From Vairimorpha necatrix (taxonomy: Eukaryota): DNA of 64,000 bases. The translations under genes were made by a program, and so were the position numbers. The notes beneath the pieces were generated by a model. It saw nothing but the letters and a program-made list of their open reading frames with translations, had not been told where the DNA came from and did not search any database. How positions within the stretch are numbered: the stretch's first letter is position 1; each line of letters begins with the position of its first letter. Positions 1 to 64,000 of this stretch are shown here, in pieces. Location of the stretch: the NCBI GenBank assembly GCA_036630325.1, contig CP142732.1:806001-870000 (forward strand), in the 5' to 3' direction.

Positions 1-1442
1 CGTATTTCTTCTAATAAAATTCCATACATCTTCTCTGCATAATTTTACTTTATTAAATTGTATTATGTCTGTTACAAGATATACATCTGCATCTAAATGT
101 TCATAAAGAGAATGTCTTCGGGTATTAACGTTATAACCAAAAAGTGTCTTGTAATATGTTTATCTCCTATTTTAAATTTTAAGAAATAAGTTATCCACAT
201 ACTTCTTTGTACCATTCTATCTGTAGCAATTTGTGTATGAATTCTAGCTGCATCATGATGAATTTCATTTAAAAAAAGGTTTGTGTTATTAAGAACATAT
301 ACTTGTTGTATTTCTTTATTGGTATTGCAATCTAGAACATCTGATAAACTTTCTTCAGAGCGTTCTTCGTCCTCACACTCTTGTCGTGATTTTTGCTATT
401 AATCGATTCTAGACTCGTCCATTATGTCCCTAATGGGCCTACCAAACATCAGAGAGAATGGTGTTTTTCTCGTAGTAGAGTGTCTTAAATTATAATAAGA
501 CTAGGTAACTTCTTCTCATACTTTGGTCCATTGACCCAAAATATTTTTTGTCCCGAGAGTAGATGCAATCATCCACTTTATTGTTTGATTGCATCGTTCT
601 ATTGGTCCTTGTATCCATGGACATCTAGCTCTCCCCTTATATGTCATATTTCATATTTCTGACATAAATCGACAAGTGTTTGATTTGCAATTTCTCTGCC
701 GTTATCAGTATGAAAAATATAACAAGAACCAAATGTTCTAAACAATGTTTCAAAGGCATTCCCTACACTAATACCTGTTTTGTCAAGCAAGTAATGTCCA
801 ACAAAATTTGGTAAAAGAATCTACAATATTCAAAAACCATTTATATACTTCATTGAGTTCGTGATATAGCCGGAAATCAATCAAGTCTGGAACATATCTT
901 TCCCCTTGGATACTTTGCTACGATTGGTTTAATAACTGGTCTAGTTACTAGATCTCTCTTTATATGACATATATCACAGCTATTCAAGACCCTCTGGATA
1001 TCTTTTTGTGTTGCGTCGTAGATTTTTGTTTGCAATAATGGAAACAATCTGTACCGTCCCGCATGCTCATACGAGACGTGGATTAATTTTATATAATCGA
1101 TTTTGAATCGTTGTTGTACATGGTAAAGAATCTTAATGATCTATATAGGCCTACTTTAAATCTCACCGTGAGCTCTGTGGTACCGTCAATTACATCCTCA
1201 AAAAGGATAAATTTTTGTGCTTTTTTTCTGAAAGCATCTTTTTCTTGTTTTTCTACAAACCTTGTTGGAACAATACCAGCCTGTAAAAAGACAAAAACTT
1301 CTTGTCTTTCATTGTTATTTAATTTTATATGCCCTTGAAATTAAAGAAATTTTAAATACAAATTACAAATAAACAACAATTTTTTTTTAATTTTTTACCC
1401 TTTTCAATCAAGAATTTTCTCTGGCGCGACCGAACGGTGACA
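1..1442 (-). mobile_element. Decayed Ginger-like (gypsy-integrase-type DDE) DNA transposon; runs off the left window edge
   Basis: Manual minus-strand translation across frameshifts gives an HHCC zinc finger (IHVSYEHAG...NSCDIC) and an integrase core (DLIDF..., FLNIVDSFTKF, FHTDNGRE, PWIQGPIERCNQTIK, HSTTRKTPFSLMFGR) with stops and frameshifts. The putative terminus at 1442 reads TGTCACCGTTCGGTCGCGCC on the minus strand (TGT ends are typical of Ginger). No RT or RNase H lies upstream of the integrase. Confidence 0.75.
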
Positions 1443-2542
1443 TTTATTATTTATTGATAAAATTATGAGTTGTAAATGCGTTGTTTTTTGTATAAATAAC
1501 AAATTTTTTTTGTGAGTAACCCCAATTTTTTTTATTATTTATACATTCAAATTGTAAGCGTTACAAAATAAAACTATGTTTTTTTTTATGTGAGTGATTA
1601 TAAATTGTTTTTTCTTTGTCTATTACTTTGATTTGTTAAGAAACATAATAGTTTTTGGAAGTATATAATATGTTATATTGTAATAAGATGTACATTTTAT
1701 TCTACAAATAAACAGTTCGATTTTAATTTTTACTCATATGTTATTGACTACATAATAATTTTTTATTTAAGGTAGATATTAGATAAATTCGAAATTTAAT
1801 GACCAAAAAAATCTTTTGATTACAGTAATAGGTTTTTACTTTGTATTTTACTCATTTATGGTCAAATTCTATAAATATAATAATAAATTATAAATTATAT
1901 TTCTTTAGATAATATGCAAATTCGGTATCTCAAAACAAACCGGAAGGGCAATTTTTTGACAAGATCTTCATCCTGTAGGATTTTCCGCGGATTTAGAAAT
2001 TGTGTATATAAATGTTATGGCATAAAATAGCTTCGTATAAATTTATTATTAAAGTGTAGTTAAAATAGTACAAAGAATAAAAAGAAAAGTTAAATTGATT
2101 TTTCGGCAAAGGTAATTTTTTACATTTTGCGATTCTTCATAAAATTTTTTCGTGTAAACAACAACAGAAAACATCAAAATTATCAAACGTTAAACAATAA
2201 TAAATTGATTATTTTTAAACAAAACATAATTTTTTCTATTTATAAATATTTATATAGCCACATTCCAAATATAGTATTTTAAAGGGTTTGACATTGACAT
2301 GTCGTTGGATTTTTATAAATTAAAAAAATATCAGTGCGACAAAACTCTTATTATGCTTTACAAATGCACTAGAAAATAAAAATCAAGGGATTTTTTCTAG
2401 CATGAAACTAAATTTTTCCGAGGACTCAATCTTTAAATTATTGTATTGAGTATTTAATATTAGTATTGAACATATATCCGATTATTAAATTTTTAAGAGG
2501 GAAAAACAAATATATAAATATATTTATTTTAATTTGACCCAT

Positions 2543-3103
2543 ATGATTTTTTTAATGTTTCTTAAAGTATTTTTATGTATACTATGCTTTAAAAAATCTA
2601 TACTGGAGGAAATTAGTGTGCTAAGAAATCGTTCTTGTGAATTTAGAAGTGCGATAATTCTATTAAAAACCCAAATTGAACAAAGTAAAGATGAAATTAA
2701 AAAATATGTCTTAGAATCAAAAAACCAAAAAATTTTAACAGCATTTAATACATATCATACATCGCTTTGCCAATATGACAACAGAACATTTCCGCATAAA
2801 GAAATAGATCATTTCGAAAAGGGAAAAATTAACAAACATTCTATTTCTAGATTGTTAGTGTCTATAGTGGCATTTGAAGGAAAGGTTTTCGTGATTAAAG
2901 CATCTCAGGATCAATTTGTTGATGTTATTAAGCGGTCATATACGGAAAATGGCAGTTTAGATTTGAACGATTGTTTAAGATTTATGAATGAATTAAACAA
3001 AACGTGCAAAGAAAAGATCACGGAAATTATGATATTAACTGGTAAAATAATTTATAGACTACGAGAAAAAAAAATGCAATCAAAATATTTTACTTTATTT
3101 TGA
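2543..3103 (+). CDS. Expanded-family ~180-aa putative secreted protein, paralog 1
   Basis: ATG at 2543 follows a CCC motif; hydrophobic N-terminus MIFLMFLKVFLC; shares family motifs SLCQYDNRTFP.KEI and FEGKVFVIK. Confidence 0.8.
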   Translation: MIFLMFLKVFLCILCFKKSILEEISVLRNRSCEFRSAIILLKTQIEQSKDEIKKYVLESKNQKILTAFNTYHTSLCQYDNRTFPHKEIDHFEKGKINKHSISRLLVSIVAFEGKVFVIKASQDQFVDVIKRSYTENGSLDLNDCLRFMNELNKTCKEKITEIMILTGKIIYRLREKKMQSKYFTLF

Positions 3104-3539
3104 TATTCAGGTTTTATGAAATAATCTATGACCTAGATGTAATGATTTAAATAATCAATAAATTAATTTTAGATTATCAATAGCTATAAGCCATTGAATT
3201 TTTTTGGCTGTTACTTCTTTTAAAGAAATATTCTATTTATGACATATTTAATTGTATTATTGCGAACTATACATTGATTTGTGAAGCAGATATTAATTTA
3301 AAATGTCTCTTATAAATTTTTTTGTAATCAAGAATATTATGAGATATCTTCTACAAATTTAGAGCAATAAAAAACGAAATAAATCATATGAATTTAATTT
3401 AATGAAATTTGTTGTCATGAAAAATACAATGATACGACAAATGCCGATTTGAAATGTTTAGGTAGTAAAAAAGAATTAAAAGTCTTTTTGTTTTTAAATT
3501 TAAATATTTTCATACATATTGTTGGAATGAAACAAAATA

Positions 3540-4530
3540 TTAGATGGGTCTAGAATTAGCTCTTTAAGACGTGCAGCGATACTTTATTAGAAGCGGAGAG
3601 CAATCTCACTTGTTTACAATTAACGAGTATCTAAGGATTAGGTATAGCTTTGTAGGAGAGATAAGCTAGAAGATGCTAATAGAATCCCCAAAAGAAGTGT
3701 TTTGCAGCAAGATTAACATGAGGACAAAACATATTAGCTGTTTTAAAGCTAGGGACAATGATTAAGTAGGCATTAAGGTTTCTTCTGCCTGGCTGGCCAA
3801 AGGAAACAATCAGGATAGCTCCGAAGCAATTTATTGCTTTACACAGGATAGAAATATTTTTTATAGACAAAAGAGACAATGTCCTCATCGTGAATCTCAT
3901 AGGAAGACCACGAATCAATATGCTAAAAAGTGTGATCAAATGTTCGATTTTAGTAAATTTAAAGACACAACGTTGTAATTAGATGCATCGATCTTATACT
4001 AAATATTAAAAATGGGTTAAATAAAAGCATGAAAATACTCGGATAATTAGCACAACTAATCATGGAAAATGATCGTGCGGAAATACGAGTAGATACGAGA
4101 ATATCCACTCATATAAAGGGGACCCATAATAAGCCTTATATTCTTGTGTTTGACAAGAAGAAGAAAGAAGTTTTAATAGTTGAAGTTGGTGTAACCAACC
4201 AGGATCGACTTACTATAGTCGAAAACGAAAAACTAAGAAAATATGACGTTCTTGCAAATGAACTGGGACTAATACATAAATCTCAGACAAGAGTAGTTCC
4301 TTATGTAATGACATGGGATGGCCTGATGATTAAATATCACAGAAAGTATATTAGGGAGCAGAAAACCTAGCCATTTCTTGGAGCATACATCCATTCTATT
4401 GTGCTGAAGAAGACTCTAGAGTCCATCTTTTTAAAACGACGACGAGGATCCGATCAGGAGGATGCAGGGAAGAAGAAGTGGCTAGAGCTGTAATCGCACT
4501 AGCGAATATGGCGACTGTTAAAGAATAGGT
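3540..4530 (+). mobile_element. 3' fragment of an RLE-type (R2/NeSL-like) non-LTR retrotransposon, degenerate
   Basis: ORF 4062-4370 holds a restriction-like endonuclease region (HNKPYILVFD...LIVEVGVT...EKLRKYDVLA...VPYVMTWDG). A degenerate zinc knuckle (CPH...KC, RHN) lies upstream across frameshifts. Boundaries are approximate. Confidence 0.75.
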
Positions 4531-5911
4531 GTCGGCAAAATGGAATGAAGCTGAAAAAAGTGAAGTTGGAAACTATTTATAATTCAACAGAAACCAAAGT
4601 CTGTATAGAACTGAATTCCATGAGCGATACCGTAAAAGATGGGCTTCAAATATCTAAACTAAAGCAAAAAACTATTTATATTTTTTGGAATAAAAACGCG
4701 GATTTATTTATTATGAAATTTTTAAAAAGCGGCATGTCAAATGTCTCCGAAAGGATATTGTCATATTTGACATGTGTTAAACTATCTACAATTTGCTGTC
4801 CTTATTTTACTTCATAAATATTTTATGAAAAACATTCTAATTAATATATGTCACAATCAATTGTATCATATCTGTACAAAAAGTTTTTTAAAAAATATAT
4901 AAATATCATGTATTCTTAGAACAAAGAAAGTTATTTGTTTTTGGTATCTAAATTATCGTTTTATACACTGTTTAATTTTTTTAAAATACTATAAACCAAA
5001 ATATTCTATTAATGCAATTTTTACTGATACATGTAAGATCATGATTTATGCAGGTGATGAAATTCTACAATCAACCAGTTTAAAAATGTCATATTTTCCC
5101 CAAAGGTTGTGCGTAACCATTTGTATATATGTGAACTATGGAATGTAGAAGTTATGATAATCCAAAGTTTTAACATATAAATATAATTGAAAATTAATAA
5201 TTTAAAGTCAAATCATTGTCACATTTGTGTACAGCACAACGATAAGTTTAACATTTTAAAATATAATAAATATATGAACTTATTTTAGGATGTTAACACG
5301 ACGGGCATATGACATATTATATATTTTTGATAATGATGTACTGAAACTTCTTTCCGCTAAATAACTTGCAAAGATAGAAAAATTATGTTTATATTTAACA
5401 TATAGCACGGTTCTGCTAGCGCCCAACAAGATCATCGGAATAATATACGTCTTTGTTGACACAAATTCTAAAAGCTCCTTTTGAAATATGTTGCTAAAGG
5501 CGCTGCCGTAGTGTTTATAAAAAAAATATCGTCTTTATCAAACATTTGTTATATTATTAAAGTAAAATAAAAATTTTTATTACTGAGATTATTAAAAATT
5601 TTTTCTAGTTAAAACAAAGAACAAATTCTATTTTAAGATTAAAGAAAACAAAAAAATCATTGACAATATGTGACACAACAATGGTTAAATAACACAAATA
5701 AAGCCCAATCAAACCTTCAATAATTAAGCAATTTTTTTAATTTTTAAACCCCTAATTTCTTATTTTTATTTTCGTATTGCAAAAAAAGAGTATCATGACA
5801 TATTTGACAGGTGGATTATAAAAAATTATTCTTATATTTTCTATTAAATTAGTTTATGAATTTTCGAATTTTTTAATTTTAATAAAATTTATAACTATTT
5901 TTTACCCATAG

Positions 5912-6439
5912 ATGAGGTTTTTTGAAATTTATTATAGATTTAAATATTTTTTAGAATTCAAAAAGATTAAAGATGAATTGTATAACTTAAGTGGAAGCTT
6001 TATAATTGTAGAAAACAAAATACACTTACTTAAAATCAAAATTGAACCAAAAATAAAAGAAATGCCCCTGGAATCACACAATGAAATAATATTTACAGCT
6101 GCCAAAGAGTTATATAAAAAAATCTGCGAGTTAGACAACAGAACCTTTCCAAAAAAAGAAATAGAAAATTTTTACAAACGAAAATGTAAAAAACAGTCAA
6201 TTTTACAAATGATAGCAGAACTTGTAAAATTTAAAGAAAAAATTTATAAAGTTAGTAATGCTCAAAAAAGGTTCATAGAGATTGTTAAGCAGACAAGTTT
6301 AGAAAGTGTAACTGCATATTTAAAGAATAATATAAAATTTTCAAGTTTTCTAATCGAAAGTAATTTTGAACCCACACAAATTCTGATCAATAGAACAAAT
6401 AGAATAATCCATAGTTTAGAAAAAATTAAGATAAAATAA
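5912..6439 (+). CDS. Expanded-family ~180-aa protein, paralog 2 (N-terminus poorly hydrophobic)
   Basis: CCC upstream of the ATG; family motif ICELDNRTFPKKEI. Confidence 0.8.
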   Translation: MRFFEIYYRFKYFLEFKKIKDELYNLSGSFIIVENKIHLLKIKIEPKIKEMPLESHNEIIFTAAKELYKKICELDNRTFPKKEIENFYKRKCKKQSILQMIAELVKFKEKIYKVSNAQKRFIEIVKQTSLESVTAYLKNNIKFSSFLIESNFEPTQILINRTNRIIHSLEKIKIK

Positions 6440-6655
6440 AAAAACTTACGTATGTATTTTTATTTTGAACTATTAAACATAATCGAATCTAAAGGTTTTC
6501 TTTTGAAATGACGGTAAAGTTTATATAATTTTTCATAATACTAAGTCTTAATAATTATTACGATTTTATAAATTAAGTATGTAAAACCTTGACTTTTATC
6601 CACATTTAAATTATGTTACGATTTTTATAAACAACAGAAAGTATAAATTAATTTT

Positions 6656-7270
6656 GGTTTTGGCCGTTTGGAACCCGCATTGAAAATTTAAAGGACCCCC
6701 TTCTTTAAAAAATGGCAGATTGGAAAAAAACAAAATTTGTTGAGGCAGATGAGCTTTTTAGTGATGAAATAAATTTATGCATGGAAAACAAAGAAAACAT
6801 TATTTTGGAAACATATGATTCTGATTCGGCGTGCGCCTTGTCGTTTCTGTAACCAGTAGAAATGCTGCTATTTCATTGAGTTAACACAAGATAATGTATA
6901 ACCTGTTTCTGTTATGATCATAATCAATAAGTACCATATAATGTCATTTGACAAGCAAAGAGATGGAGCACAGGACTGTATATTACTCCATCAATGCTGT
7001 AAACCCTAGCGATTCCGAGACACAATACCAAATAATTCGATTGGGTTTGGCTCATTTCTAAAAGAAATATTTGATCTAGACATGGAATAAACTAGGACGA
7101 ACACTATGAGGATCTTTTACCGTTCCTCTGGGCTTTTTAAATCTCAAAAAAAACAACGGATAATTCGTCTTCTATCATTTTTTAAAATAAATCGCTAAGT
7201 CTCTTTTTTTAAATTTTTTTATTTTTCCCTTTTTTAAATTTTCAAAGCGGGTTCCAAACGGCCACGTACC
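6656..7270 (+). mobile_element. Internally deleted Merlin/IS1016-like DNA transposon
   Basis: Terminal inverted repeats: TGGCCGTTTGGAACCCGCATTGAAAATTTAAA (from 6661) versus its reverse complement ending at 7264 (1 mismatch), extendable to GG...CC ends. Flanks TTAATTTT/TTAATATT match 7/8 as a putative 8-bp TSD. The interior has a decayed ISXO2-like C-terminus (VNPSDSET...WVWLISKRNI*SRHGIN...LPFLW). Confidence 0.75.
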
Positions 7271-7692
7271 TTAATATTATCCATCTCTATAAATCATAAA
7301 ATTTTACTTCTTAAGTATTTGGTTGCTTTATAATTAAAAACAAGCAGTACAATAGGGAAGCAGTAAATAACTACTACTTTAAATTAATTGGTTTGCAATG
7401 AAATAACAATTTGATAGATTTTTCCCCTGCCACGGTCTTTCCAGCTTAGACTAATTAACATATATTACTATATTATAAAATTATTTTCGGCATTCGTCGT
7501 AAAAGTTTCGAAATTGCAGCAAATTTTAATAGTGTTGATTTTTTTTATTGTTTAAAATTAAATGGAAATCAAATTAAATAAAAGACGCCGACTTATGGCT
7601 TATAATACTCTAAAAAGAGAAATGATTAAAAACAAAAACTAAAGTAATAATTTCAAAAAAATGTAATATTACATTATTAAAAAGTCAATTTT

Positions 7693-8235
7693 TTAATTTT
7701 TCAAGTCTATTCGTAAGTTTGTACTTATTTTTCTAGTTAATTTCATTGTATTTTCTATATCGTTCATCAACGATTTATTTATTTCTTTGATAAAGTTTAA
7801 GCATTCGTCACAATGTTTCATGCGGTTTTCCTTATATAAGTTCATAATCTCTATCAAAAAATACTTCAATGATGATTTAATGGCAAAAATTTTACCTTCA
7901 AATTTATCTATAGTTCTTATCATAATATTAATTGAACGTTTCGAAATCTTTGCTTTATCAAAATCATTTATCTCTTTTCTTGGTGATGTTTTGTTATCGA
8001 ATTGACAAAGTGATTCATAAAACATATTAATTGCTGTTAAAAAATTTTCGTTGTTTGATAATACAACATATTTGTTAATTTCGCCATAACTTTGTTTAAT
8101 TGTGAATTTTAGTAAGCTTATCGAGTTTTCTACTTTACAAATTAGTCCATTCAATTCATAAAGCTCATTCATTGTATGCTTTTTAAAAGTTGATAAATCG
8201 CACAGGATAATATTAAAAAAAAATAAAGAATTCAT
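7693..8235 (-). CDS. Expanded-family ~180-aa putative secreted protein, paralog 3
   Basis: CCCC immediately before the ATG; MNSLFFFNIILCD signal-like N-terminus; YESLCQFDN and FEGKIFAIK motifs. Confidence 0.85.
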   Translation of the reverse strand: MNSLFFFNIILCDLSTFKKHTMNELYELNGLICKVENSISLLKFTIKQSYGEINKYVVLSNNENFLTAINMFYESLCQFDNKTSPRKEINDFDKAKISKRSINIMIRTIDKFEGKIFAIKSSLKYFLIEIMNLYKENRMKHCDECLNFIKEINKSLMNDIENTMKLTRKISTNLRIDLKN

Positions 8236-11098
8236 GGGGATGTAAAAAAAATTTTAATAAATAAAAAAAATGATTAAAATATATTAAATGATATTAATAA
8301 AACATATAATTGAGTGTAAATATGAGAGAATTTTTTTTTTAATTTTAAGAATTTATAAATCAATTTATTATTTTTTTAAACTGGTTTTTATAAATTTATA
8401 TTAAGAGAATTATTTCTATTTTTATTTGCAAAAAAATCATCATTAATTCTGCTTTTATTAAATGTCACCCATCTCAAATTTTATGACAATAAGACAGTCA
8501 AGAATACGACATCAATCTGACAAGGTTACGCTACTAGAGTTTTTTTTTCTATCCGTAAATTTAGATATGTGAAAAATATTATTATCCTTTGGAAAAATAA
8601 ATTTTTGAAAATATTAATGGTTTTGCATTTTATAAACTATTTTCATATTTTATTAGATTCTATAGAAATTTTTAAAAAAATTGAGTACAACTAATAAAAC
8701 TTTTAAAAAAAAATAATATTTAAACTATAAAAACAATGGATGAAAATAAGTAAATAAAAACTAATATAAAAATTATATATGTTTATGAATGTTTTTTAAT
8801 TAATAAAAAAAACATAGTTTGCTTGTTTTAATAAATCGATGTAAAACAAAACATATTATTACGTGATAACATATTTGCTGGAATGATTGGCGTCTTTTAT
8901 ATCACAAAAATTGTAAAAATATCTTACTTTACAAAATGATGCACCTTTTATTTATATATGATTTTTTGGGATCATTTAGATGCATTTAGGTGTTCGAGAT
9001 TTTTGAACAACCAAATAAAAAATTTGAAACGATATTTCCTTCCAGCAAACAAATAACCACAGGAAAGAGAAAAGCTAAGATGATATAAACAAAATATCAT
9101 ACTTTTTTATACATTTTACACTAACTTTATACAATATTGAATTGTCATTATAGCAATTAAATGTTTTTTAAGGTATTTGTTGCTAAGTTTTTTGTCATAT
9201 TATATTTATAACATAAATGTAGATAATAGTTGTTAAAAGCTTTCACAGTTCAGGATGTTTTTTGTGTAATTTCTCTGTATAACGTAGTTAATTCTATTTA
9301 GGTTGCGATCCTAGGGTATTATTATGCGGCATTTTGTAATATAAAGCTTTTTAATAATATAGTTTGTATGTACTTCTATTAAAAGAGTCTTTCTCCTCTA
9401 CTTGCTCGGACGAACTTAAGGGTACAATATTATGTCATGCTGGACTATATGTGAACTTATAATTGAATATCGGCATGGCTCATTTTCGTATTGTCTATTT
9501 ACTATATAACAGACAATAATATACAATTATTTATTAAAATTACTTTAAACTTGTATTTAAATAAACGAGCATATATTTATACTTTTCTAGTAATGCTTCC
9601 TATTAATGGTAAAATTTCACAGTTTTTCTATTTCGAAATCATAATTTCTATTTTTTTGTTGATAATATCAATATCTTGTACATTGCATTTGTGTTTAAGT
9701 GAATTTTGAACTAAATTGTCAATTTTCATAAAATAGTTGCATTGATTATTGTGAGATAATTACATATAACAAAAATCAATTTAATATTATCTTTCATCTT
9801 TACATTTTGTCCATCCCATTTATCAGTTTCTTTATACATATTTTTTTTTGTTAAACACATTCAACCAATATAAATTGTCCGAGTTGGCATAACGAATCAA
9901 GATTTAAGAAACTAGATCACATTAGTGGTACGCAAAAGAAAAGATAAGGGGACCCGAATATGATATCTAACATGTGCTGATGAAATGGCCATATTGTATG
10001 TCAAAAAATTTAAGATAAAGCCATATATTAAGCACACAGTGCTTTGCAATACTATTTAAATAAAAATATTTATCATATATACAATGTAATTGGCTTTCTA
10101 TCCGATATTTAATCTAAAACGATTTTTAGTAAAAACATTTCAATTAATTAAGAACGTATACATTATGAGTTTTTCCTATCATAATAATGTTTAATGACTT
10201 TACTATTTCGTTATTACTCTCAAAGATAAGTTCGATTCATTTCTTAAACTCAAAAAAAAACAAATTCTAAATACGCTACTTATATAATGCCAATATTGTA
10301 ATCTAAACTTTATAAGATTAATATATATTGCCCTCAAAATCTATATAAAGAGGGGAGATTCGATTTTAACACTTATTAATATGATAAATAATTTTTAATT
10401 TTTTTTATTGTTGTTTTTTCTCAAAGAGTACATATCATATACAATATAATATTTATTTTTATATAGAACAACGATCTTACAGTTTACTCATAAGTTTTTA
10501 ATTTTTTCGATTTTACTGAAAATAACTGAATGTAGATTTGTATATATAACTTGATATAAAAAATATGAAATACATTTTTTTAATGTGCCGCTATCGTTTA
10601 ATTTTTATTATTTATGTTAAGTTTTTTGTAATATACAAAATAACTGATTAATTACTATGTTATTTGAAAATGTGTTAAATATAATTGTTATAGTTCCAAT
10701 TATTGTATTAATAAGCTTTAAAAACATAATTATACATTTTATTTAACGAATACAATAATAACACTATGAAAAGTATTTGTTAAATATACATCAATTTGCC
10801 TTTACATATGCAAAAAATCGACGTTTATATTATATATATGATTTTCAAAATTAAAATTAATCAAAATTTTATAATGTATTTATGATTGATTAACATTAGA
10901 ATTATTTTTTAATCTTTCTTTCGCTAAAAACATTTAATTTATATACTAAAACTATAAATTTTGCAAACAAAATAATAAGTATGAATTATGATATAGAAAT
11001 AAAAAATAATACTTATTGAATGAGATTATTAAATAAAAGATTTAAATTAGAAATACCACAAATAAGTAATAAAACATAGTTTCAAGTAAAATAAGGGT

Positions 11099-11641
11099 TT
11101 AATTGTATTTTTCTATTCGTAACCTAATACTTATTTTTTTAGTTAATTTCAGTATTGTTTCTATTTCTTCATAAAAGAAAATATTTATTCCACTTACACC
11201 AATAAAGTAATCGTCAAAATACATATTCCCATCCTGTATACATAACTGATTAATATTCTGCATAAATTTTTTTAAGGACGATTGTATCACAAATATTTTC
11301 CCTTCAAATCTATCTATAGACATTAAAATCTTAGTAATTGAATTTTTAGTAATTTTTTGTGTTGCAAAATCTTCTATCTCTTTTTTTAGTGAAATATTCT
11401 CGTCAAACTGACTTAGAGTTTCATAAAACATACGGTAAGACATTAAAATTATACTTTTATCAGATTCCGAGACATAATTGACTATTTCATCATTATCTTG
11501 TTTTATTCTATTTATTAATAGGCAAATTGAATTTTGTACCATACAAGTAAGATCTTCCAACTTATATAATTCTTTAATTATATTGTATTCAAAACATGAT
11601 GAATCACATAAAATTATGCTAAGAAAGATAAAAAAATTCAT
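11099..11641 (-). CDS. Expanded-family ~180-aa putative secreted protein, paralog 4
   Basis: CCCCA-ATG; MNFFIFLSIILCD; YETLSQFDE and FEGKIFVIQ motifs. Confidence 0.85.
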   Translation of the reverse strand: MNFFIFLSIILCDSSCFEYNIIKELYKLEDLTCMVQNSICLLINRIKQDNDEIVNYVSESDKSIILMSYRMFYETLSQFDENISLKKEIEDFATQKITKNSITKILMSIDRFEGKIFVIQSSLKKFMQNINQLCIQDGNMYFDDYFIGVSGINIFFYEEIETILKLTKKISIRLRIEKYN

Positions 11642-13143
11642 TGGGGCATAACTAAAAAAAATTAATTTATATTAAATTTAAATTAATTTTTTTGTTCTTA
11701 AATGAAATTAATAATTTTATGTAAAAATTAGACCGCAATATTAATATAATAAAAAATAATTTTATTCCTTGCCCCAATGAACAAGATTAATGTTTTTTAT
11801 CTTTTTTTGCATGCTATATACATTCAAGAATGTGATTATTTTCTTTGTTTAATTAATGTCATGTGTCATAACGGAAACGACAACTGACTTTTTTGACACC
11901 AAGGGGCTCGAGTTTACATATAAAAAAATTCTTATGCTGTACAATCAATAATACATTTTTAAAATGTAAACGGAAAGCATTAAGATTTTACAATGATATC
12001 TTAATACATTTTTTTGTCTGTTTGCAACTTAATAAATTTTGACATATTTTTTTAGGATCAATCTTGAGTTATTGCGTGATAAAAAATTGATATATACATA
12101 TAAGTGATTTTTATGTGCTTTAATAAGTTTCATAATATTTCCTCATATGCAGATTGGTATTGATTTTTTTGCGAGTGTGAAGCATATTTAAAAATATAAA
12201 CATAATTATTATGGAACTACCATAAATGTATTTGATATTGAATGTCTTTACTATTTGTACTAGTATTATCAAAAAGCAGAGTAAATTATGCTGTTTTTAT
12301 CATCAATTACGATCTGAAGCTATTAATGTCTATAATAGTTTTTTAACGTCGGCATTATCATAAGTCGATTCTTCTCTTATACTGATCTCAGTCGTGAAAA
12401 TTTTTAGTACTCTCATAAGAATAATTGGCAAAACTATTTTATAAAATTAGGCGTTGTAATTTTTTGTTAGAAAGATGTTAACCTATACAATATAAGTTAT
12501 CACGTATTAATTTACAATGTATACATTCATGTAATATTTTTAGTAGATTGTTTAATATATTCTATTTTCTGACCCTTCAGATAGAATAAAATATACCTTA
12601 GTATTTTTATATTATATACATTAAGCATGATTATCAGTTATATTTAAGTCTTTTTTGTAAACACATTATTTTTACTAATTTGATTATTTTCAATTTGAAT
12701 ATGTTTTTTATAAGGATTCAATTTAAAATGAAAATGTTGTATAATTCAAAATTATAAAAAATTTTAGTTTTATATATATCTTAAAGGTAATTTTATTCGA
12801 AGTTACAGCCATTTTATTAACTAAAATAAATTCCTTTAAATTATTCATATTAAATGTATGACGCAATATTTAGCTAAAAAATTGTTAGACATTTGAGACG
12901 AGTGATATTTACTACAAAAAAACAAATTTAAAGATAATTTAATGGTTTATTTTTCATATATACAATAAATATCTTTCATTTAAAGAAACAAAATCTAATT
13001 CGACAAACAACAAATAAATTTATTACTTAACAAATTTACTTATTTAAATTTGTATTATATATAAGTTTTAGTGCTTTTTTATTGTAATTACTGAATATAA
13101 ATAATTCAATTTCTATTTATAAAAAAAAATTATTTAATCCCCC

Positions 13144-13685
13144 ATGAATGCTATAATATGTATTAATATAATCTTATGCGATTTATCATTCAATAAAAAA
13201 AATATCATGAATGAGTTAGAAAAATTAAAGAACTTACTTATAAGGTAGAAAATTCAATAAGTCTACTAAAAACTACATTTAGTCAAAATTACAACAAAAT
13301 TAACATATTTACCTCAGAATCAACCAACAAAACTTTTTTAAATGCATTTAATATGCTATATGCTATACTTTGTCAATTTGACTACCAAACATACGCAAGG
13401 AAGCAAATAGATGATTTCGATATAGAAAATATAACAAAAGATTTTATTATTAAAATAATAAGAACTACAGATAGATTAGAGGGTAACATTTTTGCTATTA
13501 AGTTGTCTCATTACAAATTTATGAAAGGGCTAAGAAGATCATATACGAAAAACAGAGATAGATGCGATTACGAATCCTTGCACTTTATAAATGAAATAAA
13601 TAATTTTTTTGTGGAAGAGCTAGAAAAGATTATGATATCTACGAAAAAAATAAGTCTTAATTTACGACTAGAATTGAGAAATTAA
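13144..13685 (+). pseudogene. Expanded-family paralog 5, frameshifted near 13228
   Basis: CCC-ATG at 13144 gives MNAIICINIILCDLSFNKKNIMNELEKLK. A 1-nt deletion then shifts into the frame of ORF 13353-13685 (ELTYKVENSISLLK...LCQFDY...LEGNIFAIK). This could also be a homopolymer sequencing error. Confidence 0.8.
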
Positions 13686-14599
13686 AAAAGCCTTGTCTTA
13701 AATCATTTTCTAGTTTATTTTTGAAATTATCACAATAGCTTTTATCTGTATCAATCTCTATTTTTATGTATAACTAGTTTATTTCAACGTCTTTTATTTT
13801 ATTTATTTTTTTAGATAAGAAATTAAACCAATAGTTTTTGAAAGACGGCGTAAGGTTGACACTGAAAGGCGCGAACATATAGTCTATTGGTGATATATTG
13901 ATCAATAGATGTATTTTAGGATCATAACATCCCATGCATTTGATAAAATAACACAAGGTTAATTTAAACTCCAATGTACAATATAATATTATTGGTATCT
14001 TACTGCTGCTATTGCACTCAATGTTCATACAAGAAAATTCACTTTAATACAAAAGAAAAAAAATGATTTAGAAAAGAGATGATCGGTAGGCAATAATCAT
14101 TCGTTTTATTCATAGATATGTGTCTTTAATAGTTTCAAATTAAAACTATCCAAAAACACATACATTATTATTGATTTTATTAGCATTTCAAAGCTTGAAT
14201 TAAAAAACGAGATAAAATTCAAATCTCTAGATAAGTATTGATATGTTTGATTTGTAATTATAGCTTTAGTTTTCGGTTTTAGCAGTAAAAAAATCATCAC
14301 AAAAAAAGAGAATTACATAGATTTAGGAAAATATATTAAACACAAAAAATAAAAAATCAAGGCATATTATAAATATAACGCTGTTTTGGTTCAGACATGT
14401 ACAAAAACGTAAAATTATCGCGAGTTTTAATGTCTTATACTTAAAGGGAAAAAAAACAATGTCAAAAAGCAAACATTATCTTAGATTGTTTCTTCTAAAC
14501 GCTAGCTTTTTTTTTTAATTTCTATGAGCCTTAAATTATGATGCCAATTATTTTTTAATTTAGAGTATACTCTCAATATAATTGTATTTCATTAAGTCT

Positions 14600-15780
14600 C
14601 ATGATGCGGGCAAAGAAATAGGAGATAGGGTTCTCCTTATATGTTAATATTATTTGATATAAAACTTTATTGGTGCTTTTTCGAAAATGTCGCTACACCA
14701 TAGTCATTTTGTAGTTATCCTCTGTTATATATATTCTACTTGTTTTACTTTGATCCACGTCGATAATTATTGATTATTACCTATTTAACTTTGTTTCCGT
14801 AGATTTTTCTTGCGTTGTGTTGGGAAGGAGGTTTCGTGTACAGTTTTTTTCATAAATATTGTTTATTACAATGTATTTATATGTTATTTTGTGCATTTAA
14901 GCAGATACAACACAAATCACCCATATTTATTAATTCAGTTCTAATCATATTTCTTCGATCAATATATTTGCCAAATTAAAAATTAAAACCTACATCTAGA
15001 CATTTTTCGTCTAAAAGTCTCTTTCCCTTCTCATATTTTCCATATACATCTTTCAGGTAGTTTTAGTACTTCTTGATTTTTGTAATCTCTTCTGACTCTT
15101 TATTAATAGAATTTTTAAAGACTACTTGAATATAAATTATCCTGAGAAGCTAGTTTCGTTCGATAACACGCATTTAATGTTCTCTATTTTTTTTTCTTAG
15201 TTTGTTTGCCATATGTTCTTTAATTTGGAATTTGTAAAAACCTTTCGCCAACTCGCGCACTTTTTAATTTTCGTTTAGGGATTATATATATTTGCGTAAT
15301 GGCTTCGTGATAGGGTCCGAATCCCATCTTCTGATGTAATTACTACAGTTTGACTTAAAATTTAGATAATTTAATAATTGGTTGTTGTGTAGTTATTTAA
15401 AGACGATGTATATTTTTTTATTTTTGTTATCGGAATGACTTCAATGTTTATAATATCTCTCCAGAGTTTTCTTTACAATCGAACTATTCATCATCAAATA
15501 TCCTCTTTTTATGATCTCTGTTTAATAATTCTTTAGATTATGATTGTCTTTGCGTATTTCTTAAGTAATTTTTTGTTTTTAGATATTCTGACCTTAAATT
15601 GCGCTGTCTAATCACATATAAGTTTTTTGTCCATAATATGGTATTTGTAAATGGTTTGATCGCACGTTCATTGTATCTTCCGAAATTGATTGACATCTCT
15701 TATTTTTTAAAATATGCAATGCTGTATGTTTATTTATCTGCTCACTTTATATGAATATGATGTAATCTCCTTGTTCTATG
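14600..15780 (-). mobile_element. Possible highly decayed LTR-retrotransposon (RNase H/integrase) remnant
   Basis: Coding-like composition on the minus strand with only faint fragments (HTALHIL, LHQKMG); no clean motif. Confidence 0.25.
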
Positions 15781-16425
15781 CGTCAAAACCTTGCTTCTAA
15801 ATGTCATTGCATGGATTAATTTGATAAATATGTAATTTTTGTAATGCATTTCGATTAAATGCGATGTAAACGTTAAACCTTTGCAATTGACTTATAATTG
15901 TTTATTATACATTTATATAATTAATTTTTGCTTTTTCTTTTTTTTTTGGGGGGAAAGGGGGGTATAAATAATTTTTTTGTTGTTAATACACAAAAACTGA
16001 ATGTCAATCTCTAGAACTCCGAAGACAATCAATAAAGGCAAATAGTTATAAAAAATGTTGTTCGGCTTTTGTAAATGCTTTATTGTTTATTATGACAAAA
16101 TAAGTTATTTGCAATATATTGTAAAATGGAAAGTTGACTAAAATTTTCAAACAGACACATTCTATGCTATAAATAATTTTTCTTTTGTTGTATACTAAAG
16201 GCAAAATTTCTTAGTTCTTAATCAATTTTTTTTACCAGCAGATTAATATCAGCAAAAATATTTTGTTTTCAATTTGACCATATATATTATTAGATAAACC
16301 AAAATCACTTCATTCTACTATGTAAAATATCAATTTAAATATGACAAGATACATAATTTTTTTCTTTTAGTGTCACTTAGGGTATTTCAAAATTAATAAA
16401 TTAATATAATAATTTTTTAGCCCCA

Positions 16426-16965
16426 ATGAATGTTTTAATCTTTCTAAATACTATTTTCTGCAGTTCGCTGTTTTTTGAAAACAGTATAATAAACGAATAT
16501 GATAGTTTGAGAGGAAGGGCTATACAATTAGAAAATTTAATAGTACTAATAAGAGACGAAATTAGAGAAGAAATGCCCCAAATGCTGGAATATTTAACAG
16601 AATCAAGGAACGAAAAGATTTTGATGGCATTTATCAAGTATAATGAATCACTTTGTTTATGCAATGTTGGATTTCTTTTGGACCAAAAGTTCAATGATTT
16701 CATAAAAGAAAATCCAACAAAAGATTCGTTTTATAAAATAAAAGTGGCTTTAGAAAGACTTTCAGATTTTTTTTTTGCATTTAAGTCATCACATAATTAT
16801 TTTATGAAAATTGTTTGTTATGATTATAAGGAAAATGAAAACAAACACTTTGATAACCGCTTAAGAACTATAAATGGAATTTACCAATATTTCAGAGAAG
16901 AATTAGAAGAAGCACTAAAAAAAATTGAAGAAATGAAGATTGAAATTAATATAAAGATTGAATAA
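16426..16965 (+). CDS. Expanded-family ~180-aa putative secreted protein, paralog 6 (divergent)
   Basis: CCCCA-ATG; MNVLIFLNTIFC; ESRNEKILMAF.KYNESLC and FFAFKSS motifs shared with the family. Confidence 0.8.
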   Translation: MNVLIFLNTIFCSSLFFENSIINEYDSLRGRAIQLENLIVLIRDEIREEMPQMLEYLTESRNEKILMAFIKYNESLCLCNVGFLLDQKFNDFIKENPTKDSFYKIKVALERLSDFFFAFKSSHNYFMKIVCYDYKENENKHFDNRLRTINGIYQYFREELEEALKKIEEMKIEINIKIE

Positions 16966-19900
16966 ATTAAAATATTTCTCTAATCATTTTTTTGCGTCTT
17001 TTGTCGTGTTTCATTTTTTTTCGTTTCTTCAAACAAATAAACGATTCTATATTTAAGTTACCAATTTAATCCGTAAAACAATTTTGCGGGTTATTAAAGT
17101 ACATTAGCTGACAAATAAACATAATTATATAGTAACAATATATTAAATAATTAGAAAAAACAAAAAAGCTAATTAATTTTTGATCGGTTGAGTACAATAA
17201 TTTGCATCACAAATGATATCAAGTAACTTTTATATAAAGTTTAGCACTTTCGCCTTCGTGATAGGAATATTGTAAAAATAATACTTTATGACAAAAAAAA
17301 ATTTAATACAAACACATAAAAGAATTTTATTAATTTTATTAATTTATTTTTAGTTTATGTGGGATCTTAACTTTCAATGTTCTTTTTTTTAGGCTATGCG
17401 CAATTCTTTAATATCAGCTTCTCGAGCTAACTCAGACATCCTCTAATTAGATCTCTTTATAGCTTTTCTGAATTATTCTCCGCCTGTCTTCTCACCTGAG
17501 CTTCTTTAACCCATTTAGTGATTCTTGTCGTTATATGCTTCCGTTCGGACACTAATTTGAGCTTATTAATTTGTAAACGAAAGAAATAGATTATAATTTT
17601 TCTTTGTTTAATATAATAACTTAAAAACATACTAAGAAAATAATAGTCCATTACAATCTCAAATATATATATATATATATTCATTTTACTTGTAAATGCA
17701 AAACTTATAAATTTCTAATGACTGTCAGATAAATTGTGCACTTATCTGCATAGAGTTAATATTAGCGAAATGGTGAAATTTTGATGTTAAAGAAAATATT
17801 TACATACATACCTAATTATTCTAGGAACCACTTCCTCTTGAATTAATGTTTAAACAGTAAAATCTAGCAATGTAAAATAATAGATATTGCTTTGCGTTGT
17901 AACTAAATTAATATAAACAATTTTGAAATAATTTCTTAAAGTAAGTCTGATAAGCATATCATATAGCTATAAATATGCATTACGAATATAATTTGTGTAA
18001 AAACTTTGTAAAGAAAAAATTTGTATGGACTTTTCATGAATTTATTCAAAAGTCAATTGTTATTTCACGAAAAGAAACGCTACGATCAGTAAGATTTAGC
18101 TTTTAGCGCCCATAAACCCACAATGTCCCGTATTCTATTCCTTACTACGACAAAAGTCTAGATTGAATTTCTATGTGTTTTGTTTTTTCTTAATGATAGG
18201 ATGACAAAAAATATCTCGAATTTTTAATGTCATATTAAGTATGGTTTCTTGTTTCATTTCTTTGCTTTAAATTGTATGAACAAGAGCTCAAGTGTTAGGA
18301 CAATATCATTGAGAATGTGAGTTATAAATTTTAATAAACGAATTAGGCCTTATGAATAAAAGAATAATACTGTGCTCTTATAACTTAGATGTAACAGATG
18401 AATCTAAAATTAAGTTTATAAATTTGTGTAAAGTGGCTAAAAATATTTTTTTTATTTCTAATTCATAATTTCCTAATCTTGGTATGGTACAAATAAAGCA
18501 AAATTTTCAGATATTTTGGTTTTAACCTGGTACGGATTATTATTGTCGTGCATATTTACTAAGAATTTTTAAATAAATAAGCAATTTTTATTCATCTAAA
18601 TATGATGTTCTGTCAAATTTAATGTAAATCAAAATATTTAATTATATTAATAATATATAATCAGTAAAGACCAATTTCGAAAAAAACTCCACATATAAAT
18701 ACAAAAAAATTTAAAGATTGTACACAATAAAATGTTATCAACTGAAGATTAAATAATTAAAATGTTTAAATGGATTTAATGGGTTAATGTATATTATTGC
18801 GATTAAAATATCAATCGTTCCTAGATTTATATCAAAAAATTTTATACATGAAAATTTTTAACAATTGTTTACCAGATTACCAACGTTTTTATAAAATCTT
18901 AAAAAAAAATTGCAGACTGGTTTGACACAAGAAAATTTTAAATTTTAAAACAATTATTTTAGGTAATATAACTTTTATTTTGAAGATGTCTAAGGCTATA
19001 TAATAATATATGTAACAAATTCTAAACCAGCCAAAATTTGATATATAAAAACAAGCCAAGACATGCATTTAAAATTGATTAAACATTGATTAAACATTGT
19101 GCGCGTGATATATTAATATTCAATTTTTTTGAAATTGTTTTTTAATCGTAGCTTTATAAATATCCAATATATAATTGAAAATTTTATGTTTTTCAAAAAT
19201 AATTTTTTAAGATGTTTAGATTCATCAGATCGAATTTAGAAAAGGATTTTAACTAATATTTAAATTCATACACAATGTTTCCTATGCCATGTCGCAAGAC
19301 AGTGTTTGGCTTATTAAACATTAGTATATTAAAAAAACTAAGTATTTCCATAAAACTGTTACATTTGGGATAAAAATCCACAAAATATGCTCAAATGCCG
19401 AAAAGGTCGCTTTGGTATGTTTGGCCTAATTTAATGTGATCAAAACAATATTAACATGAGTATTTCAAGAATGCTTGTTGGGTGAAAAAGAATTATGAAA
19501 AAAATGTCTTTAATGAAAACAGTTACTTTATGTAATTATGACACTAGAAAACGACGACTGTTTTTACTTAGTTTCTAAAATCAATTACTTCTGATAGCAT
19601 AAAATAAAAAACTAGTTATATGTCAATAAGTATAACTATTATTAAAAAATTTCACATGAAACTATGTAATAACTGTCAGAACTTATTATATAGATGTCAT
19701 ATATCTTTTATCTACTGATATAAAAAAATTAAAACTATCAATCTATAAAAAAAAGTTATTTTGTTTTGGAAAGGGGCATTCGATACGTTTTTCAATATTA
19801 ATTACATGATTCCTTTATTTATTTTATTCAATAAATATAAAGAACATGTTGTGAAAAATAAAACTAAATATTTTTTTTAAAGTAAAATATATAATAAAAT

Positions 19901-20046
19901 CTGGCATAAAATTCCATGAGCTATTTGCAGTCTTTAATTTGACTTTTTTTTTAAGACGATATTCATTTAAAAAAATAAATATGTAAGAAAATCCTAGGTA
20001 AATATAAACGTTGCTAAAAATTTTATAAAAAATAATATTAAAATTT

Positions 20047-21684
20047 TTAATTTGCATATTTTTTAATAATCTCATTCAAAAAGTGTGTTGTTTCGACTCT
20101 AAGATTAAATTTCTTAGTTTTGTTTTTAAATGTTTTGCATTTCAGGATTAGAGAACATTCTAAATTTTCAATACTTGTATTTTTTTCAGATTCTGCTTGC
20201 AATGAGAAAGTATCAAGAAAATCAAATCTTTTAGAAACTACATAATTATGGATTTCTAGTTTCAACGCCGAAAAATCAAAATGCGAAATGTTAGGATTCA
20301 GAGAAAATTTAAACACTAATATTTTTTCAGGAGCTCTTGTCATATTAATTAATTTCTTCTTCCATAATTCCGAATTAAGGAATTTCACTTTGCCTCCATT
20401 CTCGCACAATAATGACGTGCTAGTCAATCCGAATGTGTATACTTTATATTCATCGCCATCGACTATTACTTCATCTCCCACATCAAATTGATGACTTAGT
20501 AACATCATAAAGTTATAATATTGATCTGTAGCCATACCACTTGCAATAAAATTTAAAGCCAAAGCACTACTTAGTGCAAGTGCCAATAATTCTTTTAGCG
20601 GAGCTCCGAATAATATCAGATAAATTAGGCAAAGAATGAAAAAAACAAAAACGTTAAAAAATGTTCCAATAATTGAAACGAATTCTTCTGCACGGCGAAC
20701 ACTTTTTTCAAGATATATTCTTTCCATATAAAAAGTCATTATAGTATCATGAAAAGTTTTCATTTTTATAGATTTGTCAATTCCGTTATCAAAATAAAAG
20801 AATGCATTAATTGCTGTCTGTGGATTTGCAAAAATAGTATTAAATTCATCAACTGTAAGAGATTTACCATTTCCACTTGCTTTGACGAATACGTCTTTAG
20901 CCAATGTTTTGGCATCAGAAATACTGTGTAACTCTGGCTCTGGAATATCCAAATATGTTTTTTGTATATCTAAATCTTCTAAACTCCGGTCGTTTAAATT
21001 ATCCAAATGTGAACTTGAAGACATATCATAACAATAAATATCCTGACATGGACAATTTTGACTTCCGACACTACTAGAGGAGCCTATCTCATATCTGAAA
21101 GTTTTCATTGATGATATTATTTTTTCAGTTTTTTCTACATCATTAATTTTTGCTTTTAATGTTTGATTGACGAAATATCTATCAAAAAAGATCATTATTA
21201 CAGATGTTATATTGTATGCAATTGATGTTACTAGAACAGATGCAAAAAACGCTCTTAAATAATAATAACAACCTAATACGTCGTTCATATTTGCTTTAAA
21301 CCAAGATAGATTTACAAGGCTCCATATTGATAAGATGATTAATCTATAACTTCCAAGAATGAATTCCAACATTGAATTCACTCTGACATTTAAACAAACA
21401 TAGACAGTGCATTTTACTAAAACATAAATAAAAACGAACGAACCCAATATAAAAATACTATTGTTTAACAAAATGAAGAAATCTATACCGAAAAGACTTA
21501 AATTAGACATTCTAAAGACAAAATATATAATTCTTAATCCTACAAAAAACAACAATACATAACCTATTTGGCTGGAGAGTAAATCAAACAAGAATGAAAA
21601 TGTGCTTCTTTTGTATTCACTTTGTTCGAATTCCTCTAGTTCCGCATCGATATCATTTTCAAACCAATTGAAATTTTCATTCAT
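20047..21684 (-). CDS. Small-conductance mechanosensitive channel (MscS-like)
   Basis: Multiple TM segments followed by the MscS core HQFDVGDEVIVDG...LTSTSLL...NSELWKKKLINMTR. Confidence 0.85.
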   Translation of the reverse strand: MNENFNWFENDIDAELEEFEQSEYKRSTFSFLFDLLSSQIGYVLLFFVGLRIIYFVFRMSNLSLFGIDFFILLNNSIFILGSFVFIYVLVKCTVYVCLNVRVNSMLEFILGSYRLIILSIWSLVNLSWFKANMNDVLGCYYYLRAFFASVLVTSIAYNITSVIMIFFDRYFVNQTLKAKINDVEKTEKIISSMKTFRYEIGSSSSVGSQNCPCQDIYCYDMSSSSHLDNLNDRSLEDLDIQKTYLDIPEPELHSISDAKTLAKDVFVKASGNGKSLTVDEFNTIFANPQTAINAFFYFDNGIDKSIKMKTFHDTIMTFYMERIYLEKSVRRAEEFVSIIGTFFNVFVFFILCLIYLILFGAPLKELLALALSSALALNFIASGMATDQYYNFMMLLSHQFDVGDEVIVDGDEYKVYTFGLTSTSLLCENGGKVKFLNSELWKKKLINMTRAPEKILVFKFSLNPNISHFDFSALKLEIHNYVVSKRFDFLDTFSLQAESEKNTSIENLECSLILKCKTFKNKTKKFNLRVETTHFLNEIIKKYAN

Positions 21685-21770
21685 ATTGTTTACCTATTTT
21701 GTTTTTTTAAATAGTTTTGTTTCAGTCTGAGACATGGTTTTGGATTTTGTTTTACTTGTAAAATTAATAT

Positions 21771-21800
21771 TAAAAAGCCGTTAAATTTAACGGCTTTTTA
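21771..21800. promoter_or_regulatory. Perfect 30-bp palindrome in the divergent MscS/IntS11 promoter
   Basis: TAAAAAGCCGTTAAATTTAACGGCTTTTTA is its own reverse complement and is followed directly by GACCCCAA-ATG. Function is inferred. Confidence 0.55.
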
Positions 21801-21808
21801 GACCCCAA

Positions 21809-23308
21809 ATGAAAATCATTCCATTGGGTGCGGGTCAAGATGTAGGCAGATCTTGTATTATTGTTAATGTAGAAGGTAGAACTGTTATGTTTGATTGTGG
21901 TATGCACATGGGGTTTAATGATCAAAGAAGATTTCCAGATTTTTCTGTATTAAGTAAAACTGGCGATTATAATAAACTTATAGATTGTATCATTATTTCT
22001 CATTTTCATTTGGACCACACGGGGGCTCTGCCTTTTTTTACTGAAATTTGTAAATTTGATGGTCCAATATACATGACAAAACCAACCAAAGCCGTTATAC
22101 CATTATTATTAGAAGATTTCAGGAAGATCTCGTCCCCTAAAACCGTAGATGGTAATTTTTTTACTTATACAGATATTTTAAATTGTATGAAAAAAATTAT
22201 AACTATAAATTTTAATGAAACTTATAAACACGACGATGATTTTTATATCACGCCATACTATGCAGGCCACGTTATAGGGGCAGCTATGTTCCACATTAAG
22301 GTGGGTAACAGGAGTATTGTTTATACTGGTGATTATAATATGACGCCCGATAGACACTTAGGAGCCGCTTCTATTCCATGTTTAAAACCAGATTTACTTA
22401 TTACAGAATCCACATATGGTTCAATTACTAGAGATTGTAGAAAATCCAAGGAGCGAGAATTTTTCAAAGCTGTGTTAGACTGTGTAACAAACGGCGGAAA
22501 AGTTCTTATTCCCATTTTTGCTTTAGGACGTGCTCAAGAACTTTGTCTCTTACTTGATTCGCACTGGGAAAGAATGAACTTGAAAGTTCCAATATATTTT
22601 TCAGGAGGTTTAACTGAAAAAGCAAATAATATTTACAAACAATTTGTAAGCTACACAAATGAAACTATAAAAAATAGTGCTATAAATTATAATGTATTTG
22701 AGTTTAAAAATATTTCTACCTTCCAGAAACATTTTTTAGATTTAAATACTCCTATGGTACTTTTTGCCTCGCCCGGAATGTTACATTCAGGCATGTCGCT
22801 TAAAGTTTTCAAAGAATGGTGTTCAGATCCTAAAAATCTTGTAATAATTCCTGGATATTGTGTTAAAGGAACAGTGGGCGACAAGGTTTTAAATGGAGAT
22901 AGTGAAATAGAAATATTGGGAGAAGTAAAACATATTAATATAAAAGTTAAAAATTTAGCATTTAGTGCTCACGCAGATGCACAAGGCATTTTAAATTTGA
23001 TTGACATGTGTAAACCAAAAAATGTAATGTTAGTTCATGGAGAAAAATCAAGAATTAATATTTTAAAAAAGACAATTGAAGATAAATTTAACATTCCTGT
23101 ATTTAAACCAGAAAATGGTACATGTATAAATATTCCCAAAGATGATCTTATTAGATTGAGATTTAAAGGTGAAAATTTAGAAAAATTTTACAAAAATAAC
23201 TTGCACAAACAACAAGTAGCACTGAAATTCAGAATTAATAAAAGAAAAGAAGGCGAGAATTTTTTGGAAGTTTCTGAGTGTGAAAATATCATAAATGACG
23301 CGGAATAA
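21809..23308 (+). CDS. INTS11: beta-CASP metallo-beta-lactamase RNA endonuclease, IntS11/CPSF73-II type
   Basis: GAGQDVGRSC, DCGMHMGFND.RRFPDFS, SHFHLDH, AGHVIGAAMF, TESTYG, FSAHAD, VHGE. The QDVGRS and MHMGFND signatures match IntS11 rather than CPSF73/Ysh1. Confidence 0.8.
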   Translation: MKIIPLGAGQDVGRSCIIVNVEGRTVMFDCGMHMGFNDQRRFPDFSVLSKTGDYNKLIDCIIISHFHLDHTGALPFFTEICKFDGPIYMTKPTKAVIPLLLEDFRKISSPKTVDGNFFTYTDILNCMKKIITINFNETYKHDDDFYITPYYAGHVIGAAMFHIKVGNRSIVYTGDYNMTPDRHLGAASIPCLKPDLLITESTYGSITRDCRKSKEREFFKAVLDCVTNGGKVLIPIFALGRAQELCLLLDSHWERMNLKVPIYFSGGLTEKANNIYKQFVSYTNETIKNSAINYNVFEFKNISTFQKHFLDLNTPMVLFASPGMLHSGMSLKVFKEWCSDPKNLVIIPGYCVKGTVGDKVLNGDSEIEILGEVKHINIKVKNLAFSAHADAQGILNLIDMCKPKNVMLVHGEKSRINILKKTIEDKFNIPVFKPENGTCINIPKDDLIRLRFKGENLEKFYKNNLHKQQVALKFRINKRKEGENFLEVSECENIINDAE

Positions 23309-23324
23309 ATTTTTTTTCAAAAAA

Positions 23325-23981
23325 TTAAAATATTTTATCAAAATTTGGTATTTTCATTTTTGAAATGCAATCTTTTAAATAATTTGCTACAGTAAAAACA
23401 CGTTTAGTTGTTTCTAAGGAATCTTGCAATGGTGCTATCCAAATGTAGGCATTGCACCCAATAATTATTTCTACATCAGAAAAATTTAAAAATCTTGTTT
23501 TTACTATTGGAACATTTGATGCAGCCATTTTTATTAAGACTCCTTTTTCGAGTTTTCTATATTTTTCGTTTCGTGTATGTAAACTTACAGATCCACTTTT
23601 ATTTACTTTTTGTATTTCGGCTACTAATAAATCGTCAATATTAAAAAATTCGCGCATCATTATTTCGTCGCATTCAAGTTTTCTTCTTTGAGTTACACCA
23701 GGCAGATTTATAGATGATAAATTTAGAGTAGTTTCTGAAATGCAATTCATTTCTATTTTCCATTTTTTATTATATATACTTGTTACTCTTCCTATGACAA
23801 CATCGCCTATTTCCGGCGTGTATCTGTAAAACATTTTCGGCACAACAGTAACAAGTTTATTAATGTTTTTTGGTATTCCAAAATATGATGAAAGTAGTTG
23901 GTCGTTTTTAATTTGCGTACCATGCCCTTTGATAAATTCATCTGCGTCGCAGATTGTTTCACCGGGCAACTTGTAGTTCAT
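23325..23981 (-). CDS. RRP4: Exosome cap subunit Rrp4
   Basis: GHGT, RYTPEIGDVVIGRV, LSSINLPG..QRRK, SLHTRNEKYRKL, IIGCNAYIWI. Confidence 0.92.
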   Translation of the reverse strand: MNYKLPGETICDADEFIKGHGTQIKNDQLLSSYFGIPKNINKLVTVVPKMFYRYTPEIGDVVIGRVTSIYNKKWKIEMNCISETTLNLSSINLPGVTQRRKLECDEIMMREFFNIDDLLVAEIQKVNKSGSVSLHTRNEKYRKLEKGVLIKMAASNVPIVKTRFLNFSDVEIIIGCNAYIWIAPLQDSLETTKRVFTVANYLKDCISKMKIPNFDKIF

Positions 23982-24013
23982 AGGGGGTTATGAAATGTTT
24001 TCTTATATCCCCT

Positions 24014-24583
24014 ATGATCAAAATTAATAAAAAACAATACGCTAATAACGTTATTTCATATTTGACAGATTCTTCATATTCTTTTATAGAAGACATATCG
24101 ACAGATTATGAAATTAATAATACGATATCAGTTTTATTTTTATCTCTAAGATTTCATTGTACAAAACCAGAGTATATTTATAAGAGACTAAATAAATTAA
24201 AACCGTATAAATTGAGTATTGTTCTGTTATATGTAGATTCTGAAAATTTTTCATCTACACTTTTAGAGTTGTACGATAAACTTGACGCGACAATCATTTT
24301 GGGATTTTCTAATGAGGAATGTGCGAGATATTTAAAAGGATTGGATATTAATCAAAATAGATCTATTAATGTAATTAGAAGAAAAGAAGAATCATATGAA
24401 ACATTCTTAACTTCTTGGCCGAAAATCAACACAACGGATTCGGCCTGTATTTTAAAAAATTATCATAATTTGAAAGATTTTTTCAATAATCTTGAAAAAG
24501 ATGTCAAAAACATTTCTGGTATTGGAAATACAAAGACAAGTTTGCTTAAGAAATATTATGACATGAACTTCAAAGAAGAATGA
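24014..24583 (+). CDS. RAD10: Nucleotide excision repair protein ERCC1/Rad10
   Basis: VLFLSLRFH..KPEYIYKR, SNEECARYL and C-terminal HhH motifs (KINTTD, ISGIG). Start placed at the CCCCT-ATG (24014). Confidence 0.85.
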   Translation: MIKINKKQYANNVISYLTDSSYSFIEDISTDYEINNTISVLFLSLRFHCTKPEYIYKRLNKLKPYKLSIVLLYVDSENFSSTLLELYDKLDATIILGFSNEECARYLKGLDINQNRSINVIRRKEESYETFLTSWPKINTTDSACILKNYHNLKDFFNNLEKDVKNISGIGNTKTSLLKKYYDMNFKEE

Positions 24584-24994
24584 CAAGACATCAAAATAAG
24601 CTCATATCTTAAAAATAATACAGTGCCGTTTTTACAATTAAAACAAAAACTGTTGAATTATAAACACGCGGTTGTTTTTACAAAATAATTAGAATATTGA
24701 CATATCAAAAATTCGAATTTTCAAATTAAAAATTTCTTGCACTTTCTACAATTGTATCTATTTTTACAAAAGCAGAGAACACTTACCTTGTCTTTTTTAA
24801 AAGCAATTTTTAAGACTATAATTTTTATATATAGGAAATTCAAAAGAACTTTTTTTGATATTTTTTTAAATTATAATAAAAAATTAAGAAAAAATGTTTG
24901 AGAACTGTTGTCTGCTTTTTATAACAAAAAGAGATAAAGCGTTCTCAAGAGAATCGTCTCTTGGGGGTAAATTTTTATTTTATTAAACCCTAGA

Positions 24995-27595
24995 ATGAAT
25001 GCAAAAAAAAATTATAAAGAAGTCACACATTCTATAAATGTAGACAAAAACTGGATACCAAAAGACTACGCCGAAGTTGTAGATGAATCAATTCTTAACA
25101 TTTCTTTTACTCCCGATAATTTTCAGAAACAGTCTTTTTATTTTTTATCAAAACAAGAATCTGTTTTCGTTGCTGCTCACACAAGCGCAGGAAAGACTTT
25201 GGTGGCCGAGTACGCCATTTGTTTATCAGAAAAATCAAATTTAAGAACAATTTATACAAGTCCAATTAAAGCACTGAGCAATCAAAAGTACTACGATTTT
25301 AAGCAGAAATTTGATGATGTGGGAATTATCACTGGAGATGTACAAGTCAATCCGTCAGCAAATTGCCTAATTATGACCACTGAAATTCTTAGAAATTTAA
25401 TTTATAAAAATAACGACATTTTACACAATACTAGATACATTGTATTTGATGAAGTACATTACATCAATGACCAAGAAAGAGGGGTAGTATGGGAAGAATG
25501 TATAATAATGATGCCTAAACACATCACTCTAGTACTTCTTAGTGCTACTATTCCAAATTCTAAAGAATTCAGTGATTGGGTAGGCAGAACAAATAATCGA
25601 ATAATTTATATTATGTCAACAGACAAAAGACCTGTTCCTTTAGAACACTTGATTTATTCGGACAGAGAAGTTTACTCAATTTCCGATCAACCAAATGTAA
25701 AGCCTTTATCAAATATAAAAACCAAGATTATTCCCTACGCAAAGAAAAATACGCCGACTGGCCGATTTAGAGTTCTAGAGTTAGCAAATTTTGTAGTAAG
25801 AAAAAAGTTGGTCCCGTCAATATTTTTCTGCTTTTCTAGACGGAAATGCGAAACTTTACTCGAAGAATTGAGCAGCTTGGATTTGACGACTATAAAAGAA
25901 AAAAAAGATATCAACGAATTTCTACGTAAGGCTCTAGAGCAACTACCCGAAGTGGATAGATCTTTGCCACAAGTACTTAAGCTGAAGAAATACGCAAGTT
26001 TAGGCATAATGATCCATCATGGTGCTCTTCTGCCTTTTATAAAAGAATGTGTAGAAATTTTATTTTCTTTGAATTTGATAAAAATTTTAATAGCCACAGA
26101 AACTTTTGCTATGGGCGTGAATATGCCCGCGAAATGTGTAGCTTTTCTTTCTCTCAGCAAAATTGACGGCGATAATTTTAGAAATTTGACTACTGGCGAA
26201 TACACGCAAATGAGTGGCAGAGCGGGAAGAAGAGGAATGGATAGAATTGGAACTGTATTAATCGCCGATGAAAAGGTCCCGAGCCTTCATTCCATTAAAA
26301 GAGTCATAGAGGGTACTCCTATTTCTCTAAATAGTCAATTCAGACTTAGTTTCGGTCTAATTCTCATAGCTTTACGATCGAATGTAAAAGTAGAAGATTT
26401 AATGAAAAAAAGCTACAAAGAACATTTTAAACAAAAAAACGAAAACAAAGATTTGTACAACCTCGTAGAACTAGAAACAATTAGCGAACCAGATTGTGAA
26501 GATATAATTTCTTATGTAAAAATTTTAAAATTTATTGCCGAGTCAAATAAAAAGCTTCTAATGAAATATAAACTAGCAAAAGAAAATGATTTTGTTTTGC
26601 TTTACAACAATGACGTTGTTCAAATAAAAAACATCAATGAAGACGGATCGTGTACCGTCATAAAACAAGAAAATCAAGATATTGAAAATTTGGTCGCCCA
26701 ATTAAATTTAAAAAATAATTTGCTGATGAGCGAGGAATTGTTAAGACTTCCCCATACAATTTATCAAGCATCAAAATTGAGTAAATTTAAGATTTCCGAA
26801 ATTTTTTGCATTCTTAAAGATGGCAAGCCTTGGTTCGATTACGAACTAAAAAATGTAGAAGATTTTTTATTATTAAAAAAATTGAAAGAATCTTACGACC
26901 ATCTTACAAAATTAAAATGTATGAATTGTGAGCATTTTGTAGAACATTATGTTAACACTGTACAATTTTTATCAGCTCAAGAAGAAATTGCAAGAATAAA
27001 ACTCAAGTATAGTATTAATAATTTGGATATGATCGACGAATATAACAATAGAATCAAGTTTCTTGTAAAAAATAATTTTTTTGATGAACACGTGACTCTT
27101 AAAGGAAGAGTTGCGGCCGAAATACGAACAGTAAATGAAATTTTATCTACTGAAATGATTTTTGATAATGAATTTAAAAATTTTTCGCCTGAAATTATAG
27201 TTTCACTTTTTTCAAGTATGATATTTGAAGAAGAAATCGACGAATTTAAATATTCCGACGAACTGGACGAAGGAGTTTCTCGCCTTCTTTATCATTTTGA
27301 AAAATTATCGAAAGACATTGACGATTTTTTTATTCCGCCGTTTAAATTATTAAATTTCTCAATAATGCAAGCAGTTTTAGACTGGTGCCACAAAGAATCC
27401 TTGCAAAGCATTGTCAACAAGTATCAAATTTCTGAAGGATCTTTTGTAAGATTAATTCTCAGATTAGACGAATGTTGCAGAGAAATGGTCAATGCGACGA
27501 TTTTAATCGGAGATAAAGATTTAGAAAATAAATTCGAAGAAGCTTCTAAGCTTTTAAAAAGAGATATTGTATTTTTACCGAGTTTATATTTATAA
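24995..27595 (+). CDS. SKI2: Ski2-like DExH RNA helicase
   Basis: SVFVAAHTSAGKT, DEVHY, SAT, QMSGRAGRRG, and DSHCT C-terminus KRDIVFLPSLYL. Confidence 0.88.
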   Translation: MNAKKNYKEVTHSINVDKNWIPKDYAEVVDESILNISFTPDNFQKQSFYFLSKQESVFVAAHTSAGKTLVAEYAICLSEKSNLRTIYTSPIKALSNQKYYDFKQKFDDVGIITGDVQVNPSANCLIMTTEILRNLIYKNNDILHNTRYIVFDEVHYINDQERGVVWEECIIMMPKHITLVLLSATIPNSKEFSDWVGRTNNRIIYIMSTDKRPVPLEHLIYSDREVYSISDQPNVKPLSNIKTKIIPYAKKNTPTGRFRVLELANFVVRKKLVPSIFFCFSRRKCETLLEELSSLDLTTIKEKKDINEFLRKALEQLPEVDRSLPQVLKLKKYASLGIMIHHGALLPFIKECVEILFSLNLIKILIATETFAMGVNMPAKCVAFLSLSKIDGDNFRNLTTGEYTQMSGRAGRRGMDRIGTVLIADEKVPSLHSIKRVIEGTPISLNSQFRLSFGLILIALRSNVKVEDLMKKSYKEHFKQKNENKDLYNLVELETISEPDCEDIISYVKILKFIAESNKKLLMKYKLAKENDFVLLYNNDVVQIKNINEDGSCTVIKQENQDIENLVAQLNLKNNLLMSEELLRLPHTIYQASKLSKFKISEIFCILKDGKPWFDYELKNVEDFLLLKKLKESYDHLTKLKCMNCEHFVEHYVNTVQFLSAQEEIARIKLKYSINNLDMIDEYNNRIKFLVKNNFFDEHVTLKGRVAAEIRTVNEILSTEMIFDNEFKNFSPEIIVSLFSSMIFEEEIDEFKYSDELDEGVSRLLYHFEKLSKDIDDFFIPPFKLLNFSIMQAVLDWCHKESLQSIVNKYQISEGSFVRLILRLDECCREMVNATILIGDKDLENKFEEASKLLKRDIVFLPSLYL

Positions 27596-27614
27596 ATTAA
27601 AATTTAATATTTTT

Positions 27615-29093
27615 TTATTTTCCTATAAACATGTTATTTATACTATCATTTAGTATGTCGATGTTTCCTTTATAATCTTTTTTCGCTATTTCTTCCCAAA
27701 TGTATTTTTTAAAAAAATTTATGACTTTAATTCTGATCTCATCAGGCAAATAATAAGTTTTAAAAGCATCAATATTTGAATCTATAAACGAAGTAAGTTT
27801 GTCTGTGTTTCTTTTTTGTAATTCGGTTTTAAATGTATTTACTACATTGTCAATAGAATCTTGGATTTTATTCCTCAGGTCAGGTTTTATATAATTTTGT
27901 AAAGTATACAAATTGTTAATCAAGTAAATATATTTTTTTAGATCGGGCAAAGTTTCAGAAAATTTTAAAATTTTTATCATTAGCATTTTTGTGAATGTTT
28001 CGTTACATTCGTCCAGTGTTTTGATTTTGAACATCGGCCCATAATTTCTCAAAAATACATTTGTTAATATTTTGTACCTATTCATTGAGTCCAAAGCTCT
28101 TCTCAAGTTTAAAGCCAAATGTTCCACGTCGCAATATTTGTTGGGCCTGTCAAGTCTGTTAACATCATCTCCGTAGGTAATAAAAATATTACATATTATT
28201 TTATTTATGGGATCTTTAAAGACGAATAAAGATTCCACTTCTTTAATTCTCTTTTCTTCATTGTGTTTCAAATTATTATTTAATTCCATTAAAAATGGCA
28301 CATCTTCAAGTTTCTCTTCCCTTTCTATTACTTGTAAATTGTCGCCAATTATCTTTGTTAAATTTATTATTAAGATTTTATTTAGTCCTAAATTTATACT
28401 TTGTCCATATTTTTCTCCTAGTACTTTAATGTTGTAATTATTTATTTCGTCCAGGTACCCGTCAATATTCGAAGATCTCTCAAGTAATTTCGATTTATTG
28501 AATTCTATGTCTCTATAAGAGACCTTATTAAATAGTTCATTAGAATATTTACTAAGGAAATCTTTGTTGTTTTCTTGTTCCATTAGAAATTCCGAAATTT
28601 TACTCAACTTTTCGGTGTCTTTGTTTTCCCAAAGATTTTTAAAAAACACAATCTCAAACTTAAAAATTGTAGAAGTTAAAAATTCTTCATTTTCTTGTAA
28701 TAATTTTTTTACTATTAAAATATTATCATAAAAATTTAGTGATTTTTTATTTTTACACAAAATTCTACAATTTTCTAAATTTTCAATAGCTTGATCTAAA
28801 TTTGTAATTTGAATTTTTTTATTTTTAATTTCATGAAAATCATTGTCGCATTGTATGAAAATTTCGTAGAAATTAGACAATTCGTCTAAATTTTTTTTTG
28901 GTTCAATAAAAGATTTAAATTTTTCAGTGGCGTCCATTTGCGTGAGCTCGACTGTTTTGTAAATTTTTTTTATTATTTTGTCTAAATTTTCTGATGTTTT
29001 TAAAATTTTTTGAATTTCTTCCTGAAAATTTTTCTTTTTGTGTTCAATTTTGCCGATTAGGTCGGGTGTGTTGATTTGATTTGTTTTTGACAT
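27615..29093 (-). CDS. Helical-rod protein, possibly exocyst subunit Exo70-like
   Basis: 492-aa ORF with CCC-ATG and an N-terminal coiled coil. C-terminal IYLINN and YLPDEIR resemble Exo70 motifs (weak). Confidence 0.5.
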   Translation of the reverse strand: MSKTNQINTPDLIGKIEHKKKNFQEEIQKILKTSENLDKIIKKIYKTVELTQMDATEKFKSFIEPKKNLDELSNFYEIFIQCDNDFHEIKNKKIQITNLDQAIENLENCRILCKNKKSLNFYDNILIVKKLLQENEEFLTSTIFKFEIVFFKNLWENKDTEKLSKISEFLMEQENNKDFLSKYSNELFNKVSYRDIEFNKSKLLERSSNIDGYLDEINNYNIKVLGEKYGQSINLGLNKILIINLTKIIGDNLQVIEREEKLEDVPFLMELNNNLKHNEEKRIKEVESLFVFKDPINKIICNIFITYGDDVNRLDRPNKYCDVEHLALNLRRALDSMNRYKILTNVFLRNYGPMFKIKTLDECNETFTKMLMIKILKFSETLPDLKKYIYLINNLYTLQNYIKPDLRNKIQDSIDNVVNTFKTELQKRNTDKLTSFIDSNIDAFKTYYLPDEIRIKVINFFKKYIWEEIAKKDYKGNIDILNDSINNMFIGK

Positions 29094-29319
29094 TGAGGGT
29101 TAAAAAAAATCAAAGTTTTGAGATTTTCATAATGTTTTTTTATATTTTGGCAAAGAAAAAAATCGATCAAGCAAATTAAAACATAATATAAAACATTTCT
29201 GAAAATTTTTTAAAAAATTAAATTTTTAAACTTTAATTGACTAGCTTGTTTTAAATTCATGATTATTTCTTAAAATTAACTACAATTTCTTTAATGTTTT
29301 TCTTTTTCTTAACCCTTTT

Positions 29320-30519
29320 ATGAGTATCGAAGAATTAAAGAAATATGACGCTGATGTAGAAAATAGAAGCCTGGAAGAAATAGTTGAAAGAACAAAATTG
29401 ATAAATTCTGAGACAAGAATCCTTCAAAGCAGAGTAAATAATATAAAACATGACACTGCTACCAAGTCAGCTCAAGTTGCTGAAAATATGGAGAAAATTA
29501 GGATAAATAAACAACTTCCTTATCTAGTTGGAAATGTAGTGGAAGTATTTGATGAAGGAAATGGCGTCGTAAATACGTCCACTAGAATCACGTCTTATTT
29601 GCCTATGTTGGGCTTGGTGAATGAAAACGAATTAAAACCTGGGGAACTAGTGGCGCTTCATAAGGAAACTAATATTATTTTTGAGAAATTACCTCCAAAT
29701 TATGACACTAAGGTCAAGGCCATGGAGTTGGACACTAAGCCCGATGAGACTTATGAGGACATAGGAGGGCTAGAAAGACAAATAGAAGAACTAAATGAAG
29801 CCATCGTTCTTCCCCTTACGCACCCAGAAAGATTTGCCAGATTGAAAATTAAACCTCCAAAAGGTGTGCTCATGTACGGGCCGCCCGGAACAGGGAAAAC
29901 TTTAATGGCAAGAGCGTGTGCGAGTAAAACAAATGCGACATTTTTAAAGTTGGCCGGACCTCAATTAGTCCAAATGTACATTGGAGATGGCGCGAGATTA
30001 GTAAGAGACGCATTTGCACTAGCCAAAGAAAAGGCTCCTACTATCATTTTTATAGATGAAATAGACGCCATTGGTACAAAGAGAGTTGCTTCTGATAAAA
30101 CAGGAGACAGAGAAGTCCAAAGAACTATGTTGGAATTATTAAATCAACTTGACGGCTTCACATCTCACGATAATGTCAAAATTATCGCGGCGACAAACCG
30201 AGTCGACATTCTCGACCCTGCACTTTTGAGAAGTGGAAGATTAGATCGTAAAATCGAATTCCCTTTGCCAAATTCAGAAGGAAGAAAAAGAATTTTACAA
30301 ATTCATTCTAGAAAAATGAATATTGAAAATAATGTAAACTTTGACGAATTGTCAAGGAGTACTGAAGGATTTAATGGCGCACAATGTAAAGCAGTGTGTG
30401 TTGAAGCAGGAATGGCGGCCTTAAGGAAAGACAAAAATCAAATTTCCCAAAATGATTTTATGGATGGAATATTGGAAGTTTTAGCCAGAAAGAAATCTAA
30501 ACTTGTTTACTTTACTTGA
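29320..30519 (+). CDS. RPT5: 26S proteasome AAA-ATPase subunit Rpt5 (6A)
   Basis: [62 protein letters not shown]. Confidence 0.95.
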
Positions 30520-30646
30520 TTAAATAATTGTATTCAAATTTATGTTTTTTTTTAAGTGTTTTTGTTTTTTATAAAACATTTTTTTGTTTCATTACATTGG
30601 TAAAAAATTCTCCTTAAAAATATAAAAAAAAAATTATTTTTTTTTC

Positions 30647-31684
30647 ATGGCGGTTGAAAAAATTAAGAAACTTGGAAATATCATGATTTTTACTTTAATC
30701 ATGATATACTACATAGAAGGCCTAATCTTACTAGTTTTATTAATGTTGTGTTTTTCAATATTACAAATAAAACATGGTAGAAGACTTTTGAAACGTATTT
30801 GGATGCATCTTACCTTATCCGCTTTGTCTTACCTTTTTCCTAAACCAATTTTCATTTGTTACAACCCGAAAATAATGAACAAATCAAAAAATATTATTAT
30901 TTCAAACCACCTATCGGAATTCGACTGGCTGATGATCCTGACGAGTCTTATTAGACTGGAAAGATTCAAAAATATTTGTATTGTTTTAAAAGACAGTCTA
31001 CAGAGCATTCCTCTACTTGGGTATGGAATGAAATATTTCGGATATATTTTTTTAAATCGAAGAATCGAAGTAGACAGAGAAATCATAAAAACAGGAATAG
31101 AAAGATTAAAAGACAATGGAAATTTCGATCTTCTCATTTTTCCTGAGGGAACATATCTGGATTCTGAAAGTATTCAGGTGACAAAAAAATATATAAAAAA
31201 AAATCCTTGTTTAATTGACGGACGGGACTTCGTCCCATCAGAAGTTTTATTACCACACGTAACTGGTTTTGATATAATAAGAGAATCATTAAATGGGAAT
31301 GCAGATGGAGTTATAGACATAACTTTATTGATAAATCCATATAAAAAATATCCGCAAGATTTTTATACATATTTAAAATGTTTAACAGATTTTCAAGACA
31401 GAATTAATTTTGTAATATTTTTGGACTATGTGGAAGATTTTAATGACGTTGATTTTATTTTCAGAAAATTCAAAGAAAAAGACCATATGATTAAAAAATA
31501 CAAAAAATTAGAAATTGGAGAAATAAAAAGTCAAGAAGAATTTATGATTGTAGCGAAAAAACTCGAAAAACATACGAAAGATTGTGTTTTTGATGCAATT
31601 TTTATACAATCAGATTGGAGTCCTTTTTTTTACGTTTTTTTTATATTTTTAAACTTATTAGGACTTTATATTGCAAAAAAATAA
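30647..31684 (+). CDS. Lysophospholipid acyltransferase (PlsC/LCLAT-like)
   Basis: NH..EFD (HxxxxD), IFLNR and FPEGT motifs; N- and C-terminal TM segments. Confidence 0.88.
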   Translation: MAVEKIKKLGNIMIFTLIMIYYIEGLILLVLLMLCFSILQIKHGRRLLKRIWMHLTLSALSYLFPKPIFICYNPKIMNKSKNIIISNHLSEFDWLMILTSLIRLERFKNICIVLKDSLQSIPLLGYGMKYFGYIFLNRRIEVDREIIKTGIERLKDNGNFDLLIFPEGTYLDSESIQVTKKYIKKNPCLIDGRDFVPSEVLLPHVTGFDIIRESLNGNADGVIDITLLINPYKKYPQDFYTYLKCLTDFQDRINFVIFLDYVEDFNDVDFIFRKFKEKDHMIKKYKKLEIGEIKSQEEFMIVAKKLEKHTKDCVFDAIFIQSDWSPFFYVFFIFLNLLGLYIAKK

Positions 31685-33159
31685 AAGTTAACTTATTAAA
31701 GATTTTTTAACAGTTTTTTCAAAAGAAATTTTATTGTTTTTTTTTTTGATAAGTTATATTGATTATTTGTAAAAATAACCGTCTTGTATAAGACTTTTTA
31801 AGCTCAATATTGAATAAATGCTTTCGTTGTCTAATATTTGTTACATCCTCTAGAATTTAACCGTTGGAATTCGAACTACAACTTTATTTTCAAAAACACA
31901 CTAGGTTAATTATGTTATTTATTTTTGTATTTTTGGCGCAACAACAGAAGCAACCTAACGAAACATAACGAATTAAATCTATTATAATCGAAAATTAAAT
32001 TTACGAAATAGATAAACAACTTTTTCTATTTTACAGCATTTCCCTTTTTGATTTTCTTCGATGAGTTTGAAACAAGGAAAAAAATCTCAAAGAAGTCAAC
32101 ACTACTTTTGAAAATACAATAATTGATAGCAATCGTTATTTAGTTAATTTCTGGTACTTACAATTTCTATTTCGATAAAAAATTATTTTTTATGCTTTAC
32201 AATACTTTATACAACCAAACAATTAAATCTTTAATAGTTAGCCATATATTTAAGACAATTAAAAAAAAAATTTTGAATAAAAGTTTTTTTTTTAAGTGAT
32301 CAATTTATGTAGTACAGTCCTGACATTAAGGAGAAATATGAATATTATCATAGAAATAAAATATTTTTGTCATAATTTAGTACCTAAAGGTACTTGTATA
32401 TTCCATTATTTTTAATTAAATTCATAAGCATAGAAAAAAAAAAATAAGAAATTAAATTCTTAAGATAATATACGAATATTAATATATTTAAATCCTATCG
32501 AGATGCATTATTAACATTTATAAAATTTTTTCTTTTTATTGTGTTGATGAAAAAATAAAATCTTAACAAGAATTTTTTTTTTTTTTATTTTTTTTCCTTT
32601 AAAGGCAAGAAAAATCAATTATTTTTTTTTTCTAATGTTTTATTAATTACATAAAATCAAAAATCAATAAATTTTATGAACCAATCAAAATTTGATTGAT
32701 TTTATAATGAAAATACTTGCGCAGGCAAAAATTACGACATTGTTATCTTAAAATGTAATAATTTATATGTGTAAAAATAATAAAACATAAAATCAACTTA
32801 ATTTTATATAATCGTATATTTAAAAAAAACAATTTGTTTTTCTAGTAACAATTAAATACAATTTACTGAATTATCTTGCATACGGCAACTTCCAGATTAA
32901 TCGTCACATTAATAAAAAACAATAATAATTCACTTTTTAATATTTTATGTTCCTGGACCTGGTTACCTAGAATACTAACCAAAATGCCAGCAGTAATAGA
33001 TTAAATTAATATATTAAAAAAAAGCGAATATGAAAAAAGCAAAAAAAATGACAAAAAAATTAAAATTTAATTGGTAGTTCTTGATATAGAATTTTTATCT
33101 TAAGGAGAAACTCCCCTTTTCTCCTTTTAACACATAAAAACAAAAAAAATTATTAAGAT

Positions 33160-33981
33160 ATGGTAGCTAGTAAAGATTCAAGGTCATCTAAATTTTCAAA
33201 ATCAGGTAAAAAACAAGAACAATCTGAAGACTCGACGTGCGCCGATCTTTCGAGTGTTGAATCAAATTGTGAAGCAGTTTTTGACATTAAAAAGGAAAAT
33301 TATGATGATTCAAATGAAATTAGTGAAAAGGTAAGTTCCCATTTTGAGAAGCTTAAATCACAGAGACATGTCCCGGATCAGAAAAATTCTATTCGCAAAA
33401 GAAAAAACGGGCCTGAATTAATAAACTCGCCCATTGCCGCTCAACAAAAAACAAATAAAACAGGCTTAGATTATTTAAAAGAAATAGCTGACCAAATAAG
33501 TTTTGAATCAAAAAAAAAACTTTATAAAGAAAAAAGTTTTTCGCCTGAAAATTCAATTACACAAAAGATCAGAAAATTAAAAGAAGATAAGATGAATAAA
33601 TCTAATCACAATATAAAAGAAAACTCTTCAGAAGTTCCCAAAAATAAAACAAATAGAGAACTGATACAAAATAAAAAACCTAAAAAAGAGGGAGAAATGG
33701 ATGAAATATCCGAGAATGAAACTATAAAATGTTTTGCAGATTTCTCGGATAGTATGTTTTCTACGCGAAAAAGTAAAGGCGAGACAATGTTTTGTTGTGC
33801 TGATGCCGACTGTAACGTGGAATTGCCTTCTATGAGTCGAATCAAAAGGCACTACCTAGTACATACCGACCTAAAACCTTTTAAATGTCTTAGTAAAAAA
33901 TGTACTAAGAAATTTTCAAGGAAAGATAATATGTTGCAACATTACAGAATGCACTGTAAGAAAAATAGAAAAAAGGATTGA
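33160..33981 (+). CDS. C2H2 zinc-finger transcription factor, paralog A
   Basis: Two C-terminal fingers: C-ADAD-C...RIKRHYLVH-TDLKPFK-C-LSKK-C..KFSRKDNMLQHYRMHC. Confidence 0.88.
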   Translation: MVASKDSRSSKFSKSGKKQEQSEDSTCADLSSVESNCEAVFDIKKENYDDSNEISEKVSSHFEKLKSQRHVPDQKNSIRKRKNGPELINSPIAAQQKTNKTGLDYLKEIADQISFESKKKLYKEKSFSPENSITQKIRKLKEDKMNKSNHNIKENSSEVPKNKTNRELIQNKKPKKEGEMDEISENETIKCFADFSDSMFSTRKSKGETMFCCADADCNVELPSMSRIKRHYLVHTDLKPFKCLSKKCTKKFSRKDNMLQHYRMHCKKNRKKD

Positions 33982-34287
33982 TCTTGTTTTATTAATATAG
34001 AAACTTGAAAAAATAATAAAAACTTTACTTATTTAATAATAATATCGCCATATATTTTTTCTAAAATTGAATTTATTGATTGTAATATAAATTATTAATT
34101 ATGTATTTTTAAATTTTACTGTGTAAAAAATTGTCTTAAAAAAATGAAAATTAAGCCTACCAAGTAAACTTAAAAAAGATTTTTTCATATCAAAATTTCA
34201 TTGTGTTAAATTTAAATCCAATGAAGACGCAATAATTCTACATGATTTTCTTGACAATAAAACACGCCAATTCGTTGTTTACAGGGG

Positions 34288-34375
34288 TTTGCATTTCTAT
34301 ATTCCCATGTTTGCATTTCTTATATTCCCATGTTTGCATTTCTATATTCCCATGTTTGCATTTCTATATTCCCAT
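34288..34375. repeat. Left terminal array, 4 copies of the 22-23-bp unit TTTGCATTTCTATATTCCCATG
   Basis: Read directly from the sequence. Confidence 0.9.
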
Positions 34376-35404
34376 AAAAATAAGAAATTTCAAAATAATA
34401 AAAAATGTTTATTAAAATAAATCTTCTCTTGCTCTTCCCTTTTCTAGCCAGCCTATCATATTTCTGTAAAACGCAGGACACTCACGGCTATAATCTAAAC
34501 TCAAAACTTTCTCAATAATTGTTTCAATTAGACTTTCTGATGATTTAAAAGATGAAAATCTTGCCCTGAGCATCGAAAAAAACTCTTCAATGGGATTTAG
34601 TTGTAGTGAATAAGTAGGCAGAAATTTATGATTAATGCCCAGATTATTTAATTTTTGTAAAACTTCCCGCGAATGATGAAAACTGGCATTATCCATTATA
34701 AGAACTTTACCAGGATTATTCCAAAAGAACATAGATAATTCATTTTCAACAAAATTCATAAAACTCTCGGAATTATATGCTCCAAGTTTATACTCAAATG
34801 CCAATAATCCATTTATAGTAATTACTCACATACAGCTTATATTTTTGCCACAATTTGCTGGCACAATATTATAGGCTTTGGTATTCTTTTCTGAATATCC
34901 AGAACTTCGCGTAGTAAAGCGTTGAACCCAGTTTCATCAAGAAAAAATTAGGTTTTCGATCGAGTGAGTACCTACTGATTTCGGAGGCATAGATACTCCT
35001 TTGATTTATTTTGTCCAATGAGTTACGTTCAACAGGAATCCAACTGAGCCTTGTTCTTTATACCGAGTTTTTTGAGTTTTCTCGATATTAAAGATTTTGA
35101 CAAATTTACATTCGTTCGTAAATTTAACTCATTAAAAATTTCCTGTAAAGTCATATCGTTTGCACAATCAACTATGTTTTTAACAACTCGGTCTGTATTC
35201 GAAAGCATTTCATTTTGATACAACTGCCGAATAGACCTTGTAGGTTGATTGTGCTGGTTTCGAATAATAGATTCAACGGTTTTACGATGTAAATCAACCA
35301 TAGTCGACATTTCGGCCATGGATCGTTTTTCATCTTTTGTCAACTCAAGAACCATATTCTTTAATTCGTTGGTTATTGTTTTCCTTATTTTTCTTACTAT
35401 TAAG

Positions 35405-35601
35405 GGGAATATAGAAATGCAAACATGGGAATATAGAAATGCAAACATGGGAATATAGAAATGCAAACATGGAAATATAGAAATGCAAACATGGAAATGT
35501 AAGAAATGCAAACATGGGAATGTAAGAAATGCAAACATGGGAATATAGAAATGCAAACATGGGAATATAAAAATGCAAACATGGGAATATAAAAATGCAA
35601 A
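35405..35601. repeat. Right terminal array, 9 copies of the inverted 22-23-bp unit GGGAATATAGAAATGCAAACAT
   Basis: Read directly; it explains the repetitive spurious ORFs at 35345-35665. Confidence 0.9.
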
Positions 35602-38600
35602 GCCCTGTATTTAATAGTATACAATAAAAAAAATATTTATGGTGTAAACATAGTACAAATAACATTTAATCGTTTTAATTTAAATATCACTGTGATTAGT
35701 GTATTGTTAAGAAAATTTTTTTTTATTGTCATGACTTGCGACGATAGAATTACAAAATTATACTAATAACACAGAATTGAATTGAAAACACACCAAAATA
35801 ATACTTTGTGAAACGTTTGTATAAAATTATTGATTGTCTTGAGGTAGACTATGTGAGGGGGACTTGTCCTATTACTTACTGCTAAAAATGAATACCTAGA
35901 AAAAATTTTGAGCGTAGCATTCGTATTCGCATGAATAGCACAATCTAATATGCTCATCTCTTGATAAAATAATTATTATTAGATATGATATTTATAGAAA
36001 TTAACATATTATCTTATATCTAATAATTGCTATTTAATGTACTCTTTGCAGCATTTTGATGATGTACAGAGAGTCAGATAGGCAGTAAAAAAAAACAACA
36101 TAATATTTCAGTATGAACCACAAAATAATATATTTAAAACCGAGCTTAATTGGGCAATAATTAATATACCTACTTTATTGAGTTAAATATGTTAATATTT
36201 TTGAATGTTGAAAATTTAGTTGACATAAAACAACTAAAATGATTTATATCCTTAACAATAGTCAATTTTAAACCGATAAATTAAAATTGATATTTATAGC
36301 AAAATAAGTCGAGTAGAAACTCAGAATTAAAATAATAGAACTAATTTATTTACTCCAAATGATTATTTAAAAGATTTATTATAATTTTGTAGTGAAGCTA
36401 AATCTAGATTCTGTTAATTTTCAGAAAATAGAACCAACAAAAAAACTTTTAAATTTATAGAAAATTGTCTAGCCTAAAGTGTGATGAATTAGTATCACAT
36501 GTAACTCTTATATAAGTTTTGTGAAAGTTAATTTGGAACCGAAGCGAATTATTTTTTGCAAAATTTGAGGTTATTCAAGTAAGGTGGTCAAAATCGTAAA
36601 GATTTTAGAATGAAACCTTAAATATAGTGCTAACAAGCGTAATCAAATGATTAGAGGTTAATTCTATGAAAGACAAAGCAATATTTGTGTATATAGAACT
36701 TTAACGATGATTAAAATATGTAATAAGTTAAAATTATACGCAAAATTAGTACAGGGCACCATGTAAGTATAGAGCGGTATACAATTAGAAACATTATACT
36801 TACAAACAAAATCCCCGTAAAAAGGCTCATATTGATGTATTTAAAAGAAAAAAAGCGGCATACGCATAATAAACAGTTAATATTGTTGTAAAAGCACTTT
36901 ATTTTTTTCGTCCTCTTCTCTTTCCATAAGATGAAGTTTTAATATTATTAAAATATATGGAAATGATCGAGCATTGTAAATGCTCTGTTAGAGCGTAAGG
37001 AACAACGACAAATATAATTTACCAGATTCAACTTAATTTGCCGATATAAAGATTAGAAATCATTCATTCTGACTAATAAATACATTTCGAAAAAATAGTT
37101 TCATGGTAATTACATAACATAGAATGATAAAAAAATATAGAAAGATAACGTGGGATGAAAAGTATATTTCCCTGATGCATACATTTAATATTATGTGCTG
37201 AAAACCTTTAAAATCTAACTCTTAGTGTAGACGGGTACATGATCAGGAAAAAAAATGGATAGGACATCGAGTTTTTATTAGTAAACGTAATATCTGAAAT
37301 AGCTGTTATAAAAAGGTATTAGTAGGAGTCACTATTGGATTTTTTTGTATGTTATTAAAACATCACTAAAATTGCTAAAATTTTTAAATGCAAATTATAT
37401 ATGCGATACTGATGATTTACGTACTAATAAATCTAAAAGGCGAATATTAACTTAAAAAATTTATTTTATTAATCTTATTTATATTAACTAATTTTACAAA
37501 CACGAAGATTATTTTAAATTAATCAATATTTTATCGAATGTTTATAAGTAAAAAAATTATTTTTATTAACAATAGAAGATGCAAAGCTTATAATTTACTA
37601 CGATTTTATCTAAAAAGTTTGATGATTAGTTTAATTTCTGAATAATATAAAAAATCATTAATAACAAAAATAAAAAACTATAATTGTTGAGAATAGTAGA
37701 CTGGGGGGTATCAAATAATATTATCGCTATTTATAGTTATCCAACAATAATTCTTATAAATATGAGCTACCTATTATATTTTTTCTGAACAAAAAATTAA
37801 TTGTGTTACATAAAAAATAAATTGTATGAATTAGGTATAGATCCTATAAGTAATATTGTCCAAAAGAACGCCGTTATATCTTTTTTCATACTCTAATAGT
37901 TGATTTAAAAAATCCAGTGCTAGAGCTTTAATCCGCAGTTATTGAGTAAATAATTTTGCAAAGTTGTAGCAGTAACTGGTTACCTTTATGTAAATTCATT
38001 TTTTTTTTTCTATCTATAATTTAAAAAAGGTTATTGTACCTTGGAAATTGATGTATATAGATATTTTAGCAGCCTAATGTTTTGTCGTGAACTGTATAAA
38101 ATTATGTAGGTTCTTTGGGCTGCTCAATAAAAAACATCGAAGGCTCTATCAATAAAAGAGAAACTATAAAGTTTGCTAGCGATATGTGGATTTAACACAA
38201 CCATTATACTTTATTAGGCTTTTAATCGTAACTAACCATTAAAAGTGGATTGTTTAATAGTCCAATCATCTTTCTGAGACACTAACTTACCAATATCAAA
38301 TTCTTTTTTCCAAAGGTTGGTTTTGTATTTTTTAAGACGCTTTGATTTTTGGAATCATATAATATTAATAAATACTGTATAAAAAGAGCTAAAAGTAAAT
38401 CGATTAAAATAAATATATTAATAAGAATTAAACATTCAATTAAGCATTTATGAGTATTTGCCCCCTAAATTGTAATTTATCAATAAACAAATTAATTCTT
38501 AGGTAAATGATCTATACAATTCAACAAAATAGACGATCATTGAAAAAATTAATTTAATTGATTGTATGCCAATTACTAATTAGTCAAATCCTTACAAATA

Positions 38601-38953
38601 TATCATATGTATAAAAATATTGTGAATGATCTGTAAGTAATGCACACATAAATTTATCTGCAGAGATCTGAATATCAAATTTAAAACTTTTATCATTAAA
38701 AATTTTACAATGTTAACTAAGTCCTTTATTTACCTAAATTTATATGGCAAATGAAAAAAAAATCATACAAAAAAGTTATATTGAAAATAAAAAGACTAAA
38801 CTGACACTTTCATAAAAATTATGCAATAATTTTAGTGTTTTAAAATATAAATCACGAAATTATTGGTTAGCTACAAATATTGCCTAATTTATTAAAAAAA
38901 AAATGTCTCCTTTCCTCCTTTATTAACATAAATACAAAAAATGATGAGTGCAT

Positions 38954-39619
38954 ATGTCAGGTAAAAAAAGATTTCAAAATAAAAAGGTCAGAAAATCCAA
39001 TTTAAAAGAGGAGGTATCAGAAGAATCCGGCCCTTCTGATCTCACTAGCGACCTACACCATCAAAAATCCGAAAATTCTAGCTTTTTTTATCTAAAACAA
39101 GCAGCCACGGAAGCAGAAAAGAAGCTAAAAAAAAGACTTTATAAAGAAAAAAGTTACATTCCAGAAAACTTGGATCGAGAACGGCTAAGAACAATTAAAG
39201 AAGCTAATAAGAAGAAGGAGAAAAATATGAAGAAGGAGAAAAATAAAAAGGAAGGGGATAAAAATGTATTAGGACGTGCTAGCCTCCTAATTCAAAAAAA
39301 ACCTAGACAAATTAAAAAGGAAGCAAAAAAAACAGAATCTGCTCCGCCAGAAAATGAAATTATAAGAAGTTTTTCCGACTTTGATGACAGTTTATTTGAG
39401 AAAAAAACAATAAATGGTGTCGTTATGTTTTGTTGTGCGAAAAATGGCTGTAACAAACAATTGCCTACTATTAGTCGAATTAAGCGCCATTACATATCCC
39501 ATACGGATATAAAACCTTTTGTTTGTCCATCAAAATCTTGTTCTAAAAAGTTTTCTAGAAAAGACAATATGCTTCAACACTATAAAGCGCATTGTAAAAA
39601 AACTAAAAAGTACGATTAG
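38954..39619 (+). CDS. C2H2 zinc-finger transcription factor, paralog B
   Basis: Near-identical finger region to paralog A (RIKRHYISHTDIKPFVC...KFSRKDNMLQHY) plus shared YLK..A....KKxLYKEKS.PEN block. First in-frame ATG at 38954. Confidence 0.88.
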   Translation: MSGKKRFQNKKVRKSNLKEEVSEESGPSDLTSDLHHQKSENSSFFYLKQAATEAEKKLKKRLYKEKSYIPENLDRERLRTIKEANKKKEKNMKKEKNKKEGDKNVLGRASLLIQKKPRQIKKEAKKTESAPPENEIIRSFSDFDDSLFEKKTINGVVMFCCAKNGCNKQLPTISRIKRHYISHTDIKPFVCPSKSCSKKFSRKDNMLQHYKAHCKKTKKYD

Positions 39620-39914
39620 CACTACTATATTGTAAAAAAATTGGTTGAACAATTATATCTATAGAACATAATAAATAGTAAACTTTGTTGAAACTTGCAT
39701 TTTTTTTAATGATTGTTAAATTTTTTTTTTTTTTTTCAATAAGTCATATACATGCGACTTGTTGTAAAAATTATTTAAGACATAATTTATTTAGTAATCT
39801 TTTAACATTATCAAAAACAAAAAAAATAACAATATATGCGCGTTTTATTTTTTTAAAAATAAATTGACTCGTGTATATTTTTTATAAAAATAATTTTGAG
39901 TTTAAATGCATATG

Positions 39915-40138
39915 TGGACTGATGGTTTCCCATCAGTCCGAGAAGAATGTTTTAAACTAATGTTTTTATTATTCTTCATACCCTTCTGGGTATGATTTTC
40001 TTTTATATTTATAGATGGGAAAATATTATACATTTCCCTCCATAAACATAGTTGAGAGAAGGAAGAGAATACTTATAGAATCGTATTTTCTGAGCTCCGG
40101 GGCATTTTTAGGACCACCGGAGATCTGTCACTTGACAG
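39915..40138 (+). ncRNA. Candidate structured non-coding RNA (unassigned family)
   Basis: About 7 back-to-back hairpins in a GC-enriched island; imperfect pairs are G-U on the plus strand; no ORF. Confidence 0.5.
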
Positions 40139-41160
40139 CATATATTTTAAATTTAATATAGACGTAATTGAAGACAAAACCATATTTTGGTAAAATTACT
40201 AGCCTTAATTGCAAGAATTTATGACCAATTTGTTTTAGATGATGAAGTAAAAATAATAATCAAAGGTTTTACAATTTAATAGCAACAGTAGGATGTAATA
40301 TATTAAGATATAGAATACTATTTAAATTAAGTCGTTTTTAGTTCTACCTGTACAGGTAATACATTTGCTAAAGCTCTTTTATTTTGATTTAGTATCAACT
40401 ATAAATCAAAGATGGTAATAGAAATATCATACAACAATTTTTTATGAATTTTTTCGGGGAAACATTAATAAATGATAAAAAATTGATGAGTAGCTAGCTT
40501 TTCATATAAGTAGAGGATTTTTTATTAGATTTATTTGATGTGATTAAGGGTGTCTTAATTTCCAGATGATTTTATTACAAAATAGAAATGATCCATATAA
40601 AATCTTAAGAGTAATTATTTGTTTTTTAATTTTTTTCATGAGCTAAAATCCATTTGCAAATATTTCTTAACTGTGCGTCAAATAATAACCATAACCCGAG
40701 TATACGATTTTATATCGATGTGATCTAATGTTTATTGACATGTTTTGTTCTGAAAATGTACTAATCAATTTTACAAATGTAAAAAAGTGATTTTCATTTA
40801 AAACAAGCTATTATTAACCATGAAATCAAAAGGACCGGATTGAAAGAAAGACGATTATAATGAAGTTAAAGTTCAAGACATATCACTATATGATTTTTAA
40901 GAAATTATATAAAAAATAAGTACATCCACTCTTTATTGTTGGAATTCAAAAATTTTTAATATTAATAATTTAAAAGTAGGTAGAATAAATAAATTTGAAA
41001 CCTTTCGCGTTATTAGGCTGATATTTTTTACATTCGATTTCGTTAAAATGCATAAGCTATGAATTTTAATATTTCTACTATAGTCTATACATAAAAGGCT
41101 TTGTTTGCTGTTCGAACTAACTCTTGACTTTGATATTTTATAAAGCAGAAATTTTTTGTA

Positions 41161-41521
41161 CCGGGTTTCCGGGTTATAAGATCCACCCCCAAAGTCGAAT
41201 AATTACGACTTTTTAAATGGAAATTTATATACTAGTAGAAGAGATCCCCATAGCCGGATGGTAAAAAATTAATATAAAAAGAACCCCCTTGATATAATGA
41301 CCCTTCAATTTTACTAGTAATCTGCAGCTCGAAAGCAGTCATAATTATGTTGCCATTGTTTTCATGCAATTTTTTTTAGCATGTAAGATTTTTTTTCATG
41401 GGGGTAAAGTTTCAAAAAATTTTAAAAAAAATTTCAAATATTTTATATCAATAGAAAAGATTTACCCATAGATAAGATCCATGGTTTTTTTTGGGTGGAT
41501 TCTATAAGCCGGAAACCCCGG
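41161..41521. mobile_element. Tc1/mariner-type MITE (361 bp)
   Basis: Imperfect ~33-bp TIRs (CCGGGTTTCCGGGTTATAAGATCCACCCCCAAA versus reverse complement CCGGGGTTTCCGGCTTATAGAATCCACCCAAAA), flanked by TA on both sides; no ORF. Confidence 0.8.
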
Positions 41522-44500
41522 TAGTTTAAAAAACGGGGTACAATAAGGAACTTAGTCAATGGTACGTACGATCATTAAAAAATTTTATTTTAATGTCACA
41601 CAAATAATCTATTTATTTTGTTTACTTCATAATATCATGTTGTAAAAAAAAATCAAAATTGTTGACTGCATTTGCCATAGAATTTGTATATATTGGAATT
41701 CTACTAATACAATAACATCTTTAATAACTTTCAATTTGTTTTGAAAATTAAAATTTTGTTTTTTTAGATACTGTAACAAAATGCCACATTATTTTTGTTC
41801 TTGTTTCATCTATTTCTTAATAATAAAAATTGTTTTATCTATATTTTCATAATCTATTATACTTCAAATAAAAACCTTAAGCAAATAATCAATTTATTAT
41901 TTTATAGATATCCTATAATTAAGATGATTATTTATTTATGTTCGTTTATTGATTTCAATTTTATTTACTCTTATACGACACTATGTCTAATTTATAAACT
42001 TTTTTTTTGTAGATTATTATGATTGAAATCAAAAAAACAATGCAAAATTTAGCATTTTTATATAATGAGGTAAAAATGATTAAAGAGTATATGTATTATA
42101 TTATTAATAAAAATTACAACGTAAATCTATATTTTTATTGATATTTCAATATTTTTTCGCAAATTTATCAACAAAAAACATTAATTATAATTTAAAGATA
42201 TAAATCTGAAATTTAGTACGGCAATTATTAGATAATTTAATAGAACGAATTGTCCAAAGAAAAAATTAAAATTACTCGTCTTAAAATCGTATTTTGTTTT
42301 CTTAAATTCCCAATCGTTTGAATTTTGACTTAATTTATAGAAAATCTAGATTCAAGTCAAAGAAATAAACGTCTCATAAAATTTTTAATGGCCTTTAATT
42401 TATATTGAGCCATCGTCTTTGTCGATATAGATTAGTCGCATACCAAAAATCTACTAGAGGTATCTCGGGGATATTGTTTCAAGAGCAAAGGCTAGAACCT
42501 TACCTATACATTTTAATGTTATTTAGAAGATTCATCAAAATTGTTTTTTGTATTATGAAGTAAAAAAAACATTATTATTTTATCAATTTACTAAACTATG
42601 TATTCATTTAAAATATTTAAGTTAGATTAAAATTAGCAATTGCTTCAAATTATGTTATCTACGTGTTTTAATGAAATAATAACAGCTGTGTATTTTTGAT
42701 TTATTTTTTTATTACGTAAAAGTTTGAGATTTATTAATCAGATCGTATCTATTAAAACAAACTTGGATAATAAGGGAGATTTTTTAAATGTACAAAATTT
42801 AAAGTAAATTTTTTTTGCTAGTCATAAGATCAAACGAACATAAAAAAATGATCAATTCAACTATATTTAATTTCGTAAATATTGCTTTATAGTTATTTTC
42901 TATAAAAAACTACAGAGAAATATATTTTGTTGTTTTTTATAGAATTATAGGTTTTAAGTCATAAATGATTTTTTTCCTTTTCCACTCAAATGTTTTATAT
43001 ATTCTTTTAAGATCTTACCAATGCTTTTATTTTCTAAAGAGTTACTACAGGAGAAGCCAGAAGCGACCCTTTAATATCTTGCAACGAATGGCCGCAAGCG
43101 AGAAAGACATTTGTCGGTCGTTGTATTATATTATGATCCAATAATGACAAACCTGTTATTTGTACATTGTAATATAATTTGTATCGTTTTTGTCATCGTT
43201 GATTTTTTTTGTATAGCATTGTTGTAGAAAAACGATTAATTCTTCAAAGTGAACAGAGAACTACTTTTAGCATTTATTAATAAATAGTTATATTAAATAT
43301 TTTTTTTTATTGTCTCTAATTTAATCCTAAGAAATCTTCGAGATTAGAAATTTAAAAATGTATGACTACTAAGAAGGCTAACTATCTTTATATCGAAAAT
43401 ATAGGATAGGACATGTAAATTCTTGAAATTTCACATCATTTAATTTTTGAGAATCCTAGTGCTAAAAAAAATAATAACCACAATTTTCATGTACTATAGC
43501 ACAAAAATATATTACAAGAGAGATCATTTAAAAAATCCTACGCAAGTAGACTTTCATTAACGTATTTTTAGACAATAATGTGATAACAAATAAATTCTTG
43601 AGAAATAAAAGTGGCACTATCAATATATAGATTAAACAAGAAAATAGTGTTAATTAAAATCAAAAACATTAATAAATATTAGTTTATTTATTCAATCGTA
43701 TATTTTAAACTAAAAAAACTACACAAAAATATTCCCCAATGCGGAACTTAATATTTAACCTATGTGCTTATAATTTATTTTGTTTTAAAATGTTATGATA
43801 CTTTTAATTTTAAAACGATTTTAAAATTGTGACATCATTTATATTACAATAAACATAATCATTAATAAATATCTACAAAAAAATAACATAAAAGTATAAA
43901 AACCTACAAACATATGCAGATTTTTTACTTTGTCTTATTTTTTAGTACGAAATTCTGGCATATAATTATAATATAAATGCCTCAAAACAACTCTAAGAGC
44001 GCAGTTTTTGGCCAATTTTTAATTATTACGTAAAATTATGATATACAAAAGCTTGAATTCGTATTTCTAATTTTTTTTAGTGTCTAATAATATTAATTAC
44101 AAAAATTTAACTGCTTAATAACAAAAAAGTCTCTGGTTCGCCATGCGCGAAAAGTTGTGTCATATGATTAACTTATATATACTATTTAAAAGCTAGTGTG
44201 TCGATAATAGCATTATTTATCATGTTTAAAAGTAAAATAAACCAAAGAACATTAGTTTAACTATTATAAATCCTTTAAACAAAGAGCGCTAAAGTACGAA
44301 TGAATATAAACTTATAACAGGATCCTCATAGAAAATAAGTTGTATTAAAAATCACGTTGATTTATGTTCGAATACTTAGTACAATGTAGATTTTATCTTT
44401 TCAAGAAAAAAGATATTTGAATAAATTCATATACTATATTGTAAATAAGCATATATATACTGAGCTCATATATGCAATTGTAAAATTCTATTTACTATGT

Positions 44501-45677
44501 TATGATTTAAAAATATATATGTATGTAAAAAATCAGTGTGCATTGAGAATTCAATAGATGTTCTGTATGCTTTTTGAATCAAATTTTCATTTATTCCATA
44601 TTGGTTCTAAAATGATCCATTTTACTGTTTAGACCGAAAATATCGTTGTATTGAAATTTTACTATTTCAATAAAAAAAAATTGACAATAACGTCATATCG
44701 TAAGTTTTTTTTAATGGCCAACATATAGTTAATTACTGCCTAGTAATTTAGAGAGACATAACATTATAAGATCAGGTTATGTTTTCGATGCATGCAAACG
44801 ATTGATAAATCAATTTTAAATGTTGATGCGTAATTAATTCAAAAAAAGAAGCAAAGAAGATTTTGTCAATAAAATAAGCTTGGTGGTTTGTGATTCTGAT
44901 GCGATATTTCTATCATCAGAAAAATGCAATTATTCTGATTATAATTAGAGCATGTTTTATATAATGGTATCAGTAATCTGTTTGTAGCATCTTTAAAGAA
45001 AAAACTTCATTTTTTCAGAATAATATTCATTGCCGGGCGATATTCCGATAATCAGAAAGATTAGATTTCTAAATATTTATATTTAGATATAATGAATATG
45101 TAAAAATCTTTGACCCAAAGCATCAAAATTCAATATAAAGACATCATTATGAAACAACGGCTGCATATGTTTAATAAGACTGAATGATAACACTTTGCAA
45201 GTATAAAAAACTTAGAATTTAATTAAAGTTATTTTTTGTTACCATCAATATTACAATTTATTACCATAGTGTCATTATTAAAATAATAGTAGAGATAGAT
45301 TAATCATTTCACATTATGTTTGATTTAAACAAAATATAACTACCTAAACGTATGATAAGCAAAATATTTAAATTGAAAAAAGATATTAATAAAATATTAT
45401 TTCATTCTTTACAGAATGGAATGCATCACACACTTACAATATATTGGCGTATGTTCAAACAAGATATGCACGAAAACAAAAACTCATTCCATTTTTCTGG
45501 TAAATATCAAGTATTTGTGGCGCTGTCAATACAATTTAAGTAATTTATATATCAAAAACATATATATTAAAAAAATAAAACCATTTTTCCTGCTCGAGGC
45601 TATTTTTAGTTTTACTTTGTTATTTATACTTCTATTAATTAAAAAAAGTTTTAATAATTTAATTAATTTTGCCCCAA

Positions 45678-46595
45678 ATGATTTCGTTATTCTTATTTGA
45701 TCTATATTTAACATTCATACCTGATGTTACTGCATCTAACGACACCCTAGTTGAACCACTGAATGGCATCACTAAACTTAATAGCAGTCAAGTCTGCAAT
45801 GCGTTGCAAGGAAATTATGAAGTTCTTGATTTGTCGGTTGAAACTATAAAATATCTAGCGAAATATTTTTGGGAGATCGTAACAAATGATTCTTTATTTA
45901 GTTACTGGACGAAGAAAAACTGGACTGATTATAAAAACGAAGAAGTTAGAAGCGAAATTAAGCAGGCCTATTTAGCTTCAGTTTATAATATGTTTAATTC
46001 GACAAAATGGGATATTATATCATTAAGATCATTTTAATGCGAAAAGCTTAATTTTGTCGACTATTTAAATATAGCAACAAGTACTCATTTTAATAATATG
46101 ATTACTTGCTATAAAGATTTTATTAAAAATTCAGATTCAATCAATGAAGCTACTCATCTCATCATTCAAAATAGCACATGTTTTGGGTTTAAACCTGGAA
46201 ACAATCTTCCTAATGTCATTGGTAAGATTTGTGATGGAATATCAGAATCCTGGCGGGATTGTTTTGGTGGAAATAATATGAGGACAATTTTCTTTAAACT
46301 ATATGACAACAGATTACAATCTTTGTCTTCAGTTTGTTCTAATACAAGCCATAATTTTAAGACAACAAAATATAGTGAAAATATTGTCACCAGTACTAAA
46401 GTCTACGATGATTATGTTATAAAAGAAAATGATGCAATTGATACCGAGAAAATAGGATATATTAATCTGGGAATGTATTCTCTTATATTCCTAGCTGTTC
46501 CATTTTTGCTTTTTATAGTAGTGTTGTCATATAAAAGATCTTATAGAAAGACTAGCTACAAAGGAGTGAAGCAGAGGAATATAGGATCTATTTAA
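45678..46595 (+). pseudogene. Putative type-I membrane glycoprotein interrupted by a single in-frame TAA (46035-46037)
   Basis: CCCCAA-ATG and a signal-like N-terminus. ORFs 45669-46037 and 46098-46595 share one frame with no other stop between them. Many N-x-S/T sequons; C-terminal TM segment followed by a basic tail. Confidence 0.7.
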
Positions 46596-46644
46596 GCTTC
46601 TAATAAGCAAATTAAAGTTGTGTTTTAAAAATTTTTATCGTGAG

Positions 46645-46768
46645 TGTCGTTAAATCGTTTATTAATATTTTCCATCCCCTCTTTCCAGCATGAATTTATA
46701 TAGTTTAATTGACCAATCATCTTGCAACAATTGTATCATATTTTGTGGCCCCTGTACTGGCCACGACA
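46645..46768 (-). repeat. 3' LTR
   Basis: Identical to 50424-50547; preceded on the minus strand by a short purine tract GAGGGAG (PPT). Confidence 0.95.
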
Positions 46769-46773
46769 CTCCC

Positions 46774-49540
46774 TCAACTAATTTGAGAAGTATCCCGTTT
46801 TATATGACATTTGTTTACCCTTAATTCTCCGTTGTTATCGGTTCTTTCTACCATATATGCATCTTCGCTGATTATTTCGGATATCTTATAACCGTGTGTC
46901 CATTTGGAACTTAATTTATCTTTGCCTGGGATATCTCTAAAAATGATCACGCGTTCCCCGATATTAAATTTTGTTTTTACGTCTTTATGTCCCTTGACTA
47001 TTCTTTTTTTGTATTTAATGAAATTTTTATCTCTCTTTTCTACGAGGTATTGTTTTGAATACATTTTCGGCTTGATATTCAATCTCTTATCTATTTCTGT
47101 CATTAGTTGATGTCCATGCTTCATTATGTATGGAGATGTTCCTATTGCGCGATTGAATGACAAATTAACCGCTAGTGTTGCTTCCTTTAAAAAAGGACTC
47201 CAATTTAATTCTCCAAAGCAAGACAACCGTCTTATTACGTTTTTTAGAGTCTGGTTTACTCTTTCCACTGCTCCTGTTGTTTGGTGATGGTATGGGGACC
47301 CAAATTCCCACTTGATATTGTATTTATTTTGAAGTGATAGCACTTCTTTATTGTTGAACTCTAACCCGTTGTCCGTCAAAATTCTATCAGGAATTCCATG
47401 TTTTTTTATAATTAGTTCTTCGATAGCTTTGTATATTTCGTGCCCTGTTTTATTTTTGATTATTTTTGTTTCAATCCATTTCGTGTAATGATCTATCGCT
47501 ACGAAAACATATTTTGAACCCGAGATTTCATACATTCTACCCATTAAATCGATTTCTCACACTTCGTTTGGCTTATCTGCGCAGATTACCTTATTTTTTG
47601 TTTTAACCTTTGGTCCTCCTGCTCTTAGACAGATACTACATTTTGAGCTAATTTTCTATATCCTTATACATTCCTTTCCAATTGTAGTTTCGGGAAATCA
47701 TAAACTTCATTGTGTTAACTGACCCATGTCCAGAAATCCTATGATATTCTGTTATTATGTCCTCTTTATCTTTGTTGTCCAGTTCTTCGGCGTTAATGTT
47801 ATTTATTTCTTCACTATTATAAAACCTACTAAATCCATCGGCAATGTTGTTTCCCCCTTTTTTATGTTCCAATTCAAAGTCGTATTCTGCGAGTTTTAAG
47901 GACCACCTGAGCAGCCTACTAGAAGGGTCTTTTGTGCTCATTAAGTATATGAGAGCTTTGTGGTCCGTTCTATGTTTAAACTTCCTTCCTAATAAGTAAT
48001 GTCTAAAGTGGTTAATCCCTTTAACCAAGGCTAGTAATTCTTTATCCGTCACTGAATAATTTTTTTGACAATTATCTAATCTTTTCTAAACGCGGATATC
48101 ATTTTCTCTTCTCCATGATCATTCTCCTGGAGTAACACTGCACCAATACCCGAGTCCGATGCATCTGTCAAAAATATAAAGTCCTTTTTAAAGTTCGGTT
48201 GAGTTCGTACAGTATTTTTTTCCATTTGGCGTTTAGTTCTATTAAAAGCAGCCAATTGATCTTCCGTAAGTGTGATTTTTTTACTTGAGTTTTGTCTCTC
48301 CCCTCTAAGTATGTCATATAATGGACTAGTGCGATTCTATCTCCTTCACGAAGTCTTTACAATAATTAACTGTTCCCAAGAAACCTCTGAGCTCTTTAAT
48401 AGACGTGGGAATTGGGTACGTTTGAATGTGACTAATTTTCTCTGGGTCTACTTTAATGCATCCATTCCCAATAATATTTCCTAATATTTTGATTTCATTC
48501 TTGTAGAATTTACATTTTTTTAAGTTTAATGATAGTCCTGAGGCTCTTATTTTTCCTAATACTATTTTTACATGTACGTTGTGTTCCGCTTTCATTCTAG
48601 AGTATATTATAATGTCATCTAGGTATGGTATTAAGAATTTTCTGTTTTCCATTCTAAAAATATTGTCCATGGCTCTCTGGAAAGGGGCAGGAGCATTGCA
48701 TAGTCCGAAGGGCATTCTGTTGTATTCATAAAGCCTTCCTTTAAATGAGAACGCTGTCTTCTCTTTATCTTCTTCTTCCAAGAGCAATTGTTGGAATCCA
48801 CACGTAGCGTCTAACAAAGTGAAAATCGATGCCCCTGCAACACGGTCAAAAATCTCGTCGATCCTTGGAGACATATATGAATCCTTAATAGTGATTGCAT
48901 TTAATCCTCTGTAATCTATGCACATCCTCCAAGTTTTGTCTGGCTTCGGGACCATTACTATCCTGCTACACCATGGGCTTTTACTATCCCTTATTATTCC
49001 TAACTTTAACAATTTATTTATTTCGGTTTCTATTATTTCCTCTTGTGCAATAGGTATCCTGCCATTTCTCTGACAGATTATCTTATTACTATTTGTTTGC
49101 ACGCTATGTTTTCCTGCAGTACAAAGATTAAATTCGCTTATCTCCGTTTTAAATAAATCCTTATATTCTTCCTTAATAAGAGTCTCATTCTCCTCTATAA
49201 CGGTTACGACTTGTTTTTCATGTCCCAATTTAAATGTTCTGATTAATTCGATAATTAACTCTGTGTTTTTTTTGATAACCTCTGACCCTAAAATTATATA
49301 TTTTGTATTTTTCATTATAAGAGGAGAAAACGTAATATCTCTACCATTTATCTTTACAACACAGTTTTTTATTTGGCCTATTATGTTTAATGGTTGACTT
49401 CCCGCGCCTTTAACGATTCCCGAGTAATTTAATATCTGTTTATGTAAATGTGATGGTACGTCTTTTTGGTCTATTATCGAGACGTCTGCTCCCGTGTCTA
49501 AAAGAATTTTCCTTTTATTATTATATAGAGTACCTACGAG
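46774..49540 (-). pseudogene. pol: pol (protease-RT-RNase H-integrase), broken by frameshifts and a stop
   Basis: LLDTGA protease (~49480-49495), RT MPFGLCNAP and YLDDII, RNase H LTDAS...NYSVTDKELLA...TDHKAL, integrase H-H-C-C, EIDL, TDNG, AVERVN. Frame breaks near 48340, 48086 and 47648; TGA at 47557-47559. Confidence 0.9.
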
Positions 49541-50424
49541 AAAAATGGGTTACTTTGGTCTATGACCCCAAACAAGTAATTAAAACTGTCTTTATTGTCC
49601 AAATCGTAATTATCTTTTTCAATTTGTTCCTCATTAGTGTTAACCTTCTTCGTCGAAATTCTTTTACGTTCATTTTCCAACATTTCAGTGAGTCTCAAAC
49701 ATTCCTTTGTGTAATGAGATCCTTCCCCATGTAACATGCAATATTTGCGGTTGTTTAGTGAACTGCCGTAATTTCCGCTGTTATTTGGCCCTCTGCCGTA
49801 ATTTCCCTTGTTATTTGGCCCTCTGCCAAAATCATTATTGTTGTATAGCCCTCTGCCATAATTTCCATTATTTTTTATAGTTCTATCTGGTCTTACTTCG
49901 ACCCTTGATAAAATTTTATCTGGATATGGTATCCATGCCATTTCTTCAGCTCTCTGAATGAAATCTTCCCATGTTTCCACATTTGAAGCTGCCTGGAATA
50001 GTATCGCTTTAATTTCTATGGGCGATTTGTTTATTACCATCTGACATAAAGCTGGAAAGTTAATTAAGTGTCTTTCAAATATAATTGTTGCTTCATACAA
50101 CATCTTTGAATATTCCTCCCTGGTCTCAGGCGTGGGTCTTTCCAAAAATCTGCTAAGAGTAATATCATTATTTTTATTAGATCCAAATCTTTTTTTCATC
50201 ATAGAAATCAGTTCTTGTAGTCCAATGGTGCCAATTTTCCCTCCTATAACTTGTGAAACCCAAGACAAAGCCGTTCCTTTCATCTTCCATACAAAAGCCT
50301 TCACCAGATCTTTTTCAGACCATTCTGCCACTTCACCCAAGATCATCATATCTCTTATCCAGATATTTATATCCTCTTCTGGTTCCCCTGCGAAATAGTT
50401 AACGTTGTTGGTCGTTGTCGCCAT
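49534..50424 (-). CDS. gag: Gag
   Basis: FAGEPEEDINIWI...WKMKGTALSW capsid-like region, GNYGRGPNN repeats, and a CX2HX4HX4C knuckle (CMLHGEGSHYTKEC). The frame is open further upstream into the LTR (to 50499). Confidence 0.85.
   Translation of the reverse strand: MATTTNNVNYFAGEPEEDINIWIRDMMILGEVAEWSEKDLVKAFVWKMKGTALSWVSQVIGGKIGTIGLQELISMMKKRFGSNKNNDITLSRFLERPTPETREEYSKMLYEATIIFERHLINFPALCQMVINKSPIEIKAILFQAASNVETWEDFIQRAEEMAWIPYPDKILSRVEVRPDRTIKNNGNYGRGLYNNNDFGRGPNNKGNYGRGPNNSGNYGSSLNNRKYCMLHGEGSHYTKECLRLTEMLENERKRISTKKVNTNEEQIEKDNYDLDNKDSFNYLFGVIDQSNPFFS
50411..50423 (-). promoter_or_regulatory. Primer-binding site (TGGCGACAACGAC), probably tRNA-Ser
   Basis: TGG directly follows the 5' LTR; complementary to the ...GUUGUCGCCA 3' end seen in some eukaryotic tRNA-Ser (from recall, unverified for this host). 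Confidence 0.6.
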
Positions 50425-50547
50425 GTCGTTAAATCGTTTATTAATATTTTCCATCCCCTCTTTCCAGCATGAATTTATATAGTTTAATTGACCAATCATC
50501 TTGCAACAATTGTATCATATTTTGTGGCCCCTGTACTGGCCACGACA
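50424..50547 (-). repeat. 5' LTR
   Basis: Identical to 46645-46768. Confidence 0.95.
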
Positions 50548-51637
50548 GTGAGTTTTTAAATTTTTCAATTTTCCTTTATCTTATTGATATTATTTGTTAC
50601 TGACTGTTTTCAAATCTTTGTAGACTTTCATTACTTTCAAACTGTTGTATGACTTAGTTATTTTACGCCTTTTAAATCTATTTTACGTTAAATATTTGTA
50701 CTCGAAGGTATTTGTAAATACTTATTAGAAACGTCTATGATTGCTGTATAGCTAATAAGATATTTGTTTCTTATCTTAAATATAAAACATTTCCATGGAA
50801 ATCGTTCAATTAATAGTTTATTGTTGCGGTCAAGTACAGGCTATTTACGTCTAGCTGAAAACGCACTTTGAGGTCGAAAAAATATAGGTTCAACGATATG
50901 CTAAGCCTTATATGAGTTATACAAAGCCTTTAATTTGAGCACTAGAAAGATATACTAAACTAAATTAAGAGACTAGATGAATTAGAACAAAAGGGGCGTT
51001 GGCGCCATCATACAGTATTCTAAAACGCGCTAGCCGAAACTTGTGGGATGCATTGAGTTATTATCTTTCCGGGCTAGTATGACGATGTTTCACTCTGGCT
51101 TTTCAAACCTTCCTTAATAATTATATCTTTTTGAGTGCTATATAGAAATAAATCGTAACGGAACTATTAGATCCAATTACAATAAATTTTTCTAAGCTTG
51201 CTACACTAACAAGTTTAATGGAGGGAGTTTTAGTAAGTAAGAATCTCACAGTATTATTAGGACGAGGATCCAGTTTAAGTTCTTCGTAGTCTCATGTAAA
51301 GTTTTTTCAATATTTTCACATGTAAGAAAACGACGATAGATCTCACTGTTCTTTTTTTTCTTAAACTTCTATATTTCCATCCTACTTTAAAAGAATGTGC
51401 CCATGGGGCTATTAGAATTTGCTCTCAATCCGTATTTTATTAAGACCGGATTACTTTGTCTTTTGATGTACTTTCTGTGATATTTATTTCTCAAATGTAT
51501 AGAAATAAGATCTTGTCCAGTCTTCATTTTGTCTGTAAGAAGCTCGTTTTCTTTTCTTTCCGTAAAATATCCATAATATTTTTTTTTCCGTTTTACTGGT
51601 GCGTTGTTTTTTTTATTTATGCTGATTTTTCCCCCCA

Positions 51638-52249
51638 ATGATTAAAAAGATCCAGAAATCCAATAAAAAATCTCTCAAATTATTAAACAAAGTAGATTTC
51701 AGACTTCCATACCAAGTCTTAATAGACGACACATTCATAAATAACATGAACAAATATGGTAAAAGATATAAACATCTAAAAGAGACATTTAAAAGTGAGC
51801 CGAAATTATTTTTTACCAAATGTATATTAAACAAATATAAAAGTTTAAACAAAGAATATGAAAATGACATAAGTGACAATTGTGAAATGGTCAAATGTCC
51901 CCACACAGACAAGTCAGATGTTCTAAAATGTTTGTCTTTCGTATTTAGAAGATTTAATAAAAATCATTATATAGTCGGAACATCTAATAAAGAAATAATG
52001 GACAAGTACAGAGACAGAAGTGACGTTCCACTTTTAAATTTCAATAAAGGACAAATTAAGCTATTTATTAATACTGAGAAAATACCAGAGAAATCTATTT
52101 ATTCTACAGAAGCTACAAAAAAAGAATTAGAAAGACTTGAGAAGATTTTTGGAAATGACAAACAAGAAGTTTCAGAAGAATCTGAAAAATTCGAAGATGT
52201 GAACATTGAAGAATTAGAAGTTTCAAATGACAAAGAACCAGAAGAATAA
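51638..52249 (+). CDS. UTP23: SSU processome PIN-domain protein Utp23
   Basis: FRLPYQVLIDDTF, C.H......C, NKNHYIVGT and DVPLL motifs; CCCCCCA-ATG. Confidence 0.82.
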   Translation: MIKKIQKSNKKSLKLLNKVDFRLPYQVLIDDTFINNMNKYGKRYKHLKETFKSEPKLFFTKCILNKYKSLNKEYENDISDNCEMVKCPHTDKSDVLKCLSFVFRRFNKNHYIVGTSNKEIMDKYRDRSDVPLLNFNKGQIKLFINTEKIPEKSIYSTEATKKELERLEKIFGNDKQEVSEESEKFEDVNIEELEVSNDKEPEE

Positions 52250-52286
52250 AAATTTTTATTTTTTTTTTAATTTTTTTTTTAATCCC

Positions 52287-53111
52287 ATGGTTAACCCGAA
52301 ATTTAATAAAGATCTCGGCCAACATATTCTGAAAAATATGGGAGCTATAGACACAATCTTAGAAAAAGCAAAAATAAAATCAACAGACGTGATTCTAGAG
52401 ATAGGAGGTGGTACAGGAAATTTAACTATGAAAATGTTACCAAAATGTAAAAAACTAATTTGTTATGAAATGGACCCAAGATTGGCATCTGAGCTTGTAA
52501 AAAAAGTCAATGTAAATCGAGAATATCAAAATAAATTTCAACTTTTTATTGGGGACGCTATGAAACAAGATTTTCCATATTTCGATATGTGTATTAGTAA
52601 TTTACCCTATCAAATTAGTAGTCCTTTTGTTTTTAAATTGTTAACTTACAATTTTAAATGTGCTTACATTATGTTCCAGAAAGAATTTGCCGATCGGCTT
52701 ATTGCTAGACCAGGCTCGCAAGATTATTGTAGATTGTCTGTGTCTGTTCAATTATTGGCACAAGTAGATCATGTTTTAAAAATTAAAAAAAATTCTTTTG
52801 TTCCTCCTCCTAAAGTAGAGTCTGCAGTTATTAGATTTGAACCAAAAGTACCGCGGCCAGTTTTGAATTTTGAAGATTTCGACGGCATGTTGAAAATATG
52901 TTTTTTACGAAAAAATAAAACTTTATTGGCTAATTTTAGAGGGTCGACATTTTTAAAAAATAATAAGAAGAAGAAAGAAGACGCAGAAGAGTTTATTAAG
53001 AATATTCTGAGTAAACTTGAATTTGGAAATAAAAGGGCGACGAAGATGGACACTGATGATTTTTTAGAATTATATCTAGAATTTAAAAAAAATGATATAG
53101 ATTTTATATAA
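52287..53111 (+). CDS. DIM1: 18S rRNA dimethyladenosine transferase Dim1
   Basis: NKDLGQHILKN, LEIGGGTGNLT, SNLPYQISSP, FQKEFA.RL, FVPPPKVES. Start at CCC-ATG 52287. Confidence 0.95.
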   Translation: MVNPKFNKDLGQHILKNMGAIDTILEKAKIKSTDVILEIGGGTGNLTMKMLPKCKKLICYEMDPRLASELVKKVNVNREYQNKFQLFIGDAMKQDFPYFDMCISNLPYQISSPFVFKLLTYNFKCAYIMFQKEFADRLIARPGSQDYCRLSVSVQLLAQVDHVLKIKKNSFVPPPKVESAVIRFEPKVPRPVLNFEDFDGMLKICFLRKNKTLLANFRGSTFLKNNKKKKEDAEEFIKNILSKLEFGNKRATKMDTDDFLELYLEFKKNDIDFI

Positions 53112-53743
53112 AAAATAAAAAAAATTTACTTTAACATTTGTCTCATCTTAAAAAAGTATAAGTCTTTTTTTTATAAAGTACAAAACATCTATGGCGAATT
53201 GCACACGAGCTTTGATTACCGAATGTTTTTCGTGCCTTAAATGGTTTTTTTTTTTTTGGGGGGGGGGGGGTAAATATTAGTGTGGCGTCATGTAGTCCAA
53301 TTTATATTCTAAAATACTACATTACTGTAATTTGATTGATAAGGAAGCTATTTGAAGTTTAATTTATTTCTTTTTTGCATTCTAAATATTCTTTATTGCC
53401 TTACTAAATGAAATTTGTAAAATTTTTTAATATCCTTAATTGTTAGATCATTGAATCAAATACATAGAGCACATATTGAATTTCTTAATCTATTATAAAT
53501 GCTCCATTGCTCATGGCATGTTTTTTTGACGTACGTTTTAAAGATATAAACTAATGCATACGAATTTGCCGCACTTTTTGTTGTTTAAATATTAAATTTA
53601 TTAATCTAATATAAACCTCTTTATAGTGAAATTTAGAATATATTCTTACAGATTATAAATTATTAAACTATGATTAAATTTTATCTTGTTATTCAAAACT
53701 ATCAAATACACAAAAAAGTAATATTCAATTTTTTATTTTTTTT

Positions 53744-54448
53744 TTATTTTTCACATTCATTAATCAAATCCTTAAAATATTTCTTCTCTACCAATATTTC
53801 TATATTAATATGATCGATTATTTTAATCATCTGATGGTCAATAAACTCACTCAAAAAATTAAAAACAAGATTTTTCTTAAAAATCATTAATTTTTTTTTT
53901 ATTTTATCAAACAAATTATTTACAGATACATTTGTATTATCAAATTCCAATAAATTTTTAAATGTAAATTTACTATTTTTTGATCCATTTCTTATTACAT
54001 TTAAATATCCTTCTTTTTTATCTTCTTTAATTTCTGTAAATTCTACATCATAGTCTTCGTAAGTCGTCAAGTCGCGCATTACGAGATTTAAATCTTCAAA
54101 TTTTTGATAATTTAGTTCTTTGTTCATTTTTTCAAATGTAAAAATTAGTCTAAAATTTGTTTTTTTAAAATATGAGGAATATTTAAAGTCGAAGTCTATT
54201 AGAATCAGAATGAGGTTACTAGAGAAATCTGATAAGTTTTTATGATTTTTTTTTAATTTTTTGTTTAGTTCGAAGATAATGTCAGATATTTTGTAAAAAT
54301 TCATATCAAACTGGAATGCGCTAGGGAACATTTTAGCGAGAATATTTTTTTTAGATCCAAATCCGAAGTAAAGAATGTTGAAATTTTTTAATAAGTCTGT
54401 GTGTTCTTTTTTACAAGACAAATGGAATTTGAGAAGTTTCTGAGGCAT
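53744..54448 (-). CDS. ORC2: Origin recognition complex subunit 2 (reduced)
   Basis: FNILYFGFGSKK..L, DLTTY..Y..E and LSEFIDHQMI motifs typical of ORC2. Confidence 0.75.
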   Translation of the reverse strand: MPQKLLKFHLSCKKEHTDLLKNFNILYFGFGSKKNILAKMFPSAFQFDMNFYKISDIIFELNKKLKKNHKNLSDFSSNLILILIDFDFKYSSYFKKTNFRLIFTFEKMNKELNYQKFEDLNLVMRDLTTYEDYDVEFTEIKEDKKEGYLNVIRNGSKNSKFTFKNLLEFDNTNVSVNNLFDKIKKKLMIFKKNLVFNFLSEFIDHQMIKIIDHINIEILVEKKYFKDLINECEK

Positions 54449-54659
54449 CTTTTAGGGGAAGAATAAAAATAATATTTTTTTAATATTAATGAATTTTATA
54501 TGACTTTTAAATTTATCTTTGGAAATTTTTACTATAGCCTCAGTTATATTTTAATTTAGTCTATATTGATATTTATAATATTATTTATAAAAAAAGTTAG
54601 TATTGGATTTATGAAATTATTATGACGAGAATATAAAAGTTTACATCTTTTTTTTATTT

Positions 54660-56540
54660 TTAAAATTTTTTTATCTTTAAATTTTCATTAACTTCCAATA
54701 TCTCATTCATTATAAGCCTATACTTCATTAATATCCAATCTTCATCTTTCTGATACAAATACGGTATCCCAAACACTTCTTTCTCCCTCTCTATTTTTTT
54801 TATTATCTCCCTTTGATTTTTATTAAATTTTTTCTTACTATGCCTTAAATTAAAAACTATTCTATCTCGTATACCTCTACTCATACATTTATATCTCATT
54901 ACATACATACTATAATCTTCATACTCGTATTTATAATGTAAAGTTATATTACTTTTCCGATTAGTTATAAGAAAAAACGACTTGTTCCCATTTTCATGAA
55001 TATCTAAGGTTTCGACATTATAAATGTCCAGTAATTTGCCATTTAAATTTAGTATTAGAATATAATCAGCTATTAATATTAATTTGTACTTGTCACTTGT
55101 TATTTCATCAATATAAAGATCTTTGACGTCATATAAGTCGTATTTTATACATAATTCCCATGTCTTTTCTTTTTTAAATTGGATATCTGTCAAATTATCG
55201 CACAATAAGACGAATTTTCTGATTTTTATTAGAAAAAATTTCAAGGGTAAATACCCCAATGAGTCGGGGTGGGTGTATGATAATATTTTAGATAATAAAG
55301 CGTTATATTTTGTTAATCTTTGTGTCATGATATTGAATGTGTCTCTTAATAAATCGATGTTAAAATTTTTTATCTTACAATTTTTTAAAATGCTTTCTGA
55401 AAAAATTGAAAAATTTTTAAAAGAGTAAAAATATTCCAAATTTTTATATAAAATTGTAGATAGTTTTTCTGTGAGATCATTTTCGTCATTTACGAAAATG
55501 ATTTTATTTTCTTTATATTCGTCTAATTTTAAAGTGAGGTCTGCATTTGAAGTGAGATCTAAATTTGAAGTGAGATCTGCATTTGAAGTTTCATTAAATT
55601 TATAAGTGTCTTGGTCAAATTTAAAATCTAAATTTTTATATTCATCGAAATTTGAACTATATTCTTGATTTTTGTCTGGTTTAAAAATGTCTTGTAATGT
55701 ATAATCCACTTTTTTATATTTAAACATATTAAATGTATTTACTAGATCACTTACAAATCTTTTAGACAAAAAATATAATTTTTCAAAATCTTTAAAATAT
55801 TCATTAAATTTGTAAATTTCAAGTTTTTCTTTTTGTATCAAAATCCCGTTATAATACATTTTGTTCATAATTATTAAAACTTCCAATTCTGTAGATATAA
55901 GTTCATGAATTACAGTACTTAAGCCATTTTCTATATTTTTATAATTAATTCCCAAATTTTCTAAATCTTCAGAAGTGACATTTAGTTCGTCGAAATGTTT
56001 TACATCTTCGATTTTCTCGTTTTTTAGTTCTATTTCTAAGAAATCTCTGAGTATAAAATTTTCTATTTCTTCAGCGTAGAAATAGTTTAATTCTGAGATT
56101 CTGTTTTTTAGATTTTCTATCTTAAACTTGTTTATATTTGATAAGACGAATGTTTTGATTAAATTGTTAAGTGGTTGTCTTGTTCTATTAGAAGTTAATG
56201 ATACGATATTAGAAGTTAAAAAAGAGAAGACATTATCAAAGAGAGTAGATCTAGTATTAAGTTGGAGATCCCAGTTGTTTATAAAATGCCTGAAATATTT
56301 ATCAAATGACATAAATAATATTTGTTCTTCTTTTAGTTGTGAGTTTGTGTATTCAAATTCTAATAAGCCCAAAATTGATCTGCAGTAAACAAAAGTGGTA
56401 TTTTCTTTAGAAATTAAAGAAATACAAATAGAGCCAAATTCCTCAATGTAAGTTATAAAACTTCTAGAGGAGTGATATTTCTTAGGGAACATGTCAATAT
56501 AATAAGAAAAGTCTTCATCTATAATATTTTCACCACCCAT
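54660..56540 (-). CDS. Dbl-homology (RhoGEF) domain protein
   Basis: VIHELISTE and QRLTKYNALLSKILSYT DH motifs, followed by a possible PH region; internal TSNADL x3 repeat. Confidence 0.7.
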   Translation of the reverse strand: MGGENIIDEDFSYYIDMFPKKYHSSRSFITYIEEFGSICISLISKENTTFVYCRSILGLLEFEYTNSQLKEEQILFMSFDKYFRHFINNWDLQLNTRSTLFDNVFSFLTSNIVSLTSNRTRQPLNNLIKTFVLSNINKFKIENLKNRISELNYFYAEEIENFILRDFLEIELKNEKIEDVKHFDELNVTSEDLENLGINYKNIENGLSTVIHELISTELEVLIIMNKMYYNGILIQKEKLEIYKFNEYFKDFEKLYFLSKRFVSDLVNTFNMFKYKKVDYTLQDIFKPDKNQEYSSNFDEYKNLDFKFDQDTYKFNETSNADLTSNLDLTSNADLTLKLDEYKENKIIFVNDENDLTEKLSTILYKNLEYFYSFKNFSIFSESILKNCKIKNFNIDLLRDTFNIMTQRLTKYNALLSKILSYTHPDSLGYLPLKFFLIKIRKFVLLCDNLTDIQFKKEKTWELCIKYDLYDVKDLYIDEITSDKYKLILIADYILILNLNGKLLDIYNVETLDIHENGNKSFFLITNRKSNITLHYKYEYEDYSMYVMRYKCMSRGIRDRIVFNLRHSKKKFNKNQREIIKKIEREKEVFGIPYLYQKDEDWILMKYRLIMNEILEVNENLKIKKF

Positions 56541-56606
56541 GTTGTTTTAGGGCGAAGAAAACATAAACATTTATTTATGCATATTAAATTTGTATTTAAG
56601 ATTTAA

Positions 56607-56645
56607 ACATTTATTTATGCATATTTTATATGCATAAATAAATGT
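56607..56645. repeat. Perfect 18-bp inverted repeat (3-nt loop) plus an extra direct copy at 56567-56584
   Basis: ACATTTATTTATGCATAT-TTT-ATATGCATAAATAAATGT. Confidence 0.85.
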
Positions 56646-56677
56646 CATCTTATATATATTTATTCATAAGTTACTTT

Positions 56678-59600
56678 TTAATGTCGTATCTTTATGTTGT
56701 AAAAATCTAATTTAGTTTTAAATTTGTTAGTTAAATCTTCATTATTCAGTTTGCTGAGAATTTTCTCGATTTCTCTAACATAACTTCTCTTTTTAAATAT
56801 TCCTCCACATTCACAATATTCTGTTAATTTTCTTTCATTTATTCTACCACATTTCTCGCAGAATAATTCGTCACTTAGTTCTAAATTGAGATAATGTCTG
56901 AAATATTTCTCTACTACTTCGTACACTTCTTCTCTCACAAATCTGTACATGCATTTTATACAGCGAGATCTCATGACATTTTCCAAGTTACACTTTCTGC
57001 AAATTATCAACATTTCTATATTTTCCTCATTCTTAGAATATTCATCTATTTTTAGAAGTTTCTTACAATTAGAAATGACATTATACATTTCAGGCTTAAA
57101 TCTCAAAGATATTAAAATTAGATCTGCGACTTCTCTGTCTACACTAGTCACTAAATTGTAAATATATTCACCAGTGAAATTATCTTCAGTGAAATATTTC
57201 CTAATAAATTCGGCCGGGACTTTTAAGTCACTAGTGCAAAATTGATCCTGATTTTTCATATAGAAGAAATTATTTGGGTCAATAAATAGTAATTTATCAA
57301 AATGTCTTGATTTTCTAAAGACTAAATTTCTGTATCCCTTTTTCTTACTTATGATCTTTTTACAATATTCAAATATCTTCTCTGCTGATTCACTGGTGTC
57401 TTTTTCTGTCTCAATACAGAAGATATTGGCACTTACATAAATAATATTCATCTTTAGATCATTGAAAAATGATATTAAATTGAAAATATATCTCTGGTGT
57501 AGTAGATTAATTAAATCTTTAAGACTAGTAGACAGAAATGAGGACTCCTTACGAATCCACTTCTCAATTCTATTTAAAATTAAATTACTGCCTGGAATAG
57601 ACATTTTATAATCTTTAAAGATCTTATTTACCATGTTAAATAAAACTTTGAAATCTGGTCTAAAATCTAATCTATCTGATTCATCAAATAAAACTTCATT
57701 TTCTAAAATTGACAAGATCAGAGACCCAACACACTCAAATTGTATTGAGTGGTGTTTATAAAATCTAGGATTGACCTTTTCATTCTTAAAAAGCCTGTGT
57801 GACTCGGGCCCGCCTTCAGAGACCAAAGCATTAAAATCTACAGAGGATTTATAATAAAGATAATCAAGAAAAGGAATATCATTATTACAGACAGGAATAC
57901 CTAAATAAGAACAAATACTACTCTTAGTCTCAAATGTCATTTTAAGTTCTCTGTGTAAATTCTTCTGAATCTCTAAGAGCTCTGGGAAACTACAGAGTCT
58001 CTTTTTAATTTGTATCTTCTCAGAATTGTACACATAAGAAAGGCATACTTTCTTAAGATCTTCATAATTCTTATCATTTCCATTTAGTAAAATTAGGCAA
58101 TCAACATTCTTTAAAATGAAATTTTGTAAATTTATATTTTCTACTAAGGAATGTTTAAAATTCGAAATAAAAGTAAATTTCTCATTTTTACTAAATGCAA
58201 AAATTATAAATTTCCCGAAATTGAAACTCGTCAAAATGACGAAATTTGGATTTCTGGAAATTTCATATTTATCAAATTCAGATTGGAAAATAGAAGGCAC
58301 ATTAAAATTATAAATTTCTGAGATATTGGGATTATTGACTAATTTAAGATAATAATCTGAAGAAGATGTAGAAATATAAGAAATCTTCTCTAAATTTTTA
58401 CTCTCTGGTAAATATTTCTCAGTAAATTTGACCTTATTTTCTATACAAAATATCTTATTTGCTTTAAAATAGATCTTCATTTCAATTAATTTAGATATAG
58501 AATTAAATATTTGGTTTACTTCTGATTGCTTGACTTCTATTTCTGGTTTTAATAGTGACTTGCCTTTAACAGGTTTATTTTCTACTGGATTATTTATTTT
58601 ATTGTAAAAATAAAATATATAATTTTTATCTGATTTTACAATCTTAAGTATTCCATTCTGTTCTTTTATTTTTTTACTTTCAGTAGTGATTTCTGGTTTA
58701 TTAGAATCTTGTGTCTTTTTCTTGACTACGAAATAATCAAGTAAATCTGATTTAGTGCTCTGTTTTATTGCAGGTTTTTGTATTTTAATTTCTGGTAGTG
58801 GATTCTCAATCTTCTGGTCCAATGCAGGCAAAATGATCATCTTCGACAAATAATCTTTTATGATTTTACTGTAATAATCCCAATCAATGAGATCTCGGAT
58901 TTCTAAAGACGGGGCGAATTGAGTCCATTTTTTCAAAAAGAAATCCGCTTCTTTAGATTTATAAATTAAAGAAGGGATTCTTCTATTTGACAGTGGTTCA
59001 TTTGTAGGGAAAACAGATACGAAATATTTGACTACTACATCTTCAAAATATTTAAAATCTTCAATATTCTTAAATTCGGCTAATTTCTTTGTTAATTTGC
59101 TATTATTTTCTACTTCTTTAGTCTCACTGAACATTTCTAATATTTCGTCATCACTTAAGGCCTGACATTTAGATTCTAGTAATTTAAGCCAATATCTACA
59201 GACACTGGCCAATTTATCATAACAATCTTGTAATGTATTCCCTTGTGTATATTCCTCGAATAATTCGTCCTGTATTCTTTTTAGTATTTCTAAATTATTA
59301 TATTCTTTAAGATCAAGTTTGTTCTCTCCCATGGAATCATCAAAGTTTATAATTAGATATTTCTTTTTGGACTTGTCTAACCCAAAAGGAATAATCATGC
59401 CATTATAAGGACCATTAATATTATAAAAACTATCAATATTATGTTTCTTACTGTTCATATGATTTAAGTATAAATTTAGAAAATTGATTTTCAGGTTTCC
59501 GACTAGAATTTCAGATGGAAATATCTCAGGTACTAAAATCCAGATCCCTTCTGGATTTATTTCTAAAATAGTGGATATTTTATCTAAGACTTCTTTACAC

Positions 59601-61630
59601 TCTTGTATGATTTTATCTGCTAAATTAGAAACAACAGACGACATTTCAGGCGAGCTCCATCTTGCATTTCTAAATGTCAAATATGAGTAAAATGATTTTA
59701 AAATATTTGTTAGATTATCTTTTTCTCGTATCTTTCTGATTGATTCTATAAAAAATGGAATTGCTCTTTGACAAATGTTGACGACTCTGTTTTCTTCTGC
59801 TTGATTAGCGTCTTCATTTTGATATCTTTTGGATGGGTGTGGATCTTGATTATACTCTTTTATAGTACGCTGTTCTATTTCATTAAAATTATCTATCTCG
59901 ATTTTCTTGTTACATTTAGACCTCTCTGGGAAATAGTCACATCTTATACAAATATCATCATTAACGAGAGACACGGGCTGAAGATTATTAGTCAGAATAA
60001 TATCAGAATATAACATCTTAAAATCTATATGGTAGATATTCCCTTTACATACACTATACTTGCGAATATTCATTAATTTGGTCTTAATTTCCTTCTTTAT
60101 CAAAGAGATGTCTGAATCAGAAATATTTACTAATATGTCGTCTAATGATTCAGATATATTCTTAAGTTCTTGTTCATTTAAAATAAATTGATACTCAAAA
60201 TCCGACCTGAAAATGCCCGATTTCAAACATTCAAAAGAATTTGTCACAAAGTCTATGGCTTTATCCTCGTGTATTTCTTTTATCTTTTTATTTGGTATCA
60301 AGAAAGAATGTTGAAATGCCTCAATAATTAAAAGAGCTTCACATAAAACTTCTGGTTTTTTAGTCAGTGCTTTTATAGGCGTGTATGGAATAAGAGAACT
60401 CAGACAGAATATTTGAGGCTGAACATATTTGACAGATAAATAAAAAGTAGCGACTACATCTTCTACAAAATCAGATAGCATTTTCTCATTGAGCATATCT
60501 TCAGATTCTATTTCATACTCAAGTTTCATTTTAGTAATTGACTTTAAATCATGACTTACTTCAGACAGTGTGTCGTCTTTTATGGCCCATTTATGGCAAT
60601 CAAAATGCAGAATAAATGGACATGTGTAATATTCTCGCTCTCGAGTAAATCCCGTCATATTTGTCAAATTAATTTTGTGCTTAATCATTCGTGTTTCTAA
60701 GTATGAAAAATCAAATGTATTTCCTCGGAAAGTCGAGACAATGTGCGGCTTGTAGATTTGGAATAATTCTAAAAATTTAAGAATTAATTCTTCCTCTGAA
60801 TCCATATTGTAAGAAGTAAATTGACAACATAATTCCTCTGTTGGCTCATACTCGAATGTCCCAATATCTTGTAATATTATTGATCTATTAATTATTAACA
60901 TGTTAGCTGTGTCTGTTTTTATAGCAATAGAGACTATTTCGTCATTACTTGAATCTGGATATTTGTCATGTGTCTTAATATCAAAGGCAAATACTCGCAA
61001 ATCTGGTGTTTCGGTTTTTTGACTTAAATTTATGTTGTATTCTTCTCCATTATAAGAATACTCATACCATTTCCCTGCTCTTACTTTGTAAGTATCTGAT
61101 ATTATGATCTCGGGCGGGATATCATACTCATAAATATTTAGTAAATATTCTACTATATTATTCTCTTCTTCTTTTTTATATTTCATCATGTCTTTGTACA
61201 CACTCTCGATTTTCTTATTATTTCTATTATTTAATATTGCCTTCTTGATATCTTTTAGTAATCTGTCAAATGTATTTTTATATTTGTAATTGATCTTTAA
61301 TAATTTCTTCTTTTCTTTATTTAGATAATTATATTCTGTAGAATCATATTTTTCTACAATATTACTACTTACATATCCTTCTGGATATTGATTCTTTATA
61401 TATTCCTCTACGTCTGTCTGATTTATACATTCTATTAACATAGAATAATAGAAAGGGACAGTAATGTAGAAATTCCTTAAATCTTTAGTGACGAAATATA
61501 TTCTTACATAAGATGAGGAATCTTCATTTATGACATGATCAAAATTGAAGATGTATCCTTCAATAATCTCTTGTAGGAGATATTCCTGAAATTTAAATTG
61601 TGTTTCTAGTTCTTCGATAATTTCTCTCAT
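56678..61630 (-). CDS. POL2: DNA polymerase epsilon catalytic-subunit homolog with degenerate active sites
   Basis: IYEYDIP, RAGKWY, LRVFAFDI, SGIFRSD, TNNLQP, C..CD....C/ICQR, IRDLIDWDYY, ILPALDQKIENPLP, and C-terminal CysA/CysB (CRKC..CIKC, CEKC..CECGG). Confidence 0.92.
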   Translation of the reverse strand: MREIIEELETQFKFQEYLLQEIIEGYIFNFDHVINEDSSSYVRIYFVTKDLRNFYITVPFYYSMLIECINQTDVEEYIKNQYPEGYVSSNIVEKYDSTEYNYLNKEKKKLLKINYKYKNTFDRLLKDIKKAILNNRNNKKIESVYKDMMKYKKEEENNIVEYLLNIYEYDIPPEIIISDTYKVRAGKWYEYSYNGEEYNINLSQKTETPDLRVFAFDIKTHDKYPDSSNDEIVSIAIKTDTANMLIINRSIILQDIGTFEYEPTEELCCQFTSYNMDSEEELILKFLELFQIYKPHIVSTFRGNTFDFSYLETRMIKHKINLTNMTGFTREREYYTCPFILHFDCHKWAIKDDTLSEVSHDLKSITKMKLEYEIESEDMLNEKMLSDFVEDVVATFYLSVKYVQPQIFCLSSLIPYTPIKALTKKPEVLCEALLIIEAFQHSFLIPNKKIKEIHEDKAIDFVTNSFECLKSGIFRSDFEYQFILNEQELKNISESLDDILVNISDSDISLIKKEIKTKLMNIRKYSVCKGNIYHIDFKMLYSDIILTNNLQPVSLVNDDICIRCDYFPERSKCNKKIEIDNFNEIEQRTIKEYNQDPHPSKRYQNEDANQAEENRVVNICQRAIPFFIESIRKIREKDNLTNILKSFYSYLTFRNARWSSPEMSSVVSNLADKIIQECKEVLDKISTILEINPEGIWILVPEIFPSEILVGNLKINFLNLYLNHMNSKKHNIDSFYNINGPYNGMIIPFGLDKSKKKYLIINFDDSMGENKLDLKEYNNLEILKRIQDELFEEYTQGNTLQDCYDKLASVCRYWLKLLESKCQALSDDEILEMFSETKEVENNSKLTKKLAEFKNIEDFKYFEDVVVKYFVSVFPTNEPLSNRRIPSLIYKSKEADFFLKKWTQFAPSLEIRDLIDWDYYSKIIKDYLSKMIILPALDQKIENPLPEIKIQKPAIKQSTKSDLLDYFVVKKKTQDSNKPEITTESKKIKEQNGILKIVKSDKNYIFYFYNKINNPVENKPVKGKSLLKPEIEVKQSEVNQIFNSISKLIEMKIYFKANKIFCIENKVKFTEKYLPESKNLEKISYISTSSSDYYLKLVNNPNISEIYNFNVPSIFQSEFDKYEISRNPNFVILTSFNFGKFIIFAFSKNEKFTFISNFKHSLVENINLQNFILKNVDCLILLNGNDKNYEDLKKVCLSYVYNSEKIQIKKRLCSFPELLEIQKNLHRELKMTFETKSSICSYLGIPVCNNDIPFLDYLYYKSSVDFNALVSEGGPESHRLFKNEKVNPRFYKHHSIQFECVGSLILSILENEVLFDESDRLDFRPDFKVLFNMVNKIFKDYKMSIPGSNLILNRIEKWIRKESSFLSTSLKDLINLLHQRYIFNLISFFNDLKMNIIYVSANIFCIETEKDTSESAEKIFEYCKKIISKKKGYRNLVFRKSRHFDKLLFIDPNNFFYMKNQDQFCTSDLKVPAEFIRKYFTEDNFTGEYIYNLVTSVDREVADLILISLRFKPEMYNVISNCKKLLKIDEYSKNEENIEMLIICRKCNLENVMRSRCIKCMYRFVREEVYEVVEKYFRHYLNLELSDELFCEKCGRINERKLTEYCECGGIFKKRSYVREIEKILSKLNNEDLTNKFKTKLDFYNIKIRH

Positions 61631-62207
61631 TTTGGGCTATTTTAATTTTTTGTATAAATAGTAGAGATATAAATCTCCCCCAGGTGATTTAAATAACAAG
61701 AATAGAAGCTCTTTTTTATTTGAGTCCTAGTTGATTAAGATATGTTTCAAAATAGTAACATATATATTGACTTGTATTTGATTGAAATAATTGTATCTTC
61801 TATTGTATAGTATACATATATACTAATCTGTATTGACTTAAATATGAATAAAGATGATAGTCTTATATTGTATAGTATACATATATGCTGATTTGTAGTA
61901 TTGACTCAATCAACTTGCGTCAATAACATAAATCAGTATAGATACATTACAATTGATAATGTTAAGTAATATGATTACATTACAACTGATAATGTAATAT
62001 AGTATAGATGCTTTTCAACTGATAATGTGTAAATATGATGATGTTGGTAATGCAAACCTTTTGTCTATTGACAAGCCTTTTTACATCTCATGTTCTTCTC
62101 TTCTTAATTTCATGCTGATTTTTTTTCCTTAAATATTTTTCAAAAATACTTTGTTTGTTCAAACCAACAAATTTATTTGCATAATTTTTACTCCTTCTTT
62201 AGACATC

Positions 62208-62837
62208 ATGAAGCAACAAAATATTTCTTCTAATGACAGTTCCGACCCTTTAGACAATGCCTACTGGGCCGGTAATTTTTTCTCCAAAAAAGAGCACAGT
62301 TTTCTCTCTCGTATTCCTGATTCCTACATGTCTGATTCTTTTAATCTTATCGGGTTAAATAAGAAGATCTCTAATATTGAGTCATGTTACAATGCCATTT
62401 TAGATATTTCAGAGAGTAAAGATTTTATGGGGGAGACTGTTCTTTATTATTTGGTACATCAGAGATATATTTACACTACTACAGGTCTAGAAGATATTTT
62501 AGAGAGAGTATTAAATAAAGAATATGGGTCATGTAGTCGAGTAGGGTGTTCTACTCCACTTATTCCTATAGGATGTAGTAATGAGCCCAAAGTGTCTACT
62601 ACTAAAGTTTATTGTTTTAATTGTGTGTGTCTTTATTCACCAAAAGGGCCTATTAAGGGACTTGATGGGTGCACATGGGGCAAATATTTCCCGCATTTTC
62701 TTTTACTGACTTATCCTTACAAATTTAAGAAGAAGAAGTTACAGCAGTACATTCCCAAGATTTATGGATTTAAGATTTATGAGTGGACTAATGAGGAAAA
62801 TGACTCAGTAGACGAAGATTCAGTGTGTGGGGAATAA
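62208..62837 (+). CDS. CKB: Casein kinase II regulatory beta subunit
   Basis: YMSDSFNLIGL, LYYLVHQRYI, YGSCSRVGC...KVYCFNC, DGCTWG..FPH, YIPKIYGFKI. First in-frame ATG at 62208. Confidence 0.92.
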   Translation: MKQQNISSNDSSDPLDNAYWAGNFFSKKEHSFLSRIPDSYMSDSFNLIGLNKKISNIESCYNAILDISESKDFMGETVLYYLVHQRYIYTTTGLEDILERVLNKEYGSCSRVGCSTPLIPIGCSNEPKVSTTKVYCFNCVCLYSPKGPIKGLDGCTWGKYFPHFLLLTYPYKFKKKKLQQYIPKIYGFKIYEWTNEENDSVDEDSVCGE

Positions 62838-62996
62838 ACCTTAATGATTAATAAACATAAATAAAAAATAAATATTTTTAGGGTATGCTTAGTGTAGTAT
62901 ATACTTCTAATTGTTGGTAAGAATTAAAATATATTATGTCTTATTGTAATCTTTGTTACATTTTTTCTTTTTGTTTTTATTTTGTAAATAATAAAA

Positions 62997-63254
62997 ATGA
63001 AACAACAGTTAGTTTTACAAAAAACATCTAGTAAAATTAAAAGTGTAGTCCTCGATTTATCTGAGAAAGTAAACCAGCAGGAACTCATTCTTGAAAGTTT
63101 AGACAATGAAACAAAGAAGAATTCTTCTCTGATGATTAAGAATCTGCATAATTTTGAGAAATTACTAGTTGACATGAATAAAGATCCCAGGAACAAGATA
63201 ATATTATTTCTTATAGTAATAATATTTATATTAAGCATTTATTTATACAATTAA
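62997..63254 (+). CDS. Minimal tail-anchored Qc-type SNARE
   Basis: Heptad SNARE motif with central Q (EKVNQQELILESLD) and a C-terminal TM segment. Confidence 0.7.
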   Translation: MKQQLVLQKTSSKIKSVVLDLSEKVNQQELILESLDNETKKNSSLMIKNLHNFEKLLVDMNKDPRNKIILFLIVIIFILSIYLYN

Positions 63255-63486
63255 ACAAATTTGAAATAAATTATAAATTTACTCAATTTCATAATAAATC
63301 TTACTCAATTTCATATAGTAAACTTACTTATTTATGCAGCATAAAGTAAACTTACATTTTAATTTTGCATAAACAAATATAATGTATTTATTTATCATAA
63401 TTGGGGATCAAAAATATAAGAATATATAACATATAATAATAAAAATATAAATATTTTTTTTTAATTTTTAAAATAAGTCTTTTATT

Positions 63487-64000
63487 TTACAAATTAGTGT
63501 CAAATGATAGGCCTAGTTTCTTCATTCCTATTATTTTTATATCATCTACTGTCTTCTTTATCTCCAAATATTTATTCACTGTCTTCTCATCTTCAAGTTT
63601 CTCTTGGTACCCAAGTGGCTCACAGAAGTCCACTGACAAATCAGTGTCCACTGTATAAATCACTTGAGAATAACTTGGCTCAATTTCTGTTACCGTAAAT
63701 TTTATTAATCCAATTTCTGAAAAGAGGCATTCAATCTCGTCATTCCGGCCCAAGGTCGGATAAAATTTCAAGACATTTTCCAGTTCTAATTTCGGATTTT
63801 CTACTTCTAAGAAATTCGGAGAATGGGGGAGTAACTTGAGATGGGTCCCGTGTTCTATAATTTTATAACTCAGTTTTATTTCCTCCCCGTCTTGGAGACC
63901 AAGTTGGTTGTGGATCCACCTGGGGATGAAAACTGAATCTTCTTCTGCTGTGAATTCTAAGACGCCACAGTGAGTAGATTTAGACTTGTCTGTTCTTTCT
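63487..64000 (-). CDS. UFD1: Ubiquitin fusion degradation protein Ufd1 (5' end beyond window)
   Basis: Frame open to the window edge: STHCGVLEFTAEE, FIPRWI, LKLLPHS..FLEVENPK, VDTDLSVDFCEPLGY. Confidence 0.9.
   Translation of the reverse strand, partial: ERTDKSKSTHCGVLEFTAEEDSVFIPRWIHNQLGLQDGEEIKLSYKIIEHGTHLKLLPHSPNFLEVENPKLELENVLKFYPTLGRNDEIECLFSEIGLIKFTVTEIEPSYSQVIYTVDTDLSVDFCEPLGYQEKLEDEKTVNKYLEIKKTVDDIKIIGMKKLGLSFDTNL

Follow-up and report, generated by a model that had tools for sequence, protein, structure and literature searches.

A 225-bp repeat built of seven stem-loops in Vairimorpha necatrix is probably a solo LTR of a Ty3/Gypsy-type retrotransposon

The Locus and Its Setting

The window described here, that is, the whole stretch of 64,000 nucleotides that was analysed, is compact and AT-rich microsporidian DNA with a GC content of 21-35%, and the open reading frames (ORFs) for housekeeping proteins in it are intron-less and densely packed. 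They include a shortened DNA polymerase epsilon (1,650 amino acids), an Mtr4/Ski2-type helicase, a proteasome ATPase and a CPSF73-like nuclease. The part between 34 and 46 kb has few genes and many remains of mobile elements. A fragment of a Tc1/mariner-type transposase (DDE_3) lies on the minus strand at 34412-34804 and is adjoined by a tandem array; in this region (34412-35665), repeats of about 22 bp at 35369-35645 give spurious repetitive ORFs on both strands. In addition, two paralogous C2H2 zinc-finger genes, 33160-33981 and 38954-39619, lie 5.6 kb apart; their proteins are 47% identical, and their nucleotide sequences are 71% identical over the last 193 nt. The protein encoded by 38954-39619 has named relatives in Ordospora, Encephalitozoon, Enterospora and other microsporidia.

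The 225-bp element that is the subject of this paper adjoins only the zinc-finger gene 38954-39619, beginning 294 nt after its stop codon (39617-39619) on the same strand side, and no such element follows the paralogue 33160-33981. An intact LTR retrotransposon, called the resident element below, is also present in the window. The features of both elements are collected in Table 1.

Table 1. Features of the 225-bp element and of the resident LTR retrotransposon, in positions of the window.
Feature	Position	Strand	Remarks
225-bp repeat unit, probable solo LTR	39913..40137	minus	TGTCA...CCACA (minus), TGTGG...TGACA (plus); limits from contigs of relatives
Left copy of target-site duplication, GCATA	39908..39912		Directly outside the repeat limits
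Right copy of target-site duplication, GCATA	40138..40142		Identical to left copy; one X2 contig has its loose end immediately past 40137
Hairpin 1	39916..39939		Perfect 10-bp stem GGACTGATGG/CCATCAGTCC, 4-nt loop; presumed U5 end of LTR
Hairpin 2	39942..39977		GAAGAATG/TATTCTTC, inner AAAC/GTTT; one G-T pair on plus strand
Possible polyadenylation signal AATAAA	39965..39970	minus	35 nt downstream of TATA-like motif; motif level only
Hairpin 3	39976..39995		Perfect 8-bp stem TCATACCC/GGGTATGA, 4-nt loop
Possible TATA box TATAAATA	40006..40013	minus	Motif level only
Hairpin 4	40006..40050		Extended imperfect stem around GGGAAA (40017-40022) / TTTCCC (40033-40038)
Hairpin 5	40065..40090		GAGAATAC/GTATTTTC; wobble G40067-T40088
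Hairpin 6	40095..40122		CTCCGG/CCGGAG
Hairpin 7	40125..40138		CTGTCA/TGACAG; 5 of 6 pairs are the palindromic LTR terminus TGTCA..TGACA
Resident LTR retrotransposon, intact	46645-50547 (46640-50552 with duplications)	minus	LTRs, 5-bp duplication, reverse transcriptase and integrase ORFs
Resident integrase ORF (rve)	46774-47544	minus	
Resident reverse transcriptase ORF (RVT_1)	48326-49315	minus	
Resident 321-aa ORF	49534-50499		Gag position, gag-like; no Pfam hit

Stem-Loops and Folding Strength

The original prediction described a multi-hairpin structure at 39915-40138 with seven inverted-repeat pairs. All seven are present in the sequence at the places given, and all of them are stem-loops in the minimum-free-energy fold of this segment. 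Furthermore, the folding z-score against dinucleotide shuffles, which had been named as a check, is far below that of the shuffles on both strands. The plus strand (224 nt) has a folding energy of -76.4 kcal/mol compared with a shuffle mean of -47.6 ± 4.3 (z -6.76), and the minus strand one of -75.5 kcal/mol compared with -41.8 (z -7.58), none of the 200 dinucleotide shuffles being equal in either case. The structure is equally good on either strand and no strand asymmetry was found. In a scan of the plus strand of the window by 120-nt segments at a step of 40 (n=1,598), the segment starting at 39881 took the first rank with z -7.81, followed by a runner-up with z -5.99, all of these values being rough because only 12 dinucleotide shuffles were made for each segment.

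Hairpin 1, which is 24 nt long, occurs a single time in the window at up to 3 mismatches, where none is expected. A sensitive blastn search of the 64-kb window for a second copy of the element gave only the element itself and low-scoring AT-rich noise. Two exact patterns had 0 matches each in viral contigs. A metagenome scan for the arms of hairpin 1 with a free loop gave 18 loci, all with 50-66% GC; these were rejected as chance palindromes and not relatives, as 5 of them align over the hairpin at most and 13 align nowhere at E up to 1.

Copies in Relatives and the Limits of the Repeat

DNA contigs of two sequencing runs, X1 and X2 (word shares 0.20 and 0.16), were placed on positions 37500-42500 of the window. 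The longest pieces in the single-copy neighbourhood differ from the window in 30 of 292, 32 of 315 and 53 of 595 letters, that is, by about 10%, and the two runs are therefore regarded as coming from relatives and not from the genome of the window. Two further runs, X3 and X4, gave only short pieces of low identity. The summed contig depth over 39838-40171 is 1,508-1,870 in X1 compared with 490-750 over the zinc-finger gene (about 2-4 times), and 65-82 in X2 compared with 2.5-9 (about 8-30 times), but such sums do not give copy numbers, and distinct contigs with differing flanks are the sounder evidence. Of these, 10 in X1 and 12 in X2 overlap position 40015. Both long pieces listed (X1 record 4 and X2 record 13) begin their match at 39913 and, among the matches listed, loose ends with unrelated flanks are found at 39915 before the element and at 40137 behind it.

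The contig limits 39913 and 40137 therefore define a unit of 225 bp, by which the extent of 39915-40138 given in the original prediction is to be corrected. The seventh stem, too, is present as described, except that its sixth pair uses the first flank base, since the last G (40138) lies outside a unit of 39913-40137. Judged by these contigs, the segment is shown in the relatives to be a dispersed repeat with sharp limits. Among the matches listed, no contig bridges 39837-39913 and no joint skips the 225 bp as an empty site would.

X1 record 4 runs through the zinc-finger gene (39482-39609) and 14 letters like 39610-39622, enters the element at 39913-40087 and then returns to 39618; by the length of the record, about 50 letters are unaligned, which matches the missing 40088-40137. 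Its arrangement indicates a putative copy of the family beside the stop codon, about 295 bp from the place of the window's copy and between near-identical 5-mers, and would imply mobility, although this reading is weakened by the chimeras that short-read graphs can form where sequences are repeated.

The copies in relatives also bear on the stems. At position 40088 in hairpin 5, all covering contigs (3 of 3 in X1 and 4 of 4 in X2) have a G-C pair, and because all of them carry it the wobble G40067-T40088 of the window is explained as C-to-T decay of a perfect palindrome. The original prediction had taken the G-U pairs of the plus strand as a sign of selection on an RNA; this argument fails, given the G-C pair in the relatives and a fold that is equal on the minus strand. 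At position 40015 in hairpin 4, the related contigs all have G instead of A, which makes a G-U pair on the plus strand and a mismatch on the minus strand. Moreover, 4 contigs of X1 and 3 of X2 have an extra T after 40032, in the loop of hairpin 4. These differences suggest that the stems are a trait of the repeat family, the positions being too few for a covariation test.

Apart from the element, an AT-rich segment at 38335-38501, upstream of the zinc-finger gene, also has a raised summed depth (3,125 in X1) and is covered by 6-10 contigs per position in the relatives. It may be another repeat family, or may reflect low-complexity cross-matching at the 80% threshold.

Termini, Target-Site Duplication and Possible LTR Motifs

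The unit is flanked on both sides by GCATA, a perfect 5-bp direct repeat which, at fixed limits and with the base composition of the window, would arise by chance with a probability of about 0.0026; the limits of the unit were set by the contigs of the relatives independently of this duplication. Both termini match TGTNR...YNACA, the pattern by which the great majority of LTRs of the Gypsy type are reported to end (PMC2836005). The minus strand has a TATA-like motif with AATAAA after it (Table 1), and no AATAAA is found on the plus strand of the element. The LTR of the resident element has TATATAAA in the equivalent place and AATAAA 31 nt after it; the shared order may be taken as a weak indication, such motifs being common in DNA of 26% GC.

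One X2 contig extends 255 letters past 40137 and, on the minus strand, has a run of 14 purines ending in GGGAG directly before TGTCA; among the loose ends listed, it is one contig of one run. Positions preceded by 14 purines have a frequency of 6e-4 in the 64-kb window, and GGGAG followed by TGT occurs there only once, both strands considered, namely at the junction of polypurine tract and LTR in the resident element. With a polypurine-like tract before the TGTCA end, the orientation of the LTR would be minus. At this junction the related copy looks like a 3' LTR, and the junction would be the best single argument for a retroelement and against a DNA transposon. Beside the other end of the element, where the loose end listed is a mix of two contigs at 0.6 agreement, no sequence was recognisable as a primer-binding site, and no full-length element bounded by two 225-bp units was seen in the 64-kb window or the contigs of relatives listed.

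The Resident LTR Retrotransposon as a Comparison

The two LTRs of the resident element (46645-46768 and 50424-50547) are direct repeats of 124 bp with 100% identity, and the element is apparently young. On the minus strand its LTR ends are TGTCG...CGACA, and CTCAC is duplicated on both sides. Furthermore, the 5' LTR is followed by TGGCGACAACGACC, a TGG-initiated primer-binding site, and the 3' LTR is directly preceded by a purine tract ending in GGGAG. This signature means that integrases of this genome make TGT...ACA ends and 5-bp duplications, as are found at 39913-40137.

The two LTRs differ in other respects. No sequence similarity is detectable between the element and the resident LTR: the local alignment score of 28 was matched by 82 of 1,000 shuffles, and the similarity ranks behind that of 418 of the 1,662 background windows. 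Homology of the two had been considered, as a MAFFT alignment was suggestive around TATA...AATAAA, but was rejected because the local score is not above chance. In addition, the element consists almost wholly of its seven stem-loops, and the resident LTR folds with z -2.68 compared with about -7 for the element.

Interpretation as a Probable Solo LTR

From these sequence features, the segment 39913-40137 is probably a solo LTR, in minus orientation, of a Ty3/Gypsy-type retrotransposon, lying in a transposon-rich and gene-poor stretch. A transposon-derived structure was the last of the alternatives offered in the original prediction, and it is the one favoured by the dispersed copies in relatives, the GCATA duplication and the TGT...ACA ends. 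Solo LTRs of the Ty3/Gypsy elements (Metaviridae), of which the yeast sigma elements are an example, have in common with the element the TGTNR...YNACA termini, the 5-bp duplication, a length between one and a few hundred bp, copies scattered among flanks that are unrelated to one another and the order of TATA and then AATAAA on one strand; in one related copy of the element, moreover, a polypurine-like tract abuts the TGT end. To our knowledge, seven stacked stem-loops are not usual in LTRs.

As the sequence shows, a full element integrated at this locus and its integrase made the 5-bp duplication GCATA; recombination between the two LTRs would then have deleted all that lay between them, so that a single LTR stayed behind with a copy of GCATA on each side. 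The seven stem-loops would be a built-in trait of the LTR family and not a product of the locus. In the parent element they would fall in U3, R and U5, where they could act as palindromic protein-binding sites in the promoter, and could also be RNA structures near both ends of the genomic transcript, surrounding the polyadenylation signal and beside the primer-binding site. The copy described here is most probably an inactive relic, which could at best provide the zinc-finger gene with a stray promoter or poly(A) signal about 300 nt downstream of it. It is thus regarded as an ordinary feature of unusually palindromic build. For annotation, a z of about -7, the best in 64 kb, tempts one to call a non-coding RNA, whereas the copies in relatives, together with GCATA and the TGT...ACA ends, mark the element as retroelement debris.

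Alternative Explanations

In the main rival reading, which is rather unlikely, the element is a MITE, a non-autonomous DNA element mobilised through cut-and-paste transposition by a DDE transposase of integrase-like type, such as a member of the Nosema "TGT-type" families or a derivative of Ginger2/TDD, although its 225 bp, AT-richness, multiple copies in relatives, 5-bp duplication and TGT...ACA ends would all suit one and precedents are on record. A MITE family common to three Nosema species is described, in passages of He et al. (2015, PMC4405373), with target-site duplications of 5-6 bp and terminal inverted repeats starting with TGT; these TGT-type families are like the element in their microsporidian host, short length, duplication and ends, but the likeness is by description only, and they are classed there as DNA transposons of unknown superfamily, whereas the polypurine-like junction in one related copy of the element argues for a retroelement origin. 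Ginger2/TDD likewise has TGTNR ends, 4-5 bp duplications and a preference for AT-rich targets, according to parts of PMC2836005, but the terminal inverted repeats of Ginger2 are given there as 50-180 bp long. The element has no real terminal inverted repeat but a few bases: 8 of the 13 first positions match between its ends, and none of the 25 longest inverted pairs joins them. A retroelement is also indicated by the polypurine-like tract that adjoins TGTCA in one contig of a relative. The original prediction held that many dispersed copies with terminal inverted repeats or target-site duplications would reveal a MITE; dispersed copies in relatives and a duplication were indeed found, but the element has no terminal inverted repeat of any length, for which reason a solo LTR is preferred to a classical MITE. 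In the text of He et al. (PMC4405373), LTRs have 0 occurrences, so that the Nosema families of TGT type with 5-6 bp duplications may themselves be solo LTRs; if this is true, estimates of the transposon content of these parasites would change. In a literature search, judged by its search results alone, no paper on solo LTRs in microsporidia was found.

A gene or pseudogene family of a structured non-coding RNA (divergent snRNA, snoRNA or novel RNA), multi-copy as a gene family or as a retroposed SINE-like RNA, would account for the very strong fold, for the base inserted into a loop after 40032 and the substitution at 40088, both of which keep or improve the stems in related copies, and for the G at 40015 that pairs (G-U) on the plus strand only. 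This reading is very improbable, however, as the minus-strand structure is as good, and the perfect 5-bp duplication and TGT...ACA ends are marks of an integrase and not of a gene. The original prediction had found no match to U1/U2/U5/U6, SRP, RNase P/MRP or hammerhead cores, and for the whole window Rfam 15 gave 0 hits that reached the gathering thresholds. A permissive search of 39600-40500 (E up to 10) gave 9 weak hits, all with at most 22.4 bits compared with thresholds of 39-100, and the best of them are two Enterococcus sRNAs and two H/ACA snoRNAs (E 3-7, 18-22 bits compared with thresholds of 52-90). The H/ACA snoRNAs are like the element in their hairpin-hinge-hairpin look and their length of 120-200 nt, but S_pombe_snR90 and plasmodium_snoR11 scored 18.2 and 17.7 bits (E 6.5 and 7) compared with gathering scores of 80, and their hits are on opposite strands and therefore such as chance would give. 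The A-tail, variable-length duplication and tRNA-like part of SINEs are missing, ARAGORN found no tRNA in the window, and no pol III boxes were seen by eye. A SINE was accordingly rejected as a candidate, there being no Rfam hit to tRNA, 7SL or 5S either and the element ending in TGACA without a tail. Least probable of all, and hardly to be expected, is a cis-acting element of the zinc-finger gene, that is, a 3' UTR structure or terminator; its position on the same strand side, 294 nt past the stop codon, would fit, but the paralogue, with 71% identity over its last 193 nt, is without a following copy, the flanks around the element in relatives are unrelated, and 3' UTRs of microsporidia are generally short. 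The novel non-coding RNA, divergent snRNA and 3' UTR element that the original prediction listed thus obtained no support from any test run (Rfam, strand asymmetry and contigs of relatives).

The solo LTR leaves the density of stem-loops unexplained, the resident LTR having a z of only -2.68, and because of this a small probability is kept for an integrase-mobilised repeat family that consists from end to end of seven stem-loops, conserved as a chain, with its structure under selection. Such a chain could be, for example, a Dicer substrate feeding the RNAi pathway of the parasite, or a structured retroelement leader or terminator turned mobile (a hairpin-only, TRIM-like non-autonomous retroelement). 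Hints in this direction are the C at 40088, with which hairpin 5 has G-C in place of the wobble, and the position of the indel after 40032, which falls in a loop; small RNAs from the ends of Nosema "MITEs" are also reported in passages of He et al. (PMC4405373). If the stems are conserved across copies, the family would be a tractable case, in a minimal eukaryote, of how LTR structure is used for transcription, for reverse transcription or for the production of small RNAs.

Other Strongly Folding Sites in the Window

At 56607-56645, two arms of 18 bp form a perfect palindrome around a loop of 3 nt. It occupies the short spacer that separates the polymerase epsilon ORF (stop at 56678) from the minus-strand ORF next to it (start at 56540); the 120-nt segments there have z values of -5.3 to -5.7, and the palindrome could be a transcription end or start signal. 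A perfect hairpin with 13-bp arms and a 4-nt loop is found at 21771-21800, between the divergent ORFs 20047-21684 (minus) and 21809-23308 (plus). Other 120-nt segments with low z are those at 61881, 58921, 58161 (inside the polymerase epsilon ORF) and 23921, with values of -4.7 to -6.0 that are rough, each resting on 12 shuffles.

What the first reader, a model, noticed from the sequence alone, without database searches (positions are those of the whole stretch)
56678..61630. Intact but apparently catalytically dead DNA polymerase epsilon
Seen: an uninterrupted 1650-aa Pol2 ORF in a core-gene cluster. Polymerase motif C reads ILEINPEGIW (codons 59549-59557) instead of LELDTDGIW. Motif B reads LTNILKSFYSY instead of HKVILNSFYGY (conserved K and N lost). 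Motif A reads YHIDFKMLYSD instead of YHVDVASMYPN. ExoI reads FDIKT instead of FDIET (60974-60982), ExoII N is replaced by R, and the ExoIII Y is missing. The CysX-type cluster and both C-terminal Cys4 motifs are kept. Known: yeast Pol2 needs D875/D877 for polymerisation and D290/E292 for proofreading; its catalytic half can be deleted while the C-terminal half is essential for CMG assembly. Inference: either this lineage replicates with a purely structural Pol epsilon and Pol delta on both strands, or this is a neofunctionalised dead paralog beside an active copy.
Basis: partly seen in the sequence, partly recalled or inferred. Interest (0 to 1): 0.92.

Follow-up and report, generated by a model that had tools for sequence, protein, structure and literature searches.

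The report
Catalytically dead DNA polymerase epsilon
A microsporidian parasite related to the honeybee pathogen Vairimorpha ceranae keeps a full-length DNA polymerase epsilon gene whose copying and proofreading centres are destroyed, so the protein probably serves only as a replication scaffold while another polymerase copies both strands.

Summary
Window 56678..61630 (-) is an intact 1650-aa POL2/POLE orthologue. Motif C reads NPE instead of DTD. About 35-40 residues of the fingers, including the motif B lysine, are deleted. The segment between the third and fourth CysX cysteines is halved. ExoI E, ExoII N and ExoIII Y are replaced. Of 200 columns invariant in 17 other POL2, it departs at 80; controls depart at 0-12.

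It is not a pseudogene. The frame is open (chance 1e-68). Contigs from two other runs carry the same deletions, and a crude dN/dS is about 0.15-0.19 in both halves. The C-terminal half evolves at the normal rate, while the N-terminal half is about 5-fold accelerated.

It is not unique. A 1758-aa POL2 with 92 member sequences, linked by contig to V. ceranae, is its sister and is dead too (NSE). V. bombi POL2 is intact.

No second, active POL2 appeared in the protein searches. The whole genome could not be searched.

Best reading (0.65): the sole Pol epsilon is kept as a scaffold and Pol delta does the bulk synthesis. I found gene loss of Pol epsilon in print, but not this dead-yet-retained state.

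The parts
56678..61630 (-). Whole POL2 (DNA polymerase epsilon catalytic subunit) ORF, 1650 aa plus stop
   Evidence: Probability of an open frame by composition is 1e-68; the other five frames have longest open runs of 39-89 codons.
58781..61630 (-). N-terminal exonuclease-polymerase module (residues 1-950). The fold is predicted to be kept and the active sites are degenerate. It is 950 residues against 1026-1202 in 19 other POL2.
   Evidence: AF2 with a 46-row alignment gives pLDDT 82.4. Foldseek TMq is 0.80-0.83 to Pol epsilon catalytic cores.
60974..60982 (-). ExoI D217-I-K219 (canonical D-I-E): the Glu is replaced by Lys and the Asp is kept
   Evidence: 18 of 19 others have D..E
60710..60727 (-). 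ExoII R302-G-N-T-F-D307 (canonical N-G-x-x-F-D): Asn is replaced by Arg and the Asp is kept
   Evidence: 19 of 19 others have N. A contig of run X2 keeps Arg by a synonymous CGA->AGA change.
60458..60472 (-). ExoIII D387-F-V-E-D391 (canonical Y-S-V-S-D): the Tyr is lost and the Asp is kept
   Evidence: 18 of 19 others have Y..D
60002..60034 (-). Motif A Y533-HIDFKMLYS-D543 (canonical YHLDVGAMYPN): the catalytic Asp D536 and Tyr541 are kept, and the flanking invariant residues are changed
59771..59950 (-). CysX Fe-S motif C561, C564, C573 ... C620. All four Cys are kept, but the segment between the third and fourth is 48 residues against 61-101 elsewhere (in yeast/human Pol epsilon this segment belongs to the P domain: recalled, not mapped here).
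   Evidence: X1 contig 59679-59941 covers it with no gaps and 1 synonymous difference.
59681..59707 (-). Fingers deletion junction (N642|I643) and the motif B remnant ILKSFYSY. The first fingers helix and the motif B Lys are missing, N->K and G->S.
   Evidence: F626->S646 is 21 residues against 50-62. The X1 contig spans it without gaps.
59540..59569 (-). Motif C ILEINPEGIW (canonical LELDTDGIW): D->N692, T->P693, D->E694 (equivalent to human D860/D862 by the alignment)
   Evidence: 17 of 19 others have DTD. Not covered by the laid contigs.
59291..59368 (-). Degenerate palm/thumb motifs KKKY ... NK-LDLKEYNNL (canonical KKRY ... KGFExKRRGEL)
   Evidence: 18 of 19 others have KGFE. Five of the 8 nonsynonymous N-half differences seen in X1/X2 lie at residues 746-774.
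56678..58780 (-). C-terminal non-catalytic half (residues 951-1650), evolving at the same rate as in V. bombi and V. ceranae-like POL2
   Evidence: terminal branches 0.52, 0.57, 0.55. DUF1744 hit at residues 1323-1455.
56807..57001 (-). Two C-terminal Cys4 motifs (C1544, C1547, C1557, C1560; C1591, C1594, C1606, C1608). In other eukaryotes this region is the Dpb2-binding CTD.
   Evidence: (zf-DPOE 1.6e-5)

Best explanation
This is the orthologous POL2 of a Vairimorpha-clade microsporidian and, as far as the searches reach, its only one. Its N-terminal exonuclease-polymerase module has lost canonical polymerase and proofreading activity. The protein as a whole is kept under purifying selection.

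Shown:
- The catalytic and substrate-binding motifs are replaced or deleted.
- The C-terminal half and its Cys motifs are conserved at the normal rate.
- The N-half fold, as far as a family-driven model can show, and the four Fe-S cysteines are retained.
- The same state occurs in the sister V. ceranae-like lineage, with shared substitutions D692N, D694E, N543D and M540L. Relaxation therefore began before the two lineages split.

Inferred:
- The protein works as the non-catalytic scaffold known from yeast and human replisomes, through Dpb2 binding by the CTD and assembly and stabilisation of the CMG helicase.
- Bulk leading-strand synthesis falls to Pol delta, as in yeast pol2-16 and pol2-delta-cat.
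- The deletions in the fingers, the CysX segment and the thumb motifs may keep the dead module from occupying primer ends. In yeast, that occupation is what makes catalytic point mutants toxic.
For: Motif losses.

Excess of departures at invariant columns: 63 against 0-9; 80 of 200 against 0-12 in 17 leave-one-out controls.

Deletions.

PF00136 is present in V. bombi POL2 (2e-12) but absent at E<=0.1 in the window protein, P0152 and the N. granulosis protein.

Selection:
- The frame is open, P=1e-68.
- Crude dN/dS is (8/1118)/(12/248)=0.15 in the N-half and (9/1284)/(11/292)=0.19 in the C-half, from 40 of 43 differences in contigs of two other runs.
- Those contigs carry the fingers deletion, the shortened CysX segment and R302.

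Domain-specific rates:
- N-half branches: V. bombi 0.20, shared stem 0.28, window 0.75, V. ceranae-like 1.22.
- C-half branches: 0.57, 0.17, 0.52, 0.55.
- Window versus V. ceranae-like identity is 37% in the N-half and 44% in the C-half, whereas active pairs run about 50% and 25%.

Orthology:
- Congruent Ski2, POL2 and C-half trees.
- POL2 and Ski2 share a contig length in N. granulosis (97,857) and V. ceranae-like (44,562), and share a contig in V. bombi.

No active second copy:
- The best hits to V. bombi POL2 outside its own cluster are 45% identical or less over full length, and 49% or less locally.
- The only Vairimorpha/Nosema-clade rows I could identify among the 120 listed are V. bombi, N. 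granulosis, the window protein, P0152 and unnamed P0150, which groups with N. granulosis; most other unnamed rows were not placed.
- 5 of 5 window proteins are in that collection.

Fold.

Yeast precedent:
- Pol delta makes both strands in pol2-16 (abstract and section heading).
- Catalytic point mutants inhibit by displacing Pol delta, while delta-cat is viable (abstract and section 9).
Against: - The genome of the window's organism could not be searched. An unannotated, fragmented or unassembled active POL2 is therefore not excluded. Searches saw only proteins of about 900-3000 aa that share words with the query. One search shows one representative per 50% cluster, so an active copy could hide behind the V. 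bombi representative.
- D536 (motif A) and E694 (the motif C second position) remain in both dead lineages. Some PolBs polymerise without the first motif C Asp (passage in PMC7544198). Residual or altered catalysis is therefore not formally excluded.
- Motif C, motif A and ExoI were not covered by independent contigs.
- In V. bombi, the POL2 and Ski2 locus tags are 104 apart, against about 30 kb in the window. Positional orthology with the active V. bombi gene is not shown, because the synteny test failed.
- The AF2 model leans on an alignment of mostly active homologues, so it says little about whether this sequence folds.
- The dN/dS rests on 40 differences in low-depth contigs.
- Presence and integrity of Pol delta and Dpb2 in this organism were not tested.
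Confidence: 0.65

Rival explanations
1. A dead paralogue beside an active copy: the organism has a second POL2 with an intact catalytic centre elsewhere, and this gene is a redundant or neofunctionalised duplicate.
For: The own genome could not be searched. V. bombi, a close relative, has a fully intact POL2, and its locus tag lies 104 genes from Ski2, whereas the window gene lies about 30 kb from Ski2. would hide a copy more than 50% identical to V. bombi's behind that representative.
Against: -, with V. bombi POL2 as query against 90% clusters of 5.8 billion proteins, lists no hit above 45% full-length or 49% local identity outside its own cluster. An active Vairimorpha orthologue should exceed the 53% N-half identity that V. 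bombi shares with the more distant lgn150.
- V. ceranae-like sequences are heavily sampled (92 and 67 members), yet only the dead form appears.
- The gene tree matches the Ski2 tree, including on the C-half alone.
- The C-half evolves at the ordinary rate, which is not expected of a redundant copy.
Confidence: 0.12
2. An altered but still active enzyme: D536 and E694, with the retained exonuclease Asps, still bind metal. The module would then catalyse a reduced or different nucleotidyl-transfer or nuclease reaction.
For: D536, E694, D217, D307 and D391 are kept. D536 and the N..E form of motif C are shared by the window protein and P0152. The N-half is under purifying selection. Primer-independent PolBs work without the first motif C Asp (passage).
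Against: The first fingers helix and the motif B Lys are deleted, and motif B Asn and Gly are replaced. The CysX segment is halved and the thumb KGFExKRRGEL motif is lost. 80 of 200 otherwise invariant columns are changed. PF00136 is no longer detectable. In P0152 the ExoI Asp and the ExoIII motif are also gone, so no common exonuclease site survives.
Confidence: 0.08
3. A decaying pseudogene or an assembly artefact.
For: Many catalytic residues are lost, and no run on record as RNA holds the stretch.
Against: The frame is open over 1650 codons where about 149 stops are expected. All changes are in-frame. Contigs from two other runs, 95-99% identical, reproduce two deletions and R302 with no indels. 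Synonymous differences exceed nonsynonymous ones per site about 5-7 fold. The sister lineage keeps a 1758-aa ORF in most of its members: 13 of the 15 listed, out of 92, are full length.
Confidence: 0.03

Closest known systems
Yeast pol2-16 and pol2-delta-cat (engineered removal of the Pol2 catalytic half) and the catalytic point mutants pol2-D640A and pol2-DD875,877AA
   Same: Pol epsilon has no polymerase or exonuclease activity, while the C-terminal half that the replisome needs is retained. Pol delta then synthesises both strands (Garbacz 2018, abstract; Devbhandari and Remus 2019, abstract and section 9).
   Different: The case here is natural, fixed and apparently old: it is shared by two lineages whose Ski2 proteins are 74% identical. 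The dead module is kept and still constrained rather than deleted. In yeast the point mutants are lethal and pol2-16 is very sick.
Complete loss of Pol epsilon with Dpb2 in Glugeida microsporidia, Glomeraceae fungi and Entamoeba
   Same: These are reduced intracellular eukaryotes living without Pol epsilon catalysis (Dallaire 2025 preprint, abstract, section 6 and passages; Kazlauskas 2020, passages).
   Different: Those reports score gene presence or absence, or loss of the C-terminal half. Here the gene and its C-terminal half are kept and only the catalytic centres are gone. A presence/absence survey would score this lineage as Pol epsilon-positive.
The inactivated C-terminal PolB module of Pol epsilon itself, and other inactivated PolB domains (the Pol alpha and Pol zeta exonuclease domains, archaeal B2)
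   Same: A family B polymerase fold is retained for structural roles after loss of active-site residues (passages in PMC7544198).
   Different: Those inactivations are ancient and universal within their families. This one is a recent, lineage-specific inactivation of the module that is the active replicase everywhere else.

Membership tests
Pol epsilon catalytic subunit (Pol2/POLE), by homology and orthology | Two-module architecture: an N-terminal exo-pol PolB with the Pol2-specific thumb, a C-terminal inactive PolB (DUF1744) and a CTD zinc-finger region | tested here: met
   Pfam POL2_thumb 2.9e-34, DNA_pol_B_exo1 1.1e-24, DUF1744 9.5e-16, zf-DPOE 1.6e-5. Human POLE 2e-119.
Pol epsilon catalytic subunit (Pol2/POLE), by homology and orthology | Groups with POL2 of related species in the position expected from the species tree | tested here: met
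   (V. bombi,(window, V. ceranae-like)) in the POL2 tree (SH-aLRT 100), the C-half tree (97) and the Ski2 tree (88).
Pol epsilon catalytic subunit (Pol2/POLE), by homology and orthology | CysX four-cysteine Fe-S motif in the polymerase module | tested here: met
   C561, C564, C573 and C620 are invariant in 15, 20 and 46 sequences. Cluster binding itself is not testable here.
Pol epsilon catalytic subunit (Pol2/POLE), by homology and orthology | Full-length insertion between the third and fourth CysX cysteines (part of the P domain in solved Pol epsilon cores; that assignment is recalled) | tested here: not met
   Cys3->Cys4 is 48 residues against 61-101 in 19 others. The model has pLDDT below 50 at residues 582-612.
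Active family B replicative DNA polymerase | Motif C DTD | tested here: not met
   NPE at 692-694. DTD is present in 14 of 14 and 17 of 19 others.
Active family B replicative DNA polymerase | Motif B K..N..YG on an intact two-helix fingers domain | tested here: not met
   The Lys and the first helix are deleted, N->K and G->S. F626->S646 is 21 residues against 50-62.
Active family B replicative DNA polymerase | Motif A catalytic Asp and steric-gate Tyr | tested here: met
   D536 and Y541 are kept. The flanking V, G/A, M, P and N are changed.
Active family B replicative DNA polymerase | Detectable match to the Pfam DNA_pol_B (PF00136) profile | tested here: not met
   No hit at E<=0.01. V. bombi POL2 hits at 2e-12.
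Active family B replicative DNA polymerase | DNA synthesis in vitro | not testable with these tools
Proofreading 3'-5' exonuclease (DEDDy) of PolB | ExoI D-x-E, ExoII N-x(2-3)-F-D, ExoIII Y-x(3)-D | tested here: not met
   D-I-K, R-G-N-T-F-D and D-F-V-E-D. The Glu, Asn and Tyr are replaced and the three Asps are kept.
Non-catalytic replisome scaffold (Pol2 C-terminal half binding Dpb2 and CMG) | CysA and CysB motifs conserved, and the C-half under normal constraint | tested here: met
   Eight Cys are kept. C-half branch is 0.52 against 0.57 (V. bombi) and 0.55 (V. ceranae-like).
Non-catalytic replisome scaffold (Pol2 C-terminal half binding Dpb2 and CMG) | Physical binding to Dpb2, GINS and Mcm5 | not tested
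   The partner sequences of this organism were not available because the genome is not held.

The most novel reading that the evidence does not exclude
A whole branch of the genus Vairimorpha, comprising the window's organism and the V. ceranae-like lineage, has replicated its chromosomes since before their split with a Pol epsilon that cannot polymerise or proofread. The dead module is kept as a selected, folded, Fe-S-cysteine-bearing part of the replisome, and Pol delta acts as the only bulk replicase. This would be a natural, stable counterpart of yeast pol2 catalytic mutants. N. granulosis (DTG, with 16 of 200 invariant columns changed) may show an independent onset, which would mean Pol epsilon catalysis is repeatedly dispensable in Nosematidae.
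Probability: 0.55. Interest if true: 0.88.

Novelty: new variant of a known kind. Interest (0 to 1): 0.78.

Why it matters
Which polymerase copies the leading strand, and what the Pol epsilon catalytic half does beyond synthesis, are long-running questions. So far they have been studied mostly with sick, suppressor-prone yeast mutants. A lineage in which evolution has fixed a catalytically dead but full-length Pol epsilon would be a natural system for three questions:
- Can Pol delta alone sustain a eukaryotic genome?
- Which non-catalytic surfaces of the N-terminal module are indispensable?
- How is a dead polymerase kept from blocking primer ends?

It also predicts loss of leading-strand proofreading, with consequences for mutation rate and spectrum in AT-rich microsporidian genomes.

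There is a practical side. The sister sequence appears to belong to the honeybee pathogen V. ceranae. Its 'epsilon DNA polymerase' is already being used as an RNAi target and is listed among 'DNA replication enzymes' (PMC12609917, passages). Presence/absence surveys of replisome genes would miss this state.

Tried and rejected
- Own-genome search for a second POL2: no genome is held.
- Synteny test with V. bombi-type contigs by the search for related loci: the machine gave no answer three times, so positional orthology with the active V. bombi gene is open.
- The search of protein representatives with the full 1650 aa: over the size limit. It was re-sent as the first 1000 residues.
- Single-sequence AlphaFold: pLDDT 32, unusable.
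- Sequencing runs: no RNA holder is listed, so nothing can be said on expression. The laid contigs of X1 and X2 did not cover motif C, motif A or ExoI.
- Pseudogene or artefact reading: rejected.
- KKRY->KKKY as a sign of inactivation: dropped, because the otherwise canonical Spraguea POL2 also reads KKKY.
- A PIP box could not be recognised in the microsporidian alignment after residue 930. The idea that PCNA binding was lost is therefore untested.
- The 626-aa neighbour (54660..56540) is not a recognisable Dpb2: no Pfam family at E<=0.1, and no PDB match better than E 0.03.
- Literature searches gave no description of a catalytically dead but retained Pol epsilon in microsporidia. Supplements of Kazlauskas 2020 (Table S8) and Dallaire 2025 (Figure S4 image, tables), which list per-species Pol epsilon states, could not be seen.
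Full report
**What is there.** Window 56678..61630 (minus strand) is one uninterrupted ORF of 1650 codons. Pfam finds the Pol2-specific thumb (2.9e-34), the family B exonuclease domain (1.1e-24), DUF1744 (9.5e-16) and the Pol epsilon zinc-finger domain (1.6e-5). It does not find the DNA_pol_B polymerase family PF00136. The best solved relatives are human and yeast Pol epsilon catalytic subunits (2e-119 and 8e-115). The neighbours are housekeeping genes: Rrp4, Rad10, Ski2, a proteasome ATPase, Fcf1, Dim1, an ORC2-like ORF, CK2 beta and Ufd1. From base composition about 149 stops are expected in 1650 codons, so P(open) is 1e-68. The other five frames have longest open runs of 39-89 codons.

**The motifs.** In an alignment with 14 other POL2, 14 of 14 carry the canonical residues at ExoI (D..E), ExoII (N), ExoIII (Y..D), motif A (MYPN), motif B (K..N..G) and motif C (DTD). 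The window protein reads DIK, RG, DFVED, DFKMLYSD, ILKSFYSY and NPE. By the alignment to the human chain, N692 and E694 correspond to human D860 and D862, and K219 to human E277.

Three refinements apply:
- The residues before ILKSFYSY are not a mutated 'AHK'. The first fingers helix with the motif B lysine is deleted: F626->S646 is 21 residues against 50-62 in 19 others.
- There are two more in-frame shortenings. The segment between the third and fourth CysX cysteines is 48 residues against 61-101, and W697->P741 is 45 against 59-102.
- The motif A Asp (D536), the steric-gate Tyr, the three exonuclease Asps and a carboxylate at the second motif C position (E694) are kept.

The four CysX cysteines and all eight C-terminal cysteines are kept.

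**More than chance.** The window protein departs uniquely at 63 columns that are invariant in the other 14 sequences, all between residues 102 and 1004. The other sequences depart at 0-9 such columns. In a second alignment, 200 columns are invariant in 17 POL2 from microsporidia, a chytrid and a beetle. The window protein departs at 80 of them, and leave-one-out controls depart at 0-12.

**It is not decaying and not an artefact.** Two public runs hold parts of the gene as contigs 95-99% identical to the window. One contig (59679-59941) spans the shortened CysX segment and the fingers deletion junction without any gap. Another covers ExoII, where Arg302 is kept through a synonymous CGA->AGA change. 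No indels were reported. Motif C, motif A and ExoI were not covered.

From the 40 listed differences (3 more were not shown):
- The N-half has 12 synonymous and 8 nonsynonymous changes over 248 and 1118 sites.
- The C-half has 11 and 9 over 292 and 1284 sites.
- The crude dN/dS is therefore 0.15 and 0.19.

The numbers are small and several contigs have depth below 5. Five of the 8 N-half replacements fall in the degenerate thumb-motif stretch (residues 746-774).

**Where the constraint went.** Between active POL2 of different microsporidian genera, the N-half is about 50% identical and the C-half about 25%. The window protein against the same partners gives 38% and 25%. Separate trees of the two halves show the same pattern:

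| Branch | C-half | N-half |
|---|---|---|
| V. bombi | 0.57 | 0.20 |
| Shared stem | 0.17 | 0.28 |
| Window | 0.52 | 0.75 |
| V. ceranae-like | 0.55 | 1.22 |

The C-terminal half therefore evolves at the ordinary rate. The N-half is about 5 and 7.5 times faster than in V. bombi, and the acceleration is already visible on the shared stem.

**It is not alone.** Searching with the intact V. bombi POL2 brought up P0152, a 1758-aa protein with 92 member sequences. It also lacks PF00136, and PF03104 as well. It reads FSIIT at ExoI, IVKEV at ExoIII, DIKSLYTD at motif A, EYLYNSFCKY at motif B and NSE at motif C. It departs at 93 of the 200 invariant columns.

The window protein and P0152 both depart at 61 columns, where about 37 would be expected if the departures were independent. 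They carry the same new residue at 14, including D692N, D694E, N543D and M540L.

One member of the P0152 cluster lies on an ENA contig of 44,562 bases. That is the same length as the contig of a Ski2 protein whose 90% cluster contains a named Vairimorpha ceranae entry, so I call P0152 V. ceranae-like.

The window's Ski2 is 74% identical to both the V. ceranae and V. bombi forms and 64-65% to Nosema granulosis. The Ski2 tree (SH-aLRT 88), the POL2 tree (100) and the C-half-only POL2 tree (97) all give (V. bombi,(window, V. ceranae-like)). The simplest history is one relaxation or inactivation in the common ancestor of the window's organism and the V. ceranae-like lineage, after V. bombi branched off. 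Independent further decay followed: the exonuclease site in both lineages, and the deletions only in the window lineage.

N. granulosis POL2 reads DTG, with motif B N->D and 16 of 200 departures, while its close unnamed relative keeps all motifs. Its N-half branch is 0.27 against 0.12, with equal C-half branches. This may be an independent early stage, or in part a sequencing error.

**One copy or two.** The genome is not held, so the direct test could not be run. The indirect evidence is as follows:
- The organism's annotated proteins are in the searched collection: 5 of 5 window proteins were found.
- A word-indexed search with the window protein and an exhaustive HMMER search with its first 1000 residues found nothing closer than the V. 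bombi cluster (40-47%).
- The search with V. bombi POL2 listed no protein above 45% full-length or 49% local identity outside its own cluster.
- An active orthologue from a Vairimorpha species should exceed the 53% N-half identity that V. bombi shares with a Nosema-clade relative.

The limits of this evidence are the length windows of about 900-3000 aa, the word sharing requirement, one representative per 50% cluster, and reliance on annotation. One loose end remains: the V. bombi locus tags of POL2 and Ski2 are 104 apart, while the two genes are about 30 kb apart in the window and share a contig length of 44.6 kb in the V. ceranae-like lineage.

**Fold.** Without an alignment AlphaFold failed (pLDDT 32). 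With 46 rows, the first 1000 residues gave pLDDT 82.4 and pTM 0.75, with low confidence at 452-464, 582-612 and after 956. Foldseek matched human and yeast Pol epsilon catalytic cores at TMq 0.80-0.83 and E about 1e-74. The sequence is thus compatible with the family fold, but the alignment drives this result.

**Mechanism proposed.** The shown steps are listed above. The inferred steps are these:
- The C-terminal half with its Cys motifs does what it does in yeast and human. It binds Dpb2 and builds and stabilises the CMG helicase. This is established knowledge of the family, recalled rather than tested here.
- DNA synthesis on the leading strand is done by Pol delta, as ribonucleotide mapping indicates for yeast pol2-16 (Garbacz 2018, abstract and section heading).
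- In the reconstituted yeast system, catalytic point mutants of Pol2 are inhibitory because they displace Pol delta from PCNA/primer ends. Deletion of the catalytic domain is tolerated, and PIP-box mutation rescues the point mutants (Devbhandari and Remus 2019, abstract and section 9).
- The loss of the fingers helix, of half the CysX segment and of the thumb KGFExKRRGEL motif in the window protein would fit a dead module that has been selected not to hold primer ends. This is speculation.
- Why the N-half is still constrained is open. The first 150 residues are its best conserved part within the three Vairimorpha proteins (56-61% identity). Partners known to bind the catalytic half elsewhere, such as Ctf18-1-8 (titles of PDB entries), are candidates.

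**What is known.** Kazlauskas 2020 states that all Entamoeba and some Microsporidia lack Pol epsilon or its C-terminal half (passages). Dallaire 2025 (preprint; abstract, section 6 and passages read) reports loss of Pol epsilon with Dpb2 in Glugeida microsporidia and in Glomeraceae. Its main text has no occurrence of 'active site' or 'catalytic residue'. A 2025 paper lists V. ceranae epsilon polymerase among 'DNA replication enzymes' used as RNAi targets. It notes that this CDS has the lowest GC of five V. ceranae replication genes (22.8% against 28.9-31.1%) and cites an annotated V. ceranae Pol delta (passages and Table 2). Six searches found no description of a retained but catalytically dead Pol epsilon. 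The supplements that list per-species states could not be seen.

**Verdict.** The best explanation (0.65) is a sole, scaffold-only Pol epsilon. The main rival (0.12) is an unseen active copy. It is a new variant of a known kind: dispensability and loss of Pol epsilon catalysis are known, but a natural, conserved, catalytically dead full-length Pol2 is, by my searches, not described.

Noticed in passing
outside the window: protein P0152 (1758 aa, 92 member sequences): A V. ceranae-like POL2 is even more degenerate than the window's. It reads ExoI FSIIT and motif C NSE, has no PF00136 or PF03104 hit, and has 93 of 200 invariant columns changed. It keeps full length.
   Followed up: yes
outside the window: protein P0293, Nosema granulosis POL2: Motif C reads DTG, motif B N->D, motif A P->S. 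There is no PF00136 hit and 16 of 200 invariant columns are changed. The N-half branch is 0.27 against 0.12 in its close relative P0150, which keeps all motifs. This is possibly an independent early inactivation, or partly error.
   Followed up: partly
window 2543-16965: Six paralogous ORFs of 110-186 aa (28-48% identical, E down to 2e-41). Most have hydrophobic N-termini. They are scattered on both strands of a gene-poor 17-kb stretch with 22-27% GC. They look like a lineage-specific expanded small-protein family.
   Followed up: partly
window 46774-50499 (-): Remnants of an LTR-type retroelement in separate ORFs: integrase core (8e-13), reverse transcriptase (1.6e-36) and a weak gag-like ORF.
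   Followed up: no
window 54660-56540 (-): A 626-aa ORF lies directly downstream of POL2. It has no Pfam family at E<=0.1 and no PDB sequence match better than E 0.03.
   Followed up: partly
window 53744-54448 (-): A short (234 aa) ORF has only weak ORC2 RecA-like (1e-7 over 30 residues) and ORC2 WHD hits. It is possibly a much reduced Orc2, two genes from POL2.
   Followed up: no
V. bombi records named: The POL2 and Ski2 locus tags are 104 apart on one 382-kb contig. In the window the two genes are about 30 kb apart, and in the V. ceranae-like lineage they share a contig length of 44.6 kb. Gene order around POL2 may differ in the species that keeps the active enzyme.
   Followed up: no
window 59291-59395 (residues 746-774): Five of the 8 nonsynonymous N-half differences between the window and the X1/X2 contigs cluster in the degenerate thumb-motif stretch. 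This suggests it is the least constrained part of the dead module.
   Followed up: partly
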